DNA from: a virus
Lineage: Duplodnaviria; Caudoviricetes
Direction: 5' to 3' (one strand)
Virus record (IMG/VR): IMGVR_UViG_3300042691_027299
Location: 596-64,595 of that record
DNA length: 64,000 nucleotides
In this document: positions 1 through 64,000 of the stretch, piece by piece
Numbering within the stretch: the first letter of the stretch is position 1
How the letters are laid out: each line of letters begins with the position of its first letter
The notes under the pieces: generated by a model
What the model was told of the DNA's origin: nothing
Database searches by the model: none
Seen by the model: the letters and a program-made list of their open reading frames with translations, nothing else
Program-made: the position numbers and the translations under genes

Positions 1-197
1 ACGGAAGCACTCAGTAACCATTGGTGCGGCGAGTTCGCGTTCCAGGCAACTGTCTGGCAACAATCGCCTCTGGAAAATCAAACGGCCCACATTGCGGACG
101 CTGAAAGCCGGATCAAAGCCCTACAGGAAGAACGCAAGACGCTCAAAGCCCGCGTTGCTGCGCTCAACGCCAAACTCAAGAAAGCAAAGGCCAGCAC

Positions 198-677
198 ATG
201 ACCTGGACCGTCTTGTTGACCGCACCACAGCGCGAGTTTAAGGTTCGCAACGAGCTGACGTTTAACTTCGTGCCTGCCTACGTGCCCATCGAATATCGCG
301 ACAGCCAGCTAGAGCGCGCGAACAAGACGCCCGTTCCGTTGTTTCCGCGCTATGTGTTCGCGGTCATCACCGACTGGGGCATGCTGCGCAATGTCGACGG
401 CCTGCAATCGCGGCCCGTGTATCTAGTTGACGGCAAGCCGGCGATGTTGAGCCAGCGGGAGATCGATGCGGTCGAAGCGCTATCTCAGCCCATCGTGAAA
501 AACGAACGGACGACGCGCCGAATTGGCATAGGCGCGCGCATTCCCATCCGGCGCAATCACCACGCCGTTATTGAGGCCTTAGTTGCCCGGCTCGATGCTC
601 GCGGCCGCCCCGTTGCTGTGTTTGAAATGCTTGGCAAGACACATGAGGTAGTAGTTACGGAGGAAATGATAGACTAG
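198..677 (+). CDS. NusG-family (NGN domain) antitermination factor paralog
   Basis: W.VL.T.PQRE, PLFPRYVF and C-terminal FEMLGK motifs; homologous to 31684-32184; lies just before the late operon. Confidence 0.8.
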   Translation: MTWTVLLTAPQREFKVRNELTFNFVPAYVPIEYRDSQLERANKTPVPLFPRYVFAVITDWGMLRNVDGLQSRPVYLVDGKPAMLSQREIDAVEALSQPIVKNERTTRRIGIGARIPIRRNHHAVIEALVARLDARGRPVAVFEMLGKTHEVVVTEEMID

Positions 678-680
678 CTA

Positions 681-709
681 TTGATTCAGCCCGCAAATCA
701 CGTTAGACG
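681..709 (+). promoter_or_regulatory. Putative late promoter of element A
   Basis: TTGATT-N17-TAGACG with CCGCAAATCA in the spacer; aligns without gaps to 33851-33879. Confidence 0.6.
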
Positions 710-819
710 GGCACACATAGGACGACCGTCGCCCCTGCCGCGTACCATCACCCTCTAGCGCTTGTAATCCGGGCAGCCTCGACGACCCTGCGGACATAGA
801 TTTCCGCCCCCATCCAGAA

Positions 820-1020
820 ATGCGCCCGGACATGACGCCTCAAGCGGTCATCAGCCTTATCGCTGAATGGACCAAACGCATTGGCTTACTCGCTCTCGCC
901 ATTCTTGCCGCTCTGATGGCCGTTAAGGCCCTCGGGGCGCCGATTACTTGGCGAACCCCCAACCTTGACCAGAACGCCGGCATCGCCATGGCCGCGCTTG
1001 CTTACGTGTTGAGCCGATGA
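820..1020 (+). CDS. Small two-TM membrane protein
   Basis: Two hydrophobic helices; near-identical copy at 33995-34183. Confidence 0.75.
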   Translation: MRPDMTPQAVISLIAEWTKRIGLLALAILAALMAVKALGAPITWRTPNLDQNAGIAMAALAYVLSR

Positions 1021-1202
1021 GTGCCATTGACATCGACGACATCGATGAAACCGATCTCGACGACGTTGATTTGGTGTGCCTAGACCTTGCGGAAATCTTC
1101 ATCGCGTTCGGCATCTCATCAAGCCAAGCCCTCGAAGTCATTAAAGAACGTTACCCCGTCATACATATCCAACTGATGTCCGAGTCAGACACCCTCCACT
1201 GA
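1017..1202 (+). CDS. Small acidic hypothetical protein
   Basis: ATGA overlap with upstream gene; homolog at 34180-34347. Confidence 0.75.
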   Translation: MSAIDIDDIDETDLDDVDLVCLDLAEIFIAFGISSSQALEVIKERYPVIHIQLMSESDTLH

Positions 1203-1212
1203 CCGAGGCCCC

Positions 1213-2232
1213 ATGGACCAACTCGCCCCCTTCCGCAAATACTTCCGCTACGCCGCGATCTCATGCTCGATTGCCTCGGCTGTGATGACTGCGTGGTTTG
1301 GTTTTCAACAGAACCCGTATTTCATCCTCGCCGGCATGTGCGCGCTGTTCCTGGTCGCCTGCTCGCTGGCCTCCGATTACATTATGCTGTTTGTCGTTGA
1401 CGCCTGGCGCAGCAGCAACCGCCTCATGGCTGGCGTGGTCGCGCTCGGCGCTGCGTTCGTGTTCAGCCTCAACCTGCTAAGCAACCTCGGCGCCGTGGGC
1501 TGGCAACGGGATGTAACTGCCTCTGCCGCTAAGGTCCAGAACGTCCGGTACGACAACGCGCAGGATCAGGTTGCCGAGAGCCGCGCCTCGCTCGCCATGT
1601 TTGAAAAGCATAAAGCCGACCTGGAAGCGGCAAATGGCTGGTCTGCATCCGTGACCGCCGAAGCACTCCGCGCCCAGCTCGCCAGCGCCAATCTTGCCAT
1701 TGAGCAGGAAGCCGCCAAGGGTGGCTGCAAGGCACGATGCCTCGCCCGCACCAAAGAGCGCGACGACCTCGCCGCTCGCATTGCCATTGCCGAAAAGCGT
1801 GCGACCCTGACCGAACAGATCGAGGCCACCAAGCGCGTGATCGCTCAATATCGCGACAAGGCCGCCACCCATGACAAGGTGGTTGCCGCGCCCGTCAGTC
1901 AGGCCTCGTTTTTCGCGTCCATGGTCAAAATCGATCTGAGCCCATCCGAAGAGGCGACCACATGGACCGATCGCGGCCTCGCCACATGGCTGGCGCTTGG
2001 CCTGTGCATTGCGCCGATGCTGTTTTCATTGCTCGGCTGGCGCTCCGACGACCACACTCCCGAGATTGGGCGGGTTGCCGAAGATAAGGAGCAAGTGATC
2101 TCCCTCACTGCGGCTCCCCCGGTGCCCGCCCAACCCACACAGGGTAAGGACCGCACAATCATCTTTGCCGATGAAATCACCCGCCGTTGGGCAGAGCGCC
2201 CCGACGTACAGCAGTTGCTTAAGGCCGCGTGA
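1213..2232 (+). CDS. Membrane-anchored coiled-coil protein
   Basis: About 3 N-terminal TMs, coiled coil with GGCKARC, C-terminal TM; paralog at 34359-35441. Confidence 0.8.
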   Translation: MDQLAPFRKYFRYAAISCSIASAVMTAWFGFQQNPYFILAGMCALFLVACSLASDYIMLFVVDAWRSSNRLMAGVVALGAAFVFSLNLLSNLGAVGWQRDVTASAAKVQNVRYDNAQDQVAESRASLAMFEKHKADLEAANGWSASVTAEALRAQLASANLAIEQEAAKGGCKARCLARTKERDDLAARIAIAEKRATLTEQIEATKRVIAQYRDKAATHDKVVAAPVSQASFFASMVKIDLSPSEEATTWTDRGLATWLALGLCIAPMLFSLLGWRSDDHTPEIGRVAEDKEQVISLTAAPPVPAQPTQGKDRTIIFADEITRRWAERPDVQQLLKAA

Positions 2233-2296
2233 CTGTTGCACGTGAAACGCGGCTAAGCCGTTTGATTATTTGAAATAAAATCAAAGGAATTCAAAC

Positions 2297-2617
2297 GTGC
2301 GTGGTGGCAAGCGCAGCGGCGCGGGAAGAAAGAAGGGATCAGTCACTAAGGCGACAGTCTATCGCCAAGAGATGCTGGCCCGTGCCGCTGCTGATGGGCT
2401 CACGCCGCTCGAGTTCATGCTGAACGTGCTTCGCGACGAAGAGAAGCCGTTTGATGACAGGTTCGAAGCTGCCAAGGCCGCAGCACCTTATGTGCACCCG
2501 CGCCTTGCCGCAGTTGAGCACAGCGGAGACCAGGACAACCCGCTGTCCGTCATAGTTGCAAGTGGAGTCCCGTCTGAAGACGACGACGATCAACGGCCGA
2601 ACGCACCAAGTCATTGA
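2297..2617 (+). CDS. terS: Terminase small subunit
   Basis: RGGKRSGAGRKKGS N-terminus, TPLEFML and AAKAAAPYVHPRL motifs; directly upstream of terL. Confidence 0.8.
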   Translation: MRGGKRSGAGRKKGSVTKATVYRQEMLARAAADGLTPLEFMLNVLRDEEKPFDDRFEAAKAAAPYVHPRLAAVEHSGDQDNPLSVIVASGVPSEDDDDQRPNAPSH

Positions 2618-3944
2618 TCTCGGCTATCGGCCTCGCGAACAGTTCATAGACTTCCACAAGCGCCGCCAGCGTTGGGCGTGCCTCGTTGCTCATAGACGAG
2701 CCGGCAAGACCGTGGCGTGCGTCATGGACCTCGTGGACAAGGCGCTGAGGTGCAAGAAGCAGGATGGGCGCTTTGCCTACGTGGCGCCTCACTGGAACCA
2801 GGCCAAGGACGTGGCTTGGCTCTATATCAAGCGGTTCACCGCGCCCATTCCAGGCGTGAAGCTCAACGAAAGCGAACTCTACGTTGAGTTCGAACACAAC
2901 AAGGCCCGCGTTCGCCTCGCGGGTGCCGACAACTACGATCGGTTGCGCGGCGCATACCTCGACGGCGTGATCCTTGACGAATACGGGGATATGCACCCGG
3001 CGGCATGGCCTGAAGTCATCCGGCCCATGCTCGCAGACCGCAAGGGATGGGCCACGTTTATCGGCACCCCCAAAGGCCGCAACGATTTCCACGCGAAGTG
3101 GGAGGAAAGCAGGACGATAGACGGCTGGTTTAGCCTCATGCTCCAGGGCTCAACTAGCGGCCTGCTGGACGATGAAGAACTAATCGACATGCGCCGCACC
3201 ATGACGCCGGAGCAGTACGAGCAAGAGATAGAATGCAATTTCGACTCTGCCGTGTTGGGCGCCTACTTCGGCAAGGAAATTGTAGAAGCTGAGCGCGCCG
3301 GCCGGATTACAACTGTAGAGGTCGATCCGGCATTGCCTGTGCATTCGGCATGGGATCTCGGAATCGGCGACAGTACCGCCATCTGGTGCTTCCAGATTGC
3401 TCCCGATGGGGTCCGCGTTGTCGATTGCTACGAGAACAACGCGCAACCGTTGAGCCATTACGTCTCCGTCTTGCGTGAAAAGGGATACCGGGGCCGCCTG
3501 TTTGTGCCTCATGACGCTCGAGCCCGCGAGCTTGGCACCGGGCGCACCCGAGTTGAGACGCTGCAATTGTTGGGGACCGATCCGCACCTAGTCCCTGCGC
3601 ACACGATCATGGACGGCATCAACGGCGCGCGTGTGAGCTTCCCGCGCTTCTGGTTCGATGCTCTGCGTTGCAAACCCGGTATTGAGGCCTTGCGCCAGTA
3701 CCGCGCTGACTATGACGAGAAACTAAAGGTCTTCAAGAACACGCCCAAGCACGACTGGACCAGCCACTACGCCGACGCCTTCCGCTACATGGCCATGGCC
3801 TGGAAGGCAATGCAGCCGCCGCCAGTCGAGAAGTCCCGCAAGGACCAGCTCATTTACGAAGTCAAAGACGGCCGCTTGCAGGCCAACATGACGGTTCGGG
3901 AAATCATCGAATTGAAGAAGAGAAAGCGCCTCGCTGATGGTTGA
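2556..3944 (+). CDS. terL: Terminase large subunit
   Basis: Walker A HRRAGKT, Walker B GVILDEY, FIGTPKG, nuclease WDLG..D and HDWTSHYADAFRY; exact start uncertain. Confidence 0.95.
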   Translation: MQVESRLKTTTINGRTHQVIDLGYRPREQFIDFHKRRQRWACLVAHRRAGKTVACVMDLVDKALRCKKQDGRFAYVAPHWNQAKDVAWLYIKRFTAPIPGVKLNESELYVEFEHNKARVRLAGADNYDRLRGAYLDGVILDEYGDMHPAAWPEVIRPMLADRKGWATFIGTPKGRNDFHAKWEESRTIDGWFSLMLQGSTSGLLDDEELIDMRRTMTPEQYEQEIECNFDSAVLGAYFGKEIVEAERAGRITTVEVDPALPVHSAWDLGIGDSTAIWCFQIAPDGVRVVDCYENNAQPLSHYVSVLREKGYRGRLFVPHDARARELGTGRTRVETLQLLGTDPHLVPAHTIMDGINGARVSFPRFWFDALRCKPGIEALRQYRADYDEKLKVFKNTPKHDWTSHYADAFRYMAMAWKAMQPPPVEKSRKDQLIYEVKDGRLQANMTVREIIELKKRKRLADG

Positions 3945-6234
3945 CGCGACCGGCGGCCAACAGATTGACACGGACGTTAAAGCTCTTGCCCAAGGCATAG
4001 GGCCAACCGATCTGTGGCTTAAGAAGATCGCCAAGGCCAAACTTGACGAGAAACCTTGGCGCACCGAGGCGGCCAGGGCCATTGCCATTTATGAAGGCGA
4101 TGACGAGGCCATCAGCAAGGCCGGCGCCAAGCACATCAGCTTCAACATTTATCATTCGAACATCGAAACCATGGTGCCGGCGGTGTATAATTCATCGCCC
4201 ATCCCGGACATCCGCCGACGCTACGACGACGCGCAGCAGGCCGCCCCGCAGCCAGCCCCGCCGCCCCCAGCGATGGGAGGCCAGCCGCCACAGGTCCAAC
4301 CGCCTGCGATGCCCCCGCAGCAGCCGCAGATGGACATTCACAAGCTCGTGGTGGACGTGATCGAGCGGGCGCTGTCCTACAGCATTGACCAATACGACTT
4401 TGACGGGACAATGCGGTCAACCGTTCGCGGGGCGCTGGTCAGCGGTCGCGGTGTTCCGCGAGTGCGCTACGAGCCCACGGTTGAAGGCGACCAGAAGTCA
4501 TATGAGGAAGTGACCTGCGAGGTTGTGCCGTGGGATCGCTTCATCCGTGGCCCGGCCCGCTCATGGGAGAAGGTGCCGTGGGTCGCATTCGAGCATGACA
4601 TGACCCGTGAGGAGCTTGCGGAACTAGCCGGCCCGGAGAAGGCGGAAGACGCGAGGCTTGACGGCGAAAACACGGGCAAGAAGGGGGACGACGCGCAACC
4701 GGACGCCGGCATCTACAAGACCGTCAAGGTTTATGAGATCTGGGACAAGAAGACGGGCGCGGTCTTTTTCGTTGAGGACAAGAAAGACAGCCAGCCGCTC
4801 AAGCTTCAACCTGACCCGCTGCAGCTTCCGGGCTTTTTCCCGGTGCCGCGTCCTTTGCAGCCGGTTGTGCGCGAAACAAGCCTTACGCCAATCTGCCCCT
4901 ATACGATTTACGGGGCGCTGGTGGACGAGCTGGATCAGATCACCAAGCGCATTGCCAAGCTCGTTAAACAGCTTCGGGTGCGCGGCATCTATGACAGCGA
5001 GTTGAAGGCTGACATTGCGTCGCTTTCATCGGCTGAGGACGGCACATATTTGCCAGCCTCGGATGCCACCCGCTTTGCGCAGGGCGGCGGGCTCGAGAAG
5101 GCTCTGGCGCATTTCCCGATGGAGCCGACAGTGCTCGCCCTGCGCGAGCTGTATGTCCAGCGCGACCAGATTAAACAGACCATTTACGAAGTCACAGGCA
5201 TGGCCGACGTGGTGCGCGGCGCTTCGGACGCCTCCGAAACCGCCACGGCGCAGCAGATCAAGGCCAACTATGCCGGGCTGCGCATTCAGTCGCTGCAAAA
5301 GGAAGTAGCCCGCGTCGCGCGCGATCTGTTTCGCATGAAGGCAGATATTTTCTGCCGCCACTTCTCAGTTGAAAACCTGTCCATGATGACCGGTCTGCCG
5401 GCACACATGGCTGAACCTATCCTACGGTCGCCTGAAATGCGGGCTTACCGGATCGACATCGAAACCGACAGCACCGTTCGAGGCGATGTCACCCGCTCTC
5501 TTGAGCAGATCAATCAATTCATCGAAGGTACGGGCCAGTTTGTGCAATCGGTTGGCGCTTTGGTCCAGACTGTGCCGCCGCTGTTGCAGCCGATGATGGA
5601 CGTTTACGCAGCGTTTGCGCGCAAGTTTGACCTGGGCAAGCAAGCTGAGGACGCGCTTGATCGCATGCCGCAGCTTGTTCAACAGTTTGCCGCTCAACAG
5701 GCCGCAGCGCCGCCGCCCGAGCAAGCCAAAGCCGAAGCCGACGCCAAGGCGCGCGAAGCTGAAATGGGCATGAAGCAAGAAGCGGCGCGAATGGACATGG
5801 AGATGAAGGCGCAAGAGCGCGCCGCCGAACTCCAGCATAAGCAGCAAATGGCCGCGCTTGAGATGCAATCGCGTCAAGAGGCCCATGCCGCCGACATGCA
5901 GATGAAGCAAGAAGCCAACGCGCTGGCCATGCAGGAGCGGGAGCTTGCCGTGGGATCGAAGCGCGAGCTTGCCGACATCGATCGGCAGAAAGCAGCGCGC
6001 GAGGCCGGCATGGTGGAAGCACCGGATGGCTCGATCGTCGATCCGACCGTGACCGCCATTCAAGAAATGGCGCAGGCCGTGACGATGATGACCGCGACGG
6101 TCGCAGAACAGGTCGAGGTGAGTAAGGCGGTGCTTGCCACCGTGGCAGACGGGCAGGGGCGGCGCAAGCGCATGGCCGTTGTCCGTGACAAAGACGGCCG
6201 CATCGCTGGCCTTGATGACATCAGCATGAACTGA
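3937..6234 (+). CDS. Portal protein (long, P22-like podovirus type) with C-terminal coiled coil
   Basis: Follows terL; 765 aa; VYEIWDK and ETATAQQIK motifs; Q/A/M-rich tail. Confidence 0.85.
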   Translation: MVDATGGQQIDTDVKALAQGIGPTDLWLKKIAKAKLDEKPWRTEAARAIAIYEGDDEAISKAGAKHISFNIYHSNIETMVPAVYNSSPIPDIRRRYDDAQQAAPQPAPPPPAMGGQPPQVQPPAMPPQQPQMDIHKLVVDVIERALSYSIDQYDFDGTMRSTVRGALVSGRGVPRVRYEPTVEGDQKSYEEVTCEVVPWDRFIRGPARSWEKVPWVAFEHDMTREELAELAGPEKAEDARLDGENTGKKGDDAQPDAGIYKTVKVYEIWDKKTGAVFFVEDKKDSQPLKLQPDPLQLPGFFPVPRPLQPVVRETSLTPICPYTIYGALVDELDQITKRIAKLVKQLRVRGIYDSELKADIASLSSAEDGTYLPASDATRFAQGGGLEKALAHFPMEPTVLALRELYVQRDQIKQTIYEVTGMADVVRGASDASETATAQQIKANYAGLRIQSLQKEVARVARDLFRMKADIFCRHFSVENLSMMTGLPAHMAEPILRSPEMRAYRIDIETDSTVRGDVTRSLEQINQFIEGTGQFVQSVGALVQTVPPLLQPMMDVYAAFARKFDLGKQAEDALDRMPQLVQQFAAQQAAAPPPEQAKAEADAKAREAEMGMKQEAARMDMEMKAQERAAELQHKQQMAALEMQSRQEAHAADMQMKQEANALAMQERELAVGSKRELADIDRQKAAREAGMVEAPDGSIVDPTVTAIQEMAQAVTMMTATVAEQVEVSKAVLATVADGQGRRKRMAVVRDKDGRIAGLDDISMN

Positions 6235-6243
6235 GGGCGACTT

Positions 6244-6675
6244 ATGACAGCCATTTCCGACACAACCGAAAACGCTATTCTCAATCTGGTGTTCCGGGCC
6301 ACCGCTTGGGCCAACTACGCAGACAACGCGGCAACGTCGCCGGAAACGAATATCGTCGTTGCGCTTGCGACTGCTGATTACACCGACAGCGGCACGCTTT
6401 CGTCGAACGAGACGACTTATACGTCATACGCTCGCGTGAACGTCGCGCGATCGACCGGATGGAACGCGGCTTCTGGCGGGTCGACTTCGCCAGCAGCAAC
6501 AATTTCATTCCCGGCGGGGACCGGCGGATCTGGCACGGTCACACATTTCGCAACCGGCAAGAGCGGAGGCGGCGCAGCGGCGGTGCTTTGGTACGGAACT
6601 GTGAGTCCCAACATAGTCACTGGCAACGGGGTGACTCCGCAGCTCTCCACGGCCACGACCATCACCTTGGCTTGA
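6244..6675 (+). CDS. Putative virion appendage/fibre-associated protein
   Basis: Thr/Gly/Ser-rich beta protein; near-identical to 63007-63438. Confidence 0.7.
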   Translation: MTAISDTTENAILNLVFRATAWANYADNAATSPETNIVVALATADYTDSGTLSSNETTYTSYARVNVARSTGWNAASGGSTSPAATISFPAGTGGSGTVTHFATGKSGGGAAAVLWYGTVSPNIVTGNGVTPQLSTATTITLA

Positions 6676-6679
6676 CGAC

Positions 6680-7138
6680 ATGTCGATTGCAACCGCTGTT
6701 CGTCGCTGTCTCGTGGATCTCGATGTGCCGGGTATTCGCGCGCTGTGGGCGAAGATCTCGCCGCATCTGCCGCAACCCAAGTCTGATGCCGATACGCTGG
6801 CAGCACTTCACGCCGCGCGCACGGCCTCGGAAAGCGTGCCGCTGCGGATGCGGGCCTATTCGCATCGGTGGCTGACCGAGCGGCAATTGCCATCACAATT
6901 GCCTGACCGCTTGAAACCAAGCGCGGAGCAGATTTGCCCGCGCGTGGCCATGTCGGTTGGCATTGCGGTTGGCTCGCCCATCCCGGTCGTGCGCGATGGC
7001 ATTCGGGGTGCCATGGAGTACGCGGTTCATGACTGCTATGCCAATGGCGATACTGACCCGGCGATCGTCAAGCCGCAAATGATGGAAGCGCGCAGACGGG
7101 AACGCAAGGCGCTCGGCATCATCGAGCGAGGAGAATAA
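6680..7138 (+). CDS. Conserved phage hypothetical protein
   Basis: Near-identical to 63442-63900. Confidence 0.8.
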   Translation: MSIATAVRRCLVDLDVPGIRALWAKISPHLPQPKSDADTLAALHAARTASESVPLRMRAYSHRWLTERQLPSQLPDRLKPSAEQICPRVAMSVGIAVGSPIPVVRDGIRGAMEYAVHDCYANGDTDPAIVKPQMMEARRRERKALGIIERGE

Positions 7139-7588
7139 ATGCCGGCAAATACAGACCCCATTTATACCAGGACGCCAGACATCAGCATTGCAGGCTCGGT
7201 GGTTGGCTCAAGCGCCAACACCGCAACGGATGGAACGGGCGCCAACAGCTATCTCGTTTATACGGCGGACGCGACCAACGGCAGCTATGTGCGGTCGATT
7301 ATCTTCAAGCCGATTAGCACAATCGCAGCCACGGTGGCGCGGGTGTTCTGGTGCTCGAATACGGGCTCATTCACGCCCGGCACGACCAACACAGCGGCCA
7401 ACTCTACAATCCTCGCTGAAATCACCATTGCAGCTTGGACGGCGAGCAACACCACGGCCAGCCCGCAATATGAACTGCAAATCAACATGGGCATGCCGGC
7501 AAGCACCAAGCTATTCGTCACGTTCGGCACGTCCACGGGCGCCGGCACTACGGGATTTAATCCGTTGGTCATTGCAGGGAAATACTGA
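7139..7588 (+). CDS. Putative structural beta-rich protein
   Basis: In operon; homolog begins at 63901. Confidence 0.7.
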   Translation: MPANTDPIYTRTPDISIAGSVVGSSANTATDGTGANSYLVYTADATNGSYVRSIIFKPISTIAATVARVFWCSNTGSFTPGTTNTAANSTILAEITIAAWTASNTTASPQYELQINMGMPASTKLFVTFGTSTGAGTTGFNPLVIAGKY

Positions 7589-7803
7589 TGGCATGGGTCT
7601 TCTGGCGGATACGCTTCAACGGCGGCGACACGTTCGGCTATCAAGTCATGAACGAAAACCTTGAGCCTCGGACGCCGTGCGCGATTTTCAAAGACGACGG
7701 CACGCCAGATCCGAACTGCGGCGACTACACGACCATAGATTCCGGCACCGAGCCTCACGTGGGCGTGACGCCGCCAGCATGGGCGCCCGACCTCGATGCT
7801 TGA
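7588..7803 (+). CDS. Small hypothetical protein
   Basis: TGATG coupling to the upstream gene; overlaps the start of the next gene. Confidence 0.6.
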   Translation: MAWVFWRIRFNGGDTFGYQVMNENLEPRTPCAIFKDDGTPDPNCGDYTTIDSGTEPHVGVTPPAWAPDLDA

Positions 7804-8707
7804 CGGTTTTGGACTGCCGAAATCACAGCCGTTTTCGTGGGAGGTATTCTACCCACCGAACAGCGCCACCACTACGGAAGGTTGGCGCTCGTGGAAAAAG
7901 CCGCGCGGCGCAAGCATGGTTTATATTATGATGATTGCGGCTGGTGGCGGCGGTGGTGGTGGTGTGTCTGGCAACGGCACCACGGGCGCTGGTGGCGGTG
8001 GCTCGGGTGGCATGTCGCGCTGGTTTGGTCCTTCGTTTGCGTTGCCCGACATGCTGTTCGTGCGCGCAGGCAGCGGCGGCGCGGGTGGTGCGGCGGCAGG
8101 CGCAGGAACAACAGGCACGACAAGCTTTGTGTCCGTGCAACCAAACAATACGGGCGCTAACCTCATTATGTCGCAGGCCGGCGGCGGCGGCGGCGCGTCG
8201 GCGACCACGGCGGGAACGGCAGGCCCAATCGGAAGCTCCGGAAATTTTGCATGGGGCGCGTTAGGCTTGTGGGTTTCAATCCAAGGCCAAGCCGGTGCGG
8301 CGGGTGCAAACGCCAGCAACGGAACAGGAGTTAGCGTCACGTTTGGCGGCTCTGGCATAACTCTATGCGGCGGCGCGGGTGGCGGCAATGGAACGGGCTC
8401 GGGAGGCGCAGTAACGGGAGCCGGCTTGGTGCCGACAATTGCGGGCGCTACCACGACGAACCCCGGCAACCCCGGATTTCAGGCAAACCGACGAATTGAC
8501 TTTGCCGACGTGCGCGCCGGCTTTCCTCCGTTGCTCTTCACGGGCGGCGCGGGCGGCGGTGGCGCTGGTGCTGCGACGGCTGGCCGTGGCGGTGATGGGG
8601 CTTATGGATCGGGCGGCGGTGGCGGCGGCGGCACAAACAACGCGGCAGGCGTTGGTGGTGCTGGGGGCCGTGGTGGTGATGGCCTCATCATTATAGGGGC
8701 GTGGTAA
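7796..8707 (+). CDS. Glycine-rich domain protein (fibre/adhesin-like)
   Basis: W.KP.GA.MV...IAAGGGGG start, GGGG runs, GG.GGDGLIII end. Confidence 0.8.
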   Translation: MLDGFGLPKSQPFSWEVFYPPNSATTTEGWRSWKKPRGASMVYIMMIAAGGGGGGGVSGNGTTGAGGGGSGGMSRWFGPSFALPDMLFVRAGSGGAGGAAAGAGTTGTTSFVSVQPNNTGANLIMSQAGGGGGASATTAGTAGPIGSSGNFAWGALGLWVSIQGQAGAAGANASNGTGVSVTFGGSGITLCGGAGGGNGTGSGGAVTGAGLVPTIAGATTTNPGNPGFQANRRIDFADVRAGFPPLLFTGGAGGGGAGAATAGRGGDGAYGSGGGGGGGTNNAAGVGGAGGRGGDGLIIIGAW

Positions 8708-9072
8708 TGTCTTGGGGATTTTACGATCGCGTCAAGGACACGTCGACAACCACCGGAACGGGCACTGTAACCGTAAGCGGCACTGCGCCCACGGGTTATC
8801 AGACGTTCTCGGCTGTGTATGCGGTCGGGGATCGCGTTCCCTACGTGATCGAGCATCAATCGGCAAACGAATGGGAAACCGGACGCGGCACGTATACGGC
8901 GGCTAACCAGATCGAGCGCACGGAAGTCTGGTCTAGTACGAACTCCAACAACGCAGTGAACTTTTCGGCGGGCACCAAAAACGTTTTCGTGGACGCGATC
9001 TCGTTCTTCCTGAACGACGTGGACACGCACGGAATGAGCTTGGCCCGTTCTAACTTCCAGGCGCTGCCCTAA
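8707..9072 (+). CDS. Fibre-associated protein (DRVK.TSTTTGTG family)
   Basis: DRVKDTSTTTGTG, WETGRGTY and VNFSAGTKNVF motifs. Confidence 0.7.
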   Translation: MSWGFYDRVKDTSTTTGTGTVTVSGTAPTGYQTFSAVYAVGDRVPYVIEHQSANEWETGRGTYTAANQIERTEVWSSTNSNNAVNFSAGTKNVFVDAISFFLNDVDTHGMSLARSNFQALP

Positions 9073-10496
9073 TGGCGCTTGGCCATCGCCCAATCTCATC
9101 GCAGCCGATTGCGGGTCTTGAGAATGCCGCCGCGTCGTCTGTTGGGACGGGCACCGCTTCAGGGTCCGGGTCCGCGAGTGCGGTTGGATTATCCATTGTT
9201 ACGGCGGTTGGCACTGCGGCGGCTTCTGGTGCCGCATCTGCTGTCGGAGCGGCGCTAGGGATTGGTGTTGGCTCTGCGGCTGGATCTGGAACGGCGTCCG
9301 GTGTTGGTGTTGCCGCTGCGATTTCGGTCGGTTCAGCGTCGGGATCTGGAACGGCTTCCGCCGTTGGTCGGTCCAACGCAGCCGGGGCAGGAACGGCCGC
9401 TGGCACAGGCACGGCATCCGGTGTTGGTGCGTCGACTGCACGCTCTGACGGATCGGCCTCGGGCGCTGGCGCTGCGTCGGGCACGGGCGCCTCGACTGCG
9501 CGTGCTGACGGCTCCGCAAACGGTACGGGCACGGCCTCCGCTGTTGGCGCAGCCGCCACCTTAGCGGCCGGATCGGCCGCAGGATCGGGCACCGCTTCTG
9601 GTGTTGGTGCCCCGCTTGCGATCGGCGTTGGCAGTGCTGCCGGCACGAGTTCTGCGTCGGGCGTCTCTGTTGCCGGAGCTTCGGCCGGCACAGCGAGCGG
9701 AACCGGTACGGCCTCGGGTGTTGGTCAGGCCAATGCACTCGCGGCGGGTGCGGCCACAGGCACTGGCACTGCATCGGGTGTCGGCAACGCCAACTTCGCA
9801 GGCGTTGGCAGTGCGTCGGCTACAGGTGCCGCGTCTGGCGTTGGTCGTGCGAACTTCACCGGCACGGGCTCTGCGGCAGGAGCGGGAACGGCTTCGGGTG
9901 TTGGTCGGGCGTCAAGCGCTGGCGTGGGCAGTGCGGCCGGAACCGGCGCAGCAACTGCTACGGGTGCAGCGCTCGCCACGGGCACGGGCTCCGCATCGGG
10001 CACAGGCGCAGCCTCGGGTGTAAGCCTTGCCGGCGGCACTGGCGTTGGCACTGCGGCTGGAACCAGCACGGCCTCGGCCGTTGGGCAATCCACCGCGATT
10101 GCGACAGGACTGGCGCAAGGCTCCGGCTCGGCCGAGGCCACGGGATCTGGATCGAGCAGCCGGCCGCCCAAGGCGGAAACCGGCGGCGCCGTTGTGGGTT
10201 CGGGCCGCTGGCGCCGGGCCGATGATGATACGGTTCACCTGCGGGCACAGGGAACAACCGGCCGGGGCCGAACGCCAGCGGTCTCTATCGAAGTCGGCCC
10301 GCCAAGCGTCGAGCTTGAGGCAGAGTGCGCGGAAGGCCGGGGCGTTACCTCGGATGTTGGTCTTACCCAGATTGTGCCGCTTGGCGTGGTGGCGTCGATC
10401 TCGGCCAAGTCCCGGACGGGTGCCGCCAAGGTGCGCACCGATGACACCATCGAAGTGTTGCGAATCATTGAAATGCTGACAAAGCGGGCAGCATAA
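9072..10496 (+). CDS. Gly/Ala/Ser repeat fibre-like protein
   Basis: About 17 repeats of 20 aa (GSAAGSGTASGVGxxxxxxx). Confidence 0.8.
   Translation: MALGHRPISSQPIAGLENAAASSVGTGTASGSGSASAVGLSIVTAVGTAAASGAASAVGAALGIGVGSAAGSGTASGVGVAAAISVGSASGSGTASAVGRSNAAGAGTAAGTGTASGVGASTARSDGSASGAGAASGTGASTARADGSANGTGTASAVGAAATLAAGSAAGSGTASGVGAPLAIGVGSAAGTSSASGVSVAGASAGTASGTGTASGVGQANALAAGAATGTGTASGVGNANFAGVGSASATGAASGVGRANFTGTGSAAGAGTASGVGRASSAGVGSAAGTGAATATGAALATGTGSASGTGAASGVSLAGGTGVGTAAGTSTASAVGQSTAIATGLAQGSGSAEATGSGSSSRPPKAETGGAVVGSGRWRRADDDTVHLRAQGTTGRGRTPAVSIEVGPPSVELEAECAEGRGVTSDVGLTQIVPLGVVASISAKSRTGAAKVRTDDTIEVLRIIEMLTKRAA
9150..10150 (+). repeat. Degenerate 60-bp coding tandem repeat (~17 units)
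   Basis: 20-aa periodicity read from the translation. Confidence 0.8.
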
Positions 10497-10505
10497 ACAG
10501 TACCC

Positions 10506-10547
10506 CTTGACAACTAAATATGCTAGCTTTCGCCTCGACTGATTTGC
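10506..10547 (+). promoter_or_regulatory. Conserved regulatory block upstream of the tail fibre gene
   Basis: CTTGACA-N11-TA..TTCGC...GACTGATTTGC; same spacing at 62501-62542. Confidence 0.55.
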
Positions 10548-10648
10548 GCAGGACCGACGCTCTGTTTCGTCGATAATCCTCCCGGTCTTCCCCCCTTCCA
10601 TGTCGTGCCGTTGCGTCGCGTTTTGATCAAAACACGCGAGGTCTGCGC

Positions 10649-11827
10649 ATGACTGTTGCCACGACCACCTATGCAGCGTTGGAATATGCTGGGAATAGCG
10701 CCACCACGGCGTTTGCCGTCTCGTGGCCATTCCTGACCGGATCGCTCGTTGTCACGCTGATCGGTGCCGATGGTGTCGAGACCGTCCAAACGATCACCAC
10801 TCATTACACGGTGTCGGGGGGAGGCGCTTCGACGCCGGCCACGGGCACGGTAACGATGCTTACGGCGCCCGCAACAGGAACCACGCTGCGCATTGAGCGC
10901 GTCACGCCGCAGACCCAGTCGACAAGCTGGGGTGCGTTTGATGCTTTCCCACAAGCCACGGTCGAATACAGCTTCGACAAGCTGACGCTCATGGTTCAGG
11001 AACGGGCCACCAAGGCTGAGCTTAACGATGTCGGCGAACTTAGCCTGGCAATTGGCACAGTGACGACGGGTGCGGCCGGCAGCAGCGCCAGCGCCACGTT
11101 GACGGGAGACGCACCGGATTACACGCTGAATCTGACCATCCCGCGTGGCAACACGGGTCTCAGCGGAAATGGGACTGGAGATGTTGTTGGACCCGCTTCG
11201 GCAACTGCCAATGGCATTGTGCTGTTTGACGGGACCACAGGCAAGCTCGTCAAGGACAGCACGTATACGATCACGGCGGCGGGCGCGGCTCTGCTGGACG
11301 ACGCCAACGCGGCGGCGCAACGCACGACGCTCGGCCTGGGCTCACTCGCCACGGCGTCCACGGTTGGCACCAGCGGCATCGATGCGGATGCTGTGACCTA
11401 CGCGAAGCTGCAAAACGTCTCAGCGACCAGTCGCGTGCTGGGGCGCGTGACCTCGGGCGCGGGCGATGTTGAGGAAGTGACGGCAACGCAGGTGCTGGAT
11501 TTTATCAGCAGCACGCAAGGCGCAATCCTTTACCGCAATGCGTCCGCGTGGGTGGCCTTATCGCCGGGCACCAGTGGGCAGTTTCTCAAGACCAACGGAG
11601 CCGGCGCTAATCCGGCATGGGAGACGCAGGCGGGCGGGCAATCCGACACGCGGCTCGGCAGTGAGGCCAGTACGGCAACTACGGTGGATAACACGGACTA
11701 CAGGGTCCCGACCGGCAACGTGATGACGGGCGTGCGCACGGGCACCAGTTTGGTCCTTGGCTTCATCTATTATCGCCCGCTCCAGAAAAATCTCGGAGCC
11801 GGATTTGTGACGGTGAGCCAGCTATGA
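10649..11827 (+). CDS. Tail fibre protein with T7 gp17-like N-terminal anchor
   Basis: YAGNSATTAF...APATGTTLRIERVTP...FDKLTLMVQE anchor; C-terminal YYRPLQK receptor-binding motif. Confidence 0.85.
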   Translation: MTVATTTYAALEYAGNSATTAFAVSWPFLTGSLVVTLIGADGVETVQTITTHYTVSGGGASTPATGTVTMLTAPATGTTLRIERVTPQTQSTSWGAFDAFPQATVEYSFDKLTLMVQERATKAELNDVGELSLAIGTVTTGAAGSSASATLTGDAPDYTLNLTIPRGNTGLSGNGTGDVVGPASATANGIVLFDGTTGKLVKDSTYTITAAGAALLDDANAAAQRTTLGLGSLATASTVGTSGIDADAVTYAKLQNVSATSRVLGRVTSGAGDVEEVTATQVLDFISSTQGAILYRNASAWVALSPGTSGQFLKTNGAGANPAWETQAGGQSDTRLGSEASTATTVDNTDYRVPTGNVMTGVRTGTSLVLGFIYYRPLQKNLGAGFVTVSQL

Positions 11828-12516
11828 TCATCAATCACGGACGATTCGAGCTTTACACCCCCGACCTGCCCGAAGATCATCCGCACGTGCGGGCCAAAGC
11901 GCTGCATCTGCGCAACGCCAAGGGCGTAGACTTTTATTCCATTGCCCACGCCAAGCCCTTGCCGGGCAGCACATTTGCCCAGGTTTTGCGGGGGCGAGTC
12001 AATTCGGTGTCTACGGACCCATCGTCGCTGTTCCCGGTTGATTGCATCCTGATTGAGACGGATCAGCCGGTTGAAGTAGGTTGGACGTATGACGGCGACA
12101 CTCTGGCGCCCTACGTGCCAGCGTTGGACGACGTAAAAGCGCAATTGATCCGGCGTCTCGATGCTGATTCAGAGCGCGTTCGTCAATCCTATCTGACGGC
12201 TGGGGCGGGTCAGATTTTGACCTACCGCGAGAAAGTAGATCAAGCGCTGGCGGTTTTAGATCTTGGTGAGGCGGCGGCTAATGCGTTGTCGGACGCGGAC
12301 TGCATTGCGCAGTTTCCGATGTTGGCCGCGTCTATCGGAATCGAAGCCGACACCCTGCACGCCGCAGCGGTGCTGATCGCCAGTCGAAATGAATCGTGGT
12401 CCTCAATCGGCGGGCTCATTGAGCGCACGCGGTTGCAAGGCAAGCAAGCAATTCGCGCGGCCGCAGACGCAGCCGCAGCGCAGGCAGCTTATGAGGCCGT
12501 GACATGGCCGATGTGA
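11824..12516 (+). CDS. Tail fibre assembly/chaperone protein
   Basis: Follows the fibre gene; GWTYDG motif and C-terminal ..VTWP. Confidence 0.7.
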   Translation: MIINHGRFELYTPDLPEDHPHVRAKALHLRNAKGVDFYSIAHAKPLPGSTFAQVLRGRVNSVSTDPSSLFPVDCILIETDQPVEVGWTYDGDTLAPYVPALDDVKAQLIRRLDADSERVRQSYLTAGAGQILTYREKVDQALAVLDLGEAAANALSDADCIAQFPMLAASIGIEADTLHAAAVLIASRNESWSSIGGLIERTRLQGKQAIRAAADAAAAQAAYEAVTWPM

Positions 12517-12707
12517 GAGCATGGCGACAACGCAAGCCTGGCAGTCACACGCGCGAGATCGTGCAGGAGCGATTGCCGGCGGAACTCATGCAGGCGGTAG
12601 CCGAACTGCATAACGAAGTCACGCAGTTGCAGGCGCGAATGACCCGCATCGAGCAGTTTCTAGAGATGGTCAGTGCTGAGTACCGCAAGCGCGCGGAGGC
12701 TGCATGA
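12513..12707 (+). CDS. Small coiled-coil hypothetical protein
   Basis: Coupled between the chaperone and endolysin genes (start could be 12504). Confidence 0.5.
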   Translation: MRAWRQRKPGSHTREIVQERLPAELMQAVAELHNEVTQLQARMTRIEQFLEMVSAEYRKRAEAA

Positions 12708-13462
12708 CACCGAACAAGATTTCCGACGCCGGCCTGGATTTTATCAAGGGGTTTGAGGGCTACCATCGCGCACTACCAAATGGTGATTGCGTCGCCTACC
12801 GCTGCCCAGCGGGTGTGTTGACGTTGGGCTATGGCTGCACGGTCGGCATCAAACCTGGCATGGTCTGGACGCGACAGCAAGCCGAAGATGCCTTGCGCCG
12901 GGAGATCTCGACGTTCGAGGCGGGCGTGGTGCGCCTGGTCACGGTGCCCATCAACCAAAATGAATACGATGCGCTGGTGTCGTTTGCATATAACTGCGGG
13001 CTCGGCGCGCTCCAAAACTCCACCATCCTGCGCAAACTCAATGCGGGCGATCGGGTTGGCGCGGCGGCGGCGTTCAAAATGTGGACCAAGGGCGGGGGGC
13101 GGGTGTTGCCGGGCCTCGTGCGCCGCCGCGATCAGGAAGCCGCGCTATTCTTGACGCCAATGGTGCCTGCCGAGGATGAGGAGCCGGCCCAGCCCGACAT
13201 GCCACAGGCGGTGGAGCCCGTGCCCGAGCCGCCCAAGGCGGCGACTGTGGCAACCGTTGGCGCGGCCGGCGGTGCATCCATTGGAACGGTCGTCAACAGC
13301 ATCCCCGCCGCTCCCGATCTAAGCGCGGCCGTTGGCTGGCAAGGGTTTGCGCAAACGCTTTCCGGGCTTTCCGGGTTTGTGACCTCGCGACCGCTGTTGG
13401 TGTTGGCCGTGATTGCGATTGTGGTTGGCGTTTGGCTGCTGCCGAAATGGAGGCAAGCATGA
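12704..13462 (+). CDS. Endolysin, GH24 phage lysozyme with C-terminal hydrophobic segments
   Basis: FIKGFEG, AYRCPAGVLTLGYG, DALVSFAYNCG and GLVRRR..E..LF motifs. Confidence 0.92.
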   Translation: MTPNKISDAGLDFIKGFEGYHRALPNGDCVAYRCPAGVLTLGYGCTVGIKPGMVWTRQQAEDALRREISTFEAGVVRLVTVPINQNEYDALVSFAYNCGLGALQNSTILRKLNAGDRVGAAAAFKMWTKGGGRVLPGLVRRRDQEAALFLTPMVPAEDEEPAQPDMPQAVEPVPEPPKAATVATVGAAGGASIGTVVNSIPAAPDLSAAVGWQGFAQTLSGLSGFVTSRPLLVLAVIAIVVGVWLLPKWRQA

Positions 13463-13692
13463 GCGCAGTGTGGGTCTGGATCATCGGGCCAATTGGCCGA
13501 TGGGTGGTGACAGCACTAGGAGTGGCCGGCCTTGTCGCGGCGTTCGCGGCCGATCAACGGGGCAAGGGCGCAGAAAAAGAGCGCGCCAGGATCGAGAAGA
13601 AGGCCGAGCAAAATGTCAAAAAAGCTGATGATGTCCGCGATCGTGTGCGCCGTGACACTGGCGGGATGCGCGACCCCGCCCGTCGTGACTGA
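13459..13692 (+). CDS. Putative i-spanin (Rz-like)
   Basis: N-terminal TM plus coiled coil after the lysozyme; overlapped by a lipoprotein gene. Confidence 0.6.
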   Translation: MSAVWVWIIGPIGRWVVTALGVAGLVAAFAADQRGKGAEKERARIEKKAEQNVKKADDVRDRVRRDTGGMRDPARRD

Positions 13693-13864
13693 CACCGGGA
13701 TCAAATCGTTTAAGCCGATTAACTGGTCGTGCCTCGATACGCCGGAAACGCGCAAGCAGGTGATTGAGCACAACAGCGTGCACGCGACGCTGAGCACGGG
13801 CAAGCCGACGATTTACAAAGACGACTGCAAGGCTCCGACAAAGATCGCGAAGGCGAGCCAATGA
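13613..13864 (+). CDS. Putative o-spanin lipoprotein (Rz1-like)
   Basis: MSKKL...LAGC lipobox; starts inside the previous gene in another frame. Confidence 0.65.
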   Translation: MSKKLMMSAIVCAVTLAGCATPPVVTDTGIKSFKPINWSCLDTPETRKQVIEHNSVHATLSTGKPTIYKDDCKAPTKIAKASQ

Positions 13865-14101
13865 ATGACTGGATTGAACGGGTTGAAGCCGCCATTCTCG
13901 CCGAACGAAATCAGCCGCGAGCACCGCATCACGGTGATCGAGATGAACGCGGAAGCACAACAGAAATCGCTTGGCCAGCACCACGAGCGCATCACGTACC
14001 TAGAGCGGGCAGTACAGGGGTTAATCTACGCGACGGCCTCGTTAGCCGTAATCAAGTCCGACAACCTGGTCGACGCGATTCTCAAAGTGGCGACGAAATG
14101 A
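13865..14101 (+). CDS. Small coiled-coil/TM protein (holin-like, uncertain)
   Basis: RITxxE repeats and a hydrophobic C-terminus at the end of the lysis module. Confidence 0.45.
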   Translation: MTGLNGLKPPFSPNEISREHRITVIEMNAEAQQKSLGQHHERITYLERAVQGLIYATASLAVIKSDNLVDAILKVATK

Positions 14102-14170
14102 AAAGCCGAATGGTGTTCCATTCGCTGTTGGCTGTTGGCATGGTTGTGGCGGCCATGGCGTTCCAGATCG

Positions 14171-14527
14171 TCAGCCGGTTGTAGGTTCGTTGCCGTAGGC
14201 GTTCGGCCCTGGCTGGCCTTTCAGGCAACACATCACGAACAGGACGATGAAGCCTGCCGGCACCAGCAGCAACAACTGCCACCAGCCGGTGCGCCCGGTG
14301 TCGTGCAGGCGCCGGGTGCCGAGGGCGAGGGTAGGGAAGCCTACGATCAAGCCCAAAATGCCATAAGATAGCCGTATGGTTGGCTCGTCAGGCATAACGA
14401 TTGCAATAAGCGACATCGGGATCATTAAGAACAGATGCCACCATAGAAACTCGGCTCGGCTTGAGCGCCCGGCATAGTCGGTGTATCGAGACATAACTGA
14501 GACGATCGATCTGCCAAAGCCGCCCAT
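14171..14527 (-). CDS. DUF805 (YhaH/YhaI-like) membrane protein
   Basis: GRSSRAEFLWW, RRLHDTGRTGWW and GPNAYG motifs. Confidence 0.9.
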   Translation of the reverse strand: MGGFGRSIVSVMSRYTDYAGRSSRAEFLWWHLFLMIPMSLIAIVMPDEPTIRLSYGILGLIVGFPTLALGTRRLHDTGRTGWWQLLLLVPAGFIVLFVMCCLKGQPGPNAYGNEPTTG

Positions 14528-14540
14528 CTGTCATCCCCAC

Positions 14541-14921
14541 TTAATCGTTGTCCCATGTAATGCGGGCGTACTCGGCCCACTTCTCAACAAGCCTCGGCAA
14601 AAGCGGTTCAAATTCGGGCGTCGGGAAGCATGTGCGCGGGCTCGTCCCGTAGGCACATAACCCGGCTGTGCACAGCATCTCGCGGAACATCTTGCCCGCA
14701 AGATCGTCTCGATGAAACGTTCGGTCCCGAACATCCGTCAGAACATCTAGGGCCAATTCGTCAAAGTCGCTGCTATAGGTGCCATACAACGAGGGGAACA
14801 GATCCCAAGGATCGAAGTGCGCCGCGTGGTCGTACATTTCCTCGCCTGCCGGCGGCGCGGGCTTTTCGAGCATACGTGCAACCGCTGCCGCCGCGTCCTT
14901 GTCCTTCTGGAACAGCGTCAC
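14541..14921 (-). CDS. Hypothetical protein
   Basis: GTG start after GGAGG; contains LCAYGTSPR. Confidence 0.65.
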   Translation of the reverse strand: MTLFQKDKDAAAAVARMLEKPAPPAGEEMYDHAAHFDPWDLFPSLYGTYSSDFDELALDVLTDVRDRTFHRDDLAGKMFREMLCTAGLCAYGTSPRTCFPTPEFEPLLPRLVEKWAEYARITWDND

Positions 14922-14935
14922 TGCCAAGCCTCCTT

Positions 14936-15163
14936 TTATGTGTTCGGCTTTGCCGCACCGCGCACCCACAACTCGAAACCCGCTTCCTCTAGCAATCGGC
15001 GCAAGATCAGGCCCCGGTCGATAGCATCACCGACATCACGCCGACCCACGTCACCAGCGGCCAGCGCAATCGCGCCAAGCCTAGAAGCGAGCACGTTATC
15101 CATAGAGGACGTGAGCGCATGACGGTTGCGGGGATCGTGCACACCGAATGCCGGGTTGAGCAT
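14936..15163 (-). CDS. Hypothetical protein
   Basis: AAGGAGG RBS; in the minus-strand array. Confidence 0.6.
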   Translation of the reverse strand: MLNPAFGVHDPRNRHALTSSMDNVLASRLGAIALAAGDVGRRDVGDAIDRGLILRRLLEEAGFELWVRGAAKPNT

Positions 15164-15183
15164 GATTGCCTCCTTGTCTTTGG

Positions 15184-15417
15184 TTAGGCATCGTTCCAGC
15201 GCATAAAGTAGTGCGCTCGGTGCACGCCATCGAACCTTCGCGTACTCCAATACCAATACAGCGTGTCTGCGTACAAAAGCTCTCCCTCCGGCACAGGATA
15301 TCCCAAAAGATGGTCTCTACGGTTCCACGCAAGACACACGTCGAACATGCCGGGATCGCACCAAGACGGACCAATTTTGATCGCGAAGTTGGAACCCTCG
15401 AATAAGATCACCGTCAC
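15184..15417 (-). CDS. Hypothetical protein
   Basis: AAGGAG RBS and GTG start. Confidence 0.55.
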   Translation of the reverse strand: MTVILFEGSNFAIKIGPSWCDPGMFDVCLAWNRRDHLLGYPVPEGELLYADTLYWYWSTRRFDGVHRAHYFMRWNDA

Positions 15418-15424
15418 GTCTCCT

Positions 15425-15595
15425 TTATCGACCAAGCCGCGCGGGGGACACGTCCCAATAAGCGTAATCTCCCGCTGCTGGCAGCATCCATGTGCACCGC
15501 TTCGCGATCGGCCAAGGCAGCGTCAGATAAACGTAATAGGCAACGGCACCTTTGCTCCATGTAAGCCACCCGCGCAAGCCGGTCCATCGTGACAT
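15425..15595 (-). CDS. Small Trp-rich hypothetical protein (56 aa, not in the ORF track)
   Basis: AAGGAGGGAG RBS; MSRWTGLRGWLTW...RLGR*; fills the gap in the array exactly. Confidence 0.55.
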   Translation of the reverse strand: MSRWTGLRGWLTWSKGAVAYYVYLTLPWPIAKRCTWMLPAAGDYAYWDVSPARLGR

Positions 15596-15605
15596 TTCTC
15601 CCTCC

Positions 15606-15863
15606 TTATTTGTTGGCCAGGGCTTCGGCTGCGATCGCCTTGGCCTTCTCGATCGTGATGTTGCCGTGACCGACGATGCGGTGCAGGGCGATCTCTAGCC
15701 GGTCCAGCCGTTCCTCGATGCTCTCATGCTCAATTGCTTCGCGGCACGTCGAACAGTAATCGGACCCAATGTCGCCGCGTTGGAAGTGCCAGCGGGCGGA
15801 ACGCCCACAATTCTGCGATGCGCACTGTCGGTCGCCAAATGGCGTTATCCGCGCCCATTGCAT
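15606..15863 (-). CDS. Zn-finger hypothetical protein
   Basis: CxxxxC...YCxxC; GGAGG RBS. Confidence 0.6.
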   Translation of the reverse strand: MQWARITPFGDRQCASQNCGRSARWHFQRGDIGSDYCSTCREAIEHESIEERLDRLEIALHRIVGHGNITIEKAKAIAAEALANK

Positions 15864-15879
15864 GGTTCCCTCCATGGGT

Positions 15880-16140
15880 TTACTTGTCGGCCTTAGTAAC
15901 AAATACGGGCGCCGGCATTGCGCGCATTGCTCGCGTCAATAGCTCATGCGTATACCGGCTTGCGTCACGATGAACGGACTGCATGACTACTGCGAGATCG
16001 CCGGACAGTTCGGCGGCGTCCCGCTTGTTCAGATCCATCTGTGTCGTCCACTTCTCAACGAACCATTGCATTTTCCGCTGCACGTCTCGCTCGTCTCGCG
16101 CGGCGTCGGATTGTCCCTGCATTGCGTTTGCTGATGTCAC
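15880..16140 (-). CDS. Hypothetical protein
   Basis: RBS; in array. Confidence 0.6.
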   Translation of the reverse strand: MTSANAMQGQSDAARDERDVQRKMQWFVEKWTTQMDLNKRDAAELSGDLAVVMQSVHRDASRYTHELLTRAMRAMPAPVFVTKADK

Positions 16141-16151
16141 TGCGTCTCTCC

Positions 16152-16430
16152 CTAGTTGCGAATCTTCCCGCTAATTCCTAAGAATGCCTCGGCCACCGCC
16201 AGCATTGCCCTAGCGTGCTCAACGGATGCCGGCATCAGCACATAGTCGCCGCGTGTCAACTGCTCTAGCTTGGTCGCTTGCTCGCGACCACGGAAACACA
16301 GCTCGCACAACTCGTGCTCGCCTCCATCCTCGATACACATCTCTCCGCAGTCGACGCATTGATATCTCTGGGCGTCGCAGTGCTCACACGTCCAATCGAT
16401 CCGCTCGGATTGACACCCTTCCACCGTCAC
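16152..16430 (-). CDS. Zn-finger hypothetical protein
   Basis: Three CxxC pairs; AAGGAGG RBS. Confidence 0.6.
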   Translation of the reverse strand: MTVEGCQSERIDWTCEHCDAQRYQCVDCGEMCIEDGGEHELCELCFRGREQATKLEQLTRGDYVLMPASVEHARAMLAVAEAFLGISGKIRN

Positions 16431-16437
16431 TCCTCCT

Positions 16438-16623
16438 TTACTTCTGTTCGTGTTTCTTCTCTGCGGCGTCAGGCACCAACGGCGCGCCCGTTAATCCGAT
16501 CTTCGGAAACTGCGGCGTGTATGTGTCCGGGTCAGACACGTTCGACGCCTCACGCGATCTTGCTTCCGCTTTGGCCCATTCGCGCATTTGGCGGGCACTC
16601 GTTTCGTTCATCCAGACGCCCAT
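16438..16623 (-). CDS. Hypothetical protein
   Basis: AAGGAGGGAG RBS. Confidence 0.55.
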   Translation of the reverse strand: MGVWMNETSARQMREWAKAEARSREASNVSDPDTYTPQFPKIGLTGAPLVPDAAEKKHEQK

Positions 16624-16635
16624 CGCGCTCCCTCC

Positions 16636-16836
16636 TTACTTGTTCATGGCTTGGGCAATGCCGAGCATGCGGCGCGCGGCTGTTCTATACCCACGCGCGA
16701 ATGCCATCTCGCCAAACTGTTTGATGAGTATCAAAGCCATCTCATCGTCGGCGGCTCTGATCTGTCCAAGGTACTGCGTTGCGTAGTTTGATGACTCCGC
16801 ATCGCGCGCGGCTTCCACGTCCGCTTCCGTTGCCAT
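16636..16836 (-). CDS. Hypothetical protein
   Basis: GGAGG RBS before MATEAD. Confidence 0.55.
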   Translation of the reverse strand: MATEADVEAARDAESSNYATQYLGQIRAADDEMALILIKQFGEMAFARGYRTAARRMLGIAQAMNK

Positions 16837-16847
16837 CGTCCCCTCCC

Positions 16848-17156
16848 TCACTTCACACAGAACGCGCGCAGGTCGCGCAGGACTTCGTATTCCTCCGGCG
16901 AGGGCTCGCATGCGTGATCAAGCACGATGCCGGACAGTCGCCGTGCGCGAACTCGCTGGCCGCGATGATCGAGAACGGACGACGAGACAATCTCCAAATC
17001 CTCGCGACCGAGATGGCGCGCCAGATCCTTCGCGTAACTGATCGAGCCGTGCACCGGCCAGATGTAAAGCGCACCCTGCGGCGCTCGCTTCATTTGCGCG
17101 GTCGTGAACCCGTTTCCGCGCTGGCTTTCGTCCTGCTGTCGCACGCGCATTGCCAC
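16848..17156 (-). CDS. Hypothetical protein (possible degenerate P-loop fragment)
   Basis: RGNGFTT and GIVLDH motifs; in array. Confidence 0.55.
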   Translation of the reverse strand: MAMRVRQQDESQRGNGFTTAQMKRAPQGALYIWPVHGSISYAKDLARHLGREDLEIVSSSVLDHRGQRVRARRLSGIVLDHACEPSPEEYEVLRDLRAFCVK

Positions 17157-17443
17157 TCCTATGTTGTGCGCTTTCCAATCGTGAACCGCCGGCCGTTAGT
17201 GGCCGCATCTTCCTCGATGCTCCAAGCATCTGGATACCCAAGAGCGACATCCATATGGCTGACCAAAATGCTCCCGCCAGCAGCGCGGACCATCGCCCAC
17301 ATAAAAATCTCGCGTTCGCGTAAATCTCGGCGCAGGTCGGAGATAATCGCTCCTGCCGTATCGGCGAGCTCGCGCGTATCTTTTTCGTAGTCCTCAAATT
17401 TTATGTCGCCGTGCTGCACCGTCGCCTCCTATGTTGTGCGCTT
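17156..17443. repeat. 18-bp direct repeat CTCCTATGTTGTGCGCTT (17156-17173, 17426-17443)
   Basis: Exact repeat spanning the stop codon and RBS of two consecutive ORFs. Confidence 0.9.
17159..17419 (-). CDS. Hypothetical protein
   Basis: GGAGG RBS; ends KRTT*. Confidence 0.6.
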   Translation of the reverse strand: MQHGDIKFEDYEKDTRELADTAGAIISDLRRDLREREIFMWAMVRAAGGSILVSHMDVALGYPDAWSIEEDAATNGRRFTIGKRTT

Positions 17444-17701
17444 GTTCCAAGCCGCCTCCGCGCTCTTGTGATCTCTCCCGCGAATATGGATGGCCGACGC
17501 CAGCACGGGATAGTTGCCGTTCACGTCGACGCCGCGAGCACAATGGTGGTCGATCTGGACGGTGAAGATCGGCCAGCGCTTCCCGTCCATGCGCGGAGTA
17601 TTGTTCGTCCGGTTTTCACGAACGTCGATGTTTAAGCCTCCGCAGAACGGGCAACACTTAAGCTTCATCGGAACCTCGGTATCCGTCACAATGACCTCCA
17701 C
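17429..17701 (-). CDS. Lar-like restriction-alleviation Zn-ribbon protein
   Basis: LKCCPFCGG...AEAAWNKR motifs. Confidence 0.7.
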   Translation of the reverse strand: MEVIVTDTEVPMKLKCCPFCGGLNIDVRENRTNNTPRMDGKRWPIFTVQIDHHCARGVDVNGNYPVLASAIHIRGRDHKSAEAAWNKRTT

Positions 17702-17710
17702 GTTCCTCTC

Positions 17711-18292
17711 CTACGATTTCCTGCGCCGCTTAGGCCACGGCCTGCCACTGGAACCCCAACGCCGCCTGCACATCTCGCGGCTCATGCCCGCATGCTTCGC
17801 GGCAATTCTATCAGTCATGTAATCGCGCGAAAACCAAGCCGCGCGCCCGCGCTCTAGCTGTTCCTCGGAAAATTCAACCCGAGGCCGCCCCGGCGGAATG
17901 ATGCCAGCCGGGAGCCGCCGCCCGCCGCCGCGCAATCCCCTGATCGCATCCTCTAACATCGCCTCGCGCTGGCGCTTGTTATCGCTGCGCCGTCCTGTGT
18001 GGACTTCCACGATCACCGCGCCGCGCTCGATCAGCTCCGACATGGCAGACGCGACCTGCGTTGTCGGGCTCATGCTGTCCTTGTGGCGAGACGCCGGCAG
18101 CATCACCAAAGCAATCAACCAGATCGTATCGCCGCCGCGCGTAATCTTCACGACGTCGCGCCACGTCGGGCAGTCATCGCCGACGTGGATGATATTTGAG
18201 GCCCCGGCCGCCCGCAGGCGCCGTGATTGCTCCGACCGCTTCATGCGCTCGGATGCGAAGGTTAGGCCCATTTTTGACTTATCCACGATCAT
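17711..18292 (-). CDS. Degenerate serine recombinase (resolvase/invertase-like) with C-terminal HTH
   Basis: GLTFAS..Q...LRAAGA, RGGDTIWL, ELIERGAVIV and GRP + HTH; canonical YARVS eroded. Confidence 0.6.
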   Translation of the reverse strand: MIVDKSKMGLTFASERMKRSEQSRRLRAAGASNIIHVGDDCPTWRDVVKITRGGDTIWLIALVMLPASRHKDSMSPTTQVASAMSELIERGAVIVEVHTGRRSDNKRQREAMLEDAIRGLRGGGRRLPAGIIPPGRPRVEFSEEQLERGRAAWFSRDYMTDRIAAKHAGMSREMCRRRWGSSGRPWPKRRRKS

Positions 18293-18315
18293 TTGCGTAA
18301 AGGGTACGAAATCGC

Positions 18316-18344
18316 TTGCATTGCGTCAACGGTTAATTTATGTT
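18316..18344 (+). promoter_or_regulatory. Sigma70-like promoter driving the cassette array
   Basis: TTGCAT-N17-TATGTT, divergent from the resolvase-like gene. Confidence 0.6.
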
Positions 18345-18392
18345 TCTCCACATACCGGCGCCTCGCGGGACATCAGGGGCGGAGCAACGACC

Positions 18393-18596
18393 ATGACGAA
18401 CCATCCGAACCGTAGCGGCACGTTTGAGCTTTCATTCTGGGGCCTCGTGCCGGTCAAGTATCGCCGCAAGCACAAGACAATCGAGGCGGCAAAGGCTGAG
18501 GCAGAGCGCGTTTTAGCCAAACTGCCGAACCGTGGCGCGCATCCTGCCGTTATCTATCAGGACGGCGCTCGCCAGCCCGTCGCGTCGGTTTTCTGA
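18393..18596 (+). CDS. Small protein, MTNHPNRS N-terminus
   Basis: GGAG RBS; leader and N-terminus shared with 19346-19546. Confidence 0.65.
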   Translation: MTNHPNRSGTFELSFWGLVPVKYRRKHKTIEAAKAEAERVLAKLPNRGAHPAVIYQDGARQPVASVF

Positions 18597-18619
18597 ATCA
18601 ACAGGAAAGGCCGCTTGCA

Positions 18620-18970
18620 ATGGGACGAGAAGCTGACGAGATGTGGGCCGCTGCAATAGGGATTGCCAAGTCGTTTACTAGATCACCCGAGATGCAAGCC
18701 TTCTACCGGGAGCAGGGCCGCAAACGATCTGAGGCAATTCAGCGCGAGATCGCGGCACAGAAGGCAGCTCGCGAAGCGCGGGAGACCGAGCGCCAGCGCA
18801 GTCGATCCTATGACGTATGGGCACTAAACGGCGGGGCTGATGAATGCACGCAGTTCGGCATCATGGACGGATGCAAGCCTAACTGTCCGGTGTTTGAGCG
18901 CGGAGAGTGCCCGATGCAAGAGGAGAACGAGGCTATATTTGCAGAGCCCGCGCACGGATCAACCCTGTAA
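18620..18970 (+). CDS. Cassette hypothetical protein (Cys cluster)
   Basis: Lies between two motif copies. Confidence 0.65.
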   Translation: MGREADEMWAAAIGIAKSFTRSPEMQAFYREQGRKRSEAIQREIAAQKAAREARETERQRSRSYDVWALNGGADECTQFGIMDGCKPNCPVFERGECPMQEENEAIFAEPAHGSTL

Positions 18971-18984
18971 CGGAAAGGCCACAA

Positions 18985-19251
18985 ATGAGCGACTTATCAA
19001 ATGATGCCTATATTGTTCGCGTTGCTATCATCGAAGAGGCCGCGTCTATCCGCGCTGCTCTCACGGCGCCGCATGTCATCTACAAGCCGGCGCTATATCC
19101 AGACGGCACAAAATGGTGCGCGTTGTTCGGGGATGATTTGATGAGCGGCGTCGCAGGGTTTGGCGACACGCCTGCCGAAGCAATGGCAGACTTCGACAAA
19201 GCATGGACTGCCGCTCGGACACCCGCCGCAACTCTGCGCGCGAAACTGTAA
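18985..19251 (+). CDS. Cassette hypothetical protein (HicB-N-like GDTP.EA motif)
   Basis: WCALFG...GVAGFGDTPAEAM..F. Confidence 0.6.
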   Translation: MSDLSNDAYIVRVAIIEEAASIRAALTAPHVIYKPALYPDGTKWCALFGDDLMSGVAGFGDTPAEAMADFDKAWTAARTPAATLRAKL

Positions 19252-19270
19252 AGCGAAGGCCGGCCTCGCG

Positions 19271-19299
19271 TTCAACATTCGCGCAGGACGGGTTATAAT
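19271..19299 (+). promoter_or_regulatory. Internal sigma70-like promoter
   Basis: TTCAAC-N17-TATAAT. Confidence 0.6.
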
Positions 19300-19345
19300 A
19301 GGAATATCGGCGCCTCGCGGTTCAATCAGGGGCAGGAGAAGTGAA

Positions 19346-19546
19346 ATGGTTACGCATCCGAACAGGTCACGAAAGACGATCAGCGTGAAGCTGACAGAGG
19401 ATGAGTTGAGTTGGCTTATCTATGCTCAAGGTATGATGCAGGAAGATTTGACAGAAGGCGACGACCAGCCCGGCGCAACGCCTGAGATCGGCAAGAAACT
19501 TGTCAACGCGCGGTCACAGCTTCGCGCTCGTCACCCAAAGCGCTAA
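19346..19546 (+). CDS. Small protein, MVTHPNRS N-terminus (possible RHH-like)
   Basis: AGGAG RBS; RKTISVKLTEDEL. Confidence 0.65.
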   Translation: MVTHPNRSRKTISVKLTEDELSWLIYAQGMMQEDLTEGDDQPGATPEIGKKLVNARSQLRARHPKR

Positions 19547-19565
19547 CCACAGGAAAGGCCCGGCG

Positions 19566-19832
19566 ATGAAACAATGGCTCCCAGTCGAAACGCTTCCGCC
19601 TCCCGGCGAGCGTCCGGGCAAAGTTTGGGTATTGGTCGAAGGAAGCCAAGAACACAGCGGCTTGCGCTGGCGGCGCCGAATGGCTGGGCTTGCTCGCACT
19701 CATAACGGAGGCTTTGAGTACGCCGATGTCCGGTCCATTGAGGAACAGGATCAGATGGACAAGGGGACGGGGAAGGTGACGCATTGGCTCCCGATCGACT
19801 TGCCGCACTATCCCGACGATTTGGAAAAGTAA
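19566..19832 (+). CDS. Cassette protein (DUF551-like)
   Basis: W.PVET.P N-terminus and VTHWLP C-terminus. Confidence 0.65.
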   Translation: MKQWLPVETLPPPGERPGKVWVLVEGSQEHSGLRWRRRMAGLARTHNGGFEYADVRSIEEQDQMDKGTGKVTHWLPIDLPHYPDDLEK

Positions 19833-19848
19833 AGGAAAGGCCAGGATC

Positions 19849-20079
19849 ATGACGTTACGCATCAAATGGATTTGCGGCATGGAGCCGATGCGCGAAGGCG
19901 AGTATCCGTCAATGTTCGAGGTTGGCAAGAATGGCGTAACCGAGATCACGGCCGAAACGGAAAACTACGGCGATCACGGTATTGGTTGGTTTAACGTGCA
20001 CTTCGGAGAGCATGTGCTGCAACGCTTGCAGATGCGAGCTACATCCGAGGTCCGCTACTTTCAACCCGGCGACCAGTAA
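19849..20079 (+). CDS. Cassette hypothetical protein
   Basis: Lies between motif copies. Confidence 0.65.
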   Translation: MTLRIKWICGMEPMREGEYPSMFEVGKNGVTEITAETENYGDHGIGWFNVHFGEHVLQRLQMRATSEVRYFQPGDQ

Positions 20080-20095
20080 AGGAAAGGCCAGACAG

Positions 20096-20377
20096 ATGAG
20101 CCGAGCCAACAACTACGGATCAAAGTTCTTCGCCGTCGAAACGGAAACAGAGACAGACATGGTGTTTGCTGACCGCGCAGAGTGCCGCGACGGTGTGTTA
20201 ATGCTGCATGGTGGGTTTCGGAAAGAAAACGAAACCGCCTTATCAGGCGCCGAAATCATTCTTGCTGCCTATGCGCCCGGTTGCTGGCGGCGTGTTAGTG
20301 CCGCGTCAGTGATTGACGGTCACGCTGTCGCCATTGACAGCACAAACAAGAAATCAGTTGCGAAGCATTGTAAATGA
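20096..20377 (+). CDS. Cassette hypothetical protein
   Basis: ATG 6 nt after the motif. Confidence 0.65.
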   Translation: MSRANNYGSKFFAVETETETDMVFADRAECRDGVLMLHGGFRKENETALSGAEIILAAYAPGCWRRVSAASVIDGHAVAIDSTNKKSVAKHCK

Positions 20378-20389
20378 AAGGCCGGAGCC

Positions 20390-20626
20390 ATGCCAAAGTT
20401 CAAAGTCACGCGACTTGAGCGAGTTGAGGTGTACGCAACAATTGAGGCGGATGACGCCAATGCAGCCATCTCGTTATTCGACGAGCACTATCCCGGTCTC
20501 ACAAACTTTGCCGGAAACGGCGGCAGCAATAAGTTGATCGGCATCTCCCCATGCGACGAGGTGAACTACGGCGTCGAAAGCGTTGAGGATTATCTTGAGT
20601 CCCAATGCAAAGAGTTGAAGCCGTAA
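20390..20626 (+). CDS. Cassette hypothetical protein
   Basis: Lies between motif copies; MPKFKV...IEADD. Confidence 0.65.
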   Translation: MPKFKVTRLERVEVYATIEADDANAAISLFDEHYPGLTNFAGNGGSNKLIGISPCDEVNYGVESVEDYLESQCKELKP

Positions 20627-20647
20627 AGGAAATGCCGCCACCTACAC

Positions 20648-20673
20648 AGCCCGGCATCAGCGCCGGGCTTTTT
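20648..20673 (+). terminator. Rho-independent terminator closing the cassette array
   Basis: AGCCCGGC-loop-GCCGGGCT followed by a T run. Confidence 0.8.
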
Positions 20674-21013
20674 CATTCGACCTTGAGGACGGATCTTAGA
20701 ACAGGGTGCTTCTCAAGATGGTCCTCGACGTAATCGGCTTCACGCAGCGAGACCTTCCCGTCATGTCGGGAGATGTAAGCCAGATCTCGGGTTGCAACCT
20801 CAAGGCTAGTCGGCGCGCTGGCGTTTGGTTTGAAGGCTGCAAACGCTTCCGTCAGCCCCATGTCTTTGGCGTAGGCCTGAAAGACGGGGTTGTCTCCCCA
20901 ACTGGCAACAATCTGCTGCAAGGCGTTCTCTGATCGCCGATAGATGGTTAGTTCGGAATACGCTGCCGACGCTTGGGCGCGAATAAACTCGGCCTCGATC
21001 TCGGTTGTCGTCA
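20673..21013 (-). CDS. Hypothetical protein next to att
   Basis: ORF converging on the terminator; start uncertain. Confidence 0.5.
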
Positions 21014-21055
21014 TTTTCCGCCTGCTGGGACTCACTGTTGGGGATTTCCGCGATT

Positions 21056-21086
21056 CGTTCATGCCCTGTCCATTCCTGTTCATGCC
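21056..21086. repeat. Putative integrase arm-type sites
   Basis: Three ~10-bp tandem units CGTTCATGCC / TGTCCATTCC / TGTTCATGCC about 55 bp left of the att core. Confidence 0.55.
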
Positions 21087-21139
21087 ACGAGAACGCGGCA
21101 TTTATCCAACAAAATCAACGCACTTAGCCCGTTTTGACT

Positions 21140-21189
21140 GCTGACTCTTAATCAGCGGGTCGAAGGTTCGAGTCCTTCATCACCCACCA
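21140..21189 (+). other. att core: 3' half of tRNA-Lys(CTT), not a complete tRNA
   Basis: GCTGA-CTCTTAA-TCAGC anticodon arm, GGTTCGAGTCC T arm and ATCACCCACCA end; D arm and 5' acceptor strand absent; integrase 0.5 kb away. Confidence 0.92.
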
Positions 21190-21198
21190 ATTTTACTC

Positions 21199-21699
21199 TT
21201 AATTTTCAACGCTTTCTGGCCTTGTTAACTTTTGCCGCTTTTTGCTGTTGGGGGTTTGTGTTGGTCCCGGCTGCATCGGCGCGTGCGTGGGCCGATGACT
21301 CCGAAGCCCCGAATAGTGGAACGTATGCAGGCACAGGATGTGCTCTAGCTGATCGTTCAGGTGAAACCATTCCCCGTGCACCCAGACGTGGCGCAGCGCC
21401 TTTTTGATCATGTCCTCGGCCACCGCACCACCCAACAGCACCCCCAACACAACGACCTGGTAAGGGCAGTGTCCTTGGATCTGTCGAAGCCGAAAGCCGG
21501 GGTTGTTGCTCATGCCGACTTTCACCCGATCACGGCAGGTCATGAAGTAGACTAACGGCTCGTTGTTGTTGCCGATTGGGAATGTCGGCTCGCGCGTGGC
21601 GATCGGTGCCCGCCGCTTAATTGCTTCGATCAATGTCTCGGCCGTGTAGAAGCGGCGCTCCTCATCCCAGATGTCCGGGACGGTGTGATCAATCCTCAT
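21199..21699 (-). CDS. T5orf172/GIY-YIG-like domain protein
   Basis: VYFM...VKVGMS.NP..RL..IQ...E......GEWF. Confidence 0.8.
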   Translation of the reverse strand: MRIDHTVPDIWDEERRFYTAETLIEAIKRRAPIATREPTFPIGNNNEPLVYFMTCRDRVKVGMSNNPGFRLRQIQGHCPYQVVVLGVLLGGAVAEDMIKKALRHVWVHGEWFHLNDQLEHILCLHTFHYSGLRSHRPTHAPMQPGPTQTPNSKKRQKLTRPESVEN

Positions 21700-22702
21700 T
21701 CTTTCTCCGCATCGCGACGACCTTGCCGTCTGTATCCAGCAAGCGCGGCATCTTGCCAAGCGCCGACCTAACTTCCGTGCCGATGACGTGCCGGTACTTC
21801 TCCGTCACCGATACCGAGCTGTGGCCAAGATGGTCCTTGATTACTTCCAGTGCAGCGCCGGACTGGCCGAGCCACGTTGCGAAAGAGTGCCGGATGTCGT
21901 GCCATCGAAAATTGGTGATTTGCGCTCGATCCAACGCGGTCTCAAAATGCCGGCGCCAGTTTGTCGTGTCGAAGACGTGTTCGCGGTCCTTGGGCAAGGA
22001 CGCCAGCAGCAGGATTGCTTCATCGCTGAGTGCAACCGTCCGCTCGTATCCACCCTTCACCCTGACCGTAATAGAGCTAGCCTTGACGTTCTCCCATCGC
22101 AGGTTAAAAGCCTCACGCTTTCGGAGGCCGGTCATGAACATGAACTGGCAGACCTGTCGGATGTGAAGCGGCAGCGCGTCGATCAATCGGGCTGCCTCGG
22201 CAGGATCCAGATGGCGCACGCGGGCGCGCTCTTTAGTCTTCATCGCAGACCAGTCAATCACCTTGACGGGCTGTTCCCATCGCTTTGCTGCAATGCTGTG
22301 GACGCCGTGGAGCGTGGTGACGGTGCGGTTGATAGATATTTCCCCGATGCCCTTGGCTCTCATCGCGGCGACCATAGCCGCGACATGCTTTGCCGACAGA
22401 TCAGCTAGCGGCGTTCGCGCGTCGATAAAGTCGCAACAATATCTTAACCAGCGTTGCACGTTGCGGGCGTCTTTCAGTCGCCGTCCGTGCTCGATCCAGT
22501 ACCGACCGCAGGCGTGATCAAGCGTAAGGACCGGGACCGCTGACGAGGCAGGAAGCTGGCGGATCGCTTGTTCTCTAAGCTGCTTTTCAAACTGTTCCGC
22601 GTCCCGGCGGGTGCGCGCGCCAGTGCTTCGGACAATCCGACGCCCTTTGACGATAATTTCTGTGTACCAATATGGGGAGTTGGTCCGCTTGAAGAGTGAC
22701 AC
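21689..22702 (-). CDS. int: Tyrosine integrase
   Basis: TGLRKRE, HDIRH, LGH and TEKY catalytic residues; N-terminal arm-binding region. Confidence 0.96.
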   Translation of the reverse strand: MSLFKRTNSPYWYTEIIVKGRRIVRSTGARTRRDAEQFEKQLREQAIRQLPASSAVPVLTLDHACGRYWIEHGRRLKDARNVQRWLRYCCDFIDARTPLADLSAKHVAAMVAAMRAKGIGEISINRTVTTLHGVHSIAAKRWEQPVKVIDWSAMKTKERARVRHLDPAEAARLIDALPLHIRQVCQFMFMTGLRKREAFNLRWENVKASSITVRVKGGYERTVALSDEAILLLASLPKDREHVFDTTNWRRHFETALDRAQITNFRWHDIRHSFATWLGQSGAALEVIKDHLGHSSVSVTEKYRHVIGTEVRSALGKMPRLLDTDGKVVAMRRKNED

Positions 22703-22854
22703 TTGGACCTCTCAATGTGCTGTTCCACGTCCTTTGGATCATACAGCCGTCGCCGGTCGATTCTGACCACCGGGATCTTGAGGTTGCGCACATGGCGCGG
22801 GGTGCACCGAAGATGCTCCGCAACTTCCTGAATTGTCCATAGCCGGTGCGTCAT
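22474..22854 (-). CDS. Excisionase-like HTH protein overlapping int
   Basis: LWTIQEVAEHL...RRLYDPKDV winged HTH. Confidence 0.75.
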   Translation of the reverse strand: MTHRLWTIQEVAEHLRCTPRHVRNLKIPVVRIDRRRLYDPKDVEQHIERSKCHSSSGPTPHIGTQKLSSKGVGLSEALARAPAGTRNSLKSSLENKRSASFLPRQRSRSLRLITPAVGTGSSTDGD

Positions 22855-23168
22855 AGCCCCTTACCCCATGGATCGTGTCGCTTCGGAAACGGGCGTTTCT
22901 TGCGCAGCCCGGCGCGCTTTGCCTCGATGCGAGCGGCTTTCGCAATGCGAGGCACGTCTACGTTTGCCGTGATCTTGCGATGGCAATTCGCGTCCAGCAC
23001 CCGGCAATTGTCGAGCGTGTTGCTGCCCCCGAACGAGTAGGGCACCGGATAGTGGTCATATTCGGCGCTTGTGATCTTGAGCGGGATCGCGTGCGCACCG
23101 CACTCGCAATGGCCGCCGGATCGTGCCCAAGCCGCGCGCTTTACAGACTCAGGGAAAGCGCGGGTCAT
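22851..23168 (-). CDS. HNH endonuclease
   Basis: CEC...EYDH..P...GGSN..DNC..L...CH. Confidence 0.85.
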   Translation of the reverse strand: MTRAFPESVKRAAWARSGGHCECGAHAIPLKITSAEYDHYPVPYSFGGSNTLDNCRVLDANCHRKITANVDVPRIAKAARIEAKRAGLRKKRPFPKRHDPWGKGL

Positions 23169-23437
23169 TCCGTCACCTTTGGACGGGCGGCAATGGCAGC
23201 GCTGAAGCCTTTTACCGGCCAATCGTAATAGGTCTTGAGCATCTCCACCATTGGGCCTGTCGGCTCCACCGGCACCACGACATGCGTTCCGCTGGCTTCG
23301 ATGACTGCAATAGCAATGCAAGCCTTTGCCTTCCATTCGTCCCACGTTTCGTAAGCAAGCTGGTCCCACAAAGAAAAACCCCCGTGGTAGTCGCGTTCTA
23401 AAGCTCGCGCGATCTTCTCAATCAGTTCCTCGCTCAT
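23165..23437 (-). CDS. Hypothetical protein
   Basis: IEKIARAL and VVPVEPT..M motifs; coupled. Confidence 0.7.
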   Translation of the reverse strand: MSEELIEKIARALERDYHGGFSLWDQLAYETWDEWKAKACIAIAVIEASGTHVVVPVEPTGPMVEMLKTYYDWPVKGFSAAIAARPKVTE

Positions 23438-23679
23438 GTCTCGCGCCTCCGTTTGCGCTCGGCAAGCATGGCTTCTGCGAGATCATACGCCCGAGAAGAA
23501 ATAACGCTTGAGTAACCGTTGCCAGTCGCGGCGCACAGCCCCTGCATTGCAATCTCTGCAAGGCGATCAAGTTCCCGCCAGTCTGCTTCCGTTCGATGGC
23601 ACTCCAGGTGATATTCCTTGCCATCTATATGCACACGACTGCGGGGCAACTCTCCGTTACATCGGGCGCAGTTACTCAT
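23434..23679 (-). CDS. Hypothetical protein
   Basis: CxxC...HxxC; AMQGL...AYDLAEAMLAER. Confidence 0.7.
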   Translation of the reverse strand: MSNCARCNGELPRSRVHIDGKEYHLECHRTEADWRELDRLAEIAMQGLCAATGNGYSSVISSRAYDLAEAMLAERKRRRET

Positions 23680-24080
23680 GCTGCCTTCTCCCGTAACAGC
23701 GCCTCGGGATCAAGGCCGGTTTCTACGCGGATTACCTCGTCAACGTCATCGTTCAACTTGCAAAACGCATTGTGCCCGAGCTTCTCAAATGCGATGGACT
23801 GCGGCACGCAGACGGCCACGTTATTGCCGATGACCTTGGTCCACGAATGACACCGAAACATCATGAAGCCGATGATCGGGATGAGCTTTGCAAACTGCTC
23901 GGCATCGGCGCCAACCTCAAACTCGTGAATGTAGCAATGTTCCGCGCGGACCAGCAGCCACGCGCGCAAGTGCTCGGCATCCTTGGGCTTGAACTTGTGC
24001 CACTCCGGCCAATGATGAAACGTGGCCGCGATGACCGCAAAGAAGCGTTTATGTTGGTCAAGGCTTCTCGGCTTGCTCAT
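23676..24080 (-). CDS. DUF1367/NinB-like recombination protein
   Basis: PRSLDQHKRFFA and PQSIAF motifs. Confidence 0.65.
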   Translation of the reverse strand: MSKPRSLDQHKRFFAVIAATFHHWPEWHKFKPKDAEHLRAWLLVRAEHCYIHEFEVGADAEQFAKLIPIIGFMMFRCHSWTKVIGNNVAVCVPQSIAFEKLGHNAFCKLNDDVDEVIRVETGLDPEALLREKAA

Positions 24081-24476
24081 GGCAACCCCATGCTTGCCCG
24101 GCACATCTTGTGTGCGCTGCGAACTTGTTCCCGAGCCGATGGGCTCAAGCCTTCCGCTTCAAGACAACGGCCTAGCGCTCGCATAGCTGAGGCAATGACA
24201 AGCTGATCGTTGACGCGCTCGCGTCGCTGGAGAGATTCGAGGGCTCCGAGCAGTTCGGCGTTGGAGCGCTCGGCATCTTTGATGAGGGCGGCAAGTTCAA
24301 CACTTGATTGCGCACCGTCACTTCCTTGACGTTGATGCGCCACCGCTGGTGCAATTCTCGGCATATGTCCTCCCACCCGAGGCCCTTGGCCCGGTAGCTT
24401 TCAATGAGGTTGTGGACGCGACATGCTTCGACTGAATAGAGTTGAGACTTGCGGGGCCGGCGCTTGTTGGTAAGCA

Positions 24477-25097
24477 TCACGCCGCCCTCCGATACGCGGT
24501 GTTGAGCGCTGCAATCGTTTCGTCGACTTCCTGCAAGAACTCGACAATCGCGCCGCTCAACCCGGCAATGGTTTCCTCGTCACGCTCCAGGCGCTTCACG
24601 AACAGCCGAAGGTCTTCCGGCATGCGCGGATCGTAGGAGACGAAATCGCACCAGGAACGATCAGTGCAGGCCATTTGCCACTGCATTTGCAGGGCGTACT
24701 TGCCCGGCACCGACTTGCCTAGAAGCGTCTCGATGTGCGTTGCCGTGTTCGGGCACTTAATCTCGACAAGACCATTCGTGCCGATCAAGCCGTCCGGGCT
24801 GGCGCCGCTCATGGCAATGGTCGGGTGCTGCGCAAACGCTATCTGCTCAACGTCGGTGTTTTGATAAAAGCAGTATGCCTCGCGAGCTTCGGCCTCAGTG
24901 GCAACGCCCCATTCCATCGCGGCGTTCGTGTAGCTCTCACCAAGGATGCCGGTCAGGCGTTCGGCCACCAGTTGCGCGCGATAGTTGGCGCGGCTGGCGC
25001 TCCATCCCGTTTTTGTTTTGGCAACCACATCTGCAACGCGCGAGGCCGTCACCTTGCCGAGCCTGATTGCCTTCCATTCGTCCGAACCTTGTTCCAT
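24477..25097 (-). CDS. YqaJ/lambda-exonuclease family protein
   Basis: QGSDEW...RLGKVTAS, ASPDGL, EIKCP and QMQWQM motifs. Confidence 0.93.
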   Translation of the reverse strand: MEQGSDEWKAIRLGKVTASRVADVVAKTKTGWSASRANYRAQLVAERLTGILGESYTNAAMEWGVATEAEAREAYCFYQNTDVEQIAFAQHPTIAMSGASPDGLIGTNGLVEIKCPNTATHIETLLGKSVPGKYALQMQWQMACTDRSWCDFVSYDPRMPEDLRLFVKRLERDEETIAGLSGAIVEFLQEVDETIAALNTAYRRAA

Positions 25098-25098
25098 G

Positions 25099-25986
25099 TC
25101 AGCCCGCCTTTTTCTTGAGGGCTGCAATGGCGCGCTCGTAGTCGGATGCTTTTAGGTCGGGCAGCTTCTCAATCTTGAAGTAGCCGCAAAACTTCGGCAA
25201 ATCCGCTTCCGTTGCCTCGATCAGATCGCGCAACGTTGACTCTTGTTCTTCGGTAATGAATTGAGACGGGGCCGCGCCGTCCGTGTCTTTGTCGTCATGG
25301 CCAACCAGATTGAGCAGGGCGAACGCGGCGTAGCGCTTGCCGTAGGACACAGACGAACCCCACCCCTGCACGTTGTTCTTGGCCCCACCCGTATCAATCG
25401 GCAGTGCCAGTTGCGAGCGCTCGGAATGCCCGTCAACGTGGGTGAGAACTGCCGTCACGTTCACGCGATCCGCTGCGGTTTGCGCGGTTTCGAACGTCAG
25501 CACCAATTCCTCGGAGGCCAACACCGGCTCGATTTGCGCGCAAACTTCCTCCCACTTTGCATAAGTCGATTGCTTAACCTTGCCGACCTTTGCGCCGCGA
25601 TCGTCTTTGACGTTGCCCTCGATAACGCCCGTCTTGATGAGCTTGGGCATTTTGGATTTGGCACGCATCAGCGCCGATACGAATGATGACTTTGCCGCTC
25701 GCGCCGTGGCGCGCTCATACATGGCATACATGCGCTCAACGCGCTCGACATCAGCGCCAGACGCAATCGCGCGGTCAATCATGCTGATGAGTGCGGCGGA
25801 TTCCGAGCTTGCCGCAGACGGCAGGCGCACTAGCCGATCAGCGCCGCGAGATACCTCGCCAGATCCGCCATTCCCTTGCCGATCAACAACCCGATCACCA
25901 GTGTCACCGCTACGATCAGCAGGTGCGCTATCGCTCCCGCTATGCCCCGCAGCCAAATCAGCCTGTCCATCCGTTGCCCTGTCCAT
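25099..25986 (-). CDS. ERF-family single-strand annealing protein
   Basis: YAKWE, HVDGH, GSSVSYGKRY...D.D motifs. Confidence 0.9.
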   Translation of the reverse strand: MDRATDGQADLAAGHSGSDSAPADRSGDTGDRVVDRQGNGGSGEVSRGADRLVRLPSAASSESAALISMIDRAIASGADVERVERMYAMYERATARAAKSSFVSALMRAKSKMPKLIKTGVIEGNVKDDRGAKVGKVKQSTYAKWEEVCAQIEPVLASEELVLTFETAQTAADRVNVTAVLTHVDGHSERSQLALPIDTGGAKNNVQGWGSSVSYGKRYAAFALLNLVGHDDKDTDGAAPSQFITEEQESTLRDLIEATEADLPKFCGYFKIEKLPDLKASDYERAIAALKKKAG

Positions 25987-26348
25987 TAGCTCGCGCTCCC
26001 TATGAGGTATCCGCAGACAAAAACGGCCGACAAAAGCACGGCCCATGCAAACGCAACATCCACTTCCATCACCCCTCGCACTCGATGCGATGACATGCCC
26101 AATCATCCGGTGATCTGTTTTGATCGAGGGCGAGCTTGCGTATTGCCTGCCGCGCCTCGCACTCCGTTTGGTAATCTGCGGGCTCTGGGAAGCCGCTTGT
26201 CAGGTCGATGATGATCCAGACCACCCGCATGATCGGCCTCCTGAAAAAGTCGGCGGGGGCGGTCCCCGTCCGCTGTAAGCAGCCGCCCCCGCCTGACCGA
26301 CGCTGCCCTCAAGGCAACCCCCGATGCCCCGCGTCGGTGTTCGAATGG

Positions 26349-26657
26349 TCAAGCAACGGCGCTTTGAACTCTGCTCTCAAGCAGAGCAACGCGCTGGCGA
26401 AGCCGAGCGTTTTCGGCTGTTAGGTCGGCCATTTGTTGCGGATAGACGCTCGGTCCATCGAGGTAGGACCATCGCGACGGCTCGCCAAATGCAGCAATCG
26501 CGCGCCCGATAAATTCGTCGGGGAGATTGAAAACTGTAATCTCAAAGCTGCCGCTCTCGACAGTTTCTATCTTGATCGTGAGGCACCGCGCGTTGTCGTA
26601 AATAATGGAATTCAACGTCGCGGAATGTGCCGAATGAATCATCATGATGGTGCTCAT
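26349..26657 (-). CDS. Hypothetical protein
   Basis: GGAG RBS; early leftward operon. Confidence 0.55.
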   Translation of the reverse strand: MSTIMMIHSAHSATLNSIIYDNARCLTIKIETVESGSFEITVFNLPDEFIGRAIAAFGEPSRWSYLDGPSVYPQQMADLTAENARLRQRVALLESRVQSAVA

Positions 26658-26691
26658 TGCATGGCTCCGTTCGATGCAAATAGAGGTTGAG

Positions 26692-27027
26692 TTAAAGCGG
26701 AACGGCGTCGCCCCACTTTTTCGGGCGTGCCACAAAGCGCTCAAATGCGCGCTCGCGCAGAGCTTCGTTGATCCTGTCTTTGTACTCGCGCTCGATGGCC
26801 TCCGTGAGCGCCCACCAAAGCTGTGTGTCGCGCTTCACGTCCTGCCAGCGCTCGTTGATGCCTGGGCCGTCGTCGACCTTCTGGCGCAGCTCGGTGACTT
26901 GTCCGCGCGCGTCGACGCTGAACTCGCCATCGAAAATGAAGGGTGAAATCCAGTGGTCGCAGAGAAGGACGTGGGTCAGCTCATCCACGATAAGCCCGTC
27001 AATGACTGAATCCGTTTCGTTGGTCAT
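26692..27027 (-). CDS. Hypothetical protein (first gene of the leftward operon)
   Basis: Downstream of the PL-like promoter and leader hairpin. Confidence 0.6.
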   Translation of the reverse strand: MTNETDSVIDGLIVDELTHVLLCDHWISPFIFDGEFSVDARGQVTELRQKVDDGPGINERWQDVKRDTQLWWALTEAIEREYKDRINEALRERAFERFVARPKKWGDAVPL

Positions 27028-27130
27028 GTGCTTGCCCCTGATTTGCAATCCACCGGGGCGGGTATGGGGGAACGATGCTTGTCGGCCGGATCACGCTTCC
27101 GGTTGCCCCGGTGGATGTGTTAAGGGATAC

Positions 27131-27175
27131 ATAACGAACTGTGATACGTCAAGCGTAAAAATCACGGCGCGTTAT
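27131..27175. promoter_or_regulatory. Left operators / PL-like promoter
   Basis: ATAAC-GAACT-GTGAT (27131-45) and ATCAC-GGCGC-GTTAT (27161-75) flank a leftward TTGACG. Confidence 0.75.
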
Positions 27176-27248
27176 TTTTATGTGTGCAACGAGCATACAA
27201 AGACACGCGCCAGCGCGAAGGCGGGAGCCAAGTAGTCTTACGACTTTC

Positions 27249-27261
27249 GGGGGGGGGGGGG
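27249..27261. repeat. G13 homopolymer
   Basis: Read directly from the sequence. Confidence 0.9.
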
Positions 27262-27267
27262 TGTGAG

Positions 27268-27552
27268 TTACGCTCGACGCTCTGCCCGCAAAGCATCAAC
27301 GAGACGCTTGGGCAGTCCGCTCGGGTCGCCACGATACAGCCAGTCTAGAGTCAAATGGTAGCGTTCGCAGAGTACCAAGGCCGCCGCCAGCGTCAGACAA
27401 CGCGCGCCGGTTTCATATTGATTATAGCGCGGCTGGCTCAAGTCTGCGCCTCTCCCGAATTCCTCTTGCTCCATGCCCAACGCTCTGCGCGTCCGCGCAA
27501 GGCGGCGCGCCACGTTGTTTGCGAGTTCGGGGCCATCGTCGGGGTCGATCAT
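27268..27552 (-). CDS. CI-like XRE-family repressor (HTH only)
   Basis: RL..TR..LGM.QEEF...LSQPRYNQYETG...TLDWLY.G; divergent from cro. Confidence 0.88.
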   Translation of the reverse strand: MIDPDDGPELANNVARRLARTRRALGMEQEEFGRGADLSQPRYNQYETGARCLTLAAALVLCERYHLTLDWLYRGDPSGLPKRLVDALRAERRA

Positions 27553-27566
27553 AGATCGGAATATAA

Positions 27567-27630
27567 ATCACATTGGGTTATCCACGTCCAATAACACTCT
27601 GACGCTTGTCAATTCATAACGGACTGTGAT
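27567..27630. promoter_or_regulatory. Right operators / PR-PRM region
   Basis: ATCAC-ATTGG-GTTAT (27567-81), ATAAC-GGACT-GTGAT (27616-30), half-site at 27591. Confidence 0.75.
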
Positions 27631-27642
27631 ATGCGTAGCTTC

Positions 27643-27897
27643 ATGATGATCGAGACCATCAACGATTTGATCGAGGCTTACGGCGGCGCCAGCGCGCTTG
27701 GCGAAAAGCTCGGCATCACCCAGGAGGCGGTGTCCATGTGGCGGGCACGGGGCGAGATCCCTGGTGGCTGGCACATGGAGTTGTTTGTCGACGGGCGTTC
27801 TCGCGGTTGGGAAATGGCCCCGTCCGTTTTTGGTTTTCACGACCCCGACAGCGCTCAGAAATTCCTACAGGCCACACGCCAGCGCTGCGTCGCCTAA
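27643..27897 (+). CDS. Cro-like HTH protein
   Basis: LIEAYGGASALGEKLGITQEAVSMW..RG.IP. Confidence 0.82.
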   Translation: MMIETINDLIEAYGGASALGEKLGITQEAVSMWRARGEIPGGWHMELFVDGRSRGWEMAPSVFGFHDPDSAQKFLQATRQRCVA

Positions 27898-28043
27898 GCG
27901 TCCCCGTATCCGTTGCTTTGCGTCAACGCCCGGCCGCAGCGCCGGGCGCTTGGGATTCCGTTGCCGCGCGCTCCCGGCAACTTCTTCCTGGCCTCGTCCC
28001 AAGCGCCTCGCCCTACGACTAGGCAAGCAAAAGGGGCAACTGC

Positions 28044-28571
28044 ATGCTTTGGAAGCCTGAAGAAGACCAGCAGCTCGTTGACTACTGGAAAAGCGGACAA
28101 TCGGCGTCACTCATTGCGGAACGGTTTCCAGGCCGGACCCGAAACGCGGTCATCGGCCGCGTGCACCGGCTGGGAATGTCGAAAAAGCGCACGGCCGAAA
28201 CCCACCGACGCATCAGCCGCACGATGACACGGCTGCGCAAGATCGAGCGCCAAGAGCGCGAAGCCCGGCAACCGAAAGTCACGCAAGCCAGCCGCATTCA
28301 AGCGCTTTTGAAATCCGAGCCGCTTCCGGAAGACATTGCCACCGACATCGCCAAGGTCAGCATCACCGATCTTGAGCCGCATCATTGCCGTTGGGTTTGC
28401 GCGCCCGTGAAAAATATTTTCGAGCCGGTGCATTGCGGCAACAGTCGCGTGCTCGGCACGCCCTATTGCGAGGCTCACGCGCGGCGAGCTTACAAACCCG
28501 CTGCACCACCGCAACCGCGTCCGCTCACTACCAACAGCCTGACGCCGGCGGGCCTCAAAGTCGAAGCCTGA
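28044..28571 (+). CDS. gcrA: GcrA-family cell-cycle regulator homolog
   Basis: W..GQSAS.IA....TRNAVIGRVHRLG; L....CRW...CG......PYC..H...AY. Confidence 0.92.
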   Translation: MLWKPEEDQQLVDYWKSGQSASLIAERFPGRTRNAVIGRVHRLGMSKKRTAETHRRISRTMTRLRKIERQEREARQPKVTQASRIQALLKSEPLPEDIATDIAKVSITDLEPHHCRWVCAPVKNIFEPVHCGNSRVLGTPYCEAHARRAYKPAAPPQPRPLTTNSLTPAGLKVEA

Positions 28572-28717
28572 AACGAATGACGGCCCGCTCGAAGTCCGGG
28601 GCGGGACAGGAGCGGGCCGTTGGGAAGCGTGTTTGGAGTGGTACGCCAAGCGTACTAATGACCGACAAGCGAGAGACATATGCAACATATTCGCGACAAT
28701 TTCAAGGCGGTGCTGCC

Positions 28718-29647
28718 ATGAGCGGCCCGCGCTTTGTTCGCTTTTACGCTTCCGACTGGCGCTCTGGCTGCATCGGCATGACGCCCGAGGAAGAAGGCTT
28801 CTACATTCGCGTGTGCGCGCACTTCTGGGAAACCGGAGTTCGCGTGCCGTTGGATGACATGATTGCCGCCGGCCGGCTCATGCTGGACGTGCGCAAGTAT
28901 CGGAGGCTCAAAACCAAGCTCATAGAGAAGGGGAAGCTGCATGTCGCGGAAGACGGAATTTATAGCCCACGATCCGAAACCGAATACTCCGCAGCAACCC
29001 GAGCCATCGGCAAGGAAGCCGAGGCAGAGCCCATGGCAACCGCACGGGGACAGCATGATCGTCAACACGCGGACGGGCGAAATCAGGTGGAAGGACGGGA
29101 CACCAGCGCGCATCCCGTAGCCGCACTTCCGGGAGACATCGGCGAGACATCGGCAAGAAGTCTCGGAGAAGTCTCGGAGAACTTTGCCAATAAACCGAAC
29201 GAAATCAATGGCCCTCTAAAGAGCCGTAACCAGAGCCTAAAAGGAAAGATTATCCCCCTTACCCCCAAAGGGGGACCGACACCATCGCAGGCTCTTGAAG
29301 CTTTCAACGCCTACAACGAGACGGCGTTGCGCTGCGGACTGCCGCAAGCCTCGCGGATGACGCCGGATCGCCAACGCAAGATTATCGCCCGGCTTCGCGA
29401 CTACGGCCTGGATGGTTGGGGCCGTGCTCTCAAAAATATCGAAACCTGCGATTTCCTCCGGGGCAGCAACAACACCGGATGGCGGGCAAGCCTCGACTTT
29501 CTGTTGCAGGCGTCGAGCTTCGCGAAAGCGCATGACGGCGTCTATGGCCGAGGCGAAGCGCGGCCTAAGCCCATATCGGACGCTGCACGAAAGACGCAAA
29601 ACGCCTTCGACGTGCTGGCTCGCATGCGCATGGAGGCCGCCCAATGA
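28718..29647 (+). CDS. DUF1376 (YdaU-like) replication initiator
   Basis: FYASDW.SG...MT.EE.G.YIR; C-terminal GWRASLDFLL...F.K..DG.Y. Confidence 0.8.
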   Translation: MSGPRFVRFYASDWRSGCIGMTPEEEGFYIRVCAHFWETGVRVPLDDMIAAGRLMLDVRKYRRLKTKLIEKGKLHVAEDGIYSPRSETEYSAATRAIGKEAEAEPMATARGQHDRQHADGRNQVEGRDTSAHPVAALPGDIGETSARSLGEVSENFANKPNEINGPLKSRNQSLKGKIIPLTPKGGPTPSQALEAFNAYNETALRCGLPQASRMTPDRQRKIIARLRDYGLDGWGRALKNIETCDFLRGSNNTGWRASLDFLLQASSFAKAHDGVYGRGEARPKPISDAARKTQNAFDVLARMRMEAAQ

Positions 29648-30429
29648 ACGCGCGATCCGACGCCCATGTCATGGCGATGCTGGAGCGGTTGGCGGCCGTT
29701 TTCGGTATGCCGCAGAATTTGACCGAAGAGGCTATCCCAAAATTCTTCGCGGAATACGTGGCCGCGCTCTCCGGCTTCGACGCCATGACGCTGCGCAAGG
29801 CCGGCGACCGCGCGCTGAGGCATTGCAAGTGGTGGCCCAAGCCTGCCGAACTGATTGACTTCTGCGAGGCCGCGTTGCCGACCCCAACAGGCGACAGCGA
29901 GGCGCATCGACTGATTAAGCACCGCGACGAAATGGTGAAGCAGGCTGCCCGCGAGTACATGAAGCACAGCAAGTCATCGTTGGTCGACATGGCGATGTCG
30001 CAGGGCTGGGGCCGGAGCCTGGAGGATGTGGCGCGCGATGTCATCCGCCAGTGCTACGACCGAGACGGGCAATTGCCGACGCCGGCCATGATGATGGCTT
30101 TCCGCATGCCAAGCCAGGACGTGGAATACTACGCTCGCCACGGTCAATCGCATCTCGATTACGACGTTGCGGTCATTCTCGCCGCACGCGGCAAGGGGCC
30201 TCCGGTTGCGCCGCTGAAACCGATCTCACGCGAGGAAGCCCCGGCCATCACCGCCGCACTGGTTGAAGCAATGAAAGGCGGCGGCAAGATTTCAGGCGAA
30301 GCGGTCAAGGCGCAATGGGAACGGGGCCGCGCGGCTGAGTTCGAGGCTATGCAGCAAGCCAGCCCCAACGCGGTGCATCGCCAGCGGCTTACGCCAACGT
30401 CCAGGCGCATGATGGGGGATCGAGAATGA
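29644..30429 (+). CDS. Putative replication accessory/helicase-loader-like protein
   Basis: Coupled to the initiator; KWWPKPAEL motif. Confidence 0.55.
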   Translation: MNARSDAHVMAMLERLAAVFGMPQNLTEEAIPKFFAEYVAALSGFDAMTLRKAGDRALRHCKWWPKPAELIDFCEAALPTPTGDSEAHRLIKHRDEMVKQAAREYMKHSKSSLVDMAMSQGWGRSLEDVARDVIRQCYDRDGQLPTPAMMMAFRMPSQDVEYYARHGQSHLDYDVAVILAARGKGPPVAPLKPISREEAPAITAALVEAMKGGGKISGEAVKAQWERGRAAEFEAMQQASPNAVHRQRLTPTSRRMMGDRE

Positions 30430-30965
30430 CCGAAGCTCTCAAATGGTTTGTCATCGCTGCCATTGTCACGGGTTTGCTGATCCTTGCAGCCCTGGTGCCA
30501 GCTCATGCGGATGAGACGAGATATTCAACGGATCGCTACTGGACGAAAAACTATGAGGACTTTGTGAGGGAACGCACAGCCGAGCGGCATCGGCCCTATC
30601 GAGCACGCCCGCAAGTCAGAGCATGGCGCCGGCATCACCACCACCACAAGCCGGAGCCGCTGCCGCCTAGCAACCACTCGGCAATGTGCCTGGGCGAGAT
30701 AAGAGCCCATGGGACTCCGCACCTGACCGAAGCCGACGCCATGGCATCCGCGAAAAGGCACTGGCAGGCCATCGCGCGCTACGACTTCGGCGAAAAATAT
30801 ATGTCCATCGACACCGCGCGGCACGTGAAATTTAGGTGTGCAAGGGCCGAGACCAACGAAACCGCCGCCGGTCGCCTTGCGGAAGCTGTAAGCGGTGAAG
30901 CGTGGCGCATGCGATGCGAAGTCGTCGCCCATCCATGCCGCAGCGAACTGAAGGAGGCGCCGTGA
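30426..30965 (+). CDS. Exported hypothetical protein
   Basis: Signal peptide ending AHA; His tract; several Cys. Confidence 0.6.
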   Translation: MTEALKWFVIAAIVTGLLILAALVPAHADETRYSTDRYWTKNYEDFVRERTAERHRPYRARPQVRAWRRHHHHHKPEPLPPSNHSAMCLGEIRAHGTPHLTEADAMASAKRHWQAIARYDFGEKYMSIDTARHVKFRCARAETNETAAGRLAEAVSGEAWRMRCEVVAHPCRSELKEAP

Positions 30966-31381
30966 GCCGCTACGCCAACCATTCTCACGTCTGCGCCGAC
31001 TGCTCCGTCGAATTTCAGGGCGCCTACAATGCCAAGCGGTGCGGACCATGCGCCTTTGCAAAAGAGACAATTCGCAAACGCGACAACGCAAGGAAATCTC
31101 ATGCCAACGAAAAGTCTCGGAAAGTTCGTGAAGCTTACGACCGACAAGACCGGCAAGACCAAGCTGTCCCGAGTGCACGCTTATGATGCGAGCAAGAAGC
31201 GCCGCATCGCGAAGTCCAAGAAAGTGAGGGTCAAGAGATGAGCAACCCTCACTGCCGCATCGGCCGCATCACGCCAACCGAGCAAGGTCTGCGCTGCCCG
31301 CAGTTCATGGCGTTTCTATTCCATCGACCTCTCGCGCCCGCTCGCGATTGGATCACAAGTCGGTTCCTGGAGGTTCGATAA

Positions 31382-31684
31382 ATGACACGAGACCAAGCCC
31401 TGATCATCGCCAAGCGCATCATGCGCCGCATCGAGGACGATCAAGCCATCCACATGGACAGCCTCGCCGATGAGCTGGTGATGGCGATGGCCGTGCAAAA
31501 ACCGGCCATTGTGCAATCGTTTGTGGGGGCTAACAAGGTGCCGCTGCCAACGATGGCTTGGGGAACGATGACGGATGAGCCCGCCGAATCCAAAGATTTG
31601 CTGAGAGCCAAGCAAGAGAAATTCGATCAATGGGCCGCCGCAGTCCAGGCTGCACGGCAACGCGGCTATCTCATGGGGGTTTGA
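31382..31684 (+). CDS. Hypothetical protein
   Basis: GGAGG RBS; coupled to the NusG paralog. Confidence 0.6.
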   Translation: MTRDQALIIAKRIMRRIEDDQAIHMDSLADELVMAMAVQKPAIVQSFVGANKVPLPTMAWGTMTDEPAESKDLLRAKQEKFDQWAAAVQAARQRGYLMGV

Positions 31685-32184
31685 TGACCACAACCTGGCG
31701 CATCCTCATGGTGGCCCCGCAACGCGAACTCCGCGTCGCCGCTGAAATCAAGCGCGGGCTGGGCTTGTTCACCATGGTCCCGACGCAACGACATAAGGTG
31801 CGCACCCGTGGCCGTGGCAATCAGGTCATCATCACCGATCGCAGCCTGCCCATCATGCCGAGATACGTTTTTGTCGGTTCGAACTTTGGAGACATCCCGT
31901 ACCGCGACGTGATGGAAATCCAGCATGTGCAGTCCGTCGTGCAATTCGGGGGCGAGCCTGCCCGCCTGACTGGCGCCGACGTGCATGCCATCCGCCGCAT
32001 GGCCGCCGATTTTGTCACGGGCTGGAAGGCGGGCGATAAGGGCATCATCACGGACGGCCCCTTCAGGTCGATCGAGGCGTTGATCGCCCACGTCAAGACC
32101 GAGACGATGAGCGTGCGCGTGCCCATGTTTGGGTCGGAACGTGTCGTGGAAATCCGAGCCGACCAAATCGAAAAGGTTGCCTGA
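31684..32184 (+). CDS. NusG-family antitermination factor paralog (NGN+KOW)
   Basis: PIMPRYVFV, GDKGIITDGPF (KOW) and MFGSERVV motifs. Confidence 0.9.
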   Translation: MTTTWRILMVAPQRELRVAAEIKRGLGLFTMVPTQRHKVRTRGRGNQVIITDRSLPIMPRYVFVGSNFGDIPYRDVMEIQHVQSVVQFGGEPARLTGADVHAIRRMAADFVTGWKAGDKGIITDGPFRSIEALIAHVKTETMSVRVPMFGSERVVEIRADQIEKVA

Positions 32185-32260
32185 CGTTTTCCGGGCCTTG
32201 CCGCCCATAAACAGGACTCTTTCCAGCCTTGGAAAACCTCGAAGCGCCAGCGCCAAGCAA

Positions 32261-32298
32261 AGAAAAAGCCCGGCGAGGATTTCTCCCGGCCGGGCGTT
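32261..32298 (-). terminator. Terminator between convergent genes
   Basis: AAAAAGCCCGGC...GCCGGGC hairpin. Confidence 0.65.
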
Positions 32299-32316
32299 GA
32301 TTGTGCAGGCTAACCC

Positions 32317-33165
32317 TTAGTGCAACGTGATCGCCACCTGCCGGCCATCGCGTTCCTTGCGAAGCAAACCGGCGGCAACTGCATCCGCCACCCGCTTGGA
32401 ACATTCCCCGTCACTGATGCCCGCCAACCGGGCCAGTTCCGAGTTGTTGACCGGTCGACCGATAGAGCGCAGCAACCGCCGCAATTCCTCGATCTCCGTG
32501 TCCGTGATCGGCTCGACCTTCGCATCCCGCTCGGTAATGGCAACATGAGCGGGACGCGTGTGTGTGAAGGGTCCGAGGCCAAAGAACAATGCAGCCCATG
32601 CACACAACTCAAGTCCGATCGGCAGTGTCGCCGGGTGCCAGTCTGGAAGCCAGGGCTTGGTTGTCGGCTTTGCAGCCTCGACCTTGCCGGCCAGCTCCTT
32701 CTGAAAGGCTTGCCGCTGTTGGAGCGTGAACGTCACGCCTTCGCAGCGCTTGCCTTTCCCGGTCTTGCATTCCGACGCCGCCCAGGCTTCGGCCTCGGCC
32801 ACGAGCTTGTCTGCTTTCGCGAGATCAGCCCGGACCTTGGCCTGGTCGGCCTGGGTCGTTTGCGCGGCTACTCGGCGCTGCTCCTGGGCTTCACCCAATC
32901 GCGACACGCCCGAAGGCAGCACAAACGCCAGCAGCACCAAAACGGGGAGAAGCAGAAGCCCGGCCTTGAGCTTTGCGCCTTCCCGGAAGGCCGCCTCGGC
33001 GAGCACCGGAAGAAGTGCGGCCGAAACGGTTGCCAGCGGAACGCCTAACTTGGTGACGGTGGAGACGCCAACCAGCGACTCCCAAATCACCGCCGTTTGA
33101 TAACTGACACACGCGACTGCAATGGCTGTTGCTGCAACGTGTGTCCAACGGATAGAATAACCCAT
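32317..33165 (-). CDS. Membrane coiled-coil protein with C-terminal HTH
   Basis: TMs, ECKTGKGKRC, TM, NSELARLAGIS.GE.SKRV. Confidence 0.75.
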   Translation of the reverse strand: MGYSIRWTHVAATAIAVACVSYQTAVIWESLVGVSTVTKLGVPLATVSAALLPVLAEAAFREGAKLKAGLLLLPVLVLLAFVLPSGVSRLGEAQEQRRVAAQTTQADQAKVRADLAKADKLVAEAEAWAASECKTGKGKRCEGVTFTLQQRQAFQKELAGKVEAAKPTTKPWLPDWHPATLPIGLELCAWAALFFGLGPFTHTRPAHVAITERDAKVEPITDTEIEELRRLLRSIGRPVNNSELARLAGISDGECSKRVADAVAAGLLRKERDGRQVAITLH

Positions 33166-33304
33166 AGTCGTCTCTCCTGGCTTCATCAGGGGGATGATCA
33201 GGGCCGGGGAGGGTGCGCTAACACCCCACTCGGCCCGCCTGCTTTTTGATGGGCAGGAAAAGGACGCCCAGTTAAGGGCGTCTATCTGCTGCTCACTTAC
33301 GCCG

Positions 33305-33496
33305 TCACTTTACTGTAGTGAGATCCGCAGCAACGGCTGGTGTCCGTACACCGCTATCCCATGCTACGAGAACATCGCATTTGCCGACAGGCGCGGCGAG
33401 AACCTCAAGAATAATCCCCGTGTCGTGATCGGCTCCGACGCCACCTTCTACGCGAGTGCGCTGCTTGATGGCGGTGCGTGCTTCTGCTTCGGTCAT
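33305..33496 (-). CDS. Small hypothetical protein
   Basis: CAGGAGAGACGAC RBS identical to that of the next gene. Confidence 0.6.
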   Translation of the reverse strand: MTEAEARTAIKQRTRVEGGVGADHDTGIILEVLAAPVGKCDVLVAWDSGVRTPAVAADLTTVK

Positions 33497-33627
33497 TGTC
33501 GTCTCTCCTGTGGTTAATAATCCGAATATAAGTGATTTTTCGTCACCCGTCAATAGGGGTGGCGTAGATATTCAATCACTTTTTCGTGATTTGTCGTCCG
33601 TCGCAATGGCGGGATACAATAAACCCC

Positions 33628-33840
33628 ATGGAAAACATCGACCCAGAGCGTCTTCGCTACAAGCGCGGCCCCGGCCGGCCCAAGCAGGCTGAGGTCATGC
33701 CGCAAATCTCCATCCGCATCCCGCAATGGATGCTGGATAACCTCGATGCCATTAACGAGCACGAGCGGCACGGACAGAGCGACAGGGCGAGCCTGATCCG
33801 CGAGGCGATCGCAGCATGGATTGATGCGGGTAGGAAGTAA
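33628..33840 (+). CDS. Ribbon-helix-helix DNA-binding protein
   Basis: GRP, ISIRIP..ML..LD and RASLIREAI motifs. Confidence 0.8.
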   Translation: MENIDPERLRYKRGPGRPKQAEVMPQISIRIPQWMLDNLDAINEHERHGQSDRASLIREAIAAWIDAGRK

Positions 33841-33850
33841 CAGTAACCCC

Positions 33851-33879
33851 TTGCGCCATCCCGCAAATCAATTTAGACG
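33851..33879 (+). promoter_or_regulatory. Putative late promoter of element B
   Basis: TTGCGC-N17-TAGACG with CCGCAAATCA; matches 681-709. Confidence 0.6.
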
Positions 33880-33994
33880 AAATTAAGAGACGAGCGATCC
33901 CCCCGGCCTGCACCCCATAGCCGGCAGAAGTCAGTTTCGGGACGCCCTCGGTCGCAATGGCGACCACCCCATCCAAAAATACGCCCGGTCATCC

Positions 33995-34183
33995 ATGACA
34001 CCCCAAGCGGTCATCGGCCTTATCGCCGATTGGACTAAGCGCATCGGCTTACTCGCTCTTGCTATTCTCGCCGCCCTGATGGCCCTTAAGGCTCTCGGGG
34101 CTCCTATCGCTTGGCGAACCCCCAACCTTGATCAGAACGCCGGCATTGCCATGGCCGCGCTTGCTTACGTGCTCTCTCGATGA
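33995..34183 (+). CDS. Small two-TM membrane protein
   Basis: Near-identical to 820-1020. Confidence 0.75.
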   Translation: MTPQAVIGLIADWTKRIGLLALAILAALMALKALGAPIAWRTPNLDQNAGIAMAALAYVLSR

Positions 34184-34347
34184 CCGAAACCGAGATTGAT
34201 GACGTTGACTTGTTGTTCCTCGACCTTGCGGAAATCTTCATTGCGTTTGGCATCTCGTCCAGCCAAGCGCTTGAACTCATTAAAGAACGTTACCCGGTGA
34301 TCCACATTCAGCTTCTGTCCGAGTCAGACCCCGAAACCTTGCACTGA
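34180..34347 (+). CDS. Small acidic hypothetical protein (not in the ORF track)
   Basis: MTETEIDDVDLLFLDLAEIFIAFG...; homolog of 1017-1202. Confidence 0.75.
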   Translation: MTETEIDDVDLLFLDLAEIFIAFGISSSQALELIKERYPVIHIQLLSESDPETLH

Positions 34348-34358
34348 CGAGGCCCCCG

Positions 34359-35441
34359 ATGAAAGCCCTTGATAACTTCATTCGAGCCATGCTCGGCAAC
34401 TTGGATGCCACCGGCCGCATGTGGGCCAGGATCGGCGTTGTTGTTCTGATCGTCGCCGCTGCGATGAGCTGGGGATTTGGAAGCGAAGTCTCGTGGAAAC
34501 ACGCTTCATTCCTTGCCGCCCTGACGTTCGTCGCCGCATTTGGACCTGATGCCGCGCATCGAGCTTGGCACAAAGGGCGCCCAATCGTTGCGTGCAGTCT
34601 GATGGTCGGCTGCGCCGGCTTGCTTTGGATCGAGTTTTATACCCACGCTGGATATACGGCCGGCCTTCGTGGTTATAACATCGAGACCGCATCCGTTCAG
34701 AACGTCAGGTACGACCAGCGCCAAGACGACGTGCGCGAGGGCAAGGCCAGCCTCGCGCTGTGGGAAAAGCGCTTAACCGACCTCGAAACCGCAAACGCTT
34801 GGTCAGCCACTGTCACCGCCGAAGCGCTCCGCGCGCAGCTTGCCAGCGCCAACTTGGCGATCGAGCAGGAAGCCGCGAAGGGTGGCTGCAAAGCGCGCTG
34901 CCTCGCCCGCACGAAAGAGCGCGACGACTTGGCCGCTCGCATCGCCATTGCCGAGGAACGCGCCACCCTGACCAGCCAGATCGAGGCGACCAAGCGCCTT
35001 CTGGCTAAAGCCAGGGACACGGCGGCCGTCACCGAGCACAAGTCCAGCGCCGTGGTTCACCAGAACCAGTTCTTGGCTAAAGCCATCACGCTCGTGAGCA
35101 CCGGCAGCCTTGAGCCGACCCCCTATGTCCAGGCCGCTGCTGAGCAGAGCGCTAACCTCGCCATGGCACTGGCCGCAACGGGCATGCCGGCTTTTTGCTT
35201 GTTCATTGCCGGTCTCTATCGCCGGCCGGATGACGAAAACCACGAGATTGGGCGGGCTGCCGAAGATAAAGGACGCCCCCACTCCCTGGGCCAGCCTCAA
35301 CTGGCACCCGCCCAACCCACCAAGACCACCACCCAACTGGTGCCTGTCCCCGAAACCCGCGTGATCAAGACCACCATTACCGATCGCGCCTGGGCTGAAG
35401 CCTGGGAATCCGCCATGCGTCAATCTCGGCTCGCCGCATGA
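34359..35441 (+). CDS. Membrane-anchored coiled-coil protein
   Basis: Paralog of 1213-2232. Confidence 0.8.
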   Translation: MKALDNFIRAMLGNLDATGRMWARIGVVVLIVAAAMSWGFGSEVSWKHASFLAALTFVAAFGPDAAHRAWHKGRPIVACSLMVGCAGLLWIEFYTHAGYTAGLRGYNIETASVQNVRYDQRQDDVREGKASLALWEKRLTDLETANAWSATVTAEALRAQLASANLAIEQEAAKGGCKARCLARTKERDDLAARIAIAEERATLTSQIEATKRLLAKARDTAAVTEHKSSAVVHQNQFLAKAITLVSTGSLEPTPYVQAAAEQSANLAMALAATGMPAFCLFIAGLYRRPDDENHEIGRAAEDKGRPHSLGQPQLAPAQPTKTTTQLVPVPETRVIKTTITDRAWAEAWESAMRQSRLAA

Positions 35442-35617
35442 ACGACGGCATCGATATGACCGCCGTCCGCAAGGCCCTGCAAGACGCCGCTCAATCTTCC
35501 GAAAGCTGGTGGACCGATCCCGCCTGCCTCGTCAGCATTACAGACGAAGAACCCGACGAATATGATCTCCTTGATGAGAGCGACAAGGCCCAACTTGCCG
35601 CCCTGATGAGGCTCTAA
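35438..35617 (+). CDS. Small acidic hypothetical protein (59 aa)
   Basis: ATGA-coupled ORF filling the gap before terS. Confidence 0.5.
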   Translation: MNDGIDMTAVRKALQDAAQSSESWWTDPACLVSITDEEPDEYDLLDESDKAQLAALMRL

Positions 35618-35651
35618 ACTCCCCAGCGGACAATCGGAGACGACCCGCACG

Positions 35652-36059
35652 ATGGATATGCAAGTCAGCGTCGACAAAAACCAAGACAAGAACAAGGGGA
35701 ACCAAGACGGAAGGGCGCGGAGCCTAGCCAACCTCCGTCCGCAGCGTCCTGGGGAGCCATCCCGCAACCCTAGCGGTCGCCCGAAAAAGGACTATGACCT
35801 CGCCGCTATGGCGCAGGCTCACGCCAAGAAAGCGGTCGAAGTTCTGGTTGAAGTCATGTCGGACGTGGGTGCAACGCCATCGGCACGGGTCGCGGCTGCG
35901 TCGGAGATCTTGGATCGAGGCTTTGGCTCGGCTCCGAAGTCGCTCGACATCAACCACACGATGACGATCTCGGAGGCGTTCGAGGATTTCATCCGGTCGC
36001 TGGGCCACAATAATAGGGCGCCTGTGCTAGAGGCGACCATTGTGGACGCGGCAGAGTAG
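35652..36059 (+). CDS. terS: Terminase small subunit
   Basis: NLRP..PG...NPSGRPK and RVAAASEILDRGFG motifs; upstream of terL. Confidence 0.78.
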   Translation: MDMQVSVDKNQDKNKGNQDGRARSLANLRPQRPGEPSRNPSGRPKKDYDLAAMAQAHAKKAVEVLVEVMSDVGATPSARVAAASEILDRGFGSAPKSLDINHTMTISEAFEDFIRSLGHNNRAPVLEATIVDAAE

Positions 36060-36114
36060 AAAATTTTTACATCGGCTCACGAGCCAGTAAAAATAAAATA
36101 CCCCAAAGGCAGGA

Positions 36115-37638
36115 ATGGACTGGCAAACCCTGGTGGCCCGTTGGACGGCAAGCCCGTTCCATTTCGTGCTTGAAGCATTGTTTCACATGAAAGAGGAGGA
36201 GTGGCGCCCGTGGGTTCCGGGCACGCCGCGCCCGGCATACTCGCCCAAGGGTATGGAGTTGTGGCAGGCGGACTTTCTCAAGGACGTGGCTCGCGCCCAA
36301 GTCGAAGGCAAGCGCCGGTTCACGGTGCGAAGCGGTCACGGCACGGGCAAGTCGACCACGCAGGCGTGGCTGATCCTCTGGTTTTTGCTTTTTTATCGCG
36401 ACTTGAAGATCCCCGTCACGGCTAACTCATCCGACCAGCTTCGGGATGTGCTCTTCGCTGAAATCGCCAAGTGGCACCGGGAACTGCCGCCGTTCTTGAG
36501 GGATCTGCTGGAGCTGAACACGGAGCGTGTGTTCGTCAAGTCCGATCCGGAATCGAGCTTCGCGGTGGCACGCACGGCCCGACCGGAACGGCCCGAAGCC
36601 CTGCAAGGCTTTCACGCTAATACGTTGGTGTTCTTCGTCGAAGAAGCCTCGGCCATCGAGGATGTGATTTTCGAAGTCGCCGGCGGCGCACTCTCAAGCG
36701 AAGGCTCGTGGGTGTTTCTCTTCGGCAACCCGACACGGACCTCTGGTTATTTCCATCGGTCGTTTCACGCCAACCGCGACCAGTGGCGCACCTATCATAT
36801 CCCTTGCCAGATCTCGTCTCGGGTGTCTGAGGATTACCCAAAGCAGATCGCGGCGGAATACGGCGAGCAGTCCAACGTCTACCGCGTCCGTGTGCTCGGC
36901 GAGTTTCCACTCTCAGACGACAACTCTGTCATCTCGCTGGGCTTGATCGAGGCCGCCGTTAATCGCGAAGTCTCGCCGAATGACATGGCGATTGTCTGGG
37001 GCTTGGACGTGGCGCGGTTTGGCGACGATACGACGGCTCTGGCCAAGCGACGCGGCAATGTGTTGTTGGAGCCGGTGGTCGAGTGGAAGAAGCTCGACCT
37101 GATGCAGACGACTGGGGTGATTATGAAGCTCTGGCATGAGACGCCGATCGAGAAGCGGCCCGCTGCGATCAATGTCGACGTGATCGGTCTCGGTGCTGGT
37201 GTGGTGGATCGTTTGCGTGAACTGGGCTTGCCCGTGCGCGGCGTCAATGTGGGTGAAGCGGCTGCCACAAGCCCCGAGCGCTTCATGCGCCTGAGAGACG
37301 AACTGTGGTGGAAGGCCCGCGACTGGTTCGATAGCCGCTCGGTGGTAATCCCGAAGGATGATGCGCTGATCTCGGAACTGGTCGGCCCGACGTACAAGCT
37401 CGAAAGCAGCGGCAAGATTAAGATCGAGTCCAAAGACGACATGAAAAAACGCGGCATCAAGAGCCCGAACAAGGCCGATGCCTTCTGCCTGACCTTTGCG
37501 GGTGGCGACTTCGCCAATGCCGTGCTGCGCCGCGCGACGGCTGTCAGCGAGTACGATCCGTTCAACGTCTCCTCGGCCGAGTTTGAACGCCATGTGCGCC
37601 GCGCCTCGACCAGCGGCATGGATTACGCTCCGTTCTGA
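36115..37638 (+). CDS. terL: Terminase large subunit
   Basis: VRSGHGTGKS Walker A, LQGFH, FVEEAS, GNPTR, GLDVARFGDD and SPNKADA motifs. Confidence 0.95.
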   Translation: MDWQTLVARWTASPFHFVLEALFHMKEEEWRPWVPGTPRPAYSPKGMELWQADFLKDVARAQVEGKRRFTVRSGHGTGKSTTQAWLILWFLLFYRDLKIPVTANSSDQLRDVLFAEIAKWHRELPPFLRDLLELNTERVFVKSDPESSFAVARTARPERPEALQGFHANTLVFFVEEASAIEDVIFEVAGGALSSEGSWVFLFGNPTRTSGYFHRSFHANRDQWRTYHIPCQISSRVSEDYPKQIAAEYGEQSNVYRVRVLGEFPLSDDNSVISLGLIEAAVNREVSPNDMAIVWGLDVARFGDDTTALAKRRGNVLLEPVVEWKKLDLMQTTGVIMKLWHETPIEKRPAAINVDVIGLGAGVVDRLRELGLPVRGVNVGEAAATSPERFMRLRDELWWKARDWFDSRSVVIPKDDALISELVGPTYKLESSGKIKIESKDDMKKRGIKSPNKADAFCLTFAGGDFANAVLRRATAVSEYDPFNVSSAEFERHVRRASTSGMDYAPF

Positions 37639-38180
37639 TGCCCGTCGACAGCCAATACCTGACCGACATCGACCTTCAGTCGGTGTGTTACATTTGCGAC
37701 CACATGCGCGAGCAGGACCGGCGCGAGATCTACGCGACGCTACCACATGACAATGCGTACCGCCTGGGCTGGGAAGCCTATCACCAGATCCGCAACATGG
37801 GACGAGGCCGCATCGCCTGGCACAAGGGTCGGCCCGCTGCGCTCGGAGCGTTCTGCGAGGATTACCCGACCGTTTGGCAGGTCATCATGTTCGGAACGGA
37901 TGAGTTCAAAGCTGGCGCGTTCGAACTGCTGAAATGGTTTCGCCGCGAGGCGGCCGACATCCTGACCACGCAGAAGGCCAATAGACTGTATTGCAACTCG
38001 CACATCGACCACGCCGAGGCGCACAAGATGATTGTGGCGCTCGGGGCCGAGCCCGAAGGCCCGCCGATGCGTGGCTTCGGCAAGGACGGGTCAAGCTTTC
38101 AGCGGTTTGTCTGGTTCCCGGACACGGGTGTGCGTGTGCTCCGTCCCGATTACGTGCGTCCCAAAGAGGCTGCGGCATGA
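37638..38180 (+). CDS. GNAT-like phage protein (T7 gp13-like)
   Basis: MREQDRREI N-terminus; H..AH.....LGA..E. Confidence 0.65.
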   Translation: MPVDSQYLTDIDLQSVCYICDHMREQDRREIYATLPHDNAYRLGWEAYHQIRNMGRGRIAWHKGRPAALGAFCEDYPTVWQVIMFGTDEFKAGAFELLKWFRREAADILTTQKANRLYCNSHIDHAEAHKMIVALGAEPEGPPMRGFGKDGSSFQRFVWFPDTGVRVLRPDYVRPKEAAA

Positions 38181-38425
38181 CTGCGCCCGTTCTGACTGTC
38201 GTTCCACCTGTCGCGAACGAGCCGGATGAATATGTCCTGATGGCACTGCACAGCATGCTGAAGCTGGCCATGGACGGAACGATCACGGCCATCGCCATCG
38301 CAGGCGTCGGCCGGGACGGTGTGACCGCCACAAATTATGCCGCCAATCGACAATCGGTGGCGCTGATGGGCGCGCTACAAGTCGCCCAAACACGTGTCAT
38401 GAACGAATATCTAGGAGGCCAATGA
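38177..38425 (+). CDS. Hypothetical protein
   Basis: ATGA-coupled; G.I.AIAIAGV motif. Confidence 0.6.
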   Translation: MTAPVLTVVPPVANEPDEYVLMALHSMLKLAMDGTITAIAIAGVGRDGVTATNYAANRQSVALMGALQVAQTRVMNEYLGGQ

Positions 38426-38619
38426 TGTGTTTCGGGGGATCGAGCAAGCCTAAGACCACGGTGCCGCCCGAGCCGATGCAGCCCACGACGTTCGATTTCC
38501 GGGCCGGCAACGACAGTCTGAAACAACAGCAGCAGCAGATGGCAGCGCAACGCCAACCGCAGGCGCCAAGCTTTGGTTCTGAGCTGGGCACCAGCACTAC
38601 CGCGCCGGCAGCCTACTAA
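38425..38619 (+). CDS. Small MC-start virion protein (T7 gp6.7-like) copy 1
   Basis: MCFGG...FGSELGT. Confidence 0.65.
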   Translation: MCFGGSSKPKTTVPPEPMQPTTFDFRAGNDSLKQQQQQMAAQRQPQAPSFGSELGTSTTAPAAY

Positions 38620-38632
38620 ACGGAGGCAAGAT

Positions 38633-38827
38633 ATGTGTTTCGGATCTAAGAAAAGTTCCGCCCCGCCAGCGCCAGCACCTGTGGTCCAGACCACGGCGGC
38701 CAACGCTGTGCCGGATCAGTCCAACACGCAGCAGCAGCGCCAGCAGCAGCTTGCCGCAACGGGTGGCACGCAGCGGCCGGCCGCTTTCGGCTCTGAGCTT
38801 GGCACGTCAATGTCGGGAGGTGTTTAA
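38633..38827 (+). CDS. Small MC-start virion protein copy 2
   Basis: MCFGS...FGSELGT; GGAGG RBS. Confidence 0.65.
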   Translation: MCFGSKKSSAPPAPAPVVQTTAANAVPDQSNTQQQRQQQLAATGGTQRPAAFGSELGTSMSGGV

Positions 38828-39024
38828 TGTGCATGGCTAAAGCTCCGCCCGCTCCGCCGCCGCCGCAGGCTCCGCCGCCGCCGCCGACAGTGCAGGCCAC
38901 TAAGATCGAGGCGACCCGCAACCGTCAATCCCGCGCGGCTGTGCAAGGTGGCCCGTCGAGTGCCATGACTGGCGCTGGCCTCAGTCCGCAGGTGGCTGGC
39001 GCGTCTCCTGTGTTGGGCACCTGA
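38827..39024 (+). CDS. Small MC-start virion protein copy 3
   Basis: MCMAK, Pro-rich, ends VLGT; immediately before the portal. Confidence 0.65.
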   Translation: MCMAKAPPAPPPPQAPPPPPTVQATKIEATRNRQSRAAVQGGPSSAMTGAGLSPQVAGASPVLGT

Positions 39025-39025
39025 C

Positions 39026-40810
39026 ATGGAGTATGACGAGAAGATCATCCACCTTAAGGAGCGTTACGATGGGCTGAAAAGCGCGTCGGAACGCACGAAC
39101 TGCGAAAGCCATTGGCAGGAGGTTGGAGAACTCGTCTCGCCGCGCAAGATCGATTTCGTCGGGATGCGCACGCCCGGCGAAAAGAAGATGAACCGCGTCT
39201 ATGACAGCACGGGCATCCACGCCAACGAGATGCTGGCGGCCGGTCTGCATGGCATGGCCACCAACCCGGCAAGCCGGTGGTTCTCGCTGCGCCTCATGAC
39301 GGACGATGTCGTCAACCAGGACGGGACGCAGACCCCGGTCAATGAAGCGCCGGCCGTGCAGAAGTATCTCTCCGATGTCGAAGAGAAAATGTGGACGAAG
39401 TTGTACCAACCGGGCACCAACTTCACCACGACACTGCATGAGGCCTATCTAGACCTCGGCGCGTTTGGAACGGCGGTCATCTACATCGGCCAGCGGGATG
39501 ACAACGGGTTGCTGTTCGAGTCCCGCCCGCTCGCTGAGTGCGTGATTGCAGAAAACGTTGATGGGCGCGTTGACACGCTGATGCGCTGCACGGCCTACAC
39601 CGTGCGCCAAATGATCCAGATGGAGCGCAAAGGCGTTTGGAAAGTCTCGGAAGAGGTAAAGAAAAAATACGACGACAAATTGTATGATGAGACCGTGAAG
39701 GTCATTCACAGCGTCCACCCGCGCGAGGACAACGAGCGCGAATACAAGGTGAAGAACGCAAAGAATATGCCGTTCGCGTCGATCTATTTCGAGCACGAGA
39801 CGTGCCATCTGCTTGAAGAAAGCGGCTTCCCCGAGTTCCCGTATCTGGTGCCGCGCTGGTCGCGCTACGGTGGCGAGGTCTATGGCCGTTCGCCTGCGAT
39901 GACGGCGCTGCCGGACATCAAGATGCTTCAGGCGATGGAGCTGACCAAGATTAAGCTCCTGCAAAAAGCCGCCGATCCGCCGATGGGAATCCGCGACGAC
40001 AGCCTGATTGGCCAGGCGCGCACGGTGCCGGGCGGCTTGATGTATTTTAGGGGCAATCCCTCGGACAGCGTGTTCCAAATGCCGGTCAGCCTGCAAGGCA
40101 TCCAGGCGATGATGGAGGACCAGTTGGCGCTGCGCGAGCGCATCCTGCGCACGTTCTTCGCTGACATCATGAGGATGACCGACCGCGCCAACATGACGGC
40201 CACCGAGGTGATGCAGCGCACGGCCGAGCAGATGCGGCTGTTTGGTCCGCTGATTGGACGGCTGGAAAGCGAGATGCTCGGGCCTCTGGTCGATCGCGTC
40301 TTTGGTATCCTCTCCCGGTTGGGCGAGCTGCCGCCGGCCCCGAAGGAAATTCAAGGCCAGGATTTCACAGTTGAGTATGTGTCGCCCATCGCCACGGCCC
40401 AGAAGCAGCAGGCGATCAGCGGCATCATGCAAACCTTCCAAGTCCTTTCGGCCTTCGGCCCCGAGGTCATGGCGCAGATCGTCCAGAAGCGCGTCGATGT
40501 GGATGCCTTGGTCTCGTGGCTGTGGGATTTGTTCAACAACGATCCAGACCTGCTGCGCGATGAAGAAGCGATGGAGCAGGGCGCGCAAATGGAGCAGATG
40601 CAGCAGCAGTTGGCTGTGGCTGGCCCAGCGGCCAACATCATGGCGACCGGCGCGCGTGGCATTAAGGATCTGAGTGCTGGGGCTGAGAAGGGTGGCAACC
40701 TGGCCGCGCTGATCTCGCAGTTTGCCGGCGAAGCCCAGGAAAACCCGCGCGCTCGCTACGAGATGAGCCAACTGGCTCAAGGTGAAATGCCAGAGCCGGC
40801 GGTTATGTAA
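39026..40810 (+). CDS. Portal / head-tail connector (T7 gp8-like)
   Basis: YDSTG..A...LA, DLGAFGT, GEVYGRSP and MTATEV motifs. Confidence 0.93.
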   Translation: MEYDEKIIHLKERYDGLKSASERTNCESHWQEVGELVSPRKIDFVGMRTPGEKKMNRVYDSTGIHANEMLAAGLHGMATNPASRWFSLRLMTDDVVNQDGTQTPVNEAPAVQKYLSDVEEKMWTKLYQPGTNFTTTLHEAYLDLGAFGTAVIYIGQRDDNGLLFESRPLAECVIAENVDGRVDTLMRCTAYTVRQMIQMERKGVWKVSEEVKKKYDDKLYDETVKVIHSVHPREDNEREYKVKNAKNMPFASIYFEHETCHLLEESGFPEFPYLVPRWSRYGGEVYGRSPAMTALPDIKMLQAMELTKIKLLQKAADPPMGIRDDSLIGQARTVPGGLMYFRGNPSDSVFQMPVSLQGIQAMMEDQLALRERILRTFFADIMRMTDRANMTATEVMQRTAEQMRLFGPLIGRLESEMLGPLVDRVFGILSRLGELPPAPKEIQGQDFTVEYVSPIATAQKQQAISGIMQTFQVLSAFGPEVMAQIVQKRVDVDALVSWLWDLFNNDPDLLRDEEAMEQGAQMEQMQQQLAVAGPAANIMATGARGIKDLSAGAEKGGNLAALISQFAGEAQENPRARYEMSQLAQGEMPEPAVM

Positions 40811-41076
40811 TGGCACGAAGGCCCCCGGAAGGCGCGCTCTCAGCCGCGTGGAAATCGTTTTACGGCACCCCAGAGGGCCGCACGGCAATCGCGCATCTGT
40901 TTTCGGAGTTTCATGTCTATTCGCCGATCCAGGGCCGCGATCCCATTGAGATCGCAACGGCCAACGGCGAGCGAAATGTCGCGCTGCGTATCGCACAACT
41001 GCTGGCGCTCAAACCCGAGCGCTTTGCTGAAACCGCGACCGAGGACATAGACCTCGTGGATCGCCTAATACGATGA
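40810..41076 (+). CDS. Small conserved protein between portal and scaffold (Bbp19-like)
   Basis: F.GTPEGR...L and NGERNVAL.I motifs. Confidence 0.7.
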   Translation: MARRPPEGALSAAWKSFYGTPEGRTAIAHLFSEFHVYSPIQGRDPIEIATANGERNVALRIAQLLALKPERFAETATEDIDLVDRLIR

Positions 41077-41083
41077 GGATTGC

Positions 41084-41971
41084 ATGAGTTTGGATGCAGG
41101 GTCGTCTATCCTGACGGCTGGCGTTGAGCCAGGCGCGGGGCAAGGCGGCAACCCGGCCGACGCTGGTGGCACCGCGCCTCCGCCGGGGAGTGCGGCAGCA
41201 ACGGTTCAAGCGGTCCAGGATGGACCGCCTGAGTATATCCCGGCGAAATTCTGGGACCCGGAACGCAAGGCCCCGAAGATCGAGGACTTGGGAAAAAGTT
41301 ACCAAAGCCTAGAAAAGCTTCTCGGCCGGGAAAAGGTTCCTGTTCCTGCCGGCGACGACGACGAGGAAGGCTGGCAACGCTGGTACGCGGCCACGGGCCG
41401 CCCTGAAAAGCCGGATGACTATGAGATTGAGCGCCCGGCCAATCTGCCGATCGAATATGATGAGGATGGCGAGAAAGCGTTTCGCAATTGGGCACACCAG
41501 AACGGCCTCAACAAGCGCCAGACGAAAAATCTGTACGACTCCTATGTGAAGTCGCGGATCGAGGCGCACAACAACTGGCAGAAGCTTCAGGAAGAAAGCA
41601 AGGTCCAGGCGCAGCACGCGCTGCAACGGGAATACGGCTCGCGCTACGACGCCAAGGTGCAACTGGCCAAGGCTGCGCTGTCGCAGTTTGCCGATCCCGA
41701 TTACATCAAATATCTCGATGAAACCGGCCTTGGAAACGACCCGCGCACCATTCGCGCCTGGGTCAAGATCGGCGAGGAGCGGTTAGGCGAAACCCGATTG
41801 AAGGGCACGGCACCGCAGGCTCCGAACCATGCCGACCTCGATCGCGCCATTGCCGACTTCATGCGCAAAAACACCGAGGCCTTGTTTAACAAGGGCCACC
41901 CGCAACACGAATGGGCGGTGAAAGAGCGCCAGAAATTGTTCGATGCTCGCTATCCGGATGCGGCGACGTGA
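41084..41971 (+). CDS. Capsid scaffolding/assembly protein
   Basis: PAKFWD, KSYQSLEK.LG, GRPEKPDDY and GLGNDP motifs. Confidence 0.85.
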   Translation: MSLDAGSSILTAGVEPGAGQGGNPADAGGTAPPPGSAAATVQAVQDGPPEYIPAKFWDPERKAPKIEDLGKSYQSLEKLLGREKVPVPAGDDDEEGWQRWYAATGRPEKPDDYEIERPANLPIEYDEDGEKAFRNWAHQNGLNKRQTKNLYDSYVKSRIEAHNNWQKLQEESKVQAQHALQREYGSRYDAKVQLAKAALSQFADPDYIKYLDETGLGNDPRTIRAWVKIGEERLGETRLKGTAPQAPNHADLDRAIADFMRKNTEALFNKGHPQHEWAVKERQKLFDARYPDAAT

Positions 41972-42159
41972 CGGAGATCGAGCGACTAGCGCGGGCGCAT
42001 GGCGTGTGGGTCGATCAACCCACGCCGGCACCGCCTTTACCTGAAATTGCGGCGCCGACTGTAGAGGCTGCGGGACACGCCATCGAGCCCCCGCGTCGAG
42101 GTCCTGGTCGGCCGCGCAAAAGCCCGGACAATCCGCCCGTTGGCGGCCCGGCATCCTGA
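41968..42159 (+). CDS. Small protein with AT-hook-like RGPGRPRK
   Basis: GTGA-coupled ORF. Confidence 0.5.
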   Translation: MTEIERLARAHGVWVDQPTPAPPLPEIAAPTVEAAGHAIEPPRRGPGRPRKSPDNPPVGGPAS

Positions 42160-42278
42160 CGCAGTTCCGTAGCGTCTCACGCGCGTATCTAGTCACGCGG
42201 ACGGCCGGCACTCTGCCGATACCCGACTGAGCGGACGACACCCCCTTATCTCAACATCTTGATAGGAGGCTCGACGCC

Positions 42279-43181
42279 ATGTCGACCCAAATCACCACGT
42301 CTATGGTGGAACAGTATCGTTCCACAGTCTACCACCTGTCGCAGCAGAAAGGCTCCAAGCTGCGCCGGGCTGTTCGCAATGAAACCGTGAACGGCAAAAA
42401 CGCCTATTTCGAGCAGCTTGGCGCGGTTTCTGCTCGCCTGCGCACGTCTCGGCATTCCGACACGCCGCGCATGGACACGCCGCACCAGCGTCGCCGCGTG
42501 TCGCTCAGTGACTACGACTGGGCCGACATCATCGACAGCGAAGACCAGATCCGCATGCTCATCGACCCGACCTCGCAGTATGCCGAGGCAGGTGCGATGG
42601 CTATGGGTCGCGCCATGGACGACGCGATCATTGCGGCGGCCGACGGCACAGCCTACACGGGCGTTGACGGTGGCACCGCTACGTCGTTCGATAGCAACAT
42701 GGTCGTGGACGTGCAGGTCAGGTGGCCTGGCGTGACGGCCGCCGATCTCGGACTCAACGTCGCCAAGCTGCTGGAAGCCAAGAAGCTCCTCAGCGCCGGC
42801 AACGTTGATCCGGATGACGAGTGCTGGGCCGTCATCAACGCGGCGCAGGTCAAGTCACTGCTGATGGATACGCGCGTTTCGTCGCACGATTACAACGCGA
42901 TCAAGCCGCTCGTGAATGGCCAGGTCGCTCAATTCGCCGGCTTCAACATCATCGTGACTGAGCGCATCGGTGTCGACAGCAACTCCGACCACAAGTGCCT
43001 GTTTTGGGCCAAGGGCGGCATGCTGCTCGGCGTCGGCAAAGACATCTCGTCTCGCATCAGCGAGCGCGCGGATAAGAACTATGCCACGCAGGTGTTCTTG
43101 AGCATGACCATCGGTGCGACCCGCATGGAAGAGGCTCGCGTGGGCTATATCGAGTGCGATCCGACCGCCGGTCCCGGCTAA
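42279..43181 (+). CDS. Major capsid protein
   Basis: MSTQIT..VEQY...LSQQKGSKLR, AMGRAMDD.II and GATRMEE motifs; strong RBS. Confidence 0.92.
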   Translation: MSTQITTSMVEQYRSTVYHLSQQKGSKLRRAVRNETVNGKNAYFEQLGAVSARLRTSRHSDTPRMDTPHQRRRVSLSDYDWADIIDSEDQIRMLIDPTSQYAEAGAMAMGRAMDDAIIAAADGTAYTGVDGGTATSFDSNMVVDVQVRWPGVTAADLGLNVAKLLEAKKLLSAGNVDPDDECWAVINAAQVKSLLMDTRVSSHDYNAIKPLVNGQVAQFAGFNIIVTERIGVDSNSDHKCLFWAKGGMLLGVGKDISSRISERADKNYATQVFLSMTIGATRMEEARVGYIECDPTAGPG

Positions 43182-43228
43182 TCGGTAGCCATCTGATCCC
43201 TCTTCCTCTCATCTAAAGGAACTCTCAT

Positions 43229-43657
43229 ATGGCAGTTCTCTACGCTTCCGAGGCCAACGGGTATTTGAACACAACCCCGCCGTCTCTCGCCTCCGGCGCC
43301 GTGCACGAAGCGCGCGTGCGTCGCTATCGGGCCAAAATCACGTTGGCCACGCAAACCACGTCGGACACGATCGTCCTGGCGCGCGTGCCGCAGGGCTCTG
43401 CGTTCATGTACGGCGTATTGAACACGACGGTATCTCTCGGCACGTCGACTATCGCGATCGGCATCACCGGCACCACCGGCAAATACCGCGCGGCGGCGAC
43501 GTTTACGGCGACGGACACGCCGACGCTGTTTGGACCGGCCGCGATTGCTGGCGCCGATCCGCTGACGGCGGCGGAAACGATCTTCATCACCATCGCCACG
43601 GCCAACCTTCCATCCAGCGGTACGCTGGTGGTGGATCTCTATTTCTCGGCTACCTGA
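43229..43657 (+). CDS. Capsid decoration/cement-like protein
   Basis: Beta-rich protein directly after the capsid gene, followed by a terminator. Confidence 0.65.
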   Translation: MAVLYASEANGYLNTTPPSLASGAVHEARVRRYRAKITLATQTTSDTIVLARVPQGSAFMYGVLNTTVSLGTSTIAIGITGTTGKYRAAATFTATDTPTLFGPAAIAGADPLTAAETIFITIATANLPSSGTLVVDLYFSAT

Positions 43658-43666
43658 CACCAGTCG

Positions 43667-43703
43667 AAGAAGCGGGGCCAACGCTCCGCTTCTTCTTTTC
43701 TTT
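43667..43703 (+). terminator. Rho-independent terminator after the capsid genes
   Basis: GAAGAAGCGG...CCGCTTCTTC followed by a T run. Confidence 0.8.
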
Positions 43704-43721
43704 ATCAGGACGAGGTGAGAT

Positions 43722-44669
43722 GTGACCGGCCCGATCCGCTCCCAAATTTTTGGTTTCCCCGTCAACATGGACGAGGCCGACGTTACGCGCGCCAAGGTGT
43801 TAAAAGACGGGCAACTGCGTGATCTTGTCGATGTGATCTATGACGCGCAGACCGGCGCGCTTGCCGGGCTGACGCCAACGGCTGACAGCATGCCGTATTT
43901 CACGGGGGCGACGACAGCCGACACAACACCAATCACGGCGTTTGCGCGGACGTTGCTCGACGATGCAAACGCTGCGGATGCGCGGGCAACGCTTGGCGTA
44001 AGTGCGAGCACAACCGCATCGGGTGTTACAAACGATAGTGGTGTGTCAGGCGCCACGGTTGCGGCGGCGCTTGATACGCTTTCTTCTGGCAAACAGGCTG
44101 CATCTGCCAACCTGTCTTCATGGTCCGCCCTGGCCACCTCGGCCAAAGCGGATACGTCACACGTCCACTCTGCTGCTGACCTGACCTCGGGTACGCTGCC
44201 TATCGCTCGTCTACCTGCCGGCTCGATAGTTCAAATCGTCGAGACGAAGAACACGGGTGTGTTCTCGACCGCGACGACGATCCCGGCTGACAATACTGTT
44301 CCGCAAAACACGGAGGGTGTCGAGGCATTCACTTTGAATGTCACGCCCAAAGAGTCCACCAGCAAGATCTTAGTCGAATGCTGGGGTATGTTTTCGGCCA
44401 GCACCACGGCAGCCGCGACGTTCGCTCTGTTCAAAGACAGCGACGCCTCCGCCTTTGCTGCTCAGTTGTTGAACGCGGCGGGCGCAAACTTCGCCGTGCC
44501 GTTCTACTTCGCCGGGTCTTTCACGGCGGGCACCACCTCGGCCATCACGATCAAGTTCAGGTTTGGCGGCAACGGCACAAACACGGTGCAACTCAATCAG
44601 ATAAACAGTGTCGCCTACCTCGACACATCCGACGGCTGCCACATCAAGATCACCGAGATCAAGGTCTAA
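43722..44669 (+). CDS. Fibre protein
   Basis: LLDDANAA..RATLG shaft motif, H.HSAADLTSGTL, GSIVQ..; C-terminal ITEIK. Confidence 0.75.
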   Translation: MTGPIRSQIFGFPVNMDEADVTRAKVLKDGQLRDLVDVIYDAQTGALAGLTPTADSMPYFTGATTADTTPITAFARTLLDDANAADARATLGVSASTTASGVTNDSGVSGATVAAALDTLSSGKQAASANLSSWSALATSAKADTSHVHSAADLTSGTLPIARLPAGSIVQIVETKNTGVFSTATTIPADNTVPQNTEGVEAFTLNVTPKESTSKILVECWGMFSASTTAAATFALFKDSDASAFAAQLLNAAGANFAVPFYFAGSFTAGTTSAITIKFRFGGNGTNTVQLNQINSVAYLDTSDGCHIKITEIKV

Positions 44670-44675
44670 TCGCAT

Positions 44676-45131
44676 ATGTATACAATCACCTCGTTGCGCT
44701 GGCTCAACCAGGCACAGACCCTGATCGAGGCAGTAACCGAAGAAGCTGGGGTCGTCCTCTACAACCCCAGCCGCCCGGAGTGGCCAGACGTTAGTGCCCG
44801 TCAAGACATCGCGACCTACGTCCCGCCGCAAGTAAGCCCTGCACAAGTCAAGGCAGAGGCCTCACGGCGCATCTTGGAGGCGTTTCCTCTTTGGAAGCAA
44901 ATGAACATGAATGCGCGATCCAACGAGTTGTTTCGCATTCAAGCGGGCTACATGCGGGATTCCGACAATACCTTCCAGCCGGCCCGCGCGTTGACCTCTG
45001 AAGAAACCGCAGAAGAGGTGGCGTTGCGGGAGGCCTGGGATTGGGTGAAGGCGGTGCGCGCCGCGTCCAATACCATCGAGGCAATGAACCCTATTCCGCA
45101 GGACTACACCGCAGACGCGCGGTGGCCGTAA
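44676..45131 (+). CDS. Fibre chaperone-like protein
   Basis: VKAEASRRI...P.WKQ.N...DY.AD.RWP. Confidence 0.7.
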   Translation: MYTITSLRWLNQAQTLIEAVTEEAGVVLYNPSRPEWPDVSARQDIATYVPPQVSPAQVKAEASRRILEAFPLWKQMNMNARSNELFRIQAGYMRDSDNTFQPARALTSEETAEEVALREAWDWVKAVRAASNTIEAMNPIPQDYTADARWP

Positions 45132-45163
45132 GCGGTTGGCGCCTGCCCATCTGAGGATCGCAA

Positions 45164-45766
45164 ATGGCCTCCGAAACCGACATCTGCAATCTTGCCCTGA
45201 CCCGGTTGGGTCACAGCATGATTTCCGCTCTCAACGAGGGAACCAAGGCGGCAGATCTGTGCAATCTGCACTACCCTTTGGCGCGAGATTTCATGTTGCG
45301 CGATCACCATTGGAATTTTGCCATTAGGCGATCGACGCTGGCCTTGTCGGCCACAACGCCCAACCACGAGTTTGCCTATCAGCACGCCTTGCCGGCGGAT
45401 TGCCTCAAGGTGATCCGCACGGACCTTGACGATATCGCGGGCGGGATCGAGTACGGCTATCCGTATTCGACGGGGGCTCCTTACAAGATCGAGGGGCGGT
45501 ATTTGCTGTCAGATGAAACGACCGTCAGGCTTGAATACGTCGCGCGGGTGACGGACGCAGCGCAATTCGACACGCTGTTTGTCGATTGCTTGGCGCAGCG
45601 ATTGGCCGCCGAGCTGGCTATGCCGCTGGCCGACAACGCCAGTCTCGCAAAAACGATGTGGGATATGTACGCGGCCAAGATCCGCGATGCGCGCAGCGTC
45701 AACGCGCAAGAAGGCACGCCGCGTGAGTTTGTTGACGCCACCGGCTGGCTGACAGCGAGGCTCTGA
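45164..45766 (+). CDS. Tail tubular protein A (T7 gp11-like)
   Basis: ICNLAL..LG, H.WNFA and LPADCL motifs. Confidence 0.88.
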   Translation: MASETDICNLALTRLGHSMISALNEGTKAADLCNLHYPLARDFMLRDHHWNFAIRRSTLALSATTPNHEFAYQHALPADCLKVIRTDLDDIAGGIEYGYPYSTGAPYKIEGRYLLSDETTVRLEYVARVTDAAQFDTLFVDCLAQRLAAELAMPLADNASLAKTMWDMYAAKIRDARSVNAQEGTPREFVDATGWLTARL

Positions 45767-45768
45767 TC

Positions 45769-48234
45769 TTGGCTAAAGTCACCTATCCGATTACGAATTT
45801 TAGTGGCGGTGAGCTATCGCCCCGGCTGCGCGGCCGTACCGATATCAAGAAATACGCCTCCGGTTGCCGCACGCTGGAGAACTTCGACATCGTTCCGCAC
45901 GGTGGCGCCCGTAAGCGCTCGGGCACGCGGTTCGTGTGCGAGCATTTCAGCGCGCTCCGGCTAGTGCCGTTCGTGTACAGCACCGAGCAGAGCTATTGCC
46001 TCGGGTTCGGGCACGAGTTCGTGTGGTTTTTCAAAGATCGGGGCGTCATCACGTTTACCCCGGTTGCCATCACCGGCATCACGCAGGCCGCCAATGGCGT
46101 GGTGACGGCAACATCGCACGGGCTGACGACCGGAGACTATGTGCAAATCCTTTCGGTCGGAGGAATGACCGAGGTCAATAATCGGATTTTTGAAGTCACG
46201 GTGCTGACCGCCAACACGTTTGAACTCAACGTCGATACCTCGGGATATACCGCCTACACGTCCGGCGGCACAGTGGGAGAGGTCGTCAACTTGGTCACGA
46301 CCTACTCGATGGCCGATGTCGACGAGATGACCTTCGCTCAGGTTTACGATACGCTCTACATTGCGCATCGATCGCATCCGCTTCGCAAGATCACCCGGTT
46401 TTCGGACACGTCCTGGACGCTGACGGCTCCAACAATCACAACGGGGCCGTTCCGGACGATTAACGGCAATCCCGATCTCAAGATCACGCCGAGCGCATTT
46501 TCCCTTGCTGCGACAGCGTATGGCACTTACACGGTCGGCACCAGTTGCACACTGACGGCCACCACGAACGCCTTCGATTCGGATATGATCGGCGGGCTGT
46601 TCCGGCTCAACGAGGAAGGCGCAGTTGGCGTGTCTTCGGCGCCGCTGGGATCGTCGGGCATTACCATCTCAGCCGGCTCGACCTATACCAATGCGGGAAA
46701 CGTGTACGGGGTTGCCAGCGTCGCGGGCACTGCCAACTGGGGGCAATACACGAGGGTCCCCGATCACACGTCCGGTCGCGTCCGGGTGTTTGGACCAACG
46801 GCATCAAACTACTTCGACTCTGACTTCCTGCATCCAGGCTATTGCATCGTACGGATCACGGCCGTCACGTCGGCCACCGTCGCGACTGCCGAAATTGTGC
46901 GGTATCAGATGCCCGAGTCTGTCGTCCGCGCCGGCACAAGCCTTTGGGAAGAGGGCGCCTGGTCGGATTATCGTGGTTATCCGGGAGCGCTGGCGTTCTA
47001 CGAGCAGCGTCTATTCCTGGCCGGGTCGACTTCGGAGCCGTCGGTTATTTGGGGCACGCGATCGGGCGGCTATGAGGATTTCACCGACGGCAGCGAAGAC
47101 GACAAAGCGGTGACGTATCGCATTGCCGGCGGCTCGGCCGATGTGATCCGGTGGCTGGCCTCGGGCCGCGTCTTGATGGCGGGCACCAGCGCGTCGGAAT
47201 ATGCGATTGCGGCGAGCAACCAGAACGAGGCGCTGACCCCTACCAACTTTAAGGCCGTCGTGCAGACCTCCTATGGCACGTCGGAAGCGCATCCGGTGCG
47301 CGTCAATCAGCTTGTGCTCTATCCGCAGCGCGATGGCGCGGCAAACAACCCCGCCCGCAAGCTCCGGGAGTACCAATACAGCTATGCCGATGATGCCTTC
47401 CAATCCACGGATCTCACGATTTTTTCTGAACACATCATGGGCGCCGGCTTCACCGAGGTGGCTTATGAACTCGTGCCGGATAGCGTGATCTGGTGCCGGC
47501 GCACGGATGGCACGCTGGCAGCCTGCACCTATGAGCGGGCGCAAGAGATTATTGCCTGGGGCCGGCATATCCTGGGCGGCAGTGGCGAGGCGCAATCGAT
47601 CTGCGTCATCCCATCCGATGAGGGCGATGAGTTGTGGCTGTCCGTGCTGCGCAACGGAGCGTATTCTATCGAGGTGATGCTGCCGCCATTCCAGGATGAC
47701 GCCGACAAAGAAGACGCGGTGTTGCTGGATAGCTCGTTGACCTATTCGGGCACATCGACCTCGACACTCTCGGGGCTCTGGCATCTGCGCGGGCAGGATG
47801 TGAAGGTGCTGAACAACGGCGCTGTCGAAAGCCACACAGTGACGAGCGCTGGCCGCGTCACGCTCAACCGAGCCACGACCAAAGCGCACGTTGGCTATGG
47901 CTACACGGCGGTTCTGGAAACCCAGGATCTAGAAGCGGGCGCCCAGGCGGGAACGGCGCAAAGCCGGGCCAAGCGCATCAGCCAGGTCTACCCGCGACTG
48001 GTCGCGTCCCTTGGTGGCAGCATGGGGCCGGATGCGTCCAACCAAAAGGCGCTGCTGTATCGGCGCGCAACGCAGCCGATGGATGCAAGTCCGCCGCTGT
48101 TTACGGGTATTTCTCAGGAAAGCGTGGATTTTCCATCGGGCTGGGATCGTGAAGCTGTGGTAAGAATTGAGCACGACGATCCATTGCCGTTTCACGTTAT
48201 CGCGTTGGTCGCTGAACTCTCGACTTCGGGGTGA
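45769..48234 (+). CDS. Tail tubular protein B / nozzle (T7 gp12-like)
   Basis: NFSGGELSP, GG...RSGT and YP....FYEQRL motifs; TTG start. Confidence 0.9.
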   Translation: MAKVTYPITNFSGGELSPRLRGRTDIKKYASGCRTLENFDIVPHGGARKRSGTRFVCEHFSALRLVPFVYSTEQSYCLGFGHEFVWFFKDRGVITFTPVAITGITQAANGVVTATSHGLTTGDYVQILSVGGMTEVNNRIFEVTVLTANTFELNVDTSGYTAYTSGGTVGEVVNLVTTYSMADVDEMTFAQVYDTLYIAHRSHPLRKITRFSDTSWTLTAPTITTGPFRTINGNPDLKITPSAFSLAATAYGTYTVGTSCTLTATTNAFDSDMIGGLFRLNEEGAVGVSSAPLGSSGITISAGSTYTNAGNVYGVASVAGTANWGQYTRVPDHTSGRVRVFGPTASNYFDSDFLHPGYCIVRITAVTSATVATAEIVRYQMPESVVRAGTSLWEEGAWSDYRGYPGALAFYEQRLFLAGSTSEPSVIWGTRSGGYEDFTDGSEDDKAVTYRIAGGSADVIRWLASGRVLMAGTSASEYAIAASNQNEALTPTNFKAVVQTSYGTSEAHPVRVNQLVLYPQRDGAANNPARKLREYQYSYADDAFQSTDLTIFSEHIMGAGFTEVAYELVPDSVIWCRRTDGTLAACTYERAQEIIAWGRHILGGSGEAQSICVIPSDEGDELWLSVLRNGAYSIEVMLPPFQDDADKEDAVLLDSSLTYSGTSTSTLSGLWHLRGQDVKVLNNGAVESHTVTSAGRVTLNRATTKAHVGYGYTAVLETQDLEAGAQAGTAQSRAKRISQVYPRLVASLGGSMGPDASNQKALLYRRATQPMDASPPLFTGISQESVDFPSGWDREAVVRIEHDDPLPFHVIALVAELSTSG

Positions 48235-48239
48235 TTTGA

Positions 48240-48731
48240 ATGTGCATGATGGCCGTCGGCGCGATTGCTGGACTTGCCGGATCGATGGTCAGCGCGATGG
48301 GTGCCAAGCAGCAGGCCGACGCGCAGGCACAGCAAATGGAATACAACGCAACGGTGTCCAAGATCAACGCGCGGCAGAACCGCATGCAGGGCATGGCCGA
48401 GCAGGAAAAGCTCGGCATGAAGTACGACAAGGTTGAAGGCACCGGCATTGCTAACGCGGCCAAGGGTGGCGTCGATCCGACGTATGGAAGCGCGGCGCTG
48501 ACGATCTTCGGGTCCAACTGGCAAGACAGAACGATGGACCAGGGCACCGCTTACGTGAACGCGGAAAGCGCGGCGGTCGGCAACGAGAACAAGGCCAAGG
48601 ATCTCGAAGCCCAGGCAGCTTCGACGCGGCAGGCGGGCAAGATCGCGGCGGCGGGTACGTTCCTGAGTGGTATTGCCGGGACCATCAAGGGGTTCGGCGG
48701 CAGTGGCGGCGCATTGAAGATCAACGCATAA
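48240..48731 (+). CDS. Internal virion protein (T7 gp14-like)
   Basis: MC start, Ala/Gly-rich, GVD...GS motif; position. Confidence 0.75.
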   Translation: MCMMAVGAIAGLAGSMVSAMGAKQQADAQAQQMEYNATVSKINARQNRMQGMAEQEKLGMKYDKVEGTGIANAAKGGVDPTYGSAALTIFGSNWQDRTMDQGTAYVNAESAAVGNENKAKDLEAQAASTRQAGKIAAAGTFLSGIAGTIKGFGGSGGALKINA

Positions 48732-48744
48732 GGCGGGGGCTGCT

Positions 48745-51700
48745 ATTCCCAAGATCCCTGTGACTGAGCAGACGGTTGGCTATGAGCCCCGTCCGCAACC
48801 GTTCTCGACGGGTGATGGCTATGAAGCTCCCGGCCGCGCCATGCAGGCGCTTGGGCGGGGCATCGCGTCGTTGGGCGATGCGTTCGGGTCGTTCGCGGCG
48901 GAGCAGGACAAGGAAGCCGAGTTTGACGACAAGCTCCGCGTGGCAAAGGCGCTGAACAACGCCGATGCGGAGCTGTTGCAATTCAAGGAGACGTATCAGG
49001 GCGACGGCTCGGATTTCGAGGGCCGGTCGCAGGACATCTACAAGAAGCACATGGACCCGGTGACGGGGGAACTGCGATCCAAGCGGATGCAGCAATCTTA
49101 TCCGTTGTTCTATGAGCAGCAGCGCGGCAATCGCTACGAGCGGGCGATTGAGCACGGGTCTAAGCTGCGCACGCAGACGCGGGTGATTGCGACGCAAAGC
49201 CTGCTGGAAACGCAGATCGGCGCGCTGGACTGGTCGACTGCGGAAGCGGCTGAGCAGTCGATGACCACGGCGGTCGGGCTCGGCCAACGCATGATCGATG
49301 AGATCCCCGGCCTGACGCCAAAGCAGCGCGAAGAACAATACAAAAATGTGCGCGCGATGTTCGATCAGTCGATCAACAACCTGATGGCCAAGGGTAAGAT
49401 CCCGGCCGGTGTGGTTGGCCCGACGCTGGAGCGCATTCGGGAAAAGCTCGGCGGTATGGTCGAGACGGAGCCGGTTGTGCCGACTGGCCCGGTTTCCGAC
49501 ATTCGGGACTTTACGTCGAAGCCGGGGCGCGGGTTTGGCCGCCTGGAAAAGCCGACGCATATCGTGCTGCATGACGTGTCGGGGGACGATCCCGGCCGCA
49601 AGCGGGTGCCGCAGGGCGGCAACATCCCGCAGTATCACATCACCTTCGACAAGAGCGGCATCAATCTTGAGGTGCCTTTTGATCGGCAGGCGCCACACGC
49701 GCGCGACTTCAACAAGCACTCGATCGGCATCTCGCACATCGGCTATGAAGGCGACACCCTTGATCCGCAGGCGATCAGGAACGGCGCCAAGGCCGTGCTC
49801 ATGGTGCAGGAGAAGTTCGGCATTCCGGCCGAAAACATCCTGACGCATCCCGAAGGCGGCCCGCGCGCCACCAAAAGCGGCGGCAAAGATCCAAAGGAAG
49901 CCGCCTGGCGCAAGGATGTGCTGGACTATATCGGCGCGAACCGGGCGCAATTGCTGGCCGAACTGCAAGGCGGTGGAGCCGCGCCGCAGGTCGCGGGCAC
50001 GGCCGCTCGCGCGGTCAGCCAGTCCGGCCTGGACTTCATCAAGAAGGAAGAAGGCTGGAGGCCGCAAGCCTACGCTGACGGGCGGCAGACCTCGGTCGGC
50101 TGGGGCACGCGCGGACGGCCCGGCGAAAAGATCGACGAGGCGGAAGGCGAGCGGCGGTTGCAGGCCGAGCTTGCTGAGGCCAACGCGGCGATCGACAAGG
50201 CGGTCAAGGTGCCGCTGGCCCAGCCGCAACGGGATGCGCTGGTGTCTTACGTGTTCAACGCGGGACCCAACGGCGCGGCGCGCAACGTGTTCGCGGCGAT
50301 CAACGACGGCGACATGAAGAAGGCCGCCGATCTGATGCGGGCCGACGACAAGGGGGGCGTCGTTGCCAACCGTCGCGGGCGCGAAGTGCAGATGTTCCTG
50401 GCGGGTGGCGCGCCGACAGGTGAAGACCTGAAAGCCCGGTCCCTGACGGCGGGCCGGGTTCCGGCCAATGATCGGGGCGAACCACGCGAAGCCAACGCCA
50501 TTCCTGGCGCCCCGGTGCGGGTGGCGGATGCTGGTGGTTCTGTAACCACGGACGCCACCAAGCCCGGCGCACTGACACCCGCACCCGGCCAGCGTCTCAA
50601 GAACTCGCTTGCGCTTGAAATGCTGCGCCATCTTGATGAGAAGGGTCCGACCTGGATCGACATGGACAAGAAGCGCGTCCAGGGCGCGATCAAAAGCGCC
50701 CGCGATAAGGTATTGGACGGCTACCCGCTGGATGAACCGACCGAAGCCGCGCTGTCCGCAGCGGTGCAGGGCGCTCGCGATCCCGCGCTGGCGTTGGAGC
50801 TTGGCGCCCTGACCTCGATGCGCGATGAAATCCGCAAGGCGCAGATCGCCCCAATGCCACAGACGCAGGCAATGATCGCGCAATGGCAGCGCGCGTTCCA
50901 GAACCGGACACCGACCGACGTTGAGAAAAAGGCCCTGGAGACGCTGCAAGATCTGGTCGTGAAGAAGGAAACCAAGCTGCGTGAAGACCCGTTGTCGTGG
51001 GCGCGGTCAACCGGCATCACCTTGCCTGGCGTCGACATCACGACGCAACTCAACAATCCCTCGGCCATTGACGCTCGGCTGGCAGAAGCGACCGTTGTGG
51101 CGCAGCAATTCCAGATCCCGATGCAGTATTTCACGGAAGCTGAGCGCAAGGGGATGGCCAAGCTGATCGAGCAGGGCGCCGATCCGTTGAGCATTGCCGC
51201 GCCGATTGTCGAGCGATGGGGGCCGATGCACGCCACGCAGGCCATGCGTGAGCTGTCCGACAAGATCCCCGAAGCGGCTATTGCGGGCTATCTGCTGCCA
51301 ACCAACCCGCAGTTGGCCATGGACATCTCGACCGACATGAAGAACCGGCAGGTCACGGGCTACAAGCCGATTGACCCGGACAAGATCATGGTGGAGAGCG
51401 CCAAGTCAGCGCTCGGCGATACGTTCGCGCAATTCCCGAAGGCCCAGCAAGACATGGTGATGGCGGCGGCAACCGCAGCCTGGAGAACGCGCGCCCACAA
51501 GACGGGACAGGCAACGCAAGAGACCTTGTTGCAGGCCATGCGTGAGGTGCTGGGCGAGCGCAAGGACGCCAAGGGCGAGGTCTACGGCGGCATCACCGAG
51601 ACGGGCAAGAAGACCGACCCGGTGCTTGGGAGGCGGCCGCACACGATTGTTCTGCCGCCGCAATGGAAGCAGGAGAGTTTTACGTCGCGCTGGACGCCGG

Positions 51701-52065
51701 GCGATGGGGAAAACTGGAAAACCGTCCTGCAAAAAGTCACGGACGAGGATCTGATTGCCGCCGGCATTGCGCCACCCGTCAACAGTCGAGGCGAACGCAT
51801 CCCGATGGCGAGCCTGTTGAGCAAGGGCACGCTCTCCCACGCCCGCGATGGCAATGCCAACGGGCGCTACGAGGTGGCGATGGGCGCGCTCGGGTCCAGT
51901 AAAGAGGATTGGGCGTTCGCGGGCGCGTGGGTCACGGACCCCTCGGCTCCGGGCCGCCCAACAGCGGGCAAGACGGCCAAGCCCAGTGGTCTGTTCGTGC
52001 TCGATCTCAACAAGCTCTATCCGATCCTGAAGCGCCGCTATCCCGGCGCCTTCTTCCCGGAGTGA
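48745..52065 (+). CDS. Internal virion protein with amidase_2 and GH24 lysozyme domains
   Basis: HIVLHD/YHI/APHA..FN.HSIGI/ILTH amidase; GLDFIK.EEG/DALVSYVFN.G/RR.RE lysozyme; probable ATT start (otherwise GTG at 48760). Confidence 0.85.
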   Translation: MPKIPVTEQTVGYEPRPQPFSTGDGYEAPGRAMQALGRGIASLGDAFGSFAAEQDKEAEFDDKLRVAKALNNADAELLQFKETYQGDGSDFEGRSQDIYKKHMDPVTGELRSKRMQQSYPLFYEQQRGNRYERAIEHGSKLRTQTRVIATQSLLETQIGALDWSTAEAAEQSMTTAVGLGQRMIDEIPGLTPKQREEQYKNVRAMFDQSINNLMAKGKIPAGVVGPTLERIREKLGGMVETEPVVPTGPVSDIRDFTSKPGRGFGRLEKPTHIVLHDVSGDDPGRKRVPQGGNIPQYHITFDKSGINLEVPFDRQAPHARDFNKHSIGISHIGYEGDTLDPQAIRNGAKAVLMVQEKFGIPAENILTHPEGGPRATKSGGKDPKEAAWRKDVLDYIGANRAQLLAELQGGGAAPQVAGTAARAVSQSGLDFIKKEEGWRPQAYADGRQTSVGWGTRGRPGEKIDEAEGERRLQAELAEANAAIDKAVKVPLAQPQRDALVSYVFNAGPNGAARNVFAAINDGDMKKAADLMRADDKGGVVANRRGREVQMFLAGGAPTGEDLKARSLTAGRVPANDRGEPREANAIPGAPVRVADAGGSVTTDATKPGALTPAPGQRLKNSLALEMLRHLDEKGPTWIDMDKKRVQGAIKSARDKVLDGYPLDEPTEAALSAAVQGARDPALALELGALTSMRDEIRKAQIAPMPQTQAMIAQWQRAFQNRTPTDVEKKALETLQDLVVKKETKLREDPLSWARSTGITLPGVDITTQLNNPSAIDARLAEATVVAQQFQIPMQYFTEAERKGMAKLIEQGADPLSIAAPIVERWGPMHATQAMRELSDKIPEAAIAGYLLPTNPQLAMDISTDMKNRQVTGYKPIDPDKIMVESAKSALGDTFAQFPKAQQDMVMAAATAAWRTRAHKTGQATQETLLQAMREVLGERKDAKGEVYGGITETGKKTDPVLGRRPHTIVLPPQWKQESFTSRWTPGDGENWKTVLQKVTDEDLIAAGIAPPVNSRGERIPMASLLSKGTLSHARDGNANGRYEVAMGALGSSKEDWAFAGAWVTDPSAPGRPTAGKTAKPSGLFVLDLNKLYPILKRRYPGAFFPE

Positions 52066-55000
52066 TGATGTTTTTCACCAAACCGAACTTTTCCCCGATC
52101 ATACTCCCGGACGACGCGGCCCTGGACAAGCCGGACCAGCCGACGGCTGGCGTTGGCGAGGTGTTCCGCACGCAGGAAGAGGCGGTCGACAAGTCGCGGC
52201 AATGGTTTTCATTCGAGGAAAACCGCAAGGACGTGTTTCGCGAGCACCGGAAAAAGATCAAAGATCTGACCGGCGAGGATATGCCGTTTGGCGAGGACTC
52301 GTCCGGCCTGATTTCCAGCATGAAATTCCAGGTCACGCCTGAGAAGGAAGTGGACCTCTACAAAGACTGGCACCAATACCAGCGCGACGGCGGAACGCTC
52401 GGGTTCAAGTCGTTCTATTGGAGCCGCTACGAGCAGGGCTATCGCGAGCGCTTGCAGTATTTGGCGGATAAGTATCCCCAGCACCGTGATGCGATCCTGC
52501 CGCCGGAGATGTCCTTCGAAAGCCAGGCGCGGCAGATGGGTGCGGACGCTGAGAAGCAGGCGGAGGAAGCGTGGGCGCGTTCCAAGGGCGTGGCGCCGTA
52601 TCTGGCGTGGCTGGGTGCCGAAGTAAAAGGCACGTTCAAAGACCCGCTGATGGTCGGCAGCTTGCCCTTGCAGAGCATGGTCTGGGCCGGCCGCTCGGCT
52701 GCGGGCATGAAGGGCATCGTTGAATCGTTCCTGAAGTCGGGCGCCGTCAACGCGGGCGTCGAGGTTGGCATGGCGCCGCTGCGCCAGGGCGCCCGTAAGG
52801 AATTAGGCCTCGACTATGGGGCGGGTCAGGCGGCTGTCGACATTGGCGCCGCGTTTGCGTTGGGCGGTGGATTGGATGCCGCGATACGTGGCACGTCGCG
52901 CGCCGGACGCTGGGCCTTTGGCTACGAGCCCGTGCTGGATGAAGCCGGCAAGGTGATGGCCTATCGCAAGAAGCTTGCGGATGGCCGCACCGTGGACGTG
53001 GCGCCGACCGTTCATGAGAAGGCCGAAGCCGGGGATGCGGCGGCTATCCGCCAACTGGCCGAAAAGGAAGGGCTCAACGACCCGCTCGCAATCCAGGCGC
53101 TCGATGCGCTGGAAGCCGATCAGCGGTTGGCCCAGAAGCCTTCATCCAAAATTCACGACGTTGAGCATGATGCGGCGCTCGCGCAGGCCACCCGCCACAT
53201 CGACACGCCGGAGCTTGAGCCGGTGCCGGTCGTGCGTGAGGTCTCGACCACGCAACTCCGTGAAATCACCGACATGCAGGCCGATGCGCGCGTGGAATTG
53301 AAGCGGCTGGAAGCAGACATCGAGGCACGGCTACGCGACGAGGCCAGCGTCGACACGGCACGGGCAGACGCCAAGGCGCGTGACGAGGTGCTGAGGCTGC
53401 GCACCGAGGCCGAGAAGGCACGGGCTGACCTGGAAACACAGATCGCGGCGCGCGAGCTTGAGATCCTGCGGCTCCGCGACGGCCTGATGAGCAAAGAGCT
53501 TCAGGATCTTCAGGACACAGGTCAATTCCGCGAGGACTACATCGAGGCCGTGATTGACCACGTTCCGGCCATGGAGATGCAGGCGCGGGCGCTTCAGGAC
53601 TTGGCCAAGCGCGCACCCGGCACGCCGGCCGAGGTGCGGCATGTGCTGTCGGAACTGCTGCAATCGCCAGACTACCGAGCCCCGACCGTGGACATCGGGC
53701 CAACCCCGCAAAGCCGGGGCCTCAAAGACAAGGCTCTGGATGACCCCTATGGCCCCGATGCCAAGGCGCAGGTCGACGCCTTGATGGCCGACCAGGCGCA
53801 GGAGTTGGGCCTAGCCCCGGTCCAGCGCGGCAAGGGCAAAGGGAAGCAAGCGGGAACCGCAGCGAAGTCGCCGGAAATCGACGCGAATTCGCCGGCACGC
53901 CAGCCGACAGCGCGGGAGTTGACGCCGGACCCGATCGAGCGGGCCGCCAATGTGGCGCGAGCCGTGGATGAGGCGGTTGCCGAAGCCGTTCAGGACGCAG
54001 CGATCTACCGCGACCCGGTGACGGGCGACATCATGAGCGAGGGCGAGGTTGTCGACCTCATTGGACTCTGGCGGTACGTCAAAGAAGAAAAGCGGCCGAA
54101 GCGTCCTCAAGGGCTGCAAGCCTTCATCATGGACACGGGCCGGCTCAAGGACCAAGGCGGCGAGATTACCGCCATGCTTGGCGGCAAAAACCGGCAACTG
54201 ATTTCGGAGAAGGGCTCCACGCTCGACGACGCGGCACTGCGAGCCTATGAGGCCGGATTTTTCCCCGAGCGGCCGTCAATTTCCGAGTTCCTTGACGCAC
54301 TGTCGCGGGACATCAATGGCGAGCCTGTGATACGATTGCAGGATGCGGCCGATCTTGAGGCATGGCGCGCCTTCCGGGATTTGGAGACCCAGCTTGACCA
54401 ACTTGGCATCGCAGGACTTAGAGACGAAACCGCAATCCGAGACCATTTCCGTGCGCGAGCGGTTGAAGGAAATGCGCTTGCTGGTCGCCAAGATCGAGTC
54501 GTGGAAGCGCGACCAGACGACGACATCCCATTCTTCCGAGTCACCCAAGACACCCAAGTAACCGACCCGACGCAACGCTTGGTCGATGCGGCCACGTCCG
54601 AATTCAATTGGATGGCGGGTGATGCAGGCGTCGGGTTCAACGTCTATGCCAATGCCAGGGCGTTGCCGGAGCGCTTGCGGGCTGCGGTTGAATTGCGCGA
54701 AGCAGCCGGCGGCCGTGTTGCTGCCTTTGACGATCCTCAAACCAATGCCGTCTATGTCTCGCTTGCCGCACTGCAAGACGGCGAGATTGCGCGCGTGGCG
54801 CATGAAGTGACGCATGCCCTGGAACGGCTCGGCATCCTACAGAGCGGCGATGTGGCGTTGCTGGCGGAACGGGCCAAGCTGGTTGGCGATGATGTGCTGG
54901 CCTTTGACCGGGCCTCGTATGAAGCGGACTTCCGGGCGCGGGGACTGAGCGAGAACCAGATTGCGGCGCGCGTCCAATCAGAAGAAGCGGCGCATCTGAT

Positions 55001-58000
55001 CGAAGCCCGCCGGGCTGGACGTGACTTCGGCCGTGAGATCAACGGCATCATCGACCGGGTGTTGCAGTTTTTTGAACGCCTGCGCAACAAGCTCTCCGGC
55101 TACGGGTTCCAGACCGCAGACGATGTGATCGAAGCCGTACTCTCAGGTGAGATGGCCAAGCGGAAAATTGTTCGCGATGCCATGGTGCAAGAGGACATTA
55201 CAGCGTTTGCGCTGCGACCGACGCTCGACATGAGCCGCGAGGCCCGTATGGCACGAGCACAAGCCATGGGCTTTGACACATCAACGGTCTGGTATCACGG
55301 CTCGGCCCGCACAGATCGCATTGCCGATAAAAGCCAGTTCGACCCGAAGCGCGCAACCAGCGGGCCGATGGCGTTCTTTTCGGACAGCCCGGACATTGCA
55401 TCGAACTATGCGCGCGGAAAGCCTGATACGTCGATCGTCGACGAGGGGAACATCCCGAATTACTACACGGTCGATCCGAAGGCGCTAGGGACCGGGGGGC
55501 GCTCGCCCATTTCGGTCGAGCAATCGTGGTATTTTCTGACCCCGGAGCAGAAACAAGTCATCGTGTCGCGGATGCGCCGCGTCGGATATGAAAATATCGA
55601 TGAAGCGACCGGGCCTTGGACACTCCATCCCGAAGGCGTTGAGGCATCGCTGAACGGCGAGCATTTGATGTACTTGATGCGTGAGTCACGCGGCAATCCG
55701 CTGGCCGCGCTGCGCAAGATGTGGCTTGAAGGCGGCGATCTGGTCGGCCGTGAGGATGAGCTGGCCAAGATTTTCGAGTTGGCCGGATACCCGCATCAGA
55801 TCAGCCAAAAGACGGCGCCATGGTACGAGGCTCAGGGCGTCGTGCCGGTTTACCTCAAGATGACGAAGCCGCTGAAGACGGACGACACGGCGACTCTCCG
55901 CGACGTTGTGGTTCCGTATCTTGAGCAGAAATTCCGCAACGATCGAAGCCGAAAAAAGGAGTTCGGCGCGGATGATTGGGACAAGAATACCCGCTGGACG
56001 CCGAAGGAATGGGTTGCCGAACTCAAGCAGAACGTCGCGGACGACAAAGCTGGTTACGTTTGGACATCGATCCCCGACAAGGTGACGGCCGCGCTTCGAG
56101 AACTTGGCTATGACGGCATCCTCGACATGGGGAACAAGGGCGGCGGTGGGACAGATCACCGCGTCGCCATTCCGTTCGGGCCGCAGCAGGTGCGCAGCGT
56201 CAACGCCCGCTTCGATTCCGCCAAAGCTGACAGCCCTAATCTGATGTTCGCCTTTGCTGGCGAGCGTGCCAAGACGGCTGACCTTGATAAACTTGCCAAG
56301 GCCAAGACACTAGAAGCTGAAGGCGCAGATCGGACCAAGATCTGGAAGGAAACAGGCTGGTTCCGGGGCGTGGATCAGAAATGGCGCTTTGAGATTGATG
56401 ATAGCCAAGCCCGGATGGCCAATTTCTACCGGGACGACACCTATCCCAATATTTTGAGGGCTCACGTCCCAAAGAACAGAGCCGACTATCTCCCGCAGGC
56501 GTTGCCGCTTGAAGACTATATCAACCATGCTGGGCTAGAGCAGGCCTATTGGCCGACGCGCGAACAAGCCCCGTCCGTGATCTTCGACGACCTTGGCAAC
56601 CGTGTACGGGGGCGCTATTCGCGCGGCTCCGATCTGATCACGATGGACAGCGGATCGTTTCTCGCCAAGGACGAAGGCAAGTCAACGGTGCTGCATGAGT
56701 TGCAGCATCGTATCCAGTACGATGAAGGCTTTCCCACGGGCGGCAATGAGAAGTCCGGCGTGGCCGCCTACAATGAAATATCGGCGCGTATCACCCGTCT
56801 GATCGACGAAGCTGGCGGCAACTTGCGTAATGCATCGCCTGATATTCGCCAGCAAGTCGAAGCGCTAAAAGCTGAACAGAAAGCGCTGCCGTTCGACCCA
56901 TACGAATACTACCGCCGTCTCGCCGGCGAGGTCGAAGCCCGCACTGTCCAGAAGCGCATGAACATGACCCCAGAAGAGAGGGCCAAACGCCCGCCCTGGG
57001 AGGACTACGACGTTTCCGAGAAAGACCAGATCGTCCGCATGCCGGAAGATCAAGGCCCCATGTTCGCGATGAGCCAGGACATCGAGACCGGCCAGTCCAT
57101 GCGCCGGGATCTGGATGCTCTGGCAAATTGGGTGCCACCGTATGCAAAGGCTGACGGCATAGCGGCCATTGATGACCTTGCAAAGAAGGTCGATCCAACC
57201 GGGAAGTTTTTCGACCGTCCGACGACGTGGGTGGTCAGAAGCCACATTCGCGGAGAATTTAGAAACTTCCGTGCGCTGCTATCTTCCGAAGGAGACACGC
57301 ACTCCATCGAGCAGATAGGGCCGAGCAGGTATCTTTTAAGAAGTCCATCTGGCAGCTCCAGCTACAACAGCCTGGAGTCAGTCGAAAAGGCATTGTCTGA
57401 CGTTCGGAGCACAGCCGCCGGCCAAAGGATGGCATTGCGCCATGCCGCACGGCAGATGGTGGACTACGCGATCGATCGCAATCCACAGCGCAAGAAGCAA
57501 ACCGTCTATCGCTTCGTCGCTCACCCGACATACGACGCATTGAAGGCTGGCGATACGTTCACCGACCCGGCGTTCATGTCGACGACCAGGATGGTGGTTG
57601 AGACTGCCAAACTTGAGCAAGGCCATTCTGATACCGTGCTTCGGATCAAGCATTGGAGCGGCTTCGACATCGAGGCGTCTCCGTTCATTGCGGATACAAG
57701 TCTCAATCGAGGCGAACTGGAAGTCTTGATCCCGGCTGGGCAACAGTTCGTTGTCACCAAAGTCGAGATGAACAAAAACGGCGTCAGGATCATCGACCTC
57801 GATGAAGTCAGCGATCAACAGCCGATGTTCGCGATTGGCAATGGGACTCAGTATGTCGCGCGTGATTTGGATAGCCTTGGGTATTATTCCAAAGCCCTGG
57901 AAGCCGCTCGTGGCCTCAAACAAGCCAAAGGCACGCCAGAGCAAATGCTGGCGCAGTTGAAGAAAGCAGGCGTCAAGGATGCGGAGATTGCGGCCACCCG

Positions 58001-61000
58001 TCTTGGCGAGGCCATGTCCGGCAAATCCTCCATCACCCGTGACGAGATCATCAAGCATCTGGAAGAGAATAGAGTCGGACTGAAGGAGGTTGTGCGCGAG
58101 GCAAAGAACGCAAAGCCTGATCGACTCCGCAACTACATTGCAGAAGAGTTTGGCAATCCGTCTCCTGGCTACAGGATCGAGGAGACCAAATGGTCTCAAT
58201 TCTCCCTCGACCCCTCCAACCCGACGTATCGAGAGACTGTTCTGCATCTGCCGGAAGGCCAACCCGACCCGGTGCAGAAGGCCGCCTATGATGCGGCATC
58301 GCAGCGCTATAAAAACGCGCTTGCCAAGCAGGAAACCATCGACCGCAGAAAGCCGAACCTGACGCCTGACGAGCAGGCAATCATCGATGAAGTCAAGGCT
58401 GCGCAAGTCGTATTGCAAAACACCTCGGCCCCGATCGCCGCAATAAATTTCCAATCCGGCCACTTCTCCGAGCCTAACATCATTGGCCACATGATGACGA
58501 GCCTGACTCGTCATGAGGGCAAGCCCGTCTTCTTGATTGACCAGATTCAATCGGACTGGGGACAGAAGCTCAGGGATGGGGGAGTCCGGGACGAGGCCAA
58601 GATTGCGGAGTTGAAGGCAAAGCTAACAGCGGCAAAGGCCAAATTCTTCGACGACGTGCGAAAGGCGTTTCCGGGCGAAGACCCGATGTATATTCCCGAA
58701 CCGAAGCTCAACAATGCGGGCATAAGTTCGTCGGATTGGGACCGGCTGCAAGCCGAACTCCGCACCGCAGAAGCCTCATCTCCAGGCAATCCCCTTGTTA
58801 ACACTACAGACCAATGGACAACGACAACTCTCCGTCGTGCCATTCGTCAGGCCATCGAAGCCGATGCGGATTACATTGCCATCCCTCATGGCGATACGGT
58901 GCTGAGCTATAACCCCGGTGATACGAACGGGATGCGAGGCTTCTACGGCTCGCGCGCGACTGAGGGCATCGTGCCCAAGAACCTGCGCAAGCTTCTGCAA
59001 TCCATCGATAAGGAAGCGCAGCCGCAGAAGGTGGAAACGCTGACCACGCCAGCCGGCGAGCGCGGCTATAAGCCCGGCGCGGATAGCGAGTTTGAGCCCA
59101 ACGAAACCGGCTTCACGCTGTTCCCTCTGACCCCGACCGTCAAGGACAAGGTGCGGGCCGAGGGCATGCCGATGTTTGCCATGGCGCGGCAGGAAGCCTC
59201 GGAGCCCAGGCCTCAGCAACTCGATCCAGAAACCCTGATCGAGCAACTGGCCAACCTCGCCGAGCCGGTGCGGCAAGCCCTGCGCGCAGCGGACCAGACC
59301 AAGGTCGCCAGACAATTCAACTTCCTCACGGATGAAACGGGCCTTGTCTCATCCATGACCGAGGATGCGTCTCTGCGTATCCTGCGCAACGACGAGGGCA
59401 TCATTTCAGGTGTCGAATATCGGGGCGTACCCTACCAGATCGGCCGCGACGAAATCGGCAACATCACTGGCCTGCTGACGGCCGCGCAGAAGGAAGCGCT
59501 AGACCAGCAGAACGCCGTCACGCAAACGGTGGCGGATCTTATTGCCACCAACACGGGACTTGCGCCCGAGCGGGCCAAGCTCATTGCCGATGAGGCCATG
59601 GGCATCGTCACGCAGAACCTTGCCGATCCCGATGCCATCCGCACCGGCCTTGCCGATCTGGTGCAGCGGACCATTGACGAAATTCAAGGCCCGATGTTTG
59701 CGATGACCGACGACCGGGGCCGCATGAAGCCCGGCGCGGAGATGCGCAAGCGCGAACTGGCCGCCGATCTGGCCGAAATCGAACTACGCTTTCAGAACTC
59801 GCAAGGCGACGAGCGCGTGAAGCTTCAGCAGCAGCGCGCGGCGTTGCTGGGCGCCAAGGCGCTGGAAGAACGCATCGACGTGGTGAACAGCTTTGTTGAC
59901 GCCAAAGGCCGGCACGATCCCGCCAAGGCACTGTTGTTTATCCAAGAGGCCAACCCGTATCAGACGGCGGGCAAGGATCTGGTGACGCTGCGCAACGTCA
60001 TCGAAAAGACCGCCTGGGAGAAATTGAGCGAAGTTCTGTGGAACTTCCGCAAGGGTGCGGTGACGGGCGATTTGCGGCGCCGCTCGGCCTCGATGCAGAC
60101 CGACATGGCCGACATGATCCGCGCAGCAGCCGGGGAAAAGGTGGAAAACCCTGCGGCAAAGGTTTTTGCTGACGCATGGCTCGGCGTGGCGGAGATGCTG
60201 CGCCAGCGCTTCAACGCGGCGGGCGGGGATATTCCCAAGCTGCAAGGCTGGTTCGCACCGCAGTTCCACGATGCGGAAGCACTTCTCAAGGTCGGCCGCG
60301 ACACCTGGATCAGCTATCTGATGCAACCGGGGGTGCTCGATCGAGCGCGCATGGTGGACAACCTATCGGGCGCGCCGCTGACCGACGACCAGTTGCGCCA
60401 GGCGCTGCGCAATGTCTACGAGGCCGTGACCACGGCTGGCCAGGCCAAGCTTGATCCGGGCGAAGTCGCCCCCGGCCGGGGTGCGCTCTACAAGCAGCAC
60501 GCCGAACATCGGTTCATTCACTTCAAGAACGCGGATGCGTATCTGGCCTATAACAAGCTCTATGGCGGCGGCGACGTGTATGCGGCCATGATCGGCCATG
60601 TGCATCGGATGGCCCGCGACATCGCCGCGATGGAGATCCTTGGCCCCAACCCGCACCTGACGTGGACCCGGCTCAAGGCCTACGTGCAGAACCAAGTGAT
60701 GACCGATCCGTCCTTGCGCGTGCCGACCTTGGTCAGCGACCTTGGCGAGCGGGTTCAGGACTTTAGTGCGGCCACCAACGGAGCCGGAACACTCGATCCG
60801 CTGATGGCCAACATCGACGCGACGACCACCCGCCTTGAAGCCTTGCGCAATGCCGACCGCAACCGGATCAAGAAGCGCCACACGACCGAGATTGCCAAGC
60901 TTGAAACCGAGTTGGCCGATGCGGCGTCGCAGATCGAGGATGCGATGACGGCGCTGACGACGGAGCCCAGGCATCACACGCTGGCTGGCGAGGTGCAAAC

Positions 61001-62492
61001 CTTGCTGAATGACCTGACCTCGATCCAGGGCTACGGCATCAAGCCGGCCTGGAGCTCGATCAGTCCGCGCGATCCGCAGTCCCGGACCAATCACCTGATA
61101 AAGCGCGCCGACGCCATGTGGGCCATGTATATGGGCACAAGCGGCGTTCCCGTTTACAAAGAGTTTGCCGCGTTTATGTCAGGCGCCCGCAACTGGATCT
61201 CGTCGTCGGCACTGGCTTTCGCGCCGATGTCCTCAATCACGGATCAGACGACGCAGATGGCGGCTCGCCTTATGAGCAGCGTTCCCGTGACGAAGCAACT
61301 CGGATCGTTTGTGAAAGCCTTCGGCAAGCAGGATCGGCAGTTGGCGCTCTCGACGAGTCTCGGCCTCGACACCGTGCGCAATGCGTTCGCCGAGCAGGCG
61401 GCCATGGTCGACCGCATGAACGCGCAGGGCTGGACCTCCTACATCGCGGATCGCACGCATGCGCTGTCGTTCCTGTCGCCGATGACCTCGGCGCAGAAGT
61501 TGGCCTATGGACTGGATTTTCAGCGGCACATGGCGACCCTGATGGACATGGGCTATCAAAGGCTCGGCCCCGCCACGCGGCGCATGTTCGAGCGCCACGA
61601 CATTACGCCGGCCGATTGGGATCTAATTCGCTCGGCCACGCCGGAGCCAGACAACTCCGGCACGCCCATGCTGACCCGTGCCGCCATTGAGGATGCGGTC
61701 GGCATCGATCTGGCCGAAAAATATCTGATGATGCTTTACCGCGAGGGATCAGGCTCGACGCTGGAAGCCTCAGCACGGGGGCGCACCTTTTACATTGGCG
61801 AGACGCAGCCGGGCACCTTGCAAGGTGAAGTATGGCGTAGCATAGCCATGCTCAAGAGCTTCCCGACTACGTTCACCATGAACGTCATAGGACGCATCTA
61901 CTATGAGATCATGGCCGGTCGTGGCTTTGCGGCGCAGACGGTTGGGTATGCCGCAGCCATCTTTATTGGCGGAACACTGCTTGGAGGCGTGGCAAAGCAG
62001 TTGAAAGCTATCGGCCAGGGGCGCGACCCGCAGGACATGACGACTCCAAAATTTTGGGCGCAGGCCTGGATGCAATCGGGCGGCGTCGGCATCCTCGGCG
62101 ACTTCATTGGATCAAGTGTCAGTCGCACGGGCGTCGGCCAGATTGAAACGCTGGCGGGACCGGTGGCCTCAAACCTCTTCAATCCCATAATTGGCCTGAC
62201 AGCCGGCAACCTCTGGCAATACGGTCAAGACCAGAAAACCAACCTTGGCCGCGAAAGCGTGAACGCTCTGCGCCGCAATACGCCGGGCGCCTTCGTGCCC
62301 TGGTATCTGCGTCTCGCCTATGAGCGTCAGATCCTCGATGCGCTACAGGAACAGGTCGACCCCGAGGCCTATCGGGACTTCGCTCGGAAGCGGGCCTATT
62401 GGCGGCGCACGGCCAACCAGGATTTCTACTGGCCGCCGGGGGCCTCTACTCCACAGACGCCTGTCAATTTCGACCGCGCCGTGGGGCGTTAG
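52065..62492 (+). CDS. Giant (~3475 aa) polyvalent internal virion protein
   Basis: HEVTH and HELQH peptidase motifs, YHG ART-like domain, LPD23-like IW.ETGW.RG.D.KWRFEI, R-S-E ART; position of T7 gp16. Confidence 0.88.
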   Translation: MMFFTKPNFSPIILPDDAALDKPDQPTAGVGEVFRTQEEAVDKSRQWFSFEENRKDVFREHRKKIKDLTGEDMPFGEDSSGLISSMKFQVTPEKEVDLYKDWHQYQRDGGTLGFKSFYWSRYEQGYRERLQYLADKYPQHRDAILPPEMSFESQARQMGADAEKQAEEAWARSKGVAPYLAWLGAEVKGTFKDPLMVGSLPLQSMVWAGRSAAGMKGIVESFLKSGAVNAGVEVGMAPLRQGARKELGLDYGAGQAAVDIGAAFALGGGLDAAIRGTSRAGRWAFGYEPVLDEAGKVMAYRKKLADGRTVDVAPTVHEKAEAGDAAAIRQLAEKEGLNDPLAIQALDALEADQRLAQKPSSKIHDVEHDAALAQATRHIDTPELEPVPVVREVSTTQLREITDMQADARVELKRLEADIEARLRDEASVDTARADAKARDEVLRLRTEAEKARADLETQIAARELEILRLRDGLMSKELQDLQDTGQFREDYIEAVIDHVPAMEMQARALQDLAKRAPGTPAEVRHVLSELLQSPDYRAPTVDIGPTPQSRGLKDKALDDPYGPDAKAQVDALMADQAQELGLAPVQRGKGKGKQAGTAAKSPEIDANSPARQPTARELTPDPIERAANVARAVDEAVAEAVQDAAIYRDPVTGDIMSEGEVVDLIGLWRYVKEEKRPKRPQGLQAFIMDTGRLKDQGGEITAMLGGKNRQLISEKGSTLDDAALRAYEAGFFPERPSISEFLDALSRDINGEPVIRLQDAADLEAWRAFRDLETQLDQLGIAGLRDETAIRDHFRARAVEGNALAGRQDRVVEARPDDDIPFFRVTQDTQVTDPTQRLVDAATSEFNWMAGDAGVGFNVYANARALPERLRAAVELREAAGGRVAAFDDPQTNAVYVSLAALQDGEIARVAHEVTHALERLGILQSGDVALLAERAKLVGDDVLAFDRASYEADFRARGLSENQIAARVQSEEAAHLIEARRAGRDFGREINGIIDRVLQFFERLRNKLSGYGFQTADDVIEAVLSGEMAKRKIVRDAMVQEDITAFALRPTLDMSREARMARAQAMGFDTSTVWYHGSARTDRIADKSQFDPKRATSGPMAFFSDSPDIASNYARGKPDTSIVDEGNIPNYYTVDPKALGTGGRSPISVEQSWYFLTPEQKQVIVSRMRRVGYENIDEATGPWTLHPEGVEASLNGEHLMYLMRESRGNPLAALRKMWLEGGDLVGREDELAKIFELAGYPHQISQKTAPWYEAQGVVPVYLKMTKPLKTDDTATLRDVVVPYLEQKFRNDRSRKKEFGADDWDKNTRWTPKEWVAELKQNVADDKAGYVWTSIPDKVTAALRELGYDGILDMGNKGGGGTDHRVAIPFGPQQVRSVNARFDSAKADSPNLMFAFAGERAKTADLDKLAKAKTLEAEGADRTKIWKETGWFRGVDQKWRFEIDDSQARMANFYRDDTYPNILRAHVPKNRADYLPQALPLEDYINHAGLEQAYWPTREQAPSVIFDDLGNRVRGRYSRGSDLITMDSGSFLAKDEGKSTVLHELQHRIQYDEGFPTGGNEKSGVAAYNEISARITRLIDEAGGNLRNASPDIRQQVEALKAEQKALPFDPYEYYRRLAGEVEARTVQKRMNMTPEERAKRPPWEDYDVSEKDQIVRMPEDQGPMFAMSQDIETGQSMRRDLDALANWVPPYAKADGIAAIDDLAKKVDPTGKFFDRPTTWVVRSHIRGEFRNFRALLSSEGDTHSIEQIGPSRYLLRSPSGSSSYNSLESVEKALSDVRSTAAGQRMALRHAARQMVDYAIDRNPQRKKQTVYRFVAHPTYDALKAGDTFTDPAFMSTTRMVVETAKLEQGHSDTVLRIKHWSGFDIEASPFIADTSLNRGELEVLIPAGQQFVVTKVEMNKNGVRIIDLDEVSDQQPMFAIGNGTQYVARDLDSLGYYSKALEAARGLKQAKGTPEQMLAQLKKAGVKDAEIAATRLGEAMSGKSSITRDEIIKHLEENRVGLKEVVREAKNAKPDRLRNYIAEEFGNPSPGYRIEETKWSQFSLDPSNPTYRETVLHLPEGQPDPVQKAAYDAASQRYKNALAKQETIDRRKPNLTPDEQAIIDEVKAAQVVLQNTSAPIAAINFQSGHFSEPNIIGHMMTSLTRHEGKPVFLIDQIQSDWGQKLRDGGVRDEAKIAELKAKLTAAKAKFFDDVRKAFPGEDPMYIPEPKLNNAGISSSDWDRLQAELRTAEASSPGNPLVNTTDQWTTTTLRRAIRQAIEADADYIAIPHGDTVLSYNPGDTNGMRGFYGSRATEGIVPKNLRKLLQSIDKEAQPQKVETLTTPAGERGYKPGADSEFEPNETGFTLFPLTPTVKDKVRAEGMPMFAMARQEASEPRPQQLDPETLIEQLANLAEPVRQALRAADQTKVARQFNFLTDETGLVSSMTEDASLRILRNDEGIISGVEYRGVPYQIGRDEIGNITGLLTAAQKEALDQQNAVTQTVADLIATNTGLAPERAKLIADEAMGIVTQNLADPDAIRTGLADLVQRTIDEIQGPMFAMTDDRGRMKPGAEMRKRELAADLAEIELRFQNSQGDERVKLQQQRAALLGAKALEERIDVVNSFVDAKGRHDPAKALLFIQEANPYQTAGKDLVTLRNVIEKTAWEKLSEVLWNFRKGAVTGDLRRRSASMQTDMADMIRAAAGEKVENPAAKVFADAWLGVAEMLRQRFNAAGGDIPKLQGWFAPQFHDAEALLKVGRDTWISYLMQPGVLDRARMVDNLSGAPLTDDQLRQALRNVYEAVTTAGQAKLDPGEVAPGRGALYKQHAEHRFIHFKNADAYLAYNKLYGGGDVYAAMIGHVHRMARDIAAMEILGPNPHLTWTRLKAYVQNQVMTDPSLRVPTLVSDLGERVQDFSAATNGAGTLDPLMANIDATTTRLEALRNADRNRIKKRHTTEIAKLETELADAASQIEDAMTALTTEPRHHTLAGEVQTLLNDLTSIQGYGIKPAWSSISPRDPQSRTNHLIKRADAMWAMYMGTSGVPVYKEFAAFMSGARNWISSSALAFAPMSSITDQTTQMAARLMSSVPVTKQLGSFVKAFGKQDRQLALSTSLGLDTVRNAFAEQAAMVDRMNAQGWTSYIADRTHALSFLSPMTSAQKLAYGLDFQRHMATLMDMGYQRLGPATRRMFERHDITPADWDLIRSATPEPDNSGTPMLTRAAIEDAVGIDLAEKYLMMLYREGSGSTLEASARGRTFYIGETQPGTLQGEVWRSIAMLKSFPTTFTMNVIGRIYYEIMAGRGFAAQTVGYAAAIFIGGTLLGGVAKQLKAIGQGRDPQDMTTPKFWAQAWMQSGGVGILGDFIGSSVSRTGVGQIETLAGPVASNLFNPIIGLTAGNLWQYGQDQKTNLGRESVNALRRNTPGAFVPWYLRLAYERQILDALQEQVDPEAYRDFARKRAYWRRTANQDFYWPPGASTPQTPVNFDRAVGR

Positions 62493-62500
62493 CACTATCT

Positions 62501-62542
62501 CTTGACAGGAAATTTTGGTAACGTTCGCGCAGACTGATTTGC
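62501..62542 (+). promoter_or_regulatory. Conserved regulatory block
   Basis: Matches 10506-10547. Confidence 0.55.
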
Positions 62543-62640
62543 CCTGACCGGCCATGCGCCGACAATCCCGGCAACCGTCGCTCCCCCCATTTCTGCCGTT
62601 GCTGTTGCGTTGCGTCCGGGATTCCAGCCAAGGGCACCGC

Positions 62641-62988
62641 ATGATCGGCGACACCGTATTGGATAACGGTCTCTCTGTTATCGCCAAGACGCTTTCAAAG
62701 ATCGACATCTGCGAGCGCGAGCCGACTTCCTTTGCCGACATCCAGGCCGCAAGTCTTGGCTCGGTCACGGGTGCTTTCAAGGTCTCCCGTATTGAGCCGT
62801 GCAGCGAGGGCCGCAAGGTCACGGTGGACGGGGTTGAAGGCCAGGCGTCCCGACAAGGCCGCCCGCAGTATTGGGCGCTCTCCGGCCAATCGCAACTGCT
62901 GGCCACGGGTCAAATCACGGACGCCAAGTCTGTAGCCCCTGGCGTGCTGTTTCGGCTCCCCTCGCTTGAGGTCGAACTTCTGCGCTAA
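62641..62988 (+). CDS. Hypothetical structural protein
   Basis: D.VLDNGL...IC..EP, GRKVTV and LLATG motifs. Confidence 0.65.
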   Translation: MIGDTVLDNGLSVIAKTLSKIDICEREPTSFADIQAASLGSVTGAFKVSRIEPCSEGRKVTVDGVEGQASRQGRPQYWALSGQSQLLATGQITDAKSVAPGVLFRLPSLEVELLR

Positions 62989-63006
62989 CGAAAGGACAGA
63001 TTTGCC

Positions 63007-63438
63007 ATGACGGCAATTTCCGACACAACCGAAAACGCCATCCTCAATCTGGTGTTCCGGGCCACCGCTTGGGCCAACTACGCAGACAACGCGGCAACAT
63101 CGCCGGAGACAAATATTGTCGTGGCAGGGGCCACCGCCGATTACACCGACACCGGCACTTTGTCTTCGAACGAGGTCACTTACACGTCTTATGCTCGCGT
63201 GAACGTCGCTCGATCGACCGGCTGGAACGCCGCGTCGGGTGGTTCAACGTCGCCAGCGGCAACGATCAGCTTCCCGGCTGGTACGGGTGGCTCCGGCACA
63301 ATGACACATTTCGCAACCGGCAAGAGCGGAGGCGGTGCGGCGGCGGTGCTTTGGTACGGCACAGTCAGCCCGAACATTGTGACGGGTAACGGCGTCACGC
63401 CGCAGCTGTCCACGGCCACAACAATCACTTTGGCTTAA
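63007..63438 (+). CDS. Putative appendage protein (homolog of 6244-6675)
   Basis: Near-identical translation. Confidence 0.75.
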   Translation: MTAISDTTENAILNLVFRATAWANYADNAATSPETNIVVAGATADYTDTGTLSSNEVTYTSYARVNVARSTGWNAASGGSTSPAATISFPAGTGGSGTMTHFATGKSGGGAAAVLWYGTVSPNIVTGNGVTPQLSTATTITLA

Positions 63439-63441
63439 CGC

Positions 63442-63900
63442 ATGTCGATCGCGACCGCTGTTCGCCGCTGCCTAGTCGACCTAGACGTGCCGGGCATCCG
63501 CGCAATCTGGGCAAAGATCTCGCCGCATCTGCCGCAGCCCAAGACGGACGGCGAAGCGCTGGCGGCGTTGCATGCCGCGCGCACGGCTTCGGAAAGCGTG
63601 CCGCTTCGCATGCGGGCCTACTCGCATCGATGGCTGACCGAGCGGCAATTGCCGTCACAACTTCCGGATCGACTGAAGCCGAGCGCAGAGCAGATCTGCC
63701 CGCGTGTGGCGACCTCGGTCGGGATTGCGGTTGGTTCACCAATCCCGGTTGTGCGCGATTGCATTCGGGGCGCCATGGAGTACGCGGTCCATGATTGCTA
63801 CGCCAACGGCGATACCGACCCCGCAATCGTCAAGCCGCAAATGATGGAAGCGCGCCGCAAGGAACGCAAGGCGCTCGGCATCATCGAGCGAGGGGAATAA
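63442..63900 (+). CDS. Conserved hypothetical protein (homolog of 6680-7138)
   Basis: Near-identical translation. Confidence 0.8.
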   Translation: MSIATAVRRCLVDLDVPGIRAIWAKISPHLPQPKTDGEALAALHAARTASESVPLRMRAYSHRWLTERQLPSQLPDRLKPSAEQICPRVATSVGIAVGSPIPVVRDCIRGAMEYAVHDCYANGDTDPAIVKPQMMEARRKERKALGIIERGE

Positions 63901-64000
63901 ATGCCAGCAAATACAGATCCGATTTACACTAGGGCGCCCGACATCAGCATTGCAGGCTCGGTGGTTGGCTCAAGCGCCAACACGGCCACGGATGGAACGG
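63901..64000 (+). CDS. Start of the homolog of 7139-7588 (truncated by the window)
   Basis: MPANTDPIYTRAPDISIAGSVVG. Confidence 0.8.
   Translation, partial: MPANTDPIYTRAPDISIAGSVVGSSANTATDGT

Follow-up and report, generated by a model that had tools for sequence, protein, structure and literature searches.

A capsid-less "element" in a metagenomic podophage record, most likely a two-phage composite

The capsid-less region at positions 198-14101 of the window (the whole 64,000-nt stretch of DNA that was analysed), initially annotated as an "element A" lying beside a second phage, B, is most likely a composite in which the left arm of a complete and ordinary podophage is fused to that second phage. 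The join itself is best read, at a probability of roughly 0.6, as an assembly chimera made by a metagenome assembler amid recombining variants, and element A is probably not a satellite. Under the composite reading, the record would join some 8 kb of left-arm sequence from a complete temperate podophage of Mx8-like type, here termed A', running from an antiterminator through a 339-aa gene, a putative small terminase gene (terS), the large terminase (TerL) and the portal to the first genes of a fibre cassette, to roughly one circuit of the B genome; B is a podophage unrelated to A' that combines head genes of T7 type with a giant internal protein. The join would lie inside a 149-aa fibre-cassette gene carried near-identically by both phages (7361-7366, or up to 7404). 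In B the cassette follows the ejection proteins and precedes lysis; in A' it would have the portal on one side and the scaffold/capsid genes on the other. A path entering it from A' and exiting along B would bypass the capsid and tail genes of A'. Such a path would then traverse the fibres, lysis genes, accessory genes, integrase, early genes and head-tail block of B and halt on re-meeting B's copy of the cassette at window position 64000.

Gene content of the window

The features on which the argument depends are as follows.

198-677, + strand: NusG-like late antiterminator (PF02357, E = 5.1e-07; phrog_6386, E = 3.7e-13)
820-1202, + strand: two small ORFs of 66 and 61 aa, with B counterparts at 33986-34344
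1213-2232, + strand: 339-aa protein upstream of the terminase genes, without Pfam or PHROG family
2297-2617, + strand: 106-aa ORF, by position the candidate small terminase of the Mx8-like module
2556-3944, + strand: large terminase, Mx8-like, full length (phrog_2, E = 3.1e-39; PF03237)
3937-6234, + strand: portal, 765 aa, Mx8-like, full length (phrog_12082, E = 2.7e-151)
6244-7138, + strand: GP4 fibre-I-like protein of 143 aa (6244-6675; PF23140) and 152-aa protein
7139-7588, + strand: hybrid 149-aa fibre-cassette gene, lineage switch at 7361-7366 or up to 7404
7588-10496, + strand: 71-aa, glycine-rich 303-aa, 123-aa and 474-aa repeat proteins, B-type right-arm fibre-cassette genes
10649-11827, + strand: tail fibre of 392 aa with T7-type N-terminal domain (PF03906; phrog_1640, E = 1.6e-23)
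within 10649-12516, + strand: fibre-assembly-like protein, 230 aa (phrog_136)
12504-13864, + strand: lysis block with a 67-aa ORF, endolysin (12704-13462) and spanin-like ORFs (PF00959, E = 5.8e-42; phrog_7, phrog_1026, phrog_1275)
14171-21759, no strand assigned: accessory region ahead of the B integrase, without recognisable host genes
21689-22702, - strand: phage B integrase (phrog_1, E = 6.7e-55)
36115-62492, + strand: B head-tail block (phrog_2, phrog_332, phrog_3742/458, phrog_3437, phrog_376, phrog_7)
63007-64000, + strand: B's cassette copy, with gp80-like gene, 152-aa gene and the first 33 codons of the 149-aa gene, cut at the record end

Several elements of the initial description were borne out. 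The plus-strand ORFs from 198 to ~13864 are close-packed and open; capsid, scaffold, tail-tube and ejection families are absent from 198-14101 as assembled (PHROGs and Pfam, 20 ORFs); and the TerL and portal of A have no BLASTP similarity to those of B (best E = 0.18 and 1.6). The sole "head protein" label in this region, a phrog_240 assignment of 6244-6675, was rejected, Pfam placing the protein with the GP4 fibre. The ORF at 198-677, originally taken for terS, encodes a NusG-like antiterminator instead, with a counterpart in B at 31630-32184 (phrog_6386, 30% identical). The two small ORFs at 820-1202 share ~90% amino acid and 79% nucleotide identity with B, and the 339-aa protein is 47% identical to a 360-aa protein of B (34359-35441); these unrelated temperate podophages, with Mx8-like and T7-like heads respectively, have a late-leader region in common. 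From its hydrophobic ends and central coiled-coil-like part, the 339-aa product may be a membrane or coiled-coil protein.

The left arm carries the TerL and portal of the Mx8-like clade, and ahead of them the 339-aa gene and a small conserved ORF. Homologues of this TerL and portal occur in Myxococcus phage Mx8, MW202489 and the IMG/VR loci L009-L080, and both upstream genes have counterparts ahead of TerL in Mx8-like podophages. Among the 72 IMG/VR loci with a portal relative, 339-aa homologues stood upstream of TerL in 16. Homologues of the 106-aa ORF (39-55% identity) were located directly upstream of TerL in 11 loci; this ORF is likely terS, its position being the basis of the assignment. 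TerL is 79% identical to that of L009 (residues 7-461) and 72% to that of L017 (residues 2-462). The portal is 27% identical to that of Mx8, 33% to that of MW202489 and 60-67% to its best IMG/VR relatives, with no relative above 67% in IMG/VR (72 loci), metagenome contigs (64) or genome contigs (6).

Within ~1.5 kb downstream of the portal, Mx8 and MW202489 carry scaffold (p47) and capsid genes, whereas the window has no scaffold, capsid or tubular genes there, because the sequence switches to the right arm of phage B. Downstream genes were mapped for the 72 IMG/VR loci; an Mx8-type capsid gene followed the portal in 53 of the 72, a further 16 ended within 3 kb, and none had A's cassette after the portal. 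The search for other genomes with a capsid-less order, proposed with the initial annotation, thus yielded none among these loci, and the retention of capsid genes by relatives makes the arrangement a one-off at best.

Beyond the join, the proteins of 7588-10496 matched no capsid family in PHROGs and Pfam scans, and the 303-aa and 474-aa proteins had no capsid match in PDB sequences or the Atlas; the 474-aa protein has ~20-residue G/S/A/T repeats, with 60-nt periodic repeats at 9264-10090. Only a DUF805 protein (14171-14527) and a T5orf172/MUG113 domain (21199-21759) were recognised in the accessory region, no host genes were recognised within the window between the lysis block and the integrase, and no tRNA was found in the window. 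Erf-like, exonuclease and replication genes follow the B integrase, and the block at 36115-62492 encodes TerL, a T7-type portal, a scaffold/protease-like protein, capsid, tail tubular B, a lysozyme-bearing internal protein and a 3527-aa giant protein. The stretch from 7367 to 64000 plus 128 unseen bases amounts to 56,762 nt, one repeat period, with all temperate-phage modules present. The record starts 595 nt before the window, so that the early region of A falls outside it, and ends at window position 64000, where only the last 13 nt are identical to 7226-7238; its end is not a long exact repeat, which counts against the assembly-chimera reading.

The shared fibre cassette and the hybrid gene

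The receptor-binding cassette is common to A' and B at 80-97% identity and lies at different points in their gene orders. Nucleotide identity between 6244-7138 and B 63007-63900 is 85%, beginning at the ATG, and is likewise 85% between the whole B copy (63007-64000) and 6244-7238; the two copies are spaced 56,762-56,763 nt apart. The 143-aa and 152-aa proteins are 97% and 95% identical to their B counterparts, and in these two genes the synonymous codon differences between A and B outnumber the non-synonymous ones by 58 to 4 and by 52 to 8. The cassette genes are therefore under strong purifying selection in both phages, from which it follows that the two phages probably have hosts in common. 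The product of 6244-6675 matches PF23140 (E = 4.7e-16, 59.7 bits against a cut-off of 27, residues 3-123), the family of fibre I gp80 of the Ralstonia podophage GP4 (PDB entry 8jou), at low identity and with a weak match to chain 8jou_a (E = 0.016), and the gp80-like gene is presumed to serve as a fibre here as well. In GP4, several fibre sets are mounted on a tail-fibre adapter (PMC11445570).

The gene at 7139-7588 is a hybrid, and the region at 198-14101 accordingly does not hold together as the single element first proposed, its lineage switching within this gene. The 149-aa protein is identical to variants P0007 and P0009 over residues 1-74 and to P0006 over residues 77-149. Its departures from P0007 are confined to residues 77, 90, 115, 117, 119 and 143, and those from P0006 to residues 12, 71 and 74. 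Both parental types were observed: each side of the join also occurs with another partner, the left with P0007-type sequence and the right alleles with the B N-terminus in P0006, residues 1-33 of which are identical to B's truncated copy (63901-63999). The crossover interval spans 6 nt (7361-7366) when P0007 and P0006, the two commonest parental proteins, are taken as parents, and the shared stretch is 44 nt with a P0009-like left parent. The shorter interval could not give rise to an error in a k-mer graph unless further variants were present in the source sample, a point against an assembler-made join.

The join was compared with four sequencing runs in the form of Logan contigs. Contigs of all four cross the portal-to-fibre junction near 6240 without differences, and this junction, at which a misassembly had been contemplated, is real. 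In runs X1 and X4 the contigs follow the window without a difference from 6280 (X1) or 6314 (X4) up to 7366, then differ at 7367, 7405, 7406, 7414 and 7426 and lose their fit at 7458. These changes are those of P0007 (S77T, T90S), and hence the common variant is physically tied to the gp80-like and 152-aa genes of the left arm. Long X1 contigs with no differences have depths of 31-45 on 1-7128 and 4-8.4 on 9972-20000, a contrast that is weak evidence given that depth is per-contig k-mer depth. At 7939 and 8179, some high-depth X1 contigs agree with the window, indicating that the lineages are interleaved mosaics and not cleanly distinct, which counts against the preferred reading.

Prevalence of the two sides and the origin of the join

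Exact protein look-ups among ~15 billion proteins demonstrated that the two sides of the join differ in prevalence and sources. Left-arm proteins occurred on 10-15 contigs, with Logan or NCBI among the sources for all but the 339-aa protein: 13 contigs for the antiterminator, 13 and 12 for the two small ORFs, 10 for the 106-aa ORF (longest 42,374), 15 for the portal, and 15 and 14 for the 143-aa and 152-aa proteins. Right-arm proteins occurred on 2-4 contigs (4 for the window's 71-aa protein, 3 and 2 for the 392-aa and 230-aa proteins, 2 for the endolysin) and B proteins on 1-2, with JGI/IMG and ENA as the only sources. The exact hybrid protein was present on a single contig, the window's own, while the other members of its 90% cluster were on 14, 4, 1 and 1, i.e. 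21 contigs for the cluster as a whole. There were no matches in IMG/VR for the 60-nt pattern at 7240-7299, although the set searched may have lacked near-identical records, and no exact matches there for the junction pattern.

The left arm's own lineage probably carries capsid and tail genes. P0049, a capsid protein of Mx8 type with 85% identity to that of L009, was found on 14 contigs, the longest of 44,804 bases, with ncbi, jgi, lgn and ena as sources, and a tail tubular A homologue, P0164, on 12 contigs with the same sources and longest contig. P0007 and the common variant of the 71-aa protein, P0012, have the fingerprint of P0049 (14 contigs, longest 44,804). These equal contig counts, sources and longest-contig sizes suggest a link between the left arm and capsid P0049, such that the capsid genes of A' would lie on the same molecule as the left arm; neither P0049 nor P0164 had a tblastn match in the window.

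A possible alternative to an in silico origin, and a distinctly less probable one, is that the join is real but one-off, and arose when an A'-type phage recombined homologously, within the shared cassette, with a phage or prophage of B type in the same cell. The product would be a defective recombinant without head and tail genes, e.g. a prophage beside B, and not an adapted element. The different cassette locations (after the portal in one phage, after the head-tail block in the other) mean that a crossover within the cassette deletes the head genes, and to this extent the recombination that the initial annotation offered as its second option was soundly reasoned, although its site lies at ~7361-7366 and not at 6240. 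The crossover is clean, in frame and within an identical stretch of 6-44 nt, the left-arm ORFs are all full length, and the two phages probably have hosts in common. Other natural mosaics of cassette genes are known (P0009, P0013, P0015), and the recombinants P0009 and P0015 make a real recombination event plausible. The lack of host DNA between A and B suits tandem prophages as well as a circle. However, in a tandem a second B, 15% diverged, would have to follow a right arm of B type, and this takes more events than an error in an assembly-graph path. Further, the hybrid is on 1 of the 21 contigs carrying its cluster, the two sides have unlike prevalence and sources, and the arrangement is in no relative among IMG/VR, metagenome and genome contigs. 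With the crossover known from the window's contig alone, a join made by an assembler is likelier than one made by a cell.

Comparison with phage satellites and with other podophages

As assembled, the window resembles phage satellites (PICI, capsid-forming PICI, P4-like, PLE) in having part of a virion gene set beside a complete phage. A satellite, the first option of the initial annotation, would have a B-type backbone with its own terminase, portal, fibres and lysis genes and would borrow capsid, scaffold and tail from B; its portal would nucleate B procapsids fillable only by its own terminase. Consistent with this are the intact TerL, portal and putative terS, all unrelated to those of B, the collinearity of A's flanks with B, and an assembled gene set that would allow specific packaging and recognition of a host but would supply no shell. 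The satellite explanation is nevertheless very improbable. The architecture recurs nowhere, being absent from all 72 mapped IMG/VR portal relatives, and the left arm normally continues with the other cassette variant (14 contigs), whose fingerprint matches those of capsid and tubular A. A's portal is moreover of Mx8 type and the B capsid and scaffold of T7 type, and a limited literature search gave no cross-family portal-capsid match of that kind. It is equally hard to credit that the hybrid is a real transmissible molecule, a B-type temperate backbone with its head-tail block swapped for a foreign terminase and portal seeding B procapsids.

Known satellites occur in recurring families, whereas the window's gene order recurs nowhere and its join is in one contig. 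Capsid-forming PICIs have their own capsid and packaging genes and take tails from a helper, the reverse of the window's gene set, and a portal-swap satellite, if true, would be their reverse. If real, element A, which lacks a capsid but has its own portal and terminase, would represent a satellite of a new type; as a composite is most likely, the claim should stay out of satellite catalogues. The real part of the observation is ordinary but instructive: a cassette common to two phages at different positions is a place where crossovers naturally fall and where metagenome assemblers are easily misled, and a check for two-phage joins is warranted in "complete" viral records that exceed one genome and have no terminal repeats.

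A precedent for a chimeric or mosaic switch at a similar place is provided by L052, which is 100% identical to L022 over 9,096 nt encoding TerL, portal and a tail protein. Where it reaches a gene boundary of the receptor-binding region, L052 switches into the portal and capsid genes of another phage. L052 gains a second portal and a different capsid, whereas the window loses capsid genes and enters a whole second genome.

Receptor-binding genes directly follow the portal in the Mx8-like members L143, L215, L216 and L025. In L143 the order is portal, gp80-like gene and 152-like gene, with scaffold and capsid further on, and in L025 a pectate-lyase-like protein follows the portal. Relatives of the 149-aa and 303-aa genes, sometimes with a 123-like gene, make up cassettes in other podophages: in L215, L216 and L221 a 149-like and then a 303-like gene lie upstream of the capsid genes, preceded in L216 and L221 by a 123-like gene. 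The cassette is directly after the portal in L215 and L216; in L221, where the portal was not identified, it was placed relative to the capsid gene. The gp80-like gene heads a mobile cassette found at differing genome positions in unrelated podophages, and in L088 the genes behind it are enzyme-like, in place of fibre genes.

Gene content of element A

Element A, the apparent capsid-less stretch at 198-14101, is most likely not a real feature, and the initial annotation is partly confirmed. The 64,595-base IMG/VR virus record that holds it is classed as linear, starting 595 bases before window position 1 and ending at window position 64000. The left end of A and the right end of phage B, the second podophage of the window, fall outside the record. 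The + strand from 198 to approximately 13864 carries closely packed ORFs, 20 of which were scanned against PHROGs and Pfam.

Principal genes of element A, with the integrase of phage B
198-677, +, NusG-like antiterminator, 159 aa (PF02357, phrog_6386)
1213-2232, +, protein without a family in the PHROGs and Pfam scan, 339 aa
2297-2617, +, putative small terminase, 106-aa ORF
2556-3944, +, large terminase (TerL), 462 aa (PHROGs and Pfam scan)
3937-6234, +, portal, 765 aa (phrog_12082, E 2.7e-151)
6244-6675, +, gp80-like protein, 143 aa (match to the Pfam GP4 'fiber I gp80' family)
6680-7138, +, small ORF without assignment, 152 aa
7139-7588, +, small ORF without assignment, 149 aa
7588-7803, +, small ORF without assignment, 71 aa
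7796-8707, +, glycine-rich protein, 303 aa
8701-9072, +, small ORF without assignment, 123 aa
9072-10496, +, repeat protein, 474 aa (approximately 20-residue G/S/A/T repeats, 60-nt period)
10649-11827, +, fibre with T7-type N-terminus, 392 aa
11824-12516, +, fibre-assembly-like protein, 230 aa
12704-13864, +, endolysin and spanin-like ORFs
21689-22702, -, integrase of phage B

Among these 20 ORFs, PHROGs and Pfam revealed no family of capsid, scaffold, tail-tube or ejection proteins, and BLASTP similarity between the TerL and portal of A and those of B was absent, so that both of these earlier observations hold for the assembled sequence. The gene at 198-677, previously called terS, encodes the NusG-like antiterminator and not a small terminase, for which the 106-aa ORF is the likelier candidate, with homologues directly ahead of TerL in 11 loci of relatives. 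The candidates for a hidden capsid are glycine-rich or repeat proteins; PDB sequence searches with the products of 6680-7138, 7139-7588 and 7796-8707 yielded nothing useful, and an Atlas search with the 474-aa protein returned no fold above TM 0.25. At least 10 copies of the 60-nt unit occupy 9264-10090 of the 474-aa gene, encoding repeats for which no fold or family was found, and conservation of the 303-aa protein among relatives is limited to its first approximately 125 residues. There are no tRNA genes in the window.

Mx8-like relatives of the left arm

The terminase and portal of A are of the Mx8 kind. Among 72 IMG/VR loci with a relative of the portal, an Mx8-type capsid gene lies downstream in 53, a further 16 have less than 3 kb of downstream DNA, and the three special loci without an Mx8-type capsid match carry another capsid type behind a second portal (L052), a differing gene order (L075) or just 3.4 kb of downstream sequence (L072). 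Homologues of the 339-aa gene occur upstream of TerL in 16 of the 72, which indicates that 1213-6234 as a whole is native to the Mx8-like type. The left arm of A (its part up to a switch within the 149-aa gene) belongs to the Mx8-like structural module by its terminase, its portal and the genes ahead of them, but in the window lacks the capsid and tail genes of that module. No megablast match to the left arm was found in phages; in searches from which records close to that of the window may be missing, portal identity reached 67% in IMG/VR and among metagenome contigs, and 43% among genome contigs, with no relative above 43% in species-representative genomes.

The earlier proposal was that A is a satellite-like element borrowing the capsids and tails of B. 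Known satellite families recur as conserved architectures, but the capsid-less order was found nowhere among the places searched (IMG/VR, metagenome and genome contigs), and in none of the 72 portal-relative loci does the cassette of A follow the portal. The gene set of capsid-forming PICIs is the opposite of that of A. The proposal is thus unsupported, and a satellite is considered highly improbable.

A capsid gene for the left-arm phage was sought in a set of 5.8 billion proteins, the queries being the capsid and tail tubular A of L009, its closest relative. The Mx8-type capsid P0049 (85% identity; 14 contigs, the longest 44,804 bases; sources ncbi, jgi, lgn and ena) was the sole one of 120 listed capsid matches with the fingerprint of P0007, a variant of the 149-aa protein likewise on 14 contigs with a longest of 44,804 bases, and P0012, the common 71-aa variant. 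One of 120 listed tubular A matches, P0164, has the same sources and is on 12 contigs, the longest again 44,804. Neither P0049 nor P0164 has a tblastn match in the window. Indirectly, the shared fingerprint suggests that the left arm comes from a complete Mx8-like phage some 45 kb long.

The switch within the 149-aa gene

The interval 2000-8000 was present in 20 listed runs, 15 of which contained at least half its words. Logan contigs were aligned to 1-20000 for four runs, each from a separate study; one run may be the source sample. A misassembly near 6240, raised by the initial annotation, is rejected, as all four runs cross 6234/6244 with no differences (X1 at 2125-6309, X10 at 5900-6742, X12 at 6009-6434 and X4 at 5802-6302). 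Contigs of X1 (depth 28.2, the sole depth there) and X4 match the window exactly through 7366, then differ at 7367, 7405, 7406, 7414 and 7426, with the fit ending at 7458. These are the P0007 differences, so that P0007 is physically linked to the left arm. Error-free long contigs of X1 have a depth of 31-45 on the left arm versus 4-8.4 on 9972-20000; X4, X10 and X12 have almost no cover at 95% likeness or above on 8672-20000, which carries no inference given that the runs were selected by 2000-8000. Numerous contigs also join or part within 7962-8632 in all four runs. The two sides of such joints are 18-23 letters long and lie in glycine-codon repeats, which are the probable cause, and the joints were taken as repeat noise. 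Near-identical copies of 2000-8000 occur in runs that carry the labels freshwater metagenome (2017, 2024 and 2025), fungus metagenome (2019) and metagenome (2024), so the phage of the left arm, or the host of that phage, is widespread.

By exact protein look-up, the 149-aa protein of the window is recorded from one contig, the window's own. Just six residues (77, 90, 115, 117, 119 and 143) separate it from P0007, and just three (12, 71 and 74) from a second variant, P0006, which is found on a 6,378-base ENA contig. The first 33 residues of P0006 are those of the truncated copy of B at 63901-63999. By these sequence comparisons the gene is a clean hybrid, of left-arm type through codon 74 and of B type from codon 77, with the switch falling within 7361-7366, or as far right as 7404 for a left parent like the variant P0009.

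Contigs carrying each exact protein, with sources
Left-arm proteins: 10-15 contigs; Logan or NCBI among the sources, the 339-aa protein excepted
Right-arm proteins (71 aa, fibre, assembly, 67 aa, endolysin, DUF805): 2-4 contigs; JGI/IMG and ENA only
Proteins of B: 1-2 contigs; JGI/IMG and ENA only

The record would then consist of the left arm of an Mx8-like phage joined to phage B within the shared 149-aa gene, with the sequence from 7367 supplying the fibres, lysis genes, accessory region, integrase, early genes and head-tail block of B, and stopping 100 nt into the 149-aa gene of B itself. The interval 7367-64000 plus 128 unseen bases amounts to 56,762 nt, equal to the repeat period, and is one turn of B. 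No host gene was recognised in the accessory region between the lysis genes and the integrase. B also carries genes for recombination and replication and a NusG-like gene of its own, and its head-tail block runs TerL, T7-type portal, scaffold/protease-like gene, capsid, tail tubular B, an internal protein of 1101 aa that bears a lysozyme, and a giant ORF of 3527 aa. The giant ORF, within 48760-62492, has a 2672-aa relative in the B-type locus L088, with 35-55% identity over the matched parts.

The join was probably made by the assembler (a probability of roughly 60%), given that the hybrid is unique to one contig, that its two sides are unlike in prevalence and sources, and that the record resembles one genome plus an overhang. 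However, measured against the two commonest parents, the shared interval is just 6 nt, and natural mosaics of these genes are known (P0009 and P0015), so that a real one-off recombinant, a defective hybrid, is an appreciable if rather unlikely alternative. The earlier suggestion of a chimera formed by recombination across the shared fibre cassette was right in its crossover logic, but probably describes an artefact, the hybrid being on one contig. A further chimeric or mosaic record, with a switch similar to that of the window, is L052. It is 100% identical to L022 (both IMG/VR) over 9,096 nt comprising TerL, portal, tail protein and a 134-aa ORF, and diverges beyond, where it carries its second portal, of phrog_156, and a capsid gene of phrog_334. 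The ending of the record at an exact A/B repeat was considered and found uninformative, as only the last 13 nt are identical, with a mismatch approximately every 11 nt.

Position of the fibre cassette

The copies of the cassette at 6244-7238 and 63007-64000 are collinear at 85% nucleotide identity. The homology sets in precisely at the gp80-like start codon; the gp80-like gene is a member of the Pfam GP4 fibre I family. The two cassette genes retain 97% and 95% protein identity between A and B despite 15% DNA divergence, with synonymous to non-synonymous codon differences of 58:4 and 52:8. A and B are also collinear at approximately 80% nucleotide identity at record bases 55-395 and at window 808-1212 and 1534-1836. 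NusG-like genes (phrog_6386 'antiterminator', 198-677 and 31630-32184) precede the late genes in both phages and share 30% identity, with immediate upstream and downstream DNA approximately 80% identical. The family-less 339-360-aa protein upstream of the terminase genes in both phage types (1213-2232 and 34359-35441; also in L010, L017 and others) has hydrophobic ends and a coiled-coil-like centre.

The earlier guess that the cassette follows the portal in one phage type is borne out by several relatives. L143 has TerL, portal, a gp80-like gene (68%), an HNH gene, a 152-like gene (47%) and two ORFs, then scaffold-sized and capsid genes; L215 and L216 have portal, 123-like (by tblastn, in L216 only), 149-like and 303-like genes, scaffold (phrog_3927) and capsid (phrog_283); in L221, 123-like, 149-like and 303-like genes precede an Mx8-type capsid gene; and in L025 a pectate-lyase-like protein lies immediately behind the portal. 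From these gene orders, portal, fibre cassette and then head genes is a normal arrangement in the Mx8-like group. A by-product of the analysis is a clear case of one receptor-binding cassette common to two unrelated podophages at different gene-order positions.

The HNH endonuclease gene of L143 (PF13392, 10491-11162), which separates the gp80-like gene from the 152-like one, may have entered the cassette as a mobile insertion. In L088 (10001-13002), a gp80-like gene (92% identical to that of A) and a 152-aa gene (98%) are followed by 461-aa and 253+-aa ORFs, enzyme-like by eye, in place of fibre genes, so this pair may not always belong to a fibre cassette. In the 39.7-kb podophage L081 (MW202711), the gp80-like gene at 19992-20420 has tail tubular A on one side and a tail fibre gene on the other, which is a third cassette position.

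What the first reader, a model, noticed from the sequence alone, without database searches (positions are those of the whole stretch)
18316..20673. Candidate novel gene-cassette array: small ORFs each bounded by TAA(A)GGAAAGGCC
Seen: eight copies of the motif (18604, 18972, 19253, 19552, 19834, 20081, 20375, 20628) delimit seven 250-370-bp units, each holding exactly one unrelated ORF, between a promoter and a terminator. The motif contains an RBS-like core. However, it also includes the upstream stop codon and an invariant GCC, and two copies (19253, 20628) have no start codon after them. There is no attC hairpin or IntI. Inference: an integron-like gene capture and shuffling platform in a prophage, probably carrying anti-defence or host-modulating cargo. 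Candidate enzymes are the adjacent serine-recombinase-like protein or ERF/YqaJ annealing.
Basis: partly seen in the sequence, partly recalled or inferred. Interest (0 to 1): 0.85.

Follow-up and report, generated by a model that had tools for sequence, protein, structure and literature searches.

The report
Conserved junction motif linking phage ORFs
Eight small genes of a temperate phage are joined by a repeated 9-14-base signal just before each start codon; the same signal joins unrelated genes in other phages, so it looks like a lineage-specific translation signal and gene-swap boundary, not an integron.

Summary
GGAAAGGCC occurs 5 times exactly, all on the + strand within 18604-20089 and nowhere else in the 64-kb virus record (0.67 expected). 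Three degenerate copies bring the total to eight. The motif lies 4-7 nt before the ATG of 6 of 8 tightly packed small ORFs and directly after the upstream stop.

It is neither the phage's usual RBS (1 of 63 other crude gene calls) nor common in candidate host-clade genomes (10-25 per genome). The same junction links unrelated small ORFs in six other phage or metagenome sequences. Contigs of relatives keep flanks and junctions but carry other ORFs, and one ORF recurs at 98% identity from motif to motif.

The motif does not travel with cargo (0 of 80 homologue loci). There are no hairpins, and the integrase is not IntI.

Best reading: a start-associated, non-canonical Shine-Dalgarno junction, like the SAS motifs of cluster K mycobacteriophages, that probably also serves as microhomology for module exchange, as PeSLs do.

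The integron-like reading is mostly unsupported. However, a resolvase-family gene lies divergently beside the array start in several loci, which keeps a recombinase role open at about 10%.

The parts
17711..18292 (-). Divergent 193-aa gene: a distant, probably non-catalytic resolvase-family protein with a C-terminal HTH-like tail
   Evidence: No Pfam Resolvase hit. ESM Atlas structural rows align residues 1-119 to Resolvase at TM 0.43-0.49. 137 relatives found. 3 of 72 aligned relatives hit Pfam Resolvase. The family profile hits Gin invertase 3uj3_X at E 2.9e-5. The catalytic-Ser column is Ser in 9 of 72.
18356..18380 (+). Leader copy A (CGGCGCCTCGCGG-N3-ATCAGGGGC), followed by GGAG and the o1 ATG
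   Evidence: The same element occurs in 8 IMG/VR contigs and 7 MAG contigs.
18393..18596 (+). o1, 67 aa, N-terminus MTNHPNRS
   Evidence: GC3 0.70.
18604..18612 (+). Junction motif J1 (ACAGGAAAGGCC type), 7 nt before the o2 ATG
18620..18970 (+). o2, 116 aa, conserved C-terminal domain with four invariant Cys
   Evidence: 12 homologues; alignment A3. The unit 18604-18980 is found at 98% identity in a contig of run X7.
18972..18980 (+). Junction motif J2, 4 nt before the o3 ATG
18985..19251 (+). o3, 88 aa, member of a widespread small phage protein family (alpha-beta3-alpha fold)
   Evidence: 85 homologues; AF2 mean pLDDT 91.8; no PDB match at E<=0.001.
19253..19261 (+). Degenerate junction remnant J3 (GCGAAGGCC) with no start after it, lying in the loop of an imperfect inverted repeat (19238-19284)
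   Evidence: (I4).
19272..19299 (+). Internal sigma-70-like promoter P2
   Evidence: 10 of 12 matches.
19308..19333 (+). Leader copy B
19346..19546 (+). o4, 66 aa, N-terminus MVTHPNRS
   Evidence: weak match to phrog_7471 (E 0.0016).
19552..19560 (+). Junction motif J4 (ACAGGAAAGGCC type)
19566..19832 (+). o5, 88 aa, weak DUF551-like
   Evidence: E 0.064, below cut-off; weak similarity to an ORF of the G001 array (E 0.002).
19834..19842 (+). Junction motif J5 (GTAAAGGAAAGGCC type)
19849..20079 (+). o6, 76 aa, no family
20081..20089 (+). Junction motif J6; shares 17 nt with J5
20096..20377 (+). o7, 93 aa, no family
20375..20383 (+). Junction motif J7 (TGAAAGGCC). The o7 stop TGA replaces GGA, yet GTAAA is kept out of frame
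20390..20626 (+). o8, 78 aa, no family
20628..20636 (+). Degenerate junction remnant J8 (GGAAATGCC), followed by the terminator and not by a gene
20648..20669 (+). Intrinsic terminator ending the array
21140..21178 (.). attP core: the 3' part of a tRNA gene, shared with many bacterial contigs
   Evidence: Partial tRNA match; no whole tRNA gene; depth of about 60-1000 and tRNA-like loose ends in 4 runs.
21689..22702 (-). Tyrosine integrase (phage type, not IntI)
24477..26106 (-). YqaJ exonuclease (24477-25127) and Erf annealing protein (25099-26106): the phage's own recombination system

Best explanation
The locus is a pair of back-to-back small-gene operons at the attP-proximal end of a temperate phage. 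The first runs P1?-leader-o1-o2-o3 and the second P2-leader-o4..o8-terminator.

Six of the eight starts are served by a lineage-specific, asymmetric junction element. It consists of the upstream stop, then (GTAA)A-GGAAAGGCC, then 4-7 nt, then ATG.

Its purine core GGAAAGG is a non-canonical Shine-Dalgarno. It can pair (including one G-U) with the last seven bases of a 16S rRNA ending ...CCUCCUUUCU. The invariant CC that follows cannot pair. The element therefore works as the ribosome-binding and re-initiation signal of a tightly coupled operon (median gap 14 nt). Like the start-associated sequences of cluster K mycobacteriophages, it probably also carries information for a trans-acting factor that sets this gene class apart from the phage's other genes, which use GGAGG-type sites.

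The same 9-27 nt element is shared by all junctions and by related phages. It is therefore also the place where ORF modules are exchanged, most simply by short-homology recombination using the phage's Erf/YqaJ system or host functions.

Shown: the motif's position, its specificity to the array, its conservation across phages with unrelated cargo, and mosaic edges at motifs. Inferred: the translational role, the trans-factor and the recombination mechanism.
For: Position.
- The motif ends 4-7 nt before ATG in 6 of 8 ORFs.
- In 58 junctions that I curated from 7 sequences, 50 have AGGCC and 36 have AAAGGCC. The spacer is 4-7 nt in 53 of 57. Only 1 of 58 has a canonical GGAGG, AGGAG or GAGGT. The median intercistronic gap is 14 nt (the starts were chosen with motif guidance).

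Specificity.
- Other genes of the phage use GGAGG-type sites, and AAGGCC lies upstream of 1 of 63.
- There are 0 exact copies outside the array.
- Five Hyphomicrobiales-type MAGs carry 10, 12, 12, 23 and 25 GAAAGGCC-N3-8-ATG sites, against 10, 8, 3, 6 and 7 for the reversed control.

Pairing and accessibility.
- The 16S gene end in the Pseudolabrys MAG reads ...GGATCACCTCCTTTCTAAGG.
- The junction RNA is unstructured, with z-scores from -0.84 to +1.19.
- The two copies with no gene after them are the two that are degenerate in the purine core.

Conservation with unrelated cargo.
- G001 has 8 of 8 forward GAAAGGCC copies inside 7033-9987 of its 42.8 kb.
- Arrays also occur in G007, G008, L101/L107, L104/L109 and L106.
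- No cross-array blastp hit at E<1e-3 appears among 71 parsed ORFs, apart from the duplicate pair L101/L107.

Exchange at motifs.
- An X7 contig of 990 nt matches only 18604-18980, with 7 differences, and 592 nt of unlike sequence lie beyond 18604.
- X7 record 27 keeps the flanks 17972-18286 and 21022-21178, and in between matches only 19829-19854 and 20628-20658.
- An abundant X2/X5 contig matches only 18315-18353, 19534-19560, 19829-19853 and 20639 onward.

Other support.
- Erf, YqaJ and a NinB-like protein are present.
- The listed properties of SAS motifs match: an asymmetric motif 3-7 bp before starts, in one orientation, in the non-structural region, with conserved positions that cannot pair with 16S, rare in the host, and upstream of different gene families (passages of PMC3203893).
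Against: - There is no expression, ribosome or binding data of any kind.
- The host is unknown. The MAGs used as host proxies were picked because they carry the leader element, not the array. The exact mature 3' end of the 16S rRNA is recalled, not measured.
- The invariant GCC and the GTAA part are not explained by 16S pairing, and no candidate trans-factor was found.
- The recombination role rests on one call over contigs. The matching sides there are short (21-39 nt) and the likeness threshold was 85%. The tool itself warns that such joints often come from other organisms or repeats.
- Mosaic edges at gene borders are expected in phages even without a linker.
- No cargo gene shared between two arrays in a different order was found, so shuffling of one and the same cassette has not been seen.
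- The junction counts are partly circular, because the starts were motif-guided.
Confidence: 0.6

Rival explanations
1. Recombinase-served cassette platform. The junction, or part of it, is the crossover site of the small serine recombinase encoded divergently at the head of the array. ORFs would then be captured and excised as units, as in an integron but with a resolvase/invertase-type enzyme.
For: A resolvase-family gene lies divergently next to the array start in G008 (Pfam Resolvase E 2.9e-42) and L107 (E 2e-36). The match is weaker in L106 (E 1.2e-4, below cut-off) and distant in the window. A true resolvase (51% identical to that of G008) sits the same way at the leader-bearing operon of L091. 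Motif remnants after the last gene of each sub-operon (19253, 20628) resemble a site that belongs to the 3' end of a unit. The remnant at 19253 is followed by GGCC, giving a near-palindrome.
Against: - The junctions are asymmetric direct repeats without the dyad symmetry of resolvase or invertase crossover sites.
- The window's own protein belongs to a family that does not keep the catalytic Ser (9 of 72), and only 3 of 72 members hit Pfam Resolvase. Even so, contigs of close relatives carry other cargo, and a 95%-identical copy of the protein exists elsewhere (P0098).
- G001's divergent gene shows no resolvase similarity.
- The resolvase-family gene also accompanies operons with other junction types (L091, L008). 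It therefore tracks the promoter region and not the motif.
- o3 homologues elsewhere carry no motif (0 of 80).
- The synteny may simply reflect shared descent.
Confidence: 0.1
2. Stoperator-like operator sites. The asymmetric motif would be a DNA site bound by the divergent HTH protein or the prophage repressor, blocking transcription through the array in lysogens. Its place next to start codons would be secondary.
For: Asymmetric repeats in one orientation in short intergenic gaps are what the Pope paper contrasts with SAS, as the 13-bp stoperators of L5 (passage; further details of stoperators are recalled). A DNA-binding protein of resolvase ancestry is encoded next to the array.
Against: The spacing to the start codon is tightly fixed at 4-7 nt. 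The motif supplies the only SD-like sequence for these genes, since 1 of 58 junctions has a canonical SD. The copies with no gene behind them have decayed, whereas a stoperator should not depend on a downstream start. G007 and L104 could not be checked for the protein because their contigs end.
Confidence: 0.1
3. Nothing special. The motif would be an ordinary ribosome-binding site, inherited by descent or produced by local duplication, with no function beyond SD pairing and no role in exchange.
For: The motif contains an SD-like core at the right distance. GAAAGGCC-N3-8-ATG is 1 to 4 times as common as its control in the five MAGs, as expected for an SD-like word.
Against: ORFs in different arrays are unrelated while the junction is kept, up to an identical 19-mer AGGAAAGGCCCGACCGATG in G007 and L106. 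Positions that cannot pair with 16S are invariant. Other genes of the same phage use different, canonical sites. Descent alone would preserve genes better than 20-nt spacers.
Confidence: 0.1

Closest known systems
Start-associated sequences (SAS) of cluster K mycobacteriophages (Pope et al. 2011, PMC3203893; passages read)
   Same: Both are short asymmetric motifs repeated in one orientation. Both lie 3-7 bp before start codons, mostly ATG, and the upstream stop sometimes falls inside the motif. Both hold an SD core followed by conserved C residues that cannot pair with 16S rRNA. Both are confined to non-structural genes, are rare in host genomes, and stand upstream of unrelated gene families. 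Function is unknown in both cases.
   Different: The sequence differs (GGAAAGGCC core against GGGATAGGAGCCC). The phage lineage and the likely host also differ: alphaproteobacterial type against Mycobacterium. Here the copies are packed at every junction of one 2.3-kb array rather than spread over half a genome. No ESAS-like 17-bp inverted repeats were seen. Here there is also evidence that relatives swap the ORFs between copies.
PeSL cassettes of T4-type phages (Arbiol et al. 2010, PMC2839356; abstract and section 16 read)
   Same: Both are repeated regulatory motifs flanking small ORFan genes in a hyperplastic region. In both, differences between relatives are bounded by the motif. The proposed mechanism is also the same: homologous exchange between motif copies, which delivers the incoming ORF with its expression signal.
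   Different: PeSLs are about 100-bp promoter plus stem-loop terminator units, so they are transcriptional signals. Here the element is 9-27 nt and is a translational signal inside a polycistronic operon with only two promoters and one terminator. Circles have been shown for PeSLs and have not been tested here.
Integron gene cassettes (intI, attI, attC)
   Same: Both are arrays of promoterless small ORFs in one orientation downstream of a common promoter, each followed by a repeated element, with a recombinase-family gene divergent from the array head.
   Different: There is no attC-type imperfect hairpin and no IntI (62 bits against a 265-bit cut-off). The repeat is the RBS of the next gene. 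Cargo homologues elsewhere lack the repeat (0 of 80). The neighbouring gene is of serine-recombinase ancestry and is probably inactive in this phage.
Early-gene RBS classes recognised by phage factors (T4 RegB cleaving GGAG sites, RegA repressing early mRNAs); recalled, not checked in a paper here
   Same: The shared idea is that a set of early or accessory genes carries a distinctive ribosome-binding sequence, so that one factor can switch them together.
   Different: No RegA-like or RegB-like gene was identified here, and the link is purely by analogy.

Membership tests
SAS-like start-associated motif (functional class) | Short asymmetric motif, many copies, one orientation | tested here: met
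   5 exact and 3 near copies, all on the + strand; repeat families D1-D3.
SAS-like start-associated motif (functional class) | Lies a few bases (3-7) upstream of start codons, mostly ATG | tested here: met
   4-7 nt before ATG for 6 of 8 ORFs. Of 58 curated junctions, 47 use ATG and 11 use GTG.
SAS-like start-associated motif (functional class) | SD core plus conserved positions that cannot pair with 16S rRNA | tested here: met
   GGAAAGG against the 16S gene end ...CCTCCTTTCT. The following CC was fixed by my anchor pattern. A at position -4 occurs in 56 of 57 junctions and G at position -2 in 51 of 57. The position of the mature rRNA end is recalled.
SAS-like start-associated motif (functional class) | Restricted to non-structural genes and rare in the host genome | tested here: met
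   1 of 63 other gene calls has it. 10-25 sites per candidate host-clade MAG. The true host is unknown.
Cluster K SAS (sequence family) | Matches GGGATAGGAGCCC with at most 2 mismatches, in a cluster K mycobacteriophage | tested here: not met
   The motif is GGAAAGGCC. The blastn search of the phage collection found only short Burkholderia phage hits.
Integron | IntI-type tyrosine integrase | tested here: not met
   TIGR02249 scores 62.2 bits against a cut-off of 265, and NF011946 scores 54.9 against 435.
Integron | attC: imperfect inverted repeats forming a hairpin at each cassette's 3' end | tested here: not met
   No short-range inverted repeats at the junctions. Fold z-scores range from -0.84 to +1.19.
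Integron | The recombination site travels with the cassette | tested here: not met
   0 of 80 loci with o3 homologues have AAGGCC within 30 nt upstream or downstream.
PeSL-type mobile regulatory cassette | Each unit carries a promoter and a stem-loop terminator | tested here: not met
   One promoter-like site and one terminator were found on the + strand within the array.
PeSL-type mobile regulatory cassette | Insertions, deletions or replacements between relatives are bounded by the motif | tested here: inconclusive
   One search shows the o2 unit matched exactly from 18604 to 18980, and relatives matching only junctions and flanks. These are contigs only, with short matching sides, from a single call.
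Serine recombinase (window 17711-18292) | Resolvase N-terminal domain detectable | tested here: inconclusive
   No Pfam hit at E<=1. The family profile hits Gin invertase at E 2.9e-5, but the top PDB rows are de novo TIM barrels. Atlas TM scores are 0.43-0.49.
Serine recombinase (window 17711-18292) | Catalytic serine conserved | tested here: not met
   The column aligned to the RVS serine of the G008, L107 and L091 enzymes is Ser in 9 of 72 family members. The window's protein has Ser there in that alignment but Lys in another.

The most novel reading that the evidence does not exclude
The unit [resolvase-family gene] <-> [promoter] -> [array of small ORFs joined by a stereotyped RBS-containing junction] would be a phage-borne gene-capture platform, analogous to an integron but built on a small serine recombinase. 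The junction would be both the ribosome-binding site and the recombination site. Phages such as this one would carry a degenerate recombinase and rely on relatives or on Erf/YqaJ.
Probability: 0.1. Interest if true: 0.85.

Novelty: new variant of a known kind. Interest (0 to 1): 0.55.

Why it matters
Start-associated sequences have so far been described only in cluster K mycobacteriophages, as far as my searches show, and their function is still open.

A second, unrelated lineage shows the same logic: an SD core followed by conserved C residues that cannot pair, confined to accessory genes, and rare in the host. This suggests a general way for phages to mark a class of genes for separate translational control.

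The array also shows how such a mark can double as a safe landing and swap point for new small genes, which bears on how phage accessory regions turn over so fast.

The system is compact. Eight genes, two promoters and one terminator fit within 2.3 kb, which is small enough for reporter and recombination tests.

Tried and rejected
Searches and tests that led nowhere.
- Single-protein scans of viral contigs for o6, the 193-aa gene and o2 found no relatives.
- blastn of the array against the phage collection gave only 98-nt hits in four Burkholderia phages, inside o3.
- Rfam found nothing for the leader or the junctions. The only rows at E<=1 were a partial tRNA and two chance-level rows.
- RNA folding showed no structure beyond shuffles for either the leader or the junctions.
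- Pfam, PHROGs, PADLOC and NCBIfam gave no significant family for any of the 8 ORFs. The sub-threshold rows were DUF551 for o5, phrog_7471 for o4 and JetD for o6.
- The o3 model gave no PDB match at E<=0.001. The best rows were dsRBD-type domains at E 0.5-2, which is a lead only.

RfaH/ops idea. The gene at 198-677 is NusG/RfaH-like, and I asked whether the conserved leader is its recruitment site. I rejected this as a general link. A NusG domain was found in G000 (a paralogue at window 31693-31995) and in G001. It was not found in G007 (82% complete), in the complete G008 (array) or in the complete G015 (leader). The two paralogues sit before the two late-gene modules.

Host and prophage searches.
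- o2 family: 0 of 401 sampled genomes of the order of G003 have a match.
- Double-junction pattern: 8 of 401 genomes matched, against 2 control hits. Only one locus (L200) has two junction-like sites, and none holds an array.
- Of 71 viral loci found with TAAAGGAAAGGCC-N4-8-ATG, only 2 (L059, L063) hold arrays. The other 69 have at most 2 junction-like sites.
- Of 16 metagenome loci found with the double pattern, 5 (three distinct sequences) are arrays. The rest are tandem repeats or isolated sites, mostly in low-GC contigs.
- No RNA holder was listed for the stretch.

Other limits.
- The o2 alignment found one viral locus (L193). It is a low-GC phage that shares only the Cys-rich domain.
- The supplementary figures and tables of Pope 2011 (SAS lists for three phages) were not seen.
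- Literature searches for the motif string and for similar intergenic motifs found nothing relevant.

Full report
WHAT THE WINDOW IS

The window is nearly all of a 64,595-base virus record with 60% G+C. It encodes a tyrosine integrase (21689-22702, minus strand). Beside it lies a 39-nt stretch (21140-21178) that is the 3' part of a tRNA gene and is shared with many bacterial contigs, so this is an attP core.

On the integrase side lie HNH, NinB-like, YqaJ and Erf genes, followed by replication genes and a late region with terminase, portal or adaptor, major head and tail genes. The finding lies on the other side of attP. It would sit at one end of the prophage, between a block of minus-strand genes ending at 18292 and a 142-aa minus-strand ORF (20673-21101).

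THE OBSERVATION

GGAAAGGCC occurs five times exactly, all on the + strand between 18604 and 20089. It occurs nowhere else on either strand. Shuffles give 0.67 on average, and none of 100 reaches five. The chance of such clustering is about 9e-8.

Three further copies are degenerate (19253, 20375, 20628). An independent repeat finder recovers the junction as a 23-nt family with five members and a 12-nt family with four.

Eight ORFs of 66-116 aa fill 91% of 18393-20626 and have coding-type base composition. Six of them start 4-7 nt after the motif, and the upstream stop lies 0-7 nt before it.

Two junction sub-types exist:
- ACAGGAAAGGCC follows o1 and o4.
- GTAA(A/C)GGAAAGGCC follows the other ORFs. 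After o7 the real stop is a TGA that replaces GGA, yet GTAAA is kept out of frame.

The two copies with no start behind them (19253 and 20628) end the two sub-operons. They are also the two that are degenerate in the purine core.

A promoter-like site (19272-19299) and a second copy of a 25-26-nt leader (18356-18380 and 19308-19333) head o4, just as the first copy heads o1. Both o1 and o4 begin M-x-x-H-P-N-R-S. The terminator at 20648-20669 is confirmed. The consensus scan did not find a promoter near 18316.

IS IT JUST THE RBS?

It is in the RBS position, but it is not the usual RBS. In 63 crude gene calls outside the array, the best upstream matches are GGAGG, AGGAGG, AAGGAGG and similar. 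AAGGCC appears upstream of only one of them, the gene at 198 (my gene caller is rough).

Five Hyphomicrobiales-type MAGs carry 10, 12, 12, 23 and 25 copies of GAAAGGCC-N3-8-ATG in 3.5-6 Mb. The reversed control gives 10, 8, 3, 6 and 7. I chose these MAGs because they hold the same leader element.

The 16S gene of one of these MAGs ends ...GGATCACCTCCTTTCTAAGG. GGAAAGG can therefore pair with the terminal CCUUUCU (one G-U pair), and the following CC cannot. The position of the mature rRNA end is recalled. The junction RNAs are no more structured than shuffles.

THE SAME JUNCTION ELSEWHERE, WITH OTHER GENES

A scan for the leader found 8 IMG/VR contigs. One of them, G001, has the same build: a divergent gene, promoter, leader and an MTNHPHRS gene, followed by 12-13 small ORFs joined by stop-(G)AAAGGCC-N3-7-start. 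All 8 forward GAAAGGCC copies of its 42.8 kb lie in 7033-9987.

A scan for the junction found 71 loci, of which two hold arrays, in G007 and G008. A double-junction scan of metagenome contigs gave 16 loci. Five of these, representing three distinct sequences (L101=L107, L104=L109, L106), are arrays.

Some junctions are identical over 19 nt in different contigs: AGGAAAGGCCCGACCGATG occurs in both G007 and L106. In G007 the similarity also runs into the last codons of the upstream ORFs.

In 58 junctions that I curated from the seven sequences:
- 50 have AGGCC and 36 have AAAGGCC.
- 1 has a canonical SD.
- The spacer to the start is 4-7 nt in 53 of 57.
- The median intercistronic gap is 14 nt.

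These starts were motif-guided, so the counts are partly circular.

The ORFs themselves are unrelated. No blastp hit at E<1e-3 appears between arrays among 71 parsed ORFs, except within the duplicate pair L101/L107. The only weaker link is a DUF551-like pair, o5 and a G001 ORF, at E 0.002.

The junctions are conserved and the genes are not.

RELATIVES IN SEQUENCING RUNS

Fourteen runs hold part of the stretch, and four were laid.
- A 990-nt contig of X7 matches the window only from 18604 to 18980, that is from the first base of J1 to the last base of J2. It has 7 differences. It continues for 592 nt of unlike sequence beyond J1 and for 21 nt beyond J2. The protein search finds the same thing: P0086 is 97% identical and sits on a 990-nt contig.
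- Another X7 contig (2438 nt) matches the flanks 17972-18286 (40 differences) and 21022-21178. In between it matches only 19829-19854 and 20628-20658.
- A more abundant contig in X2 and X5 matches only 18315-18353, 19534-19560, 19829-19853 and from 20639 onward.

I read these as relatives that keep the frame and the junctions but carry other ORFs. The tool warns that joints with short sides at a likeness below 95 can come from other organisms or repeats. I could not see the contig sequences themselves.

DOES THE MOTIF TRAVEL WITH THE CARGO?

It does not. o3 belongs to a widespread family with 85 homologues and 208 relatives in viral contigs, of which the best 80 were kept. None of the 80 loci has AAGGCC within 30 nt before the start or after the stop. 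They use ordinary GGAG-type sites. The AAGGCC words inside those loci are Lys-Ala codons.

The motif is thus a property of the recipient lineage and not of the gene. This is the opposite of an attC site.

RECOMBINASES

The integrase is not IntI.

The divergent 193-aa gene has no Pfam Resolvase hit, yet it is a distant relative of that family:
- Atlas structure rows align residues 1-119 to Resolvase at TM 0.43-0.49.
- It has 137 relatives, and 3 of 72 aligned relatives hit Pfam Resolvase.
- The family profile hits Gin invertase at E 2.9e-5. Three de novo TIM-barrel designs score slightly better, which I take as composition or repeat artefacts.
- The column aligned with the catalytic serine of real resolvases is Ser in only 9 of 72.

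The family is therefore probably a DNA-binding derivative rather than an active recombinase.

Intact small resolvases lie in the same divergent position at the head of the arrays in G008 and L107. A weak one lies there in L106. An intact one also sits at the leader-bearing operon of L091, which has a different junction type. G001's divergent gene shows no such similarity. G007 and L104 cannot be judged because their contigs end.

This recurring synteny is the main reason I keep a recombinase-driven reading alive at about 10%. Several points count against it:
- The junctions lack dyad symmetry.
- The gene tracks the promoter region rather than the motif.
- Relatives of this phage with the degenerate protein still differ in cargo.
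- By analogy with Tn3-type res regions, where resolvase represses divergent promoters (recalled), a regulatory role is a simpler reading.

WHAT IT MOST LIKELY IS

The closest described thing is the start-associated sequence of cluster K mycobacteriophages. This is a 13-bp asymmetric motif lying 3-7 bp before start codons, mostly ATG. It holds an SD core followed by conserved C residues that cannot pair with 16S rRNA. It is confined to non-structural genes, is nearly absent from the host, stands upstream of different gene families, and sometimes overlaps the upstream stop (passages of PMC3203893). Its function was still called untested in 2025 (passages of PMC12699233).

The present motif meets each of these functional criteria, but it differs in sequence and lineage. 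I therefore file it as working like a SAS and not as a member of that sequence family.

For the turnover of ORFs between motif copies, the closest model is the PeSL cassette of T4-type phages. There, repeated regulatory motifs flank ORFans and recombination between them deletes, inserts and circularises genes (abstract and section 16 of PMC2839356). The difference is that the repeat here is a short translational signal rather than a promoter-terminator unit of about 100 bp.

My estimates:
- Junction as a class-specific translation signal: about 0.6.
- Junction also as the preferred exchange point: about 0.35-0.4.
- Dedicated recombinase platform: about 0.1.

Other leader-bearing operons have their own stereotyped junctions: GAACAGGAG(T/C)CCCA in L091, CAACGGAGCCCC in L002 and GGAGACCCCG in L088. 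'SD plus a C run, homogenised within an operon' may therefore be a wider habit of these phages.

CARGO

No function can be assigned. o2 has a conserved C-terminal domain with four invariant cysteines. o3 folds confidently as alpha-beta3-alpha, with only weak dsRBD-like matches. o5 is weakly DUF551-like. Nothing matches defence models.

VERDICT

I class it as a new variant of a known kind (SAS-like), with an open and interesting link to gene exchange and a recurrent resolvase-family neighbour.

Noticed in passing
window 18356-18380 and 19308-19333; L001-L008; L083, L086-L089, L091, L092: A conserved 25-26-nt leader (CGGCGCCTCGCGG-N3/4-ATCAGGGGC, then GGAG and a start codon) lies just downstream of promoters of small-gene operons. 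It occurs in 8 IMG/VR contigs and in 7 MAG contigs, mostly labelled Hyphomicrobiales. The other 6 of the 13 genome hits are chance matches inside coding DNA of GC-rich genomes. There is no Rfam family and no stable fold. Its function is unknown and could be an operator, a pause site or a factor-loading site.
   Followed up: partly
window 18393 and 19346; L080 1688; L087, L088, L089, L091, L007: The first (sometimes second) gene after the leader often begins M-x-N-H-P-N-R-S with synonymous codon variation, and then diverges completely. This looks like a conserved N-terminal peptide tag on otherwise unrelated small proteins.
   Followed up: partly
window 808-2232 vs 33967-35441; 6244-7238 vs 63007-64000; 198-677 vs 31630-32184: The record holds two diverged copies (79-85% nt identity) of parts of a late-gene region, and two NusG/RfaH-like antiterminator paralogues, each ahead of a set of packaging or structural genes (portal at 3937-6234; terminase at 36115, adaptor/portal at 39026). 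It may be a composite of two related elements or a phage with a duplicated module.
   Followed up: partly
window 184-200: The only non-array gene preceded by AAAGGCC-N5-ATG is the NusG/RfaH-like gene at 198-677.
   Followed up: no
L094 5318-5926; L107 1976-2575; L091 1045-1611; L106 9254-9859; window 17711-18292: A small resolvase/invertase-family gene is repeatedly found divergent from the promoter of these small-ORF operons. It is intact in some phages and has lost recognisable catalytic motifs in others (a family of at least 137 representatives).
   Followed up: partly
window 21199-21759 (minus strand): A T5orf172/MUG113-domain ORF lies between attP and the integrase, and its longest reading overlaps the integrase's 3' end by about 70 nt.
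   Followed up: no
window 18620-18970: The o2 family has an invariant pattern of four cysteines in a C-terminal domain of about 40 residues. The same domain occurs fused to unrelated sequence in a low-GC phage contig (L193).
   Followed up: partly
L088 (contig of 64,582 bases labelled as a Saccharibacteria MAG): A leader-bearing, phage-like contig of almost the same length as this record sits in a MAG assigned to Saccharibacteria. This is probably a binning artefact.
   Followed up: no
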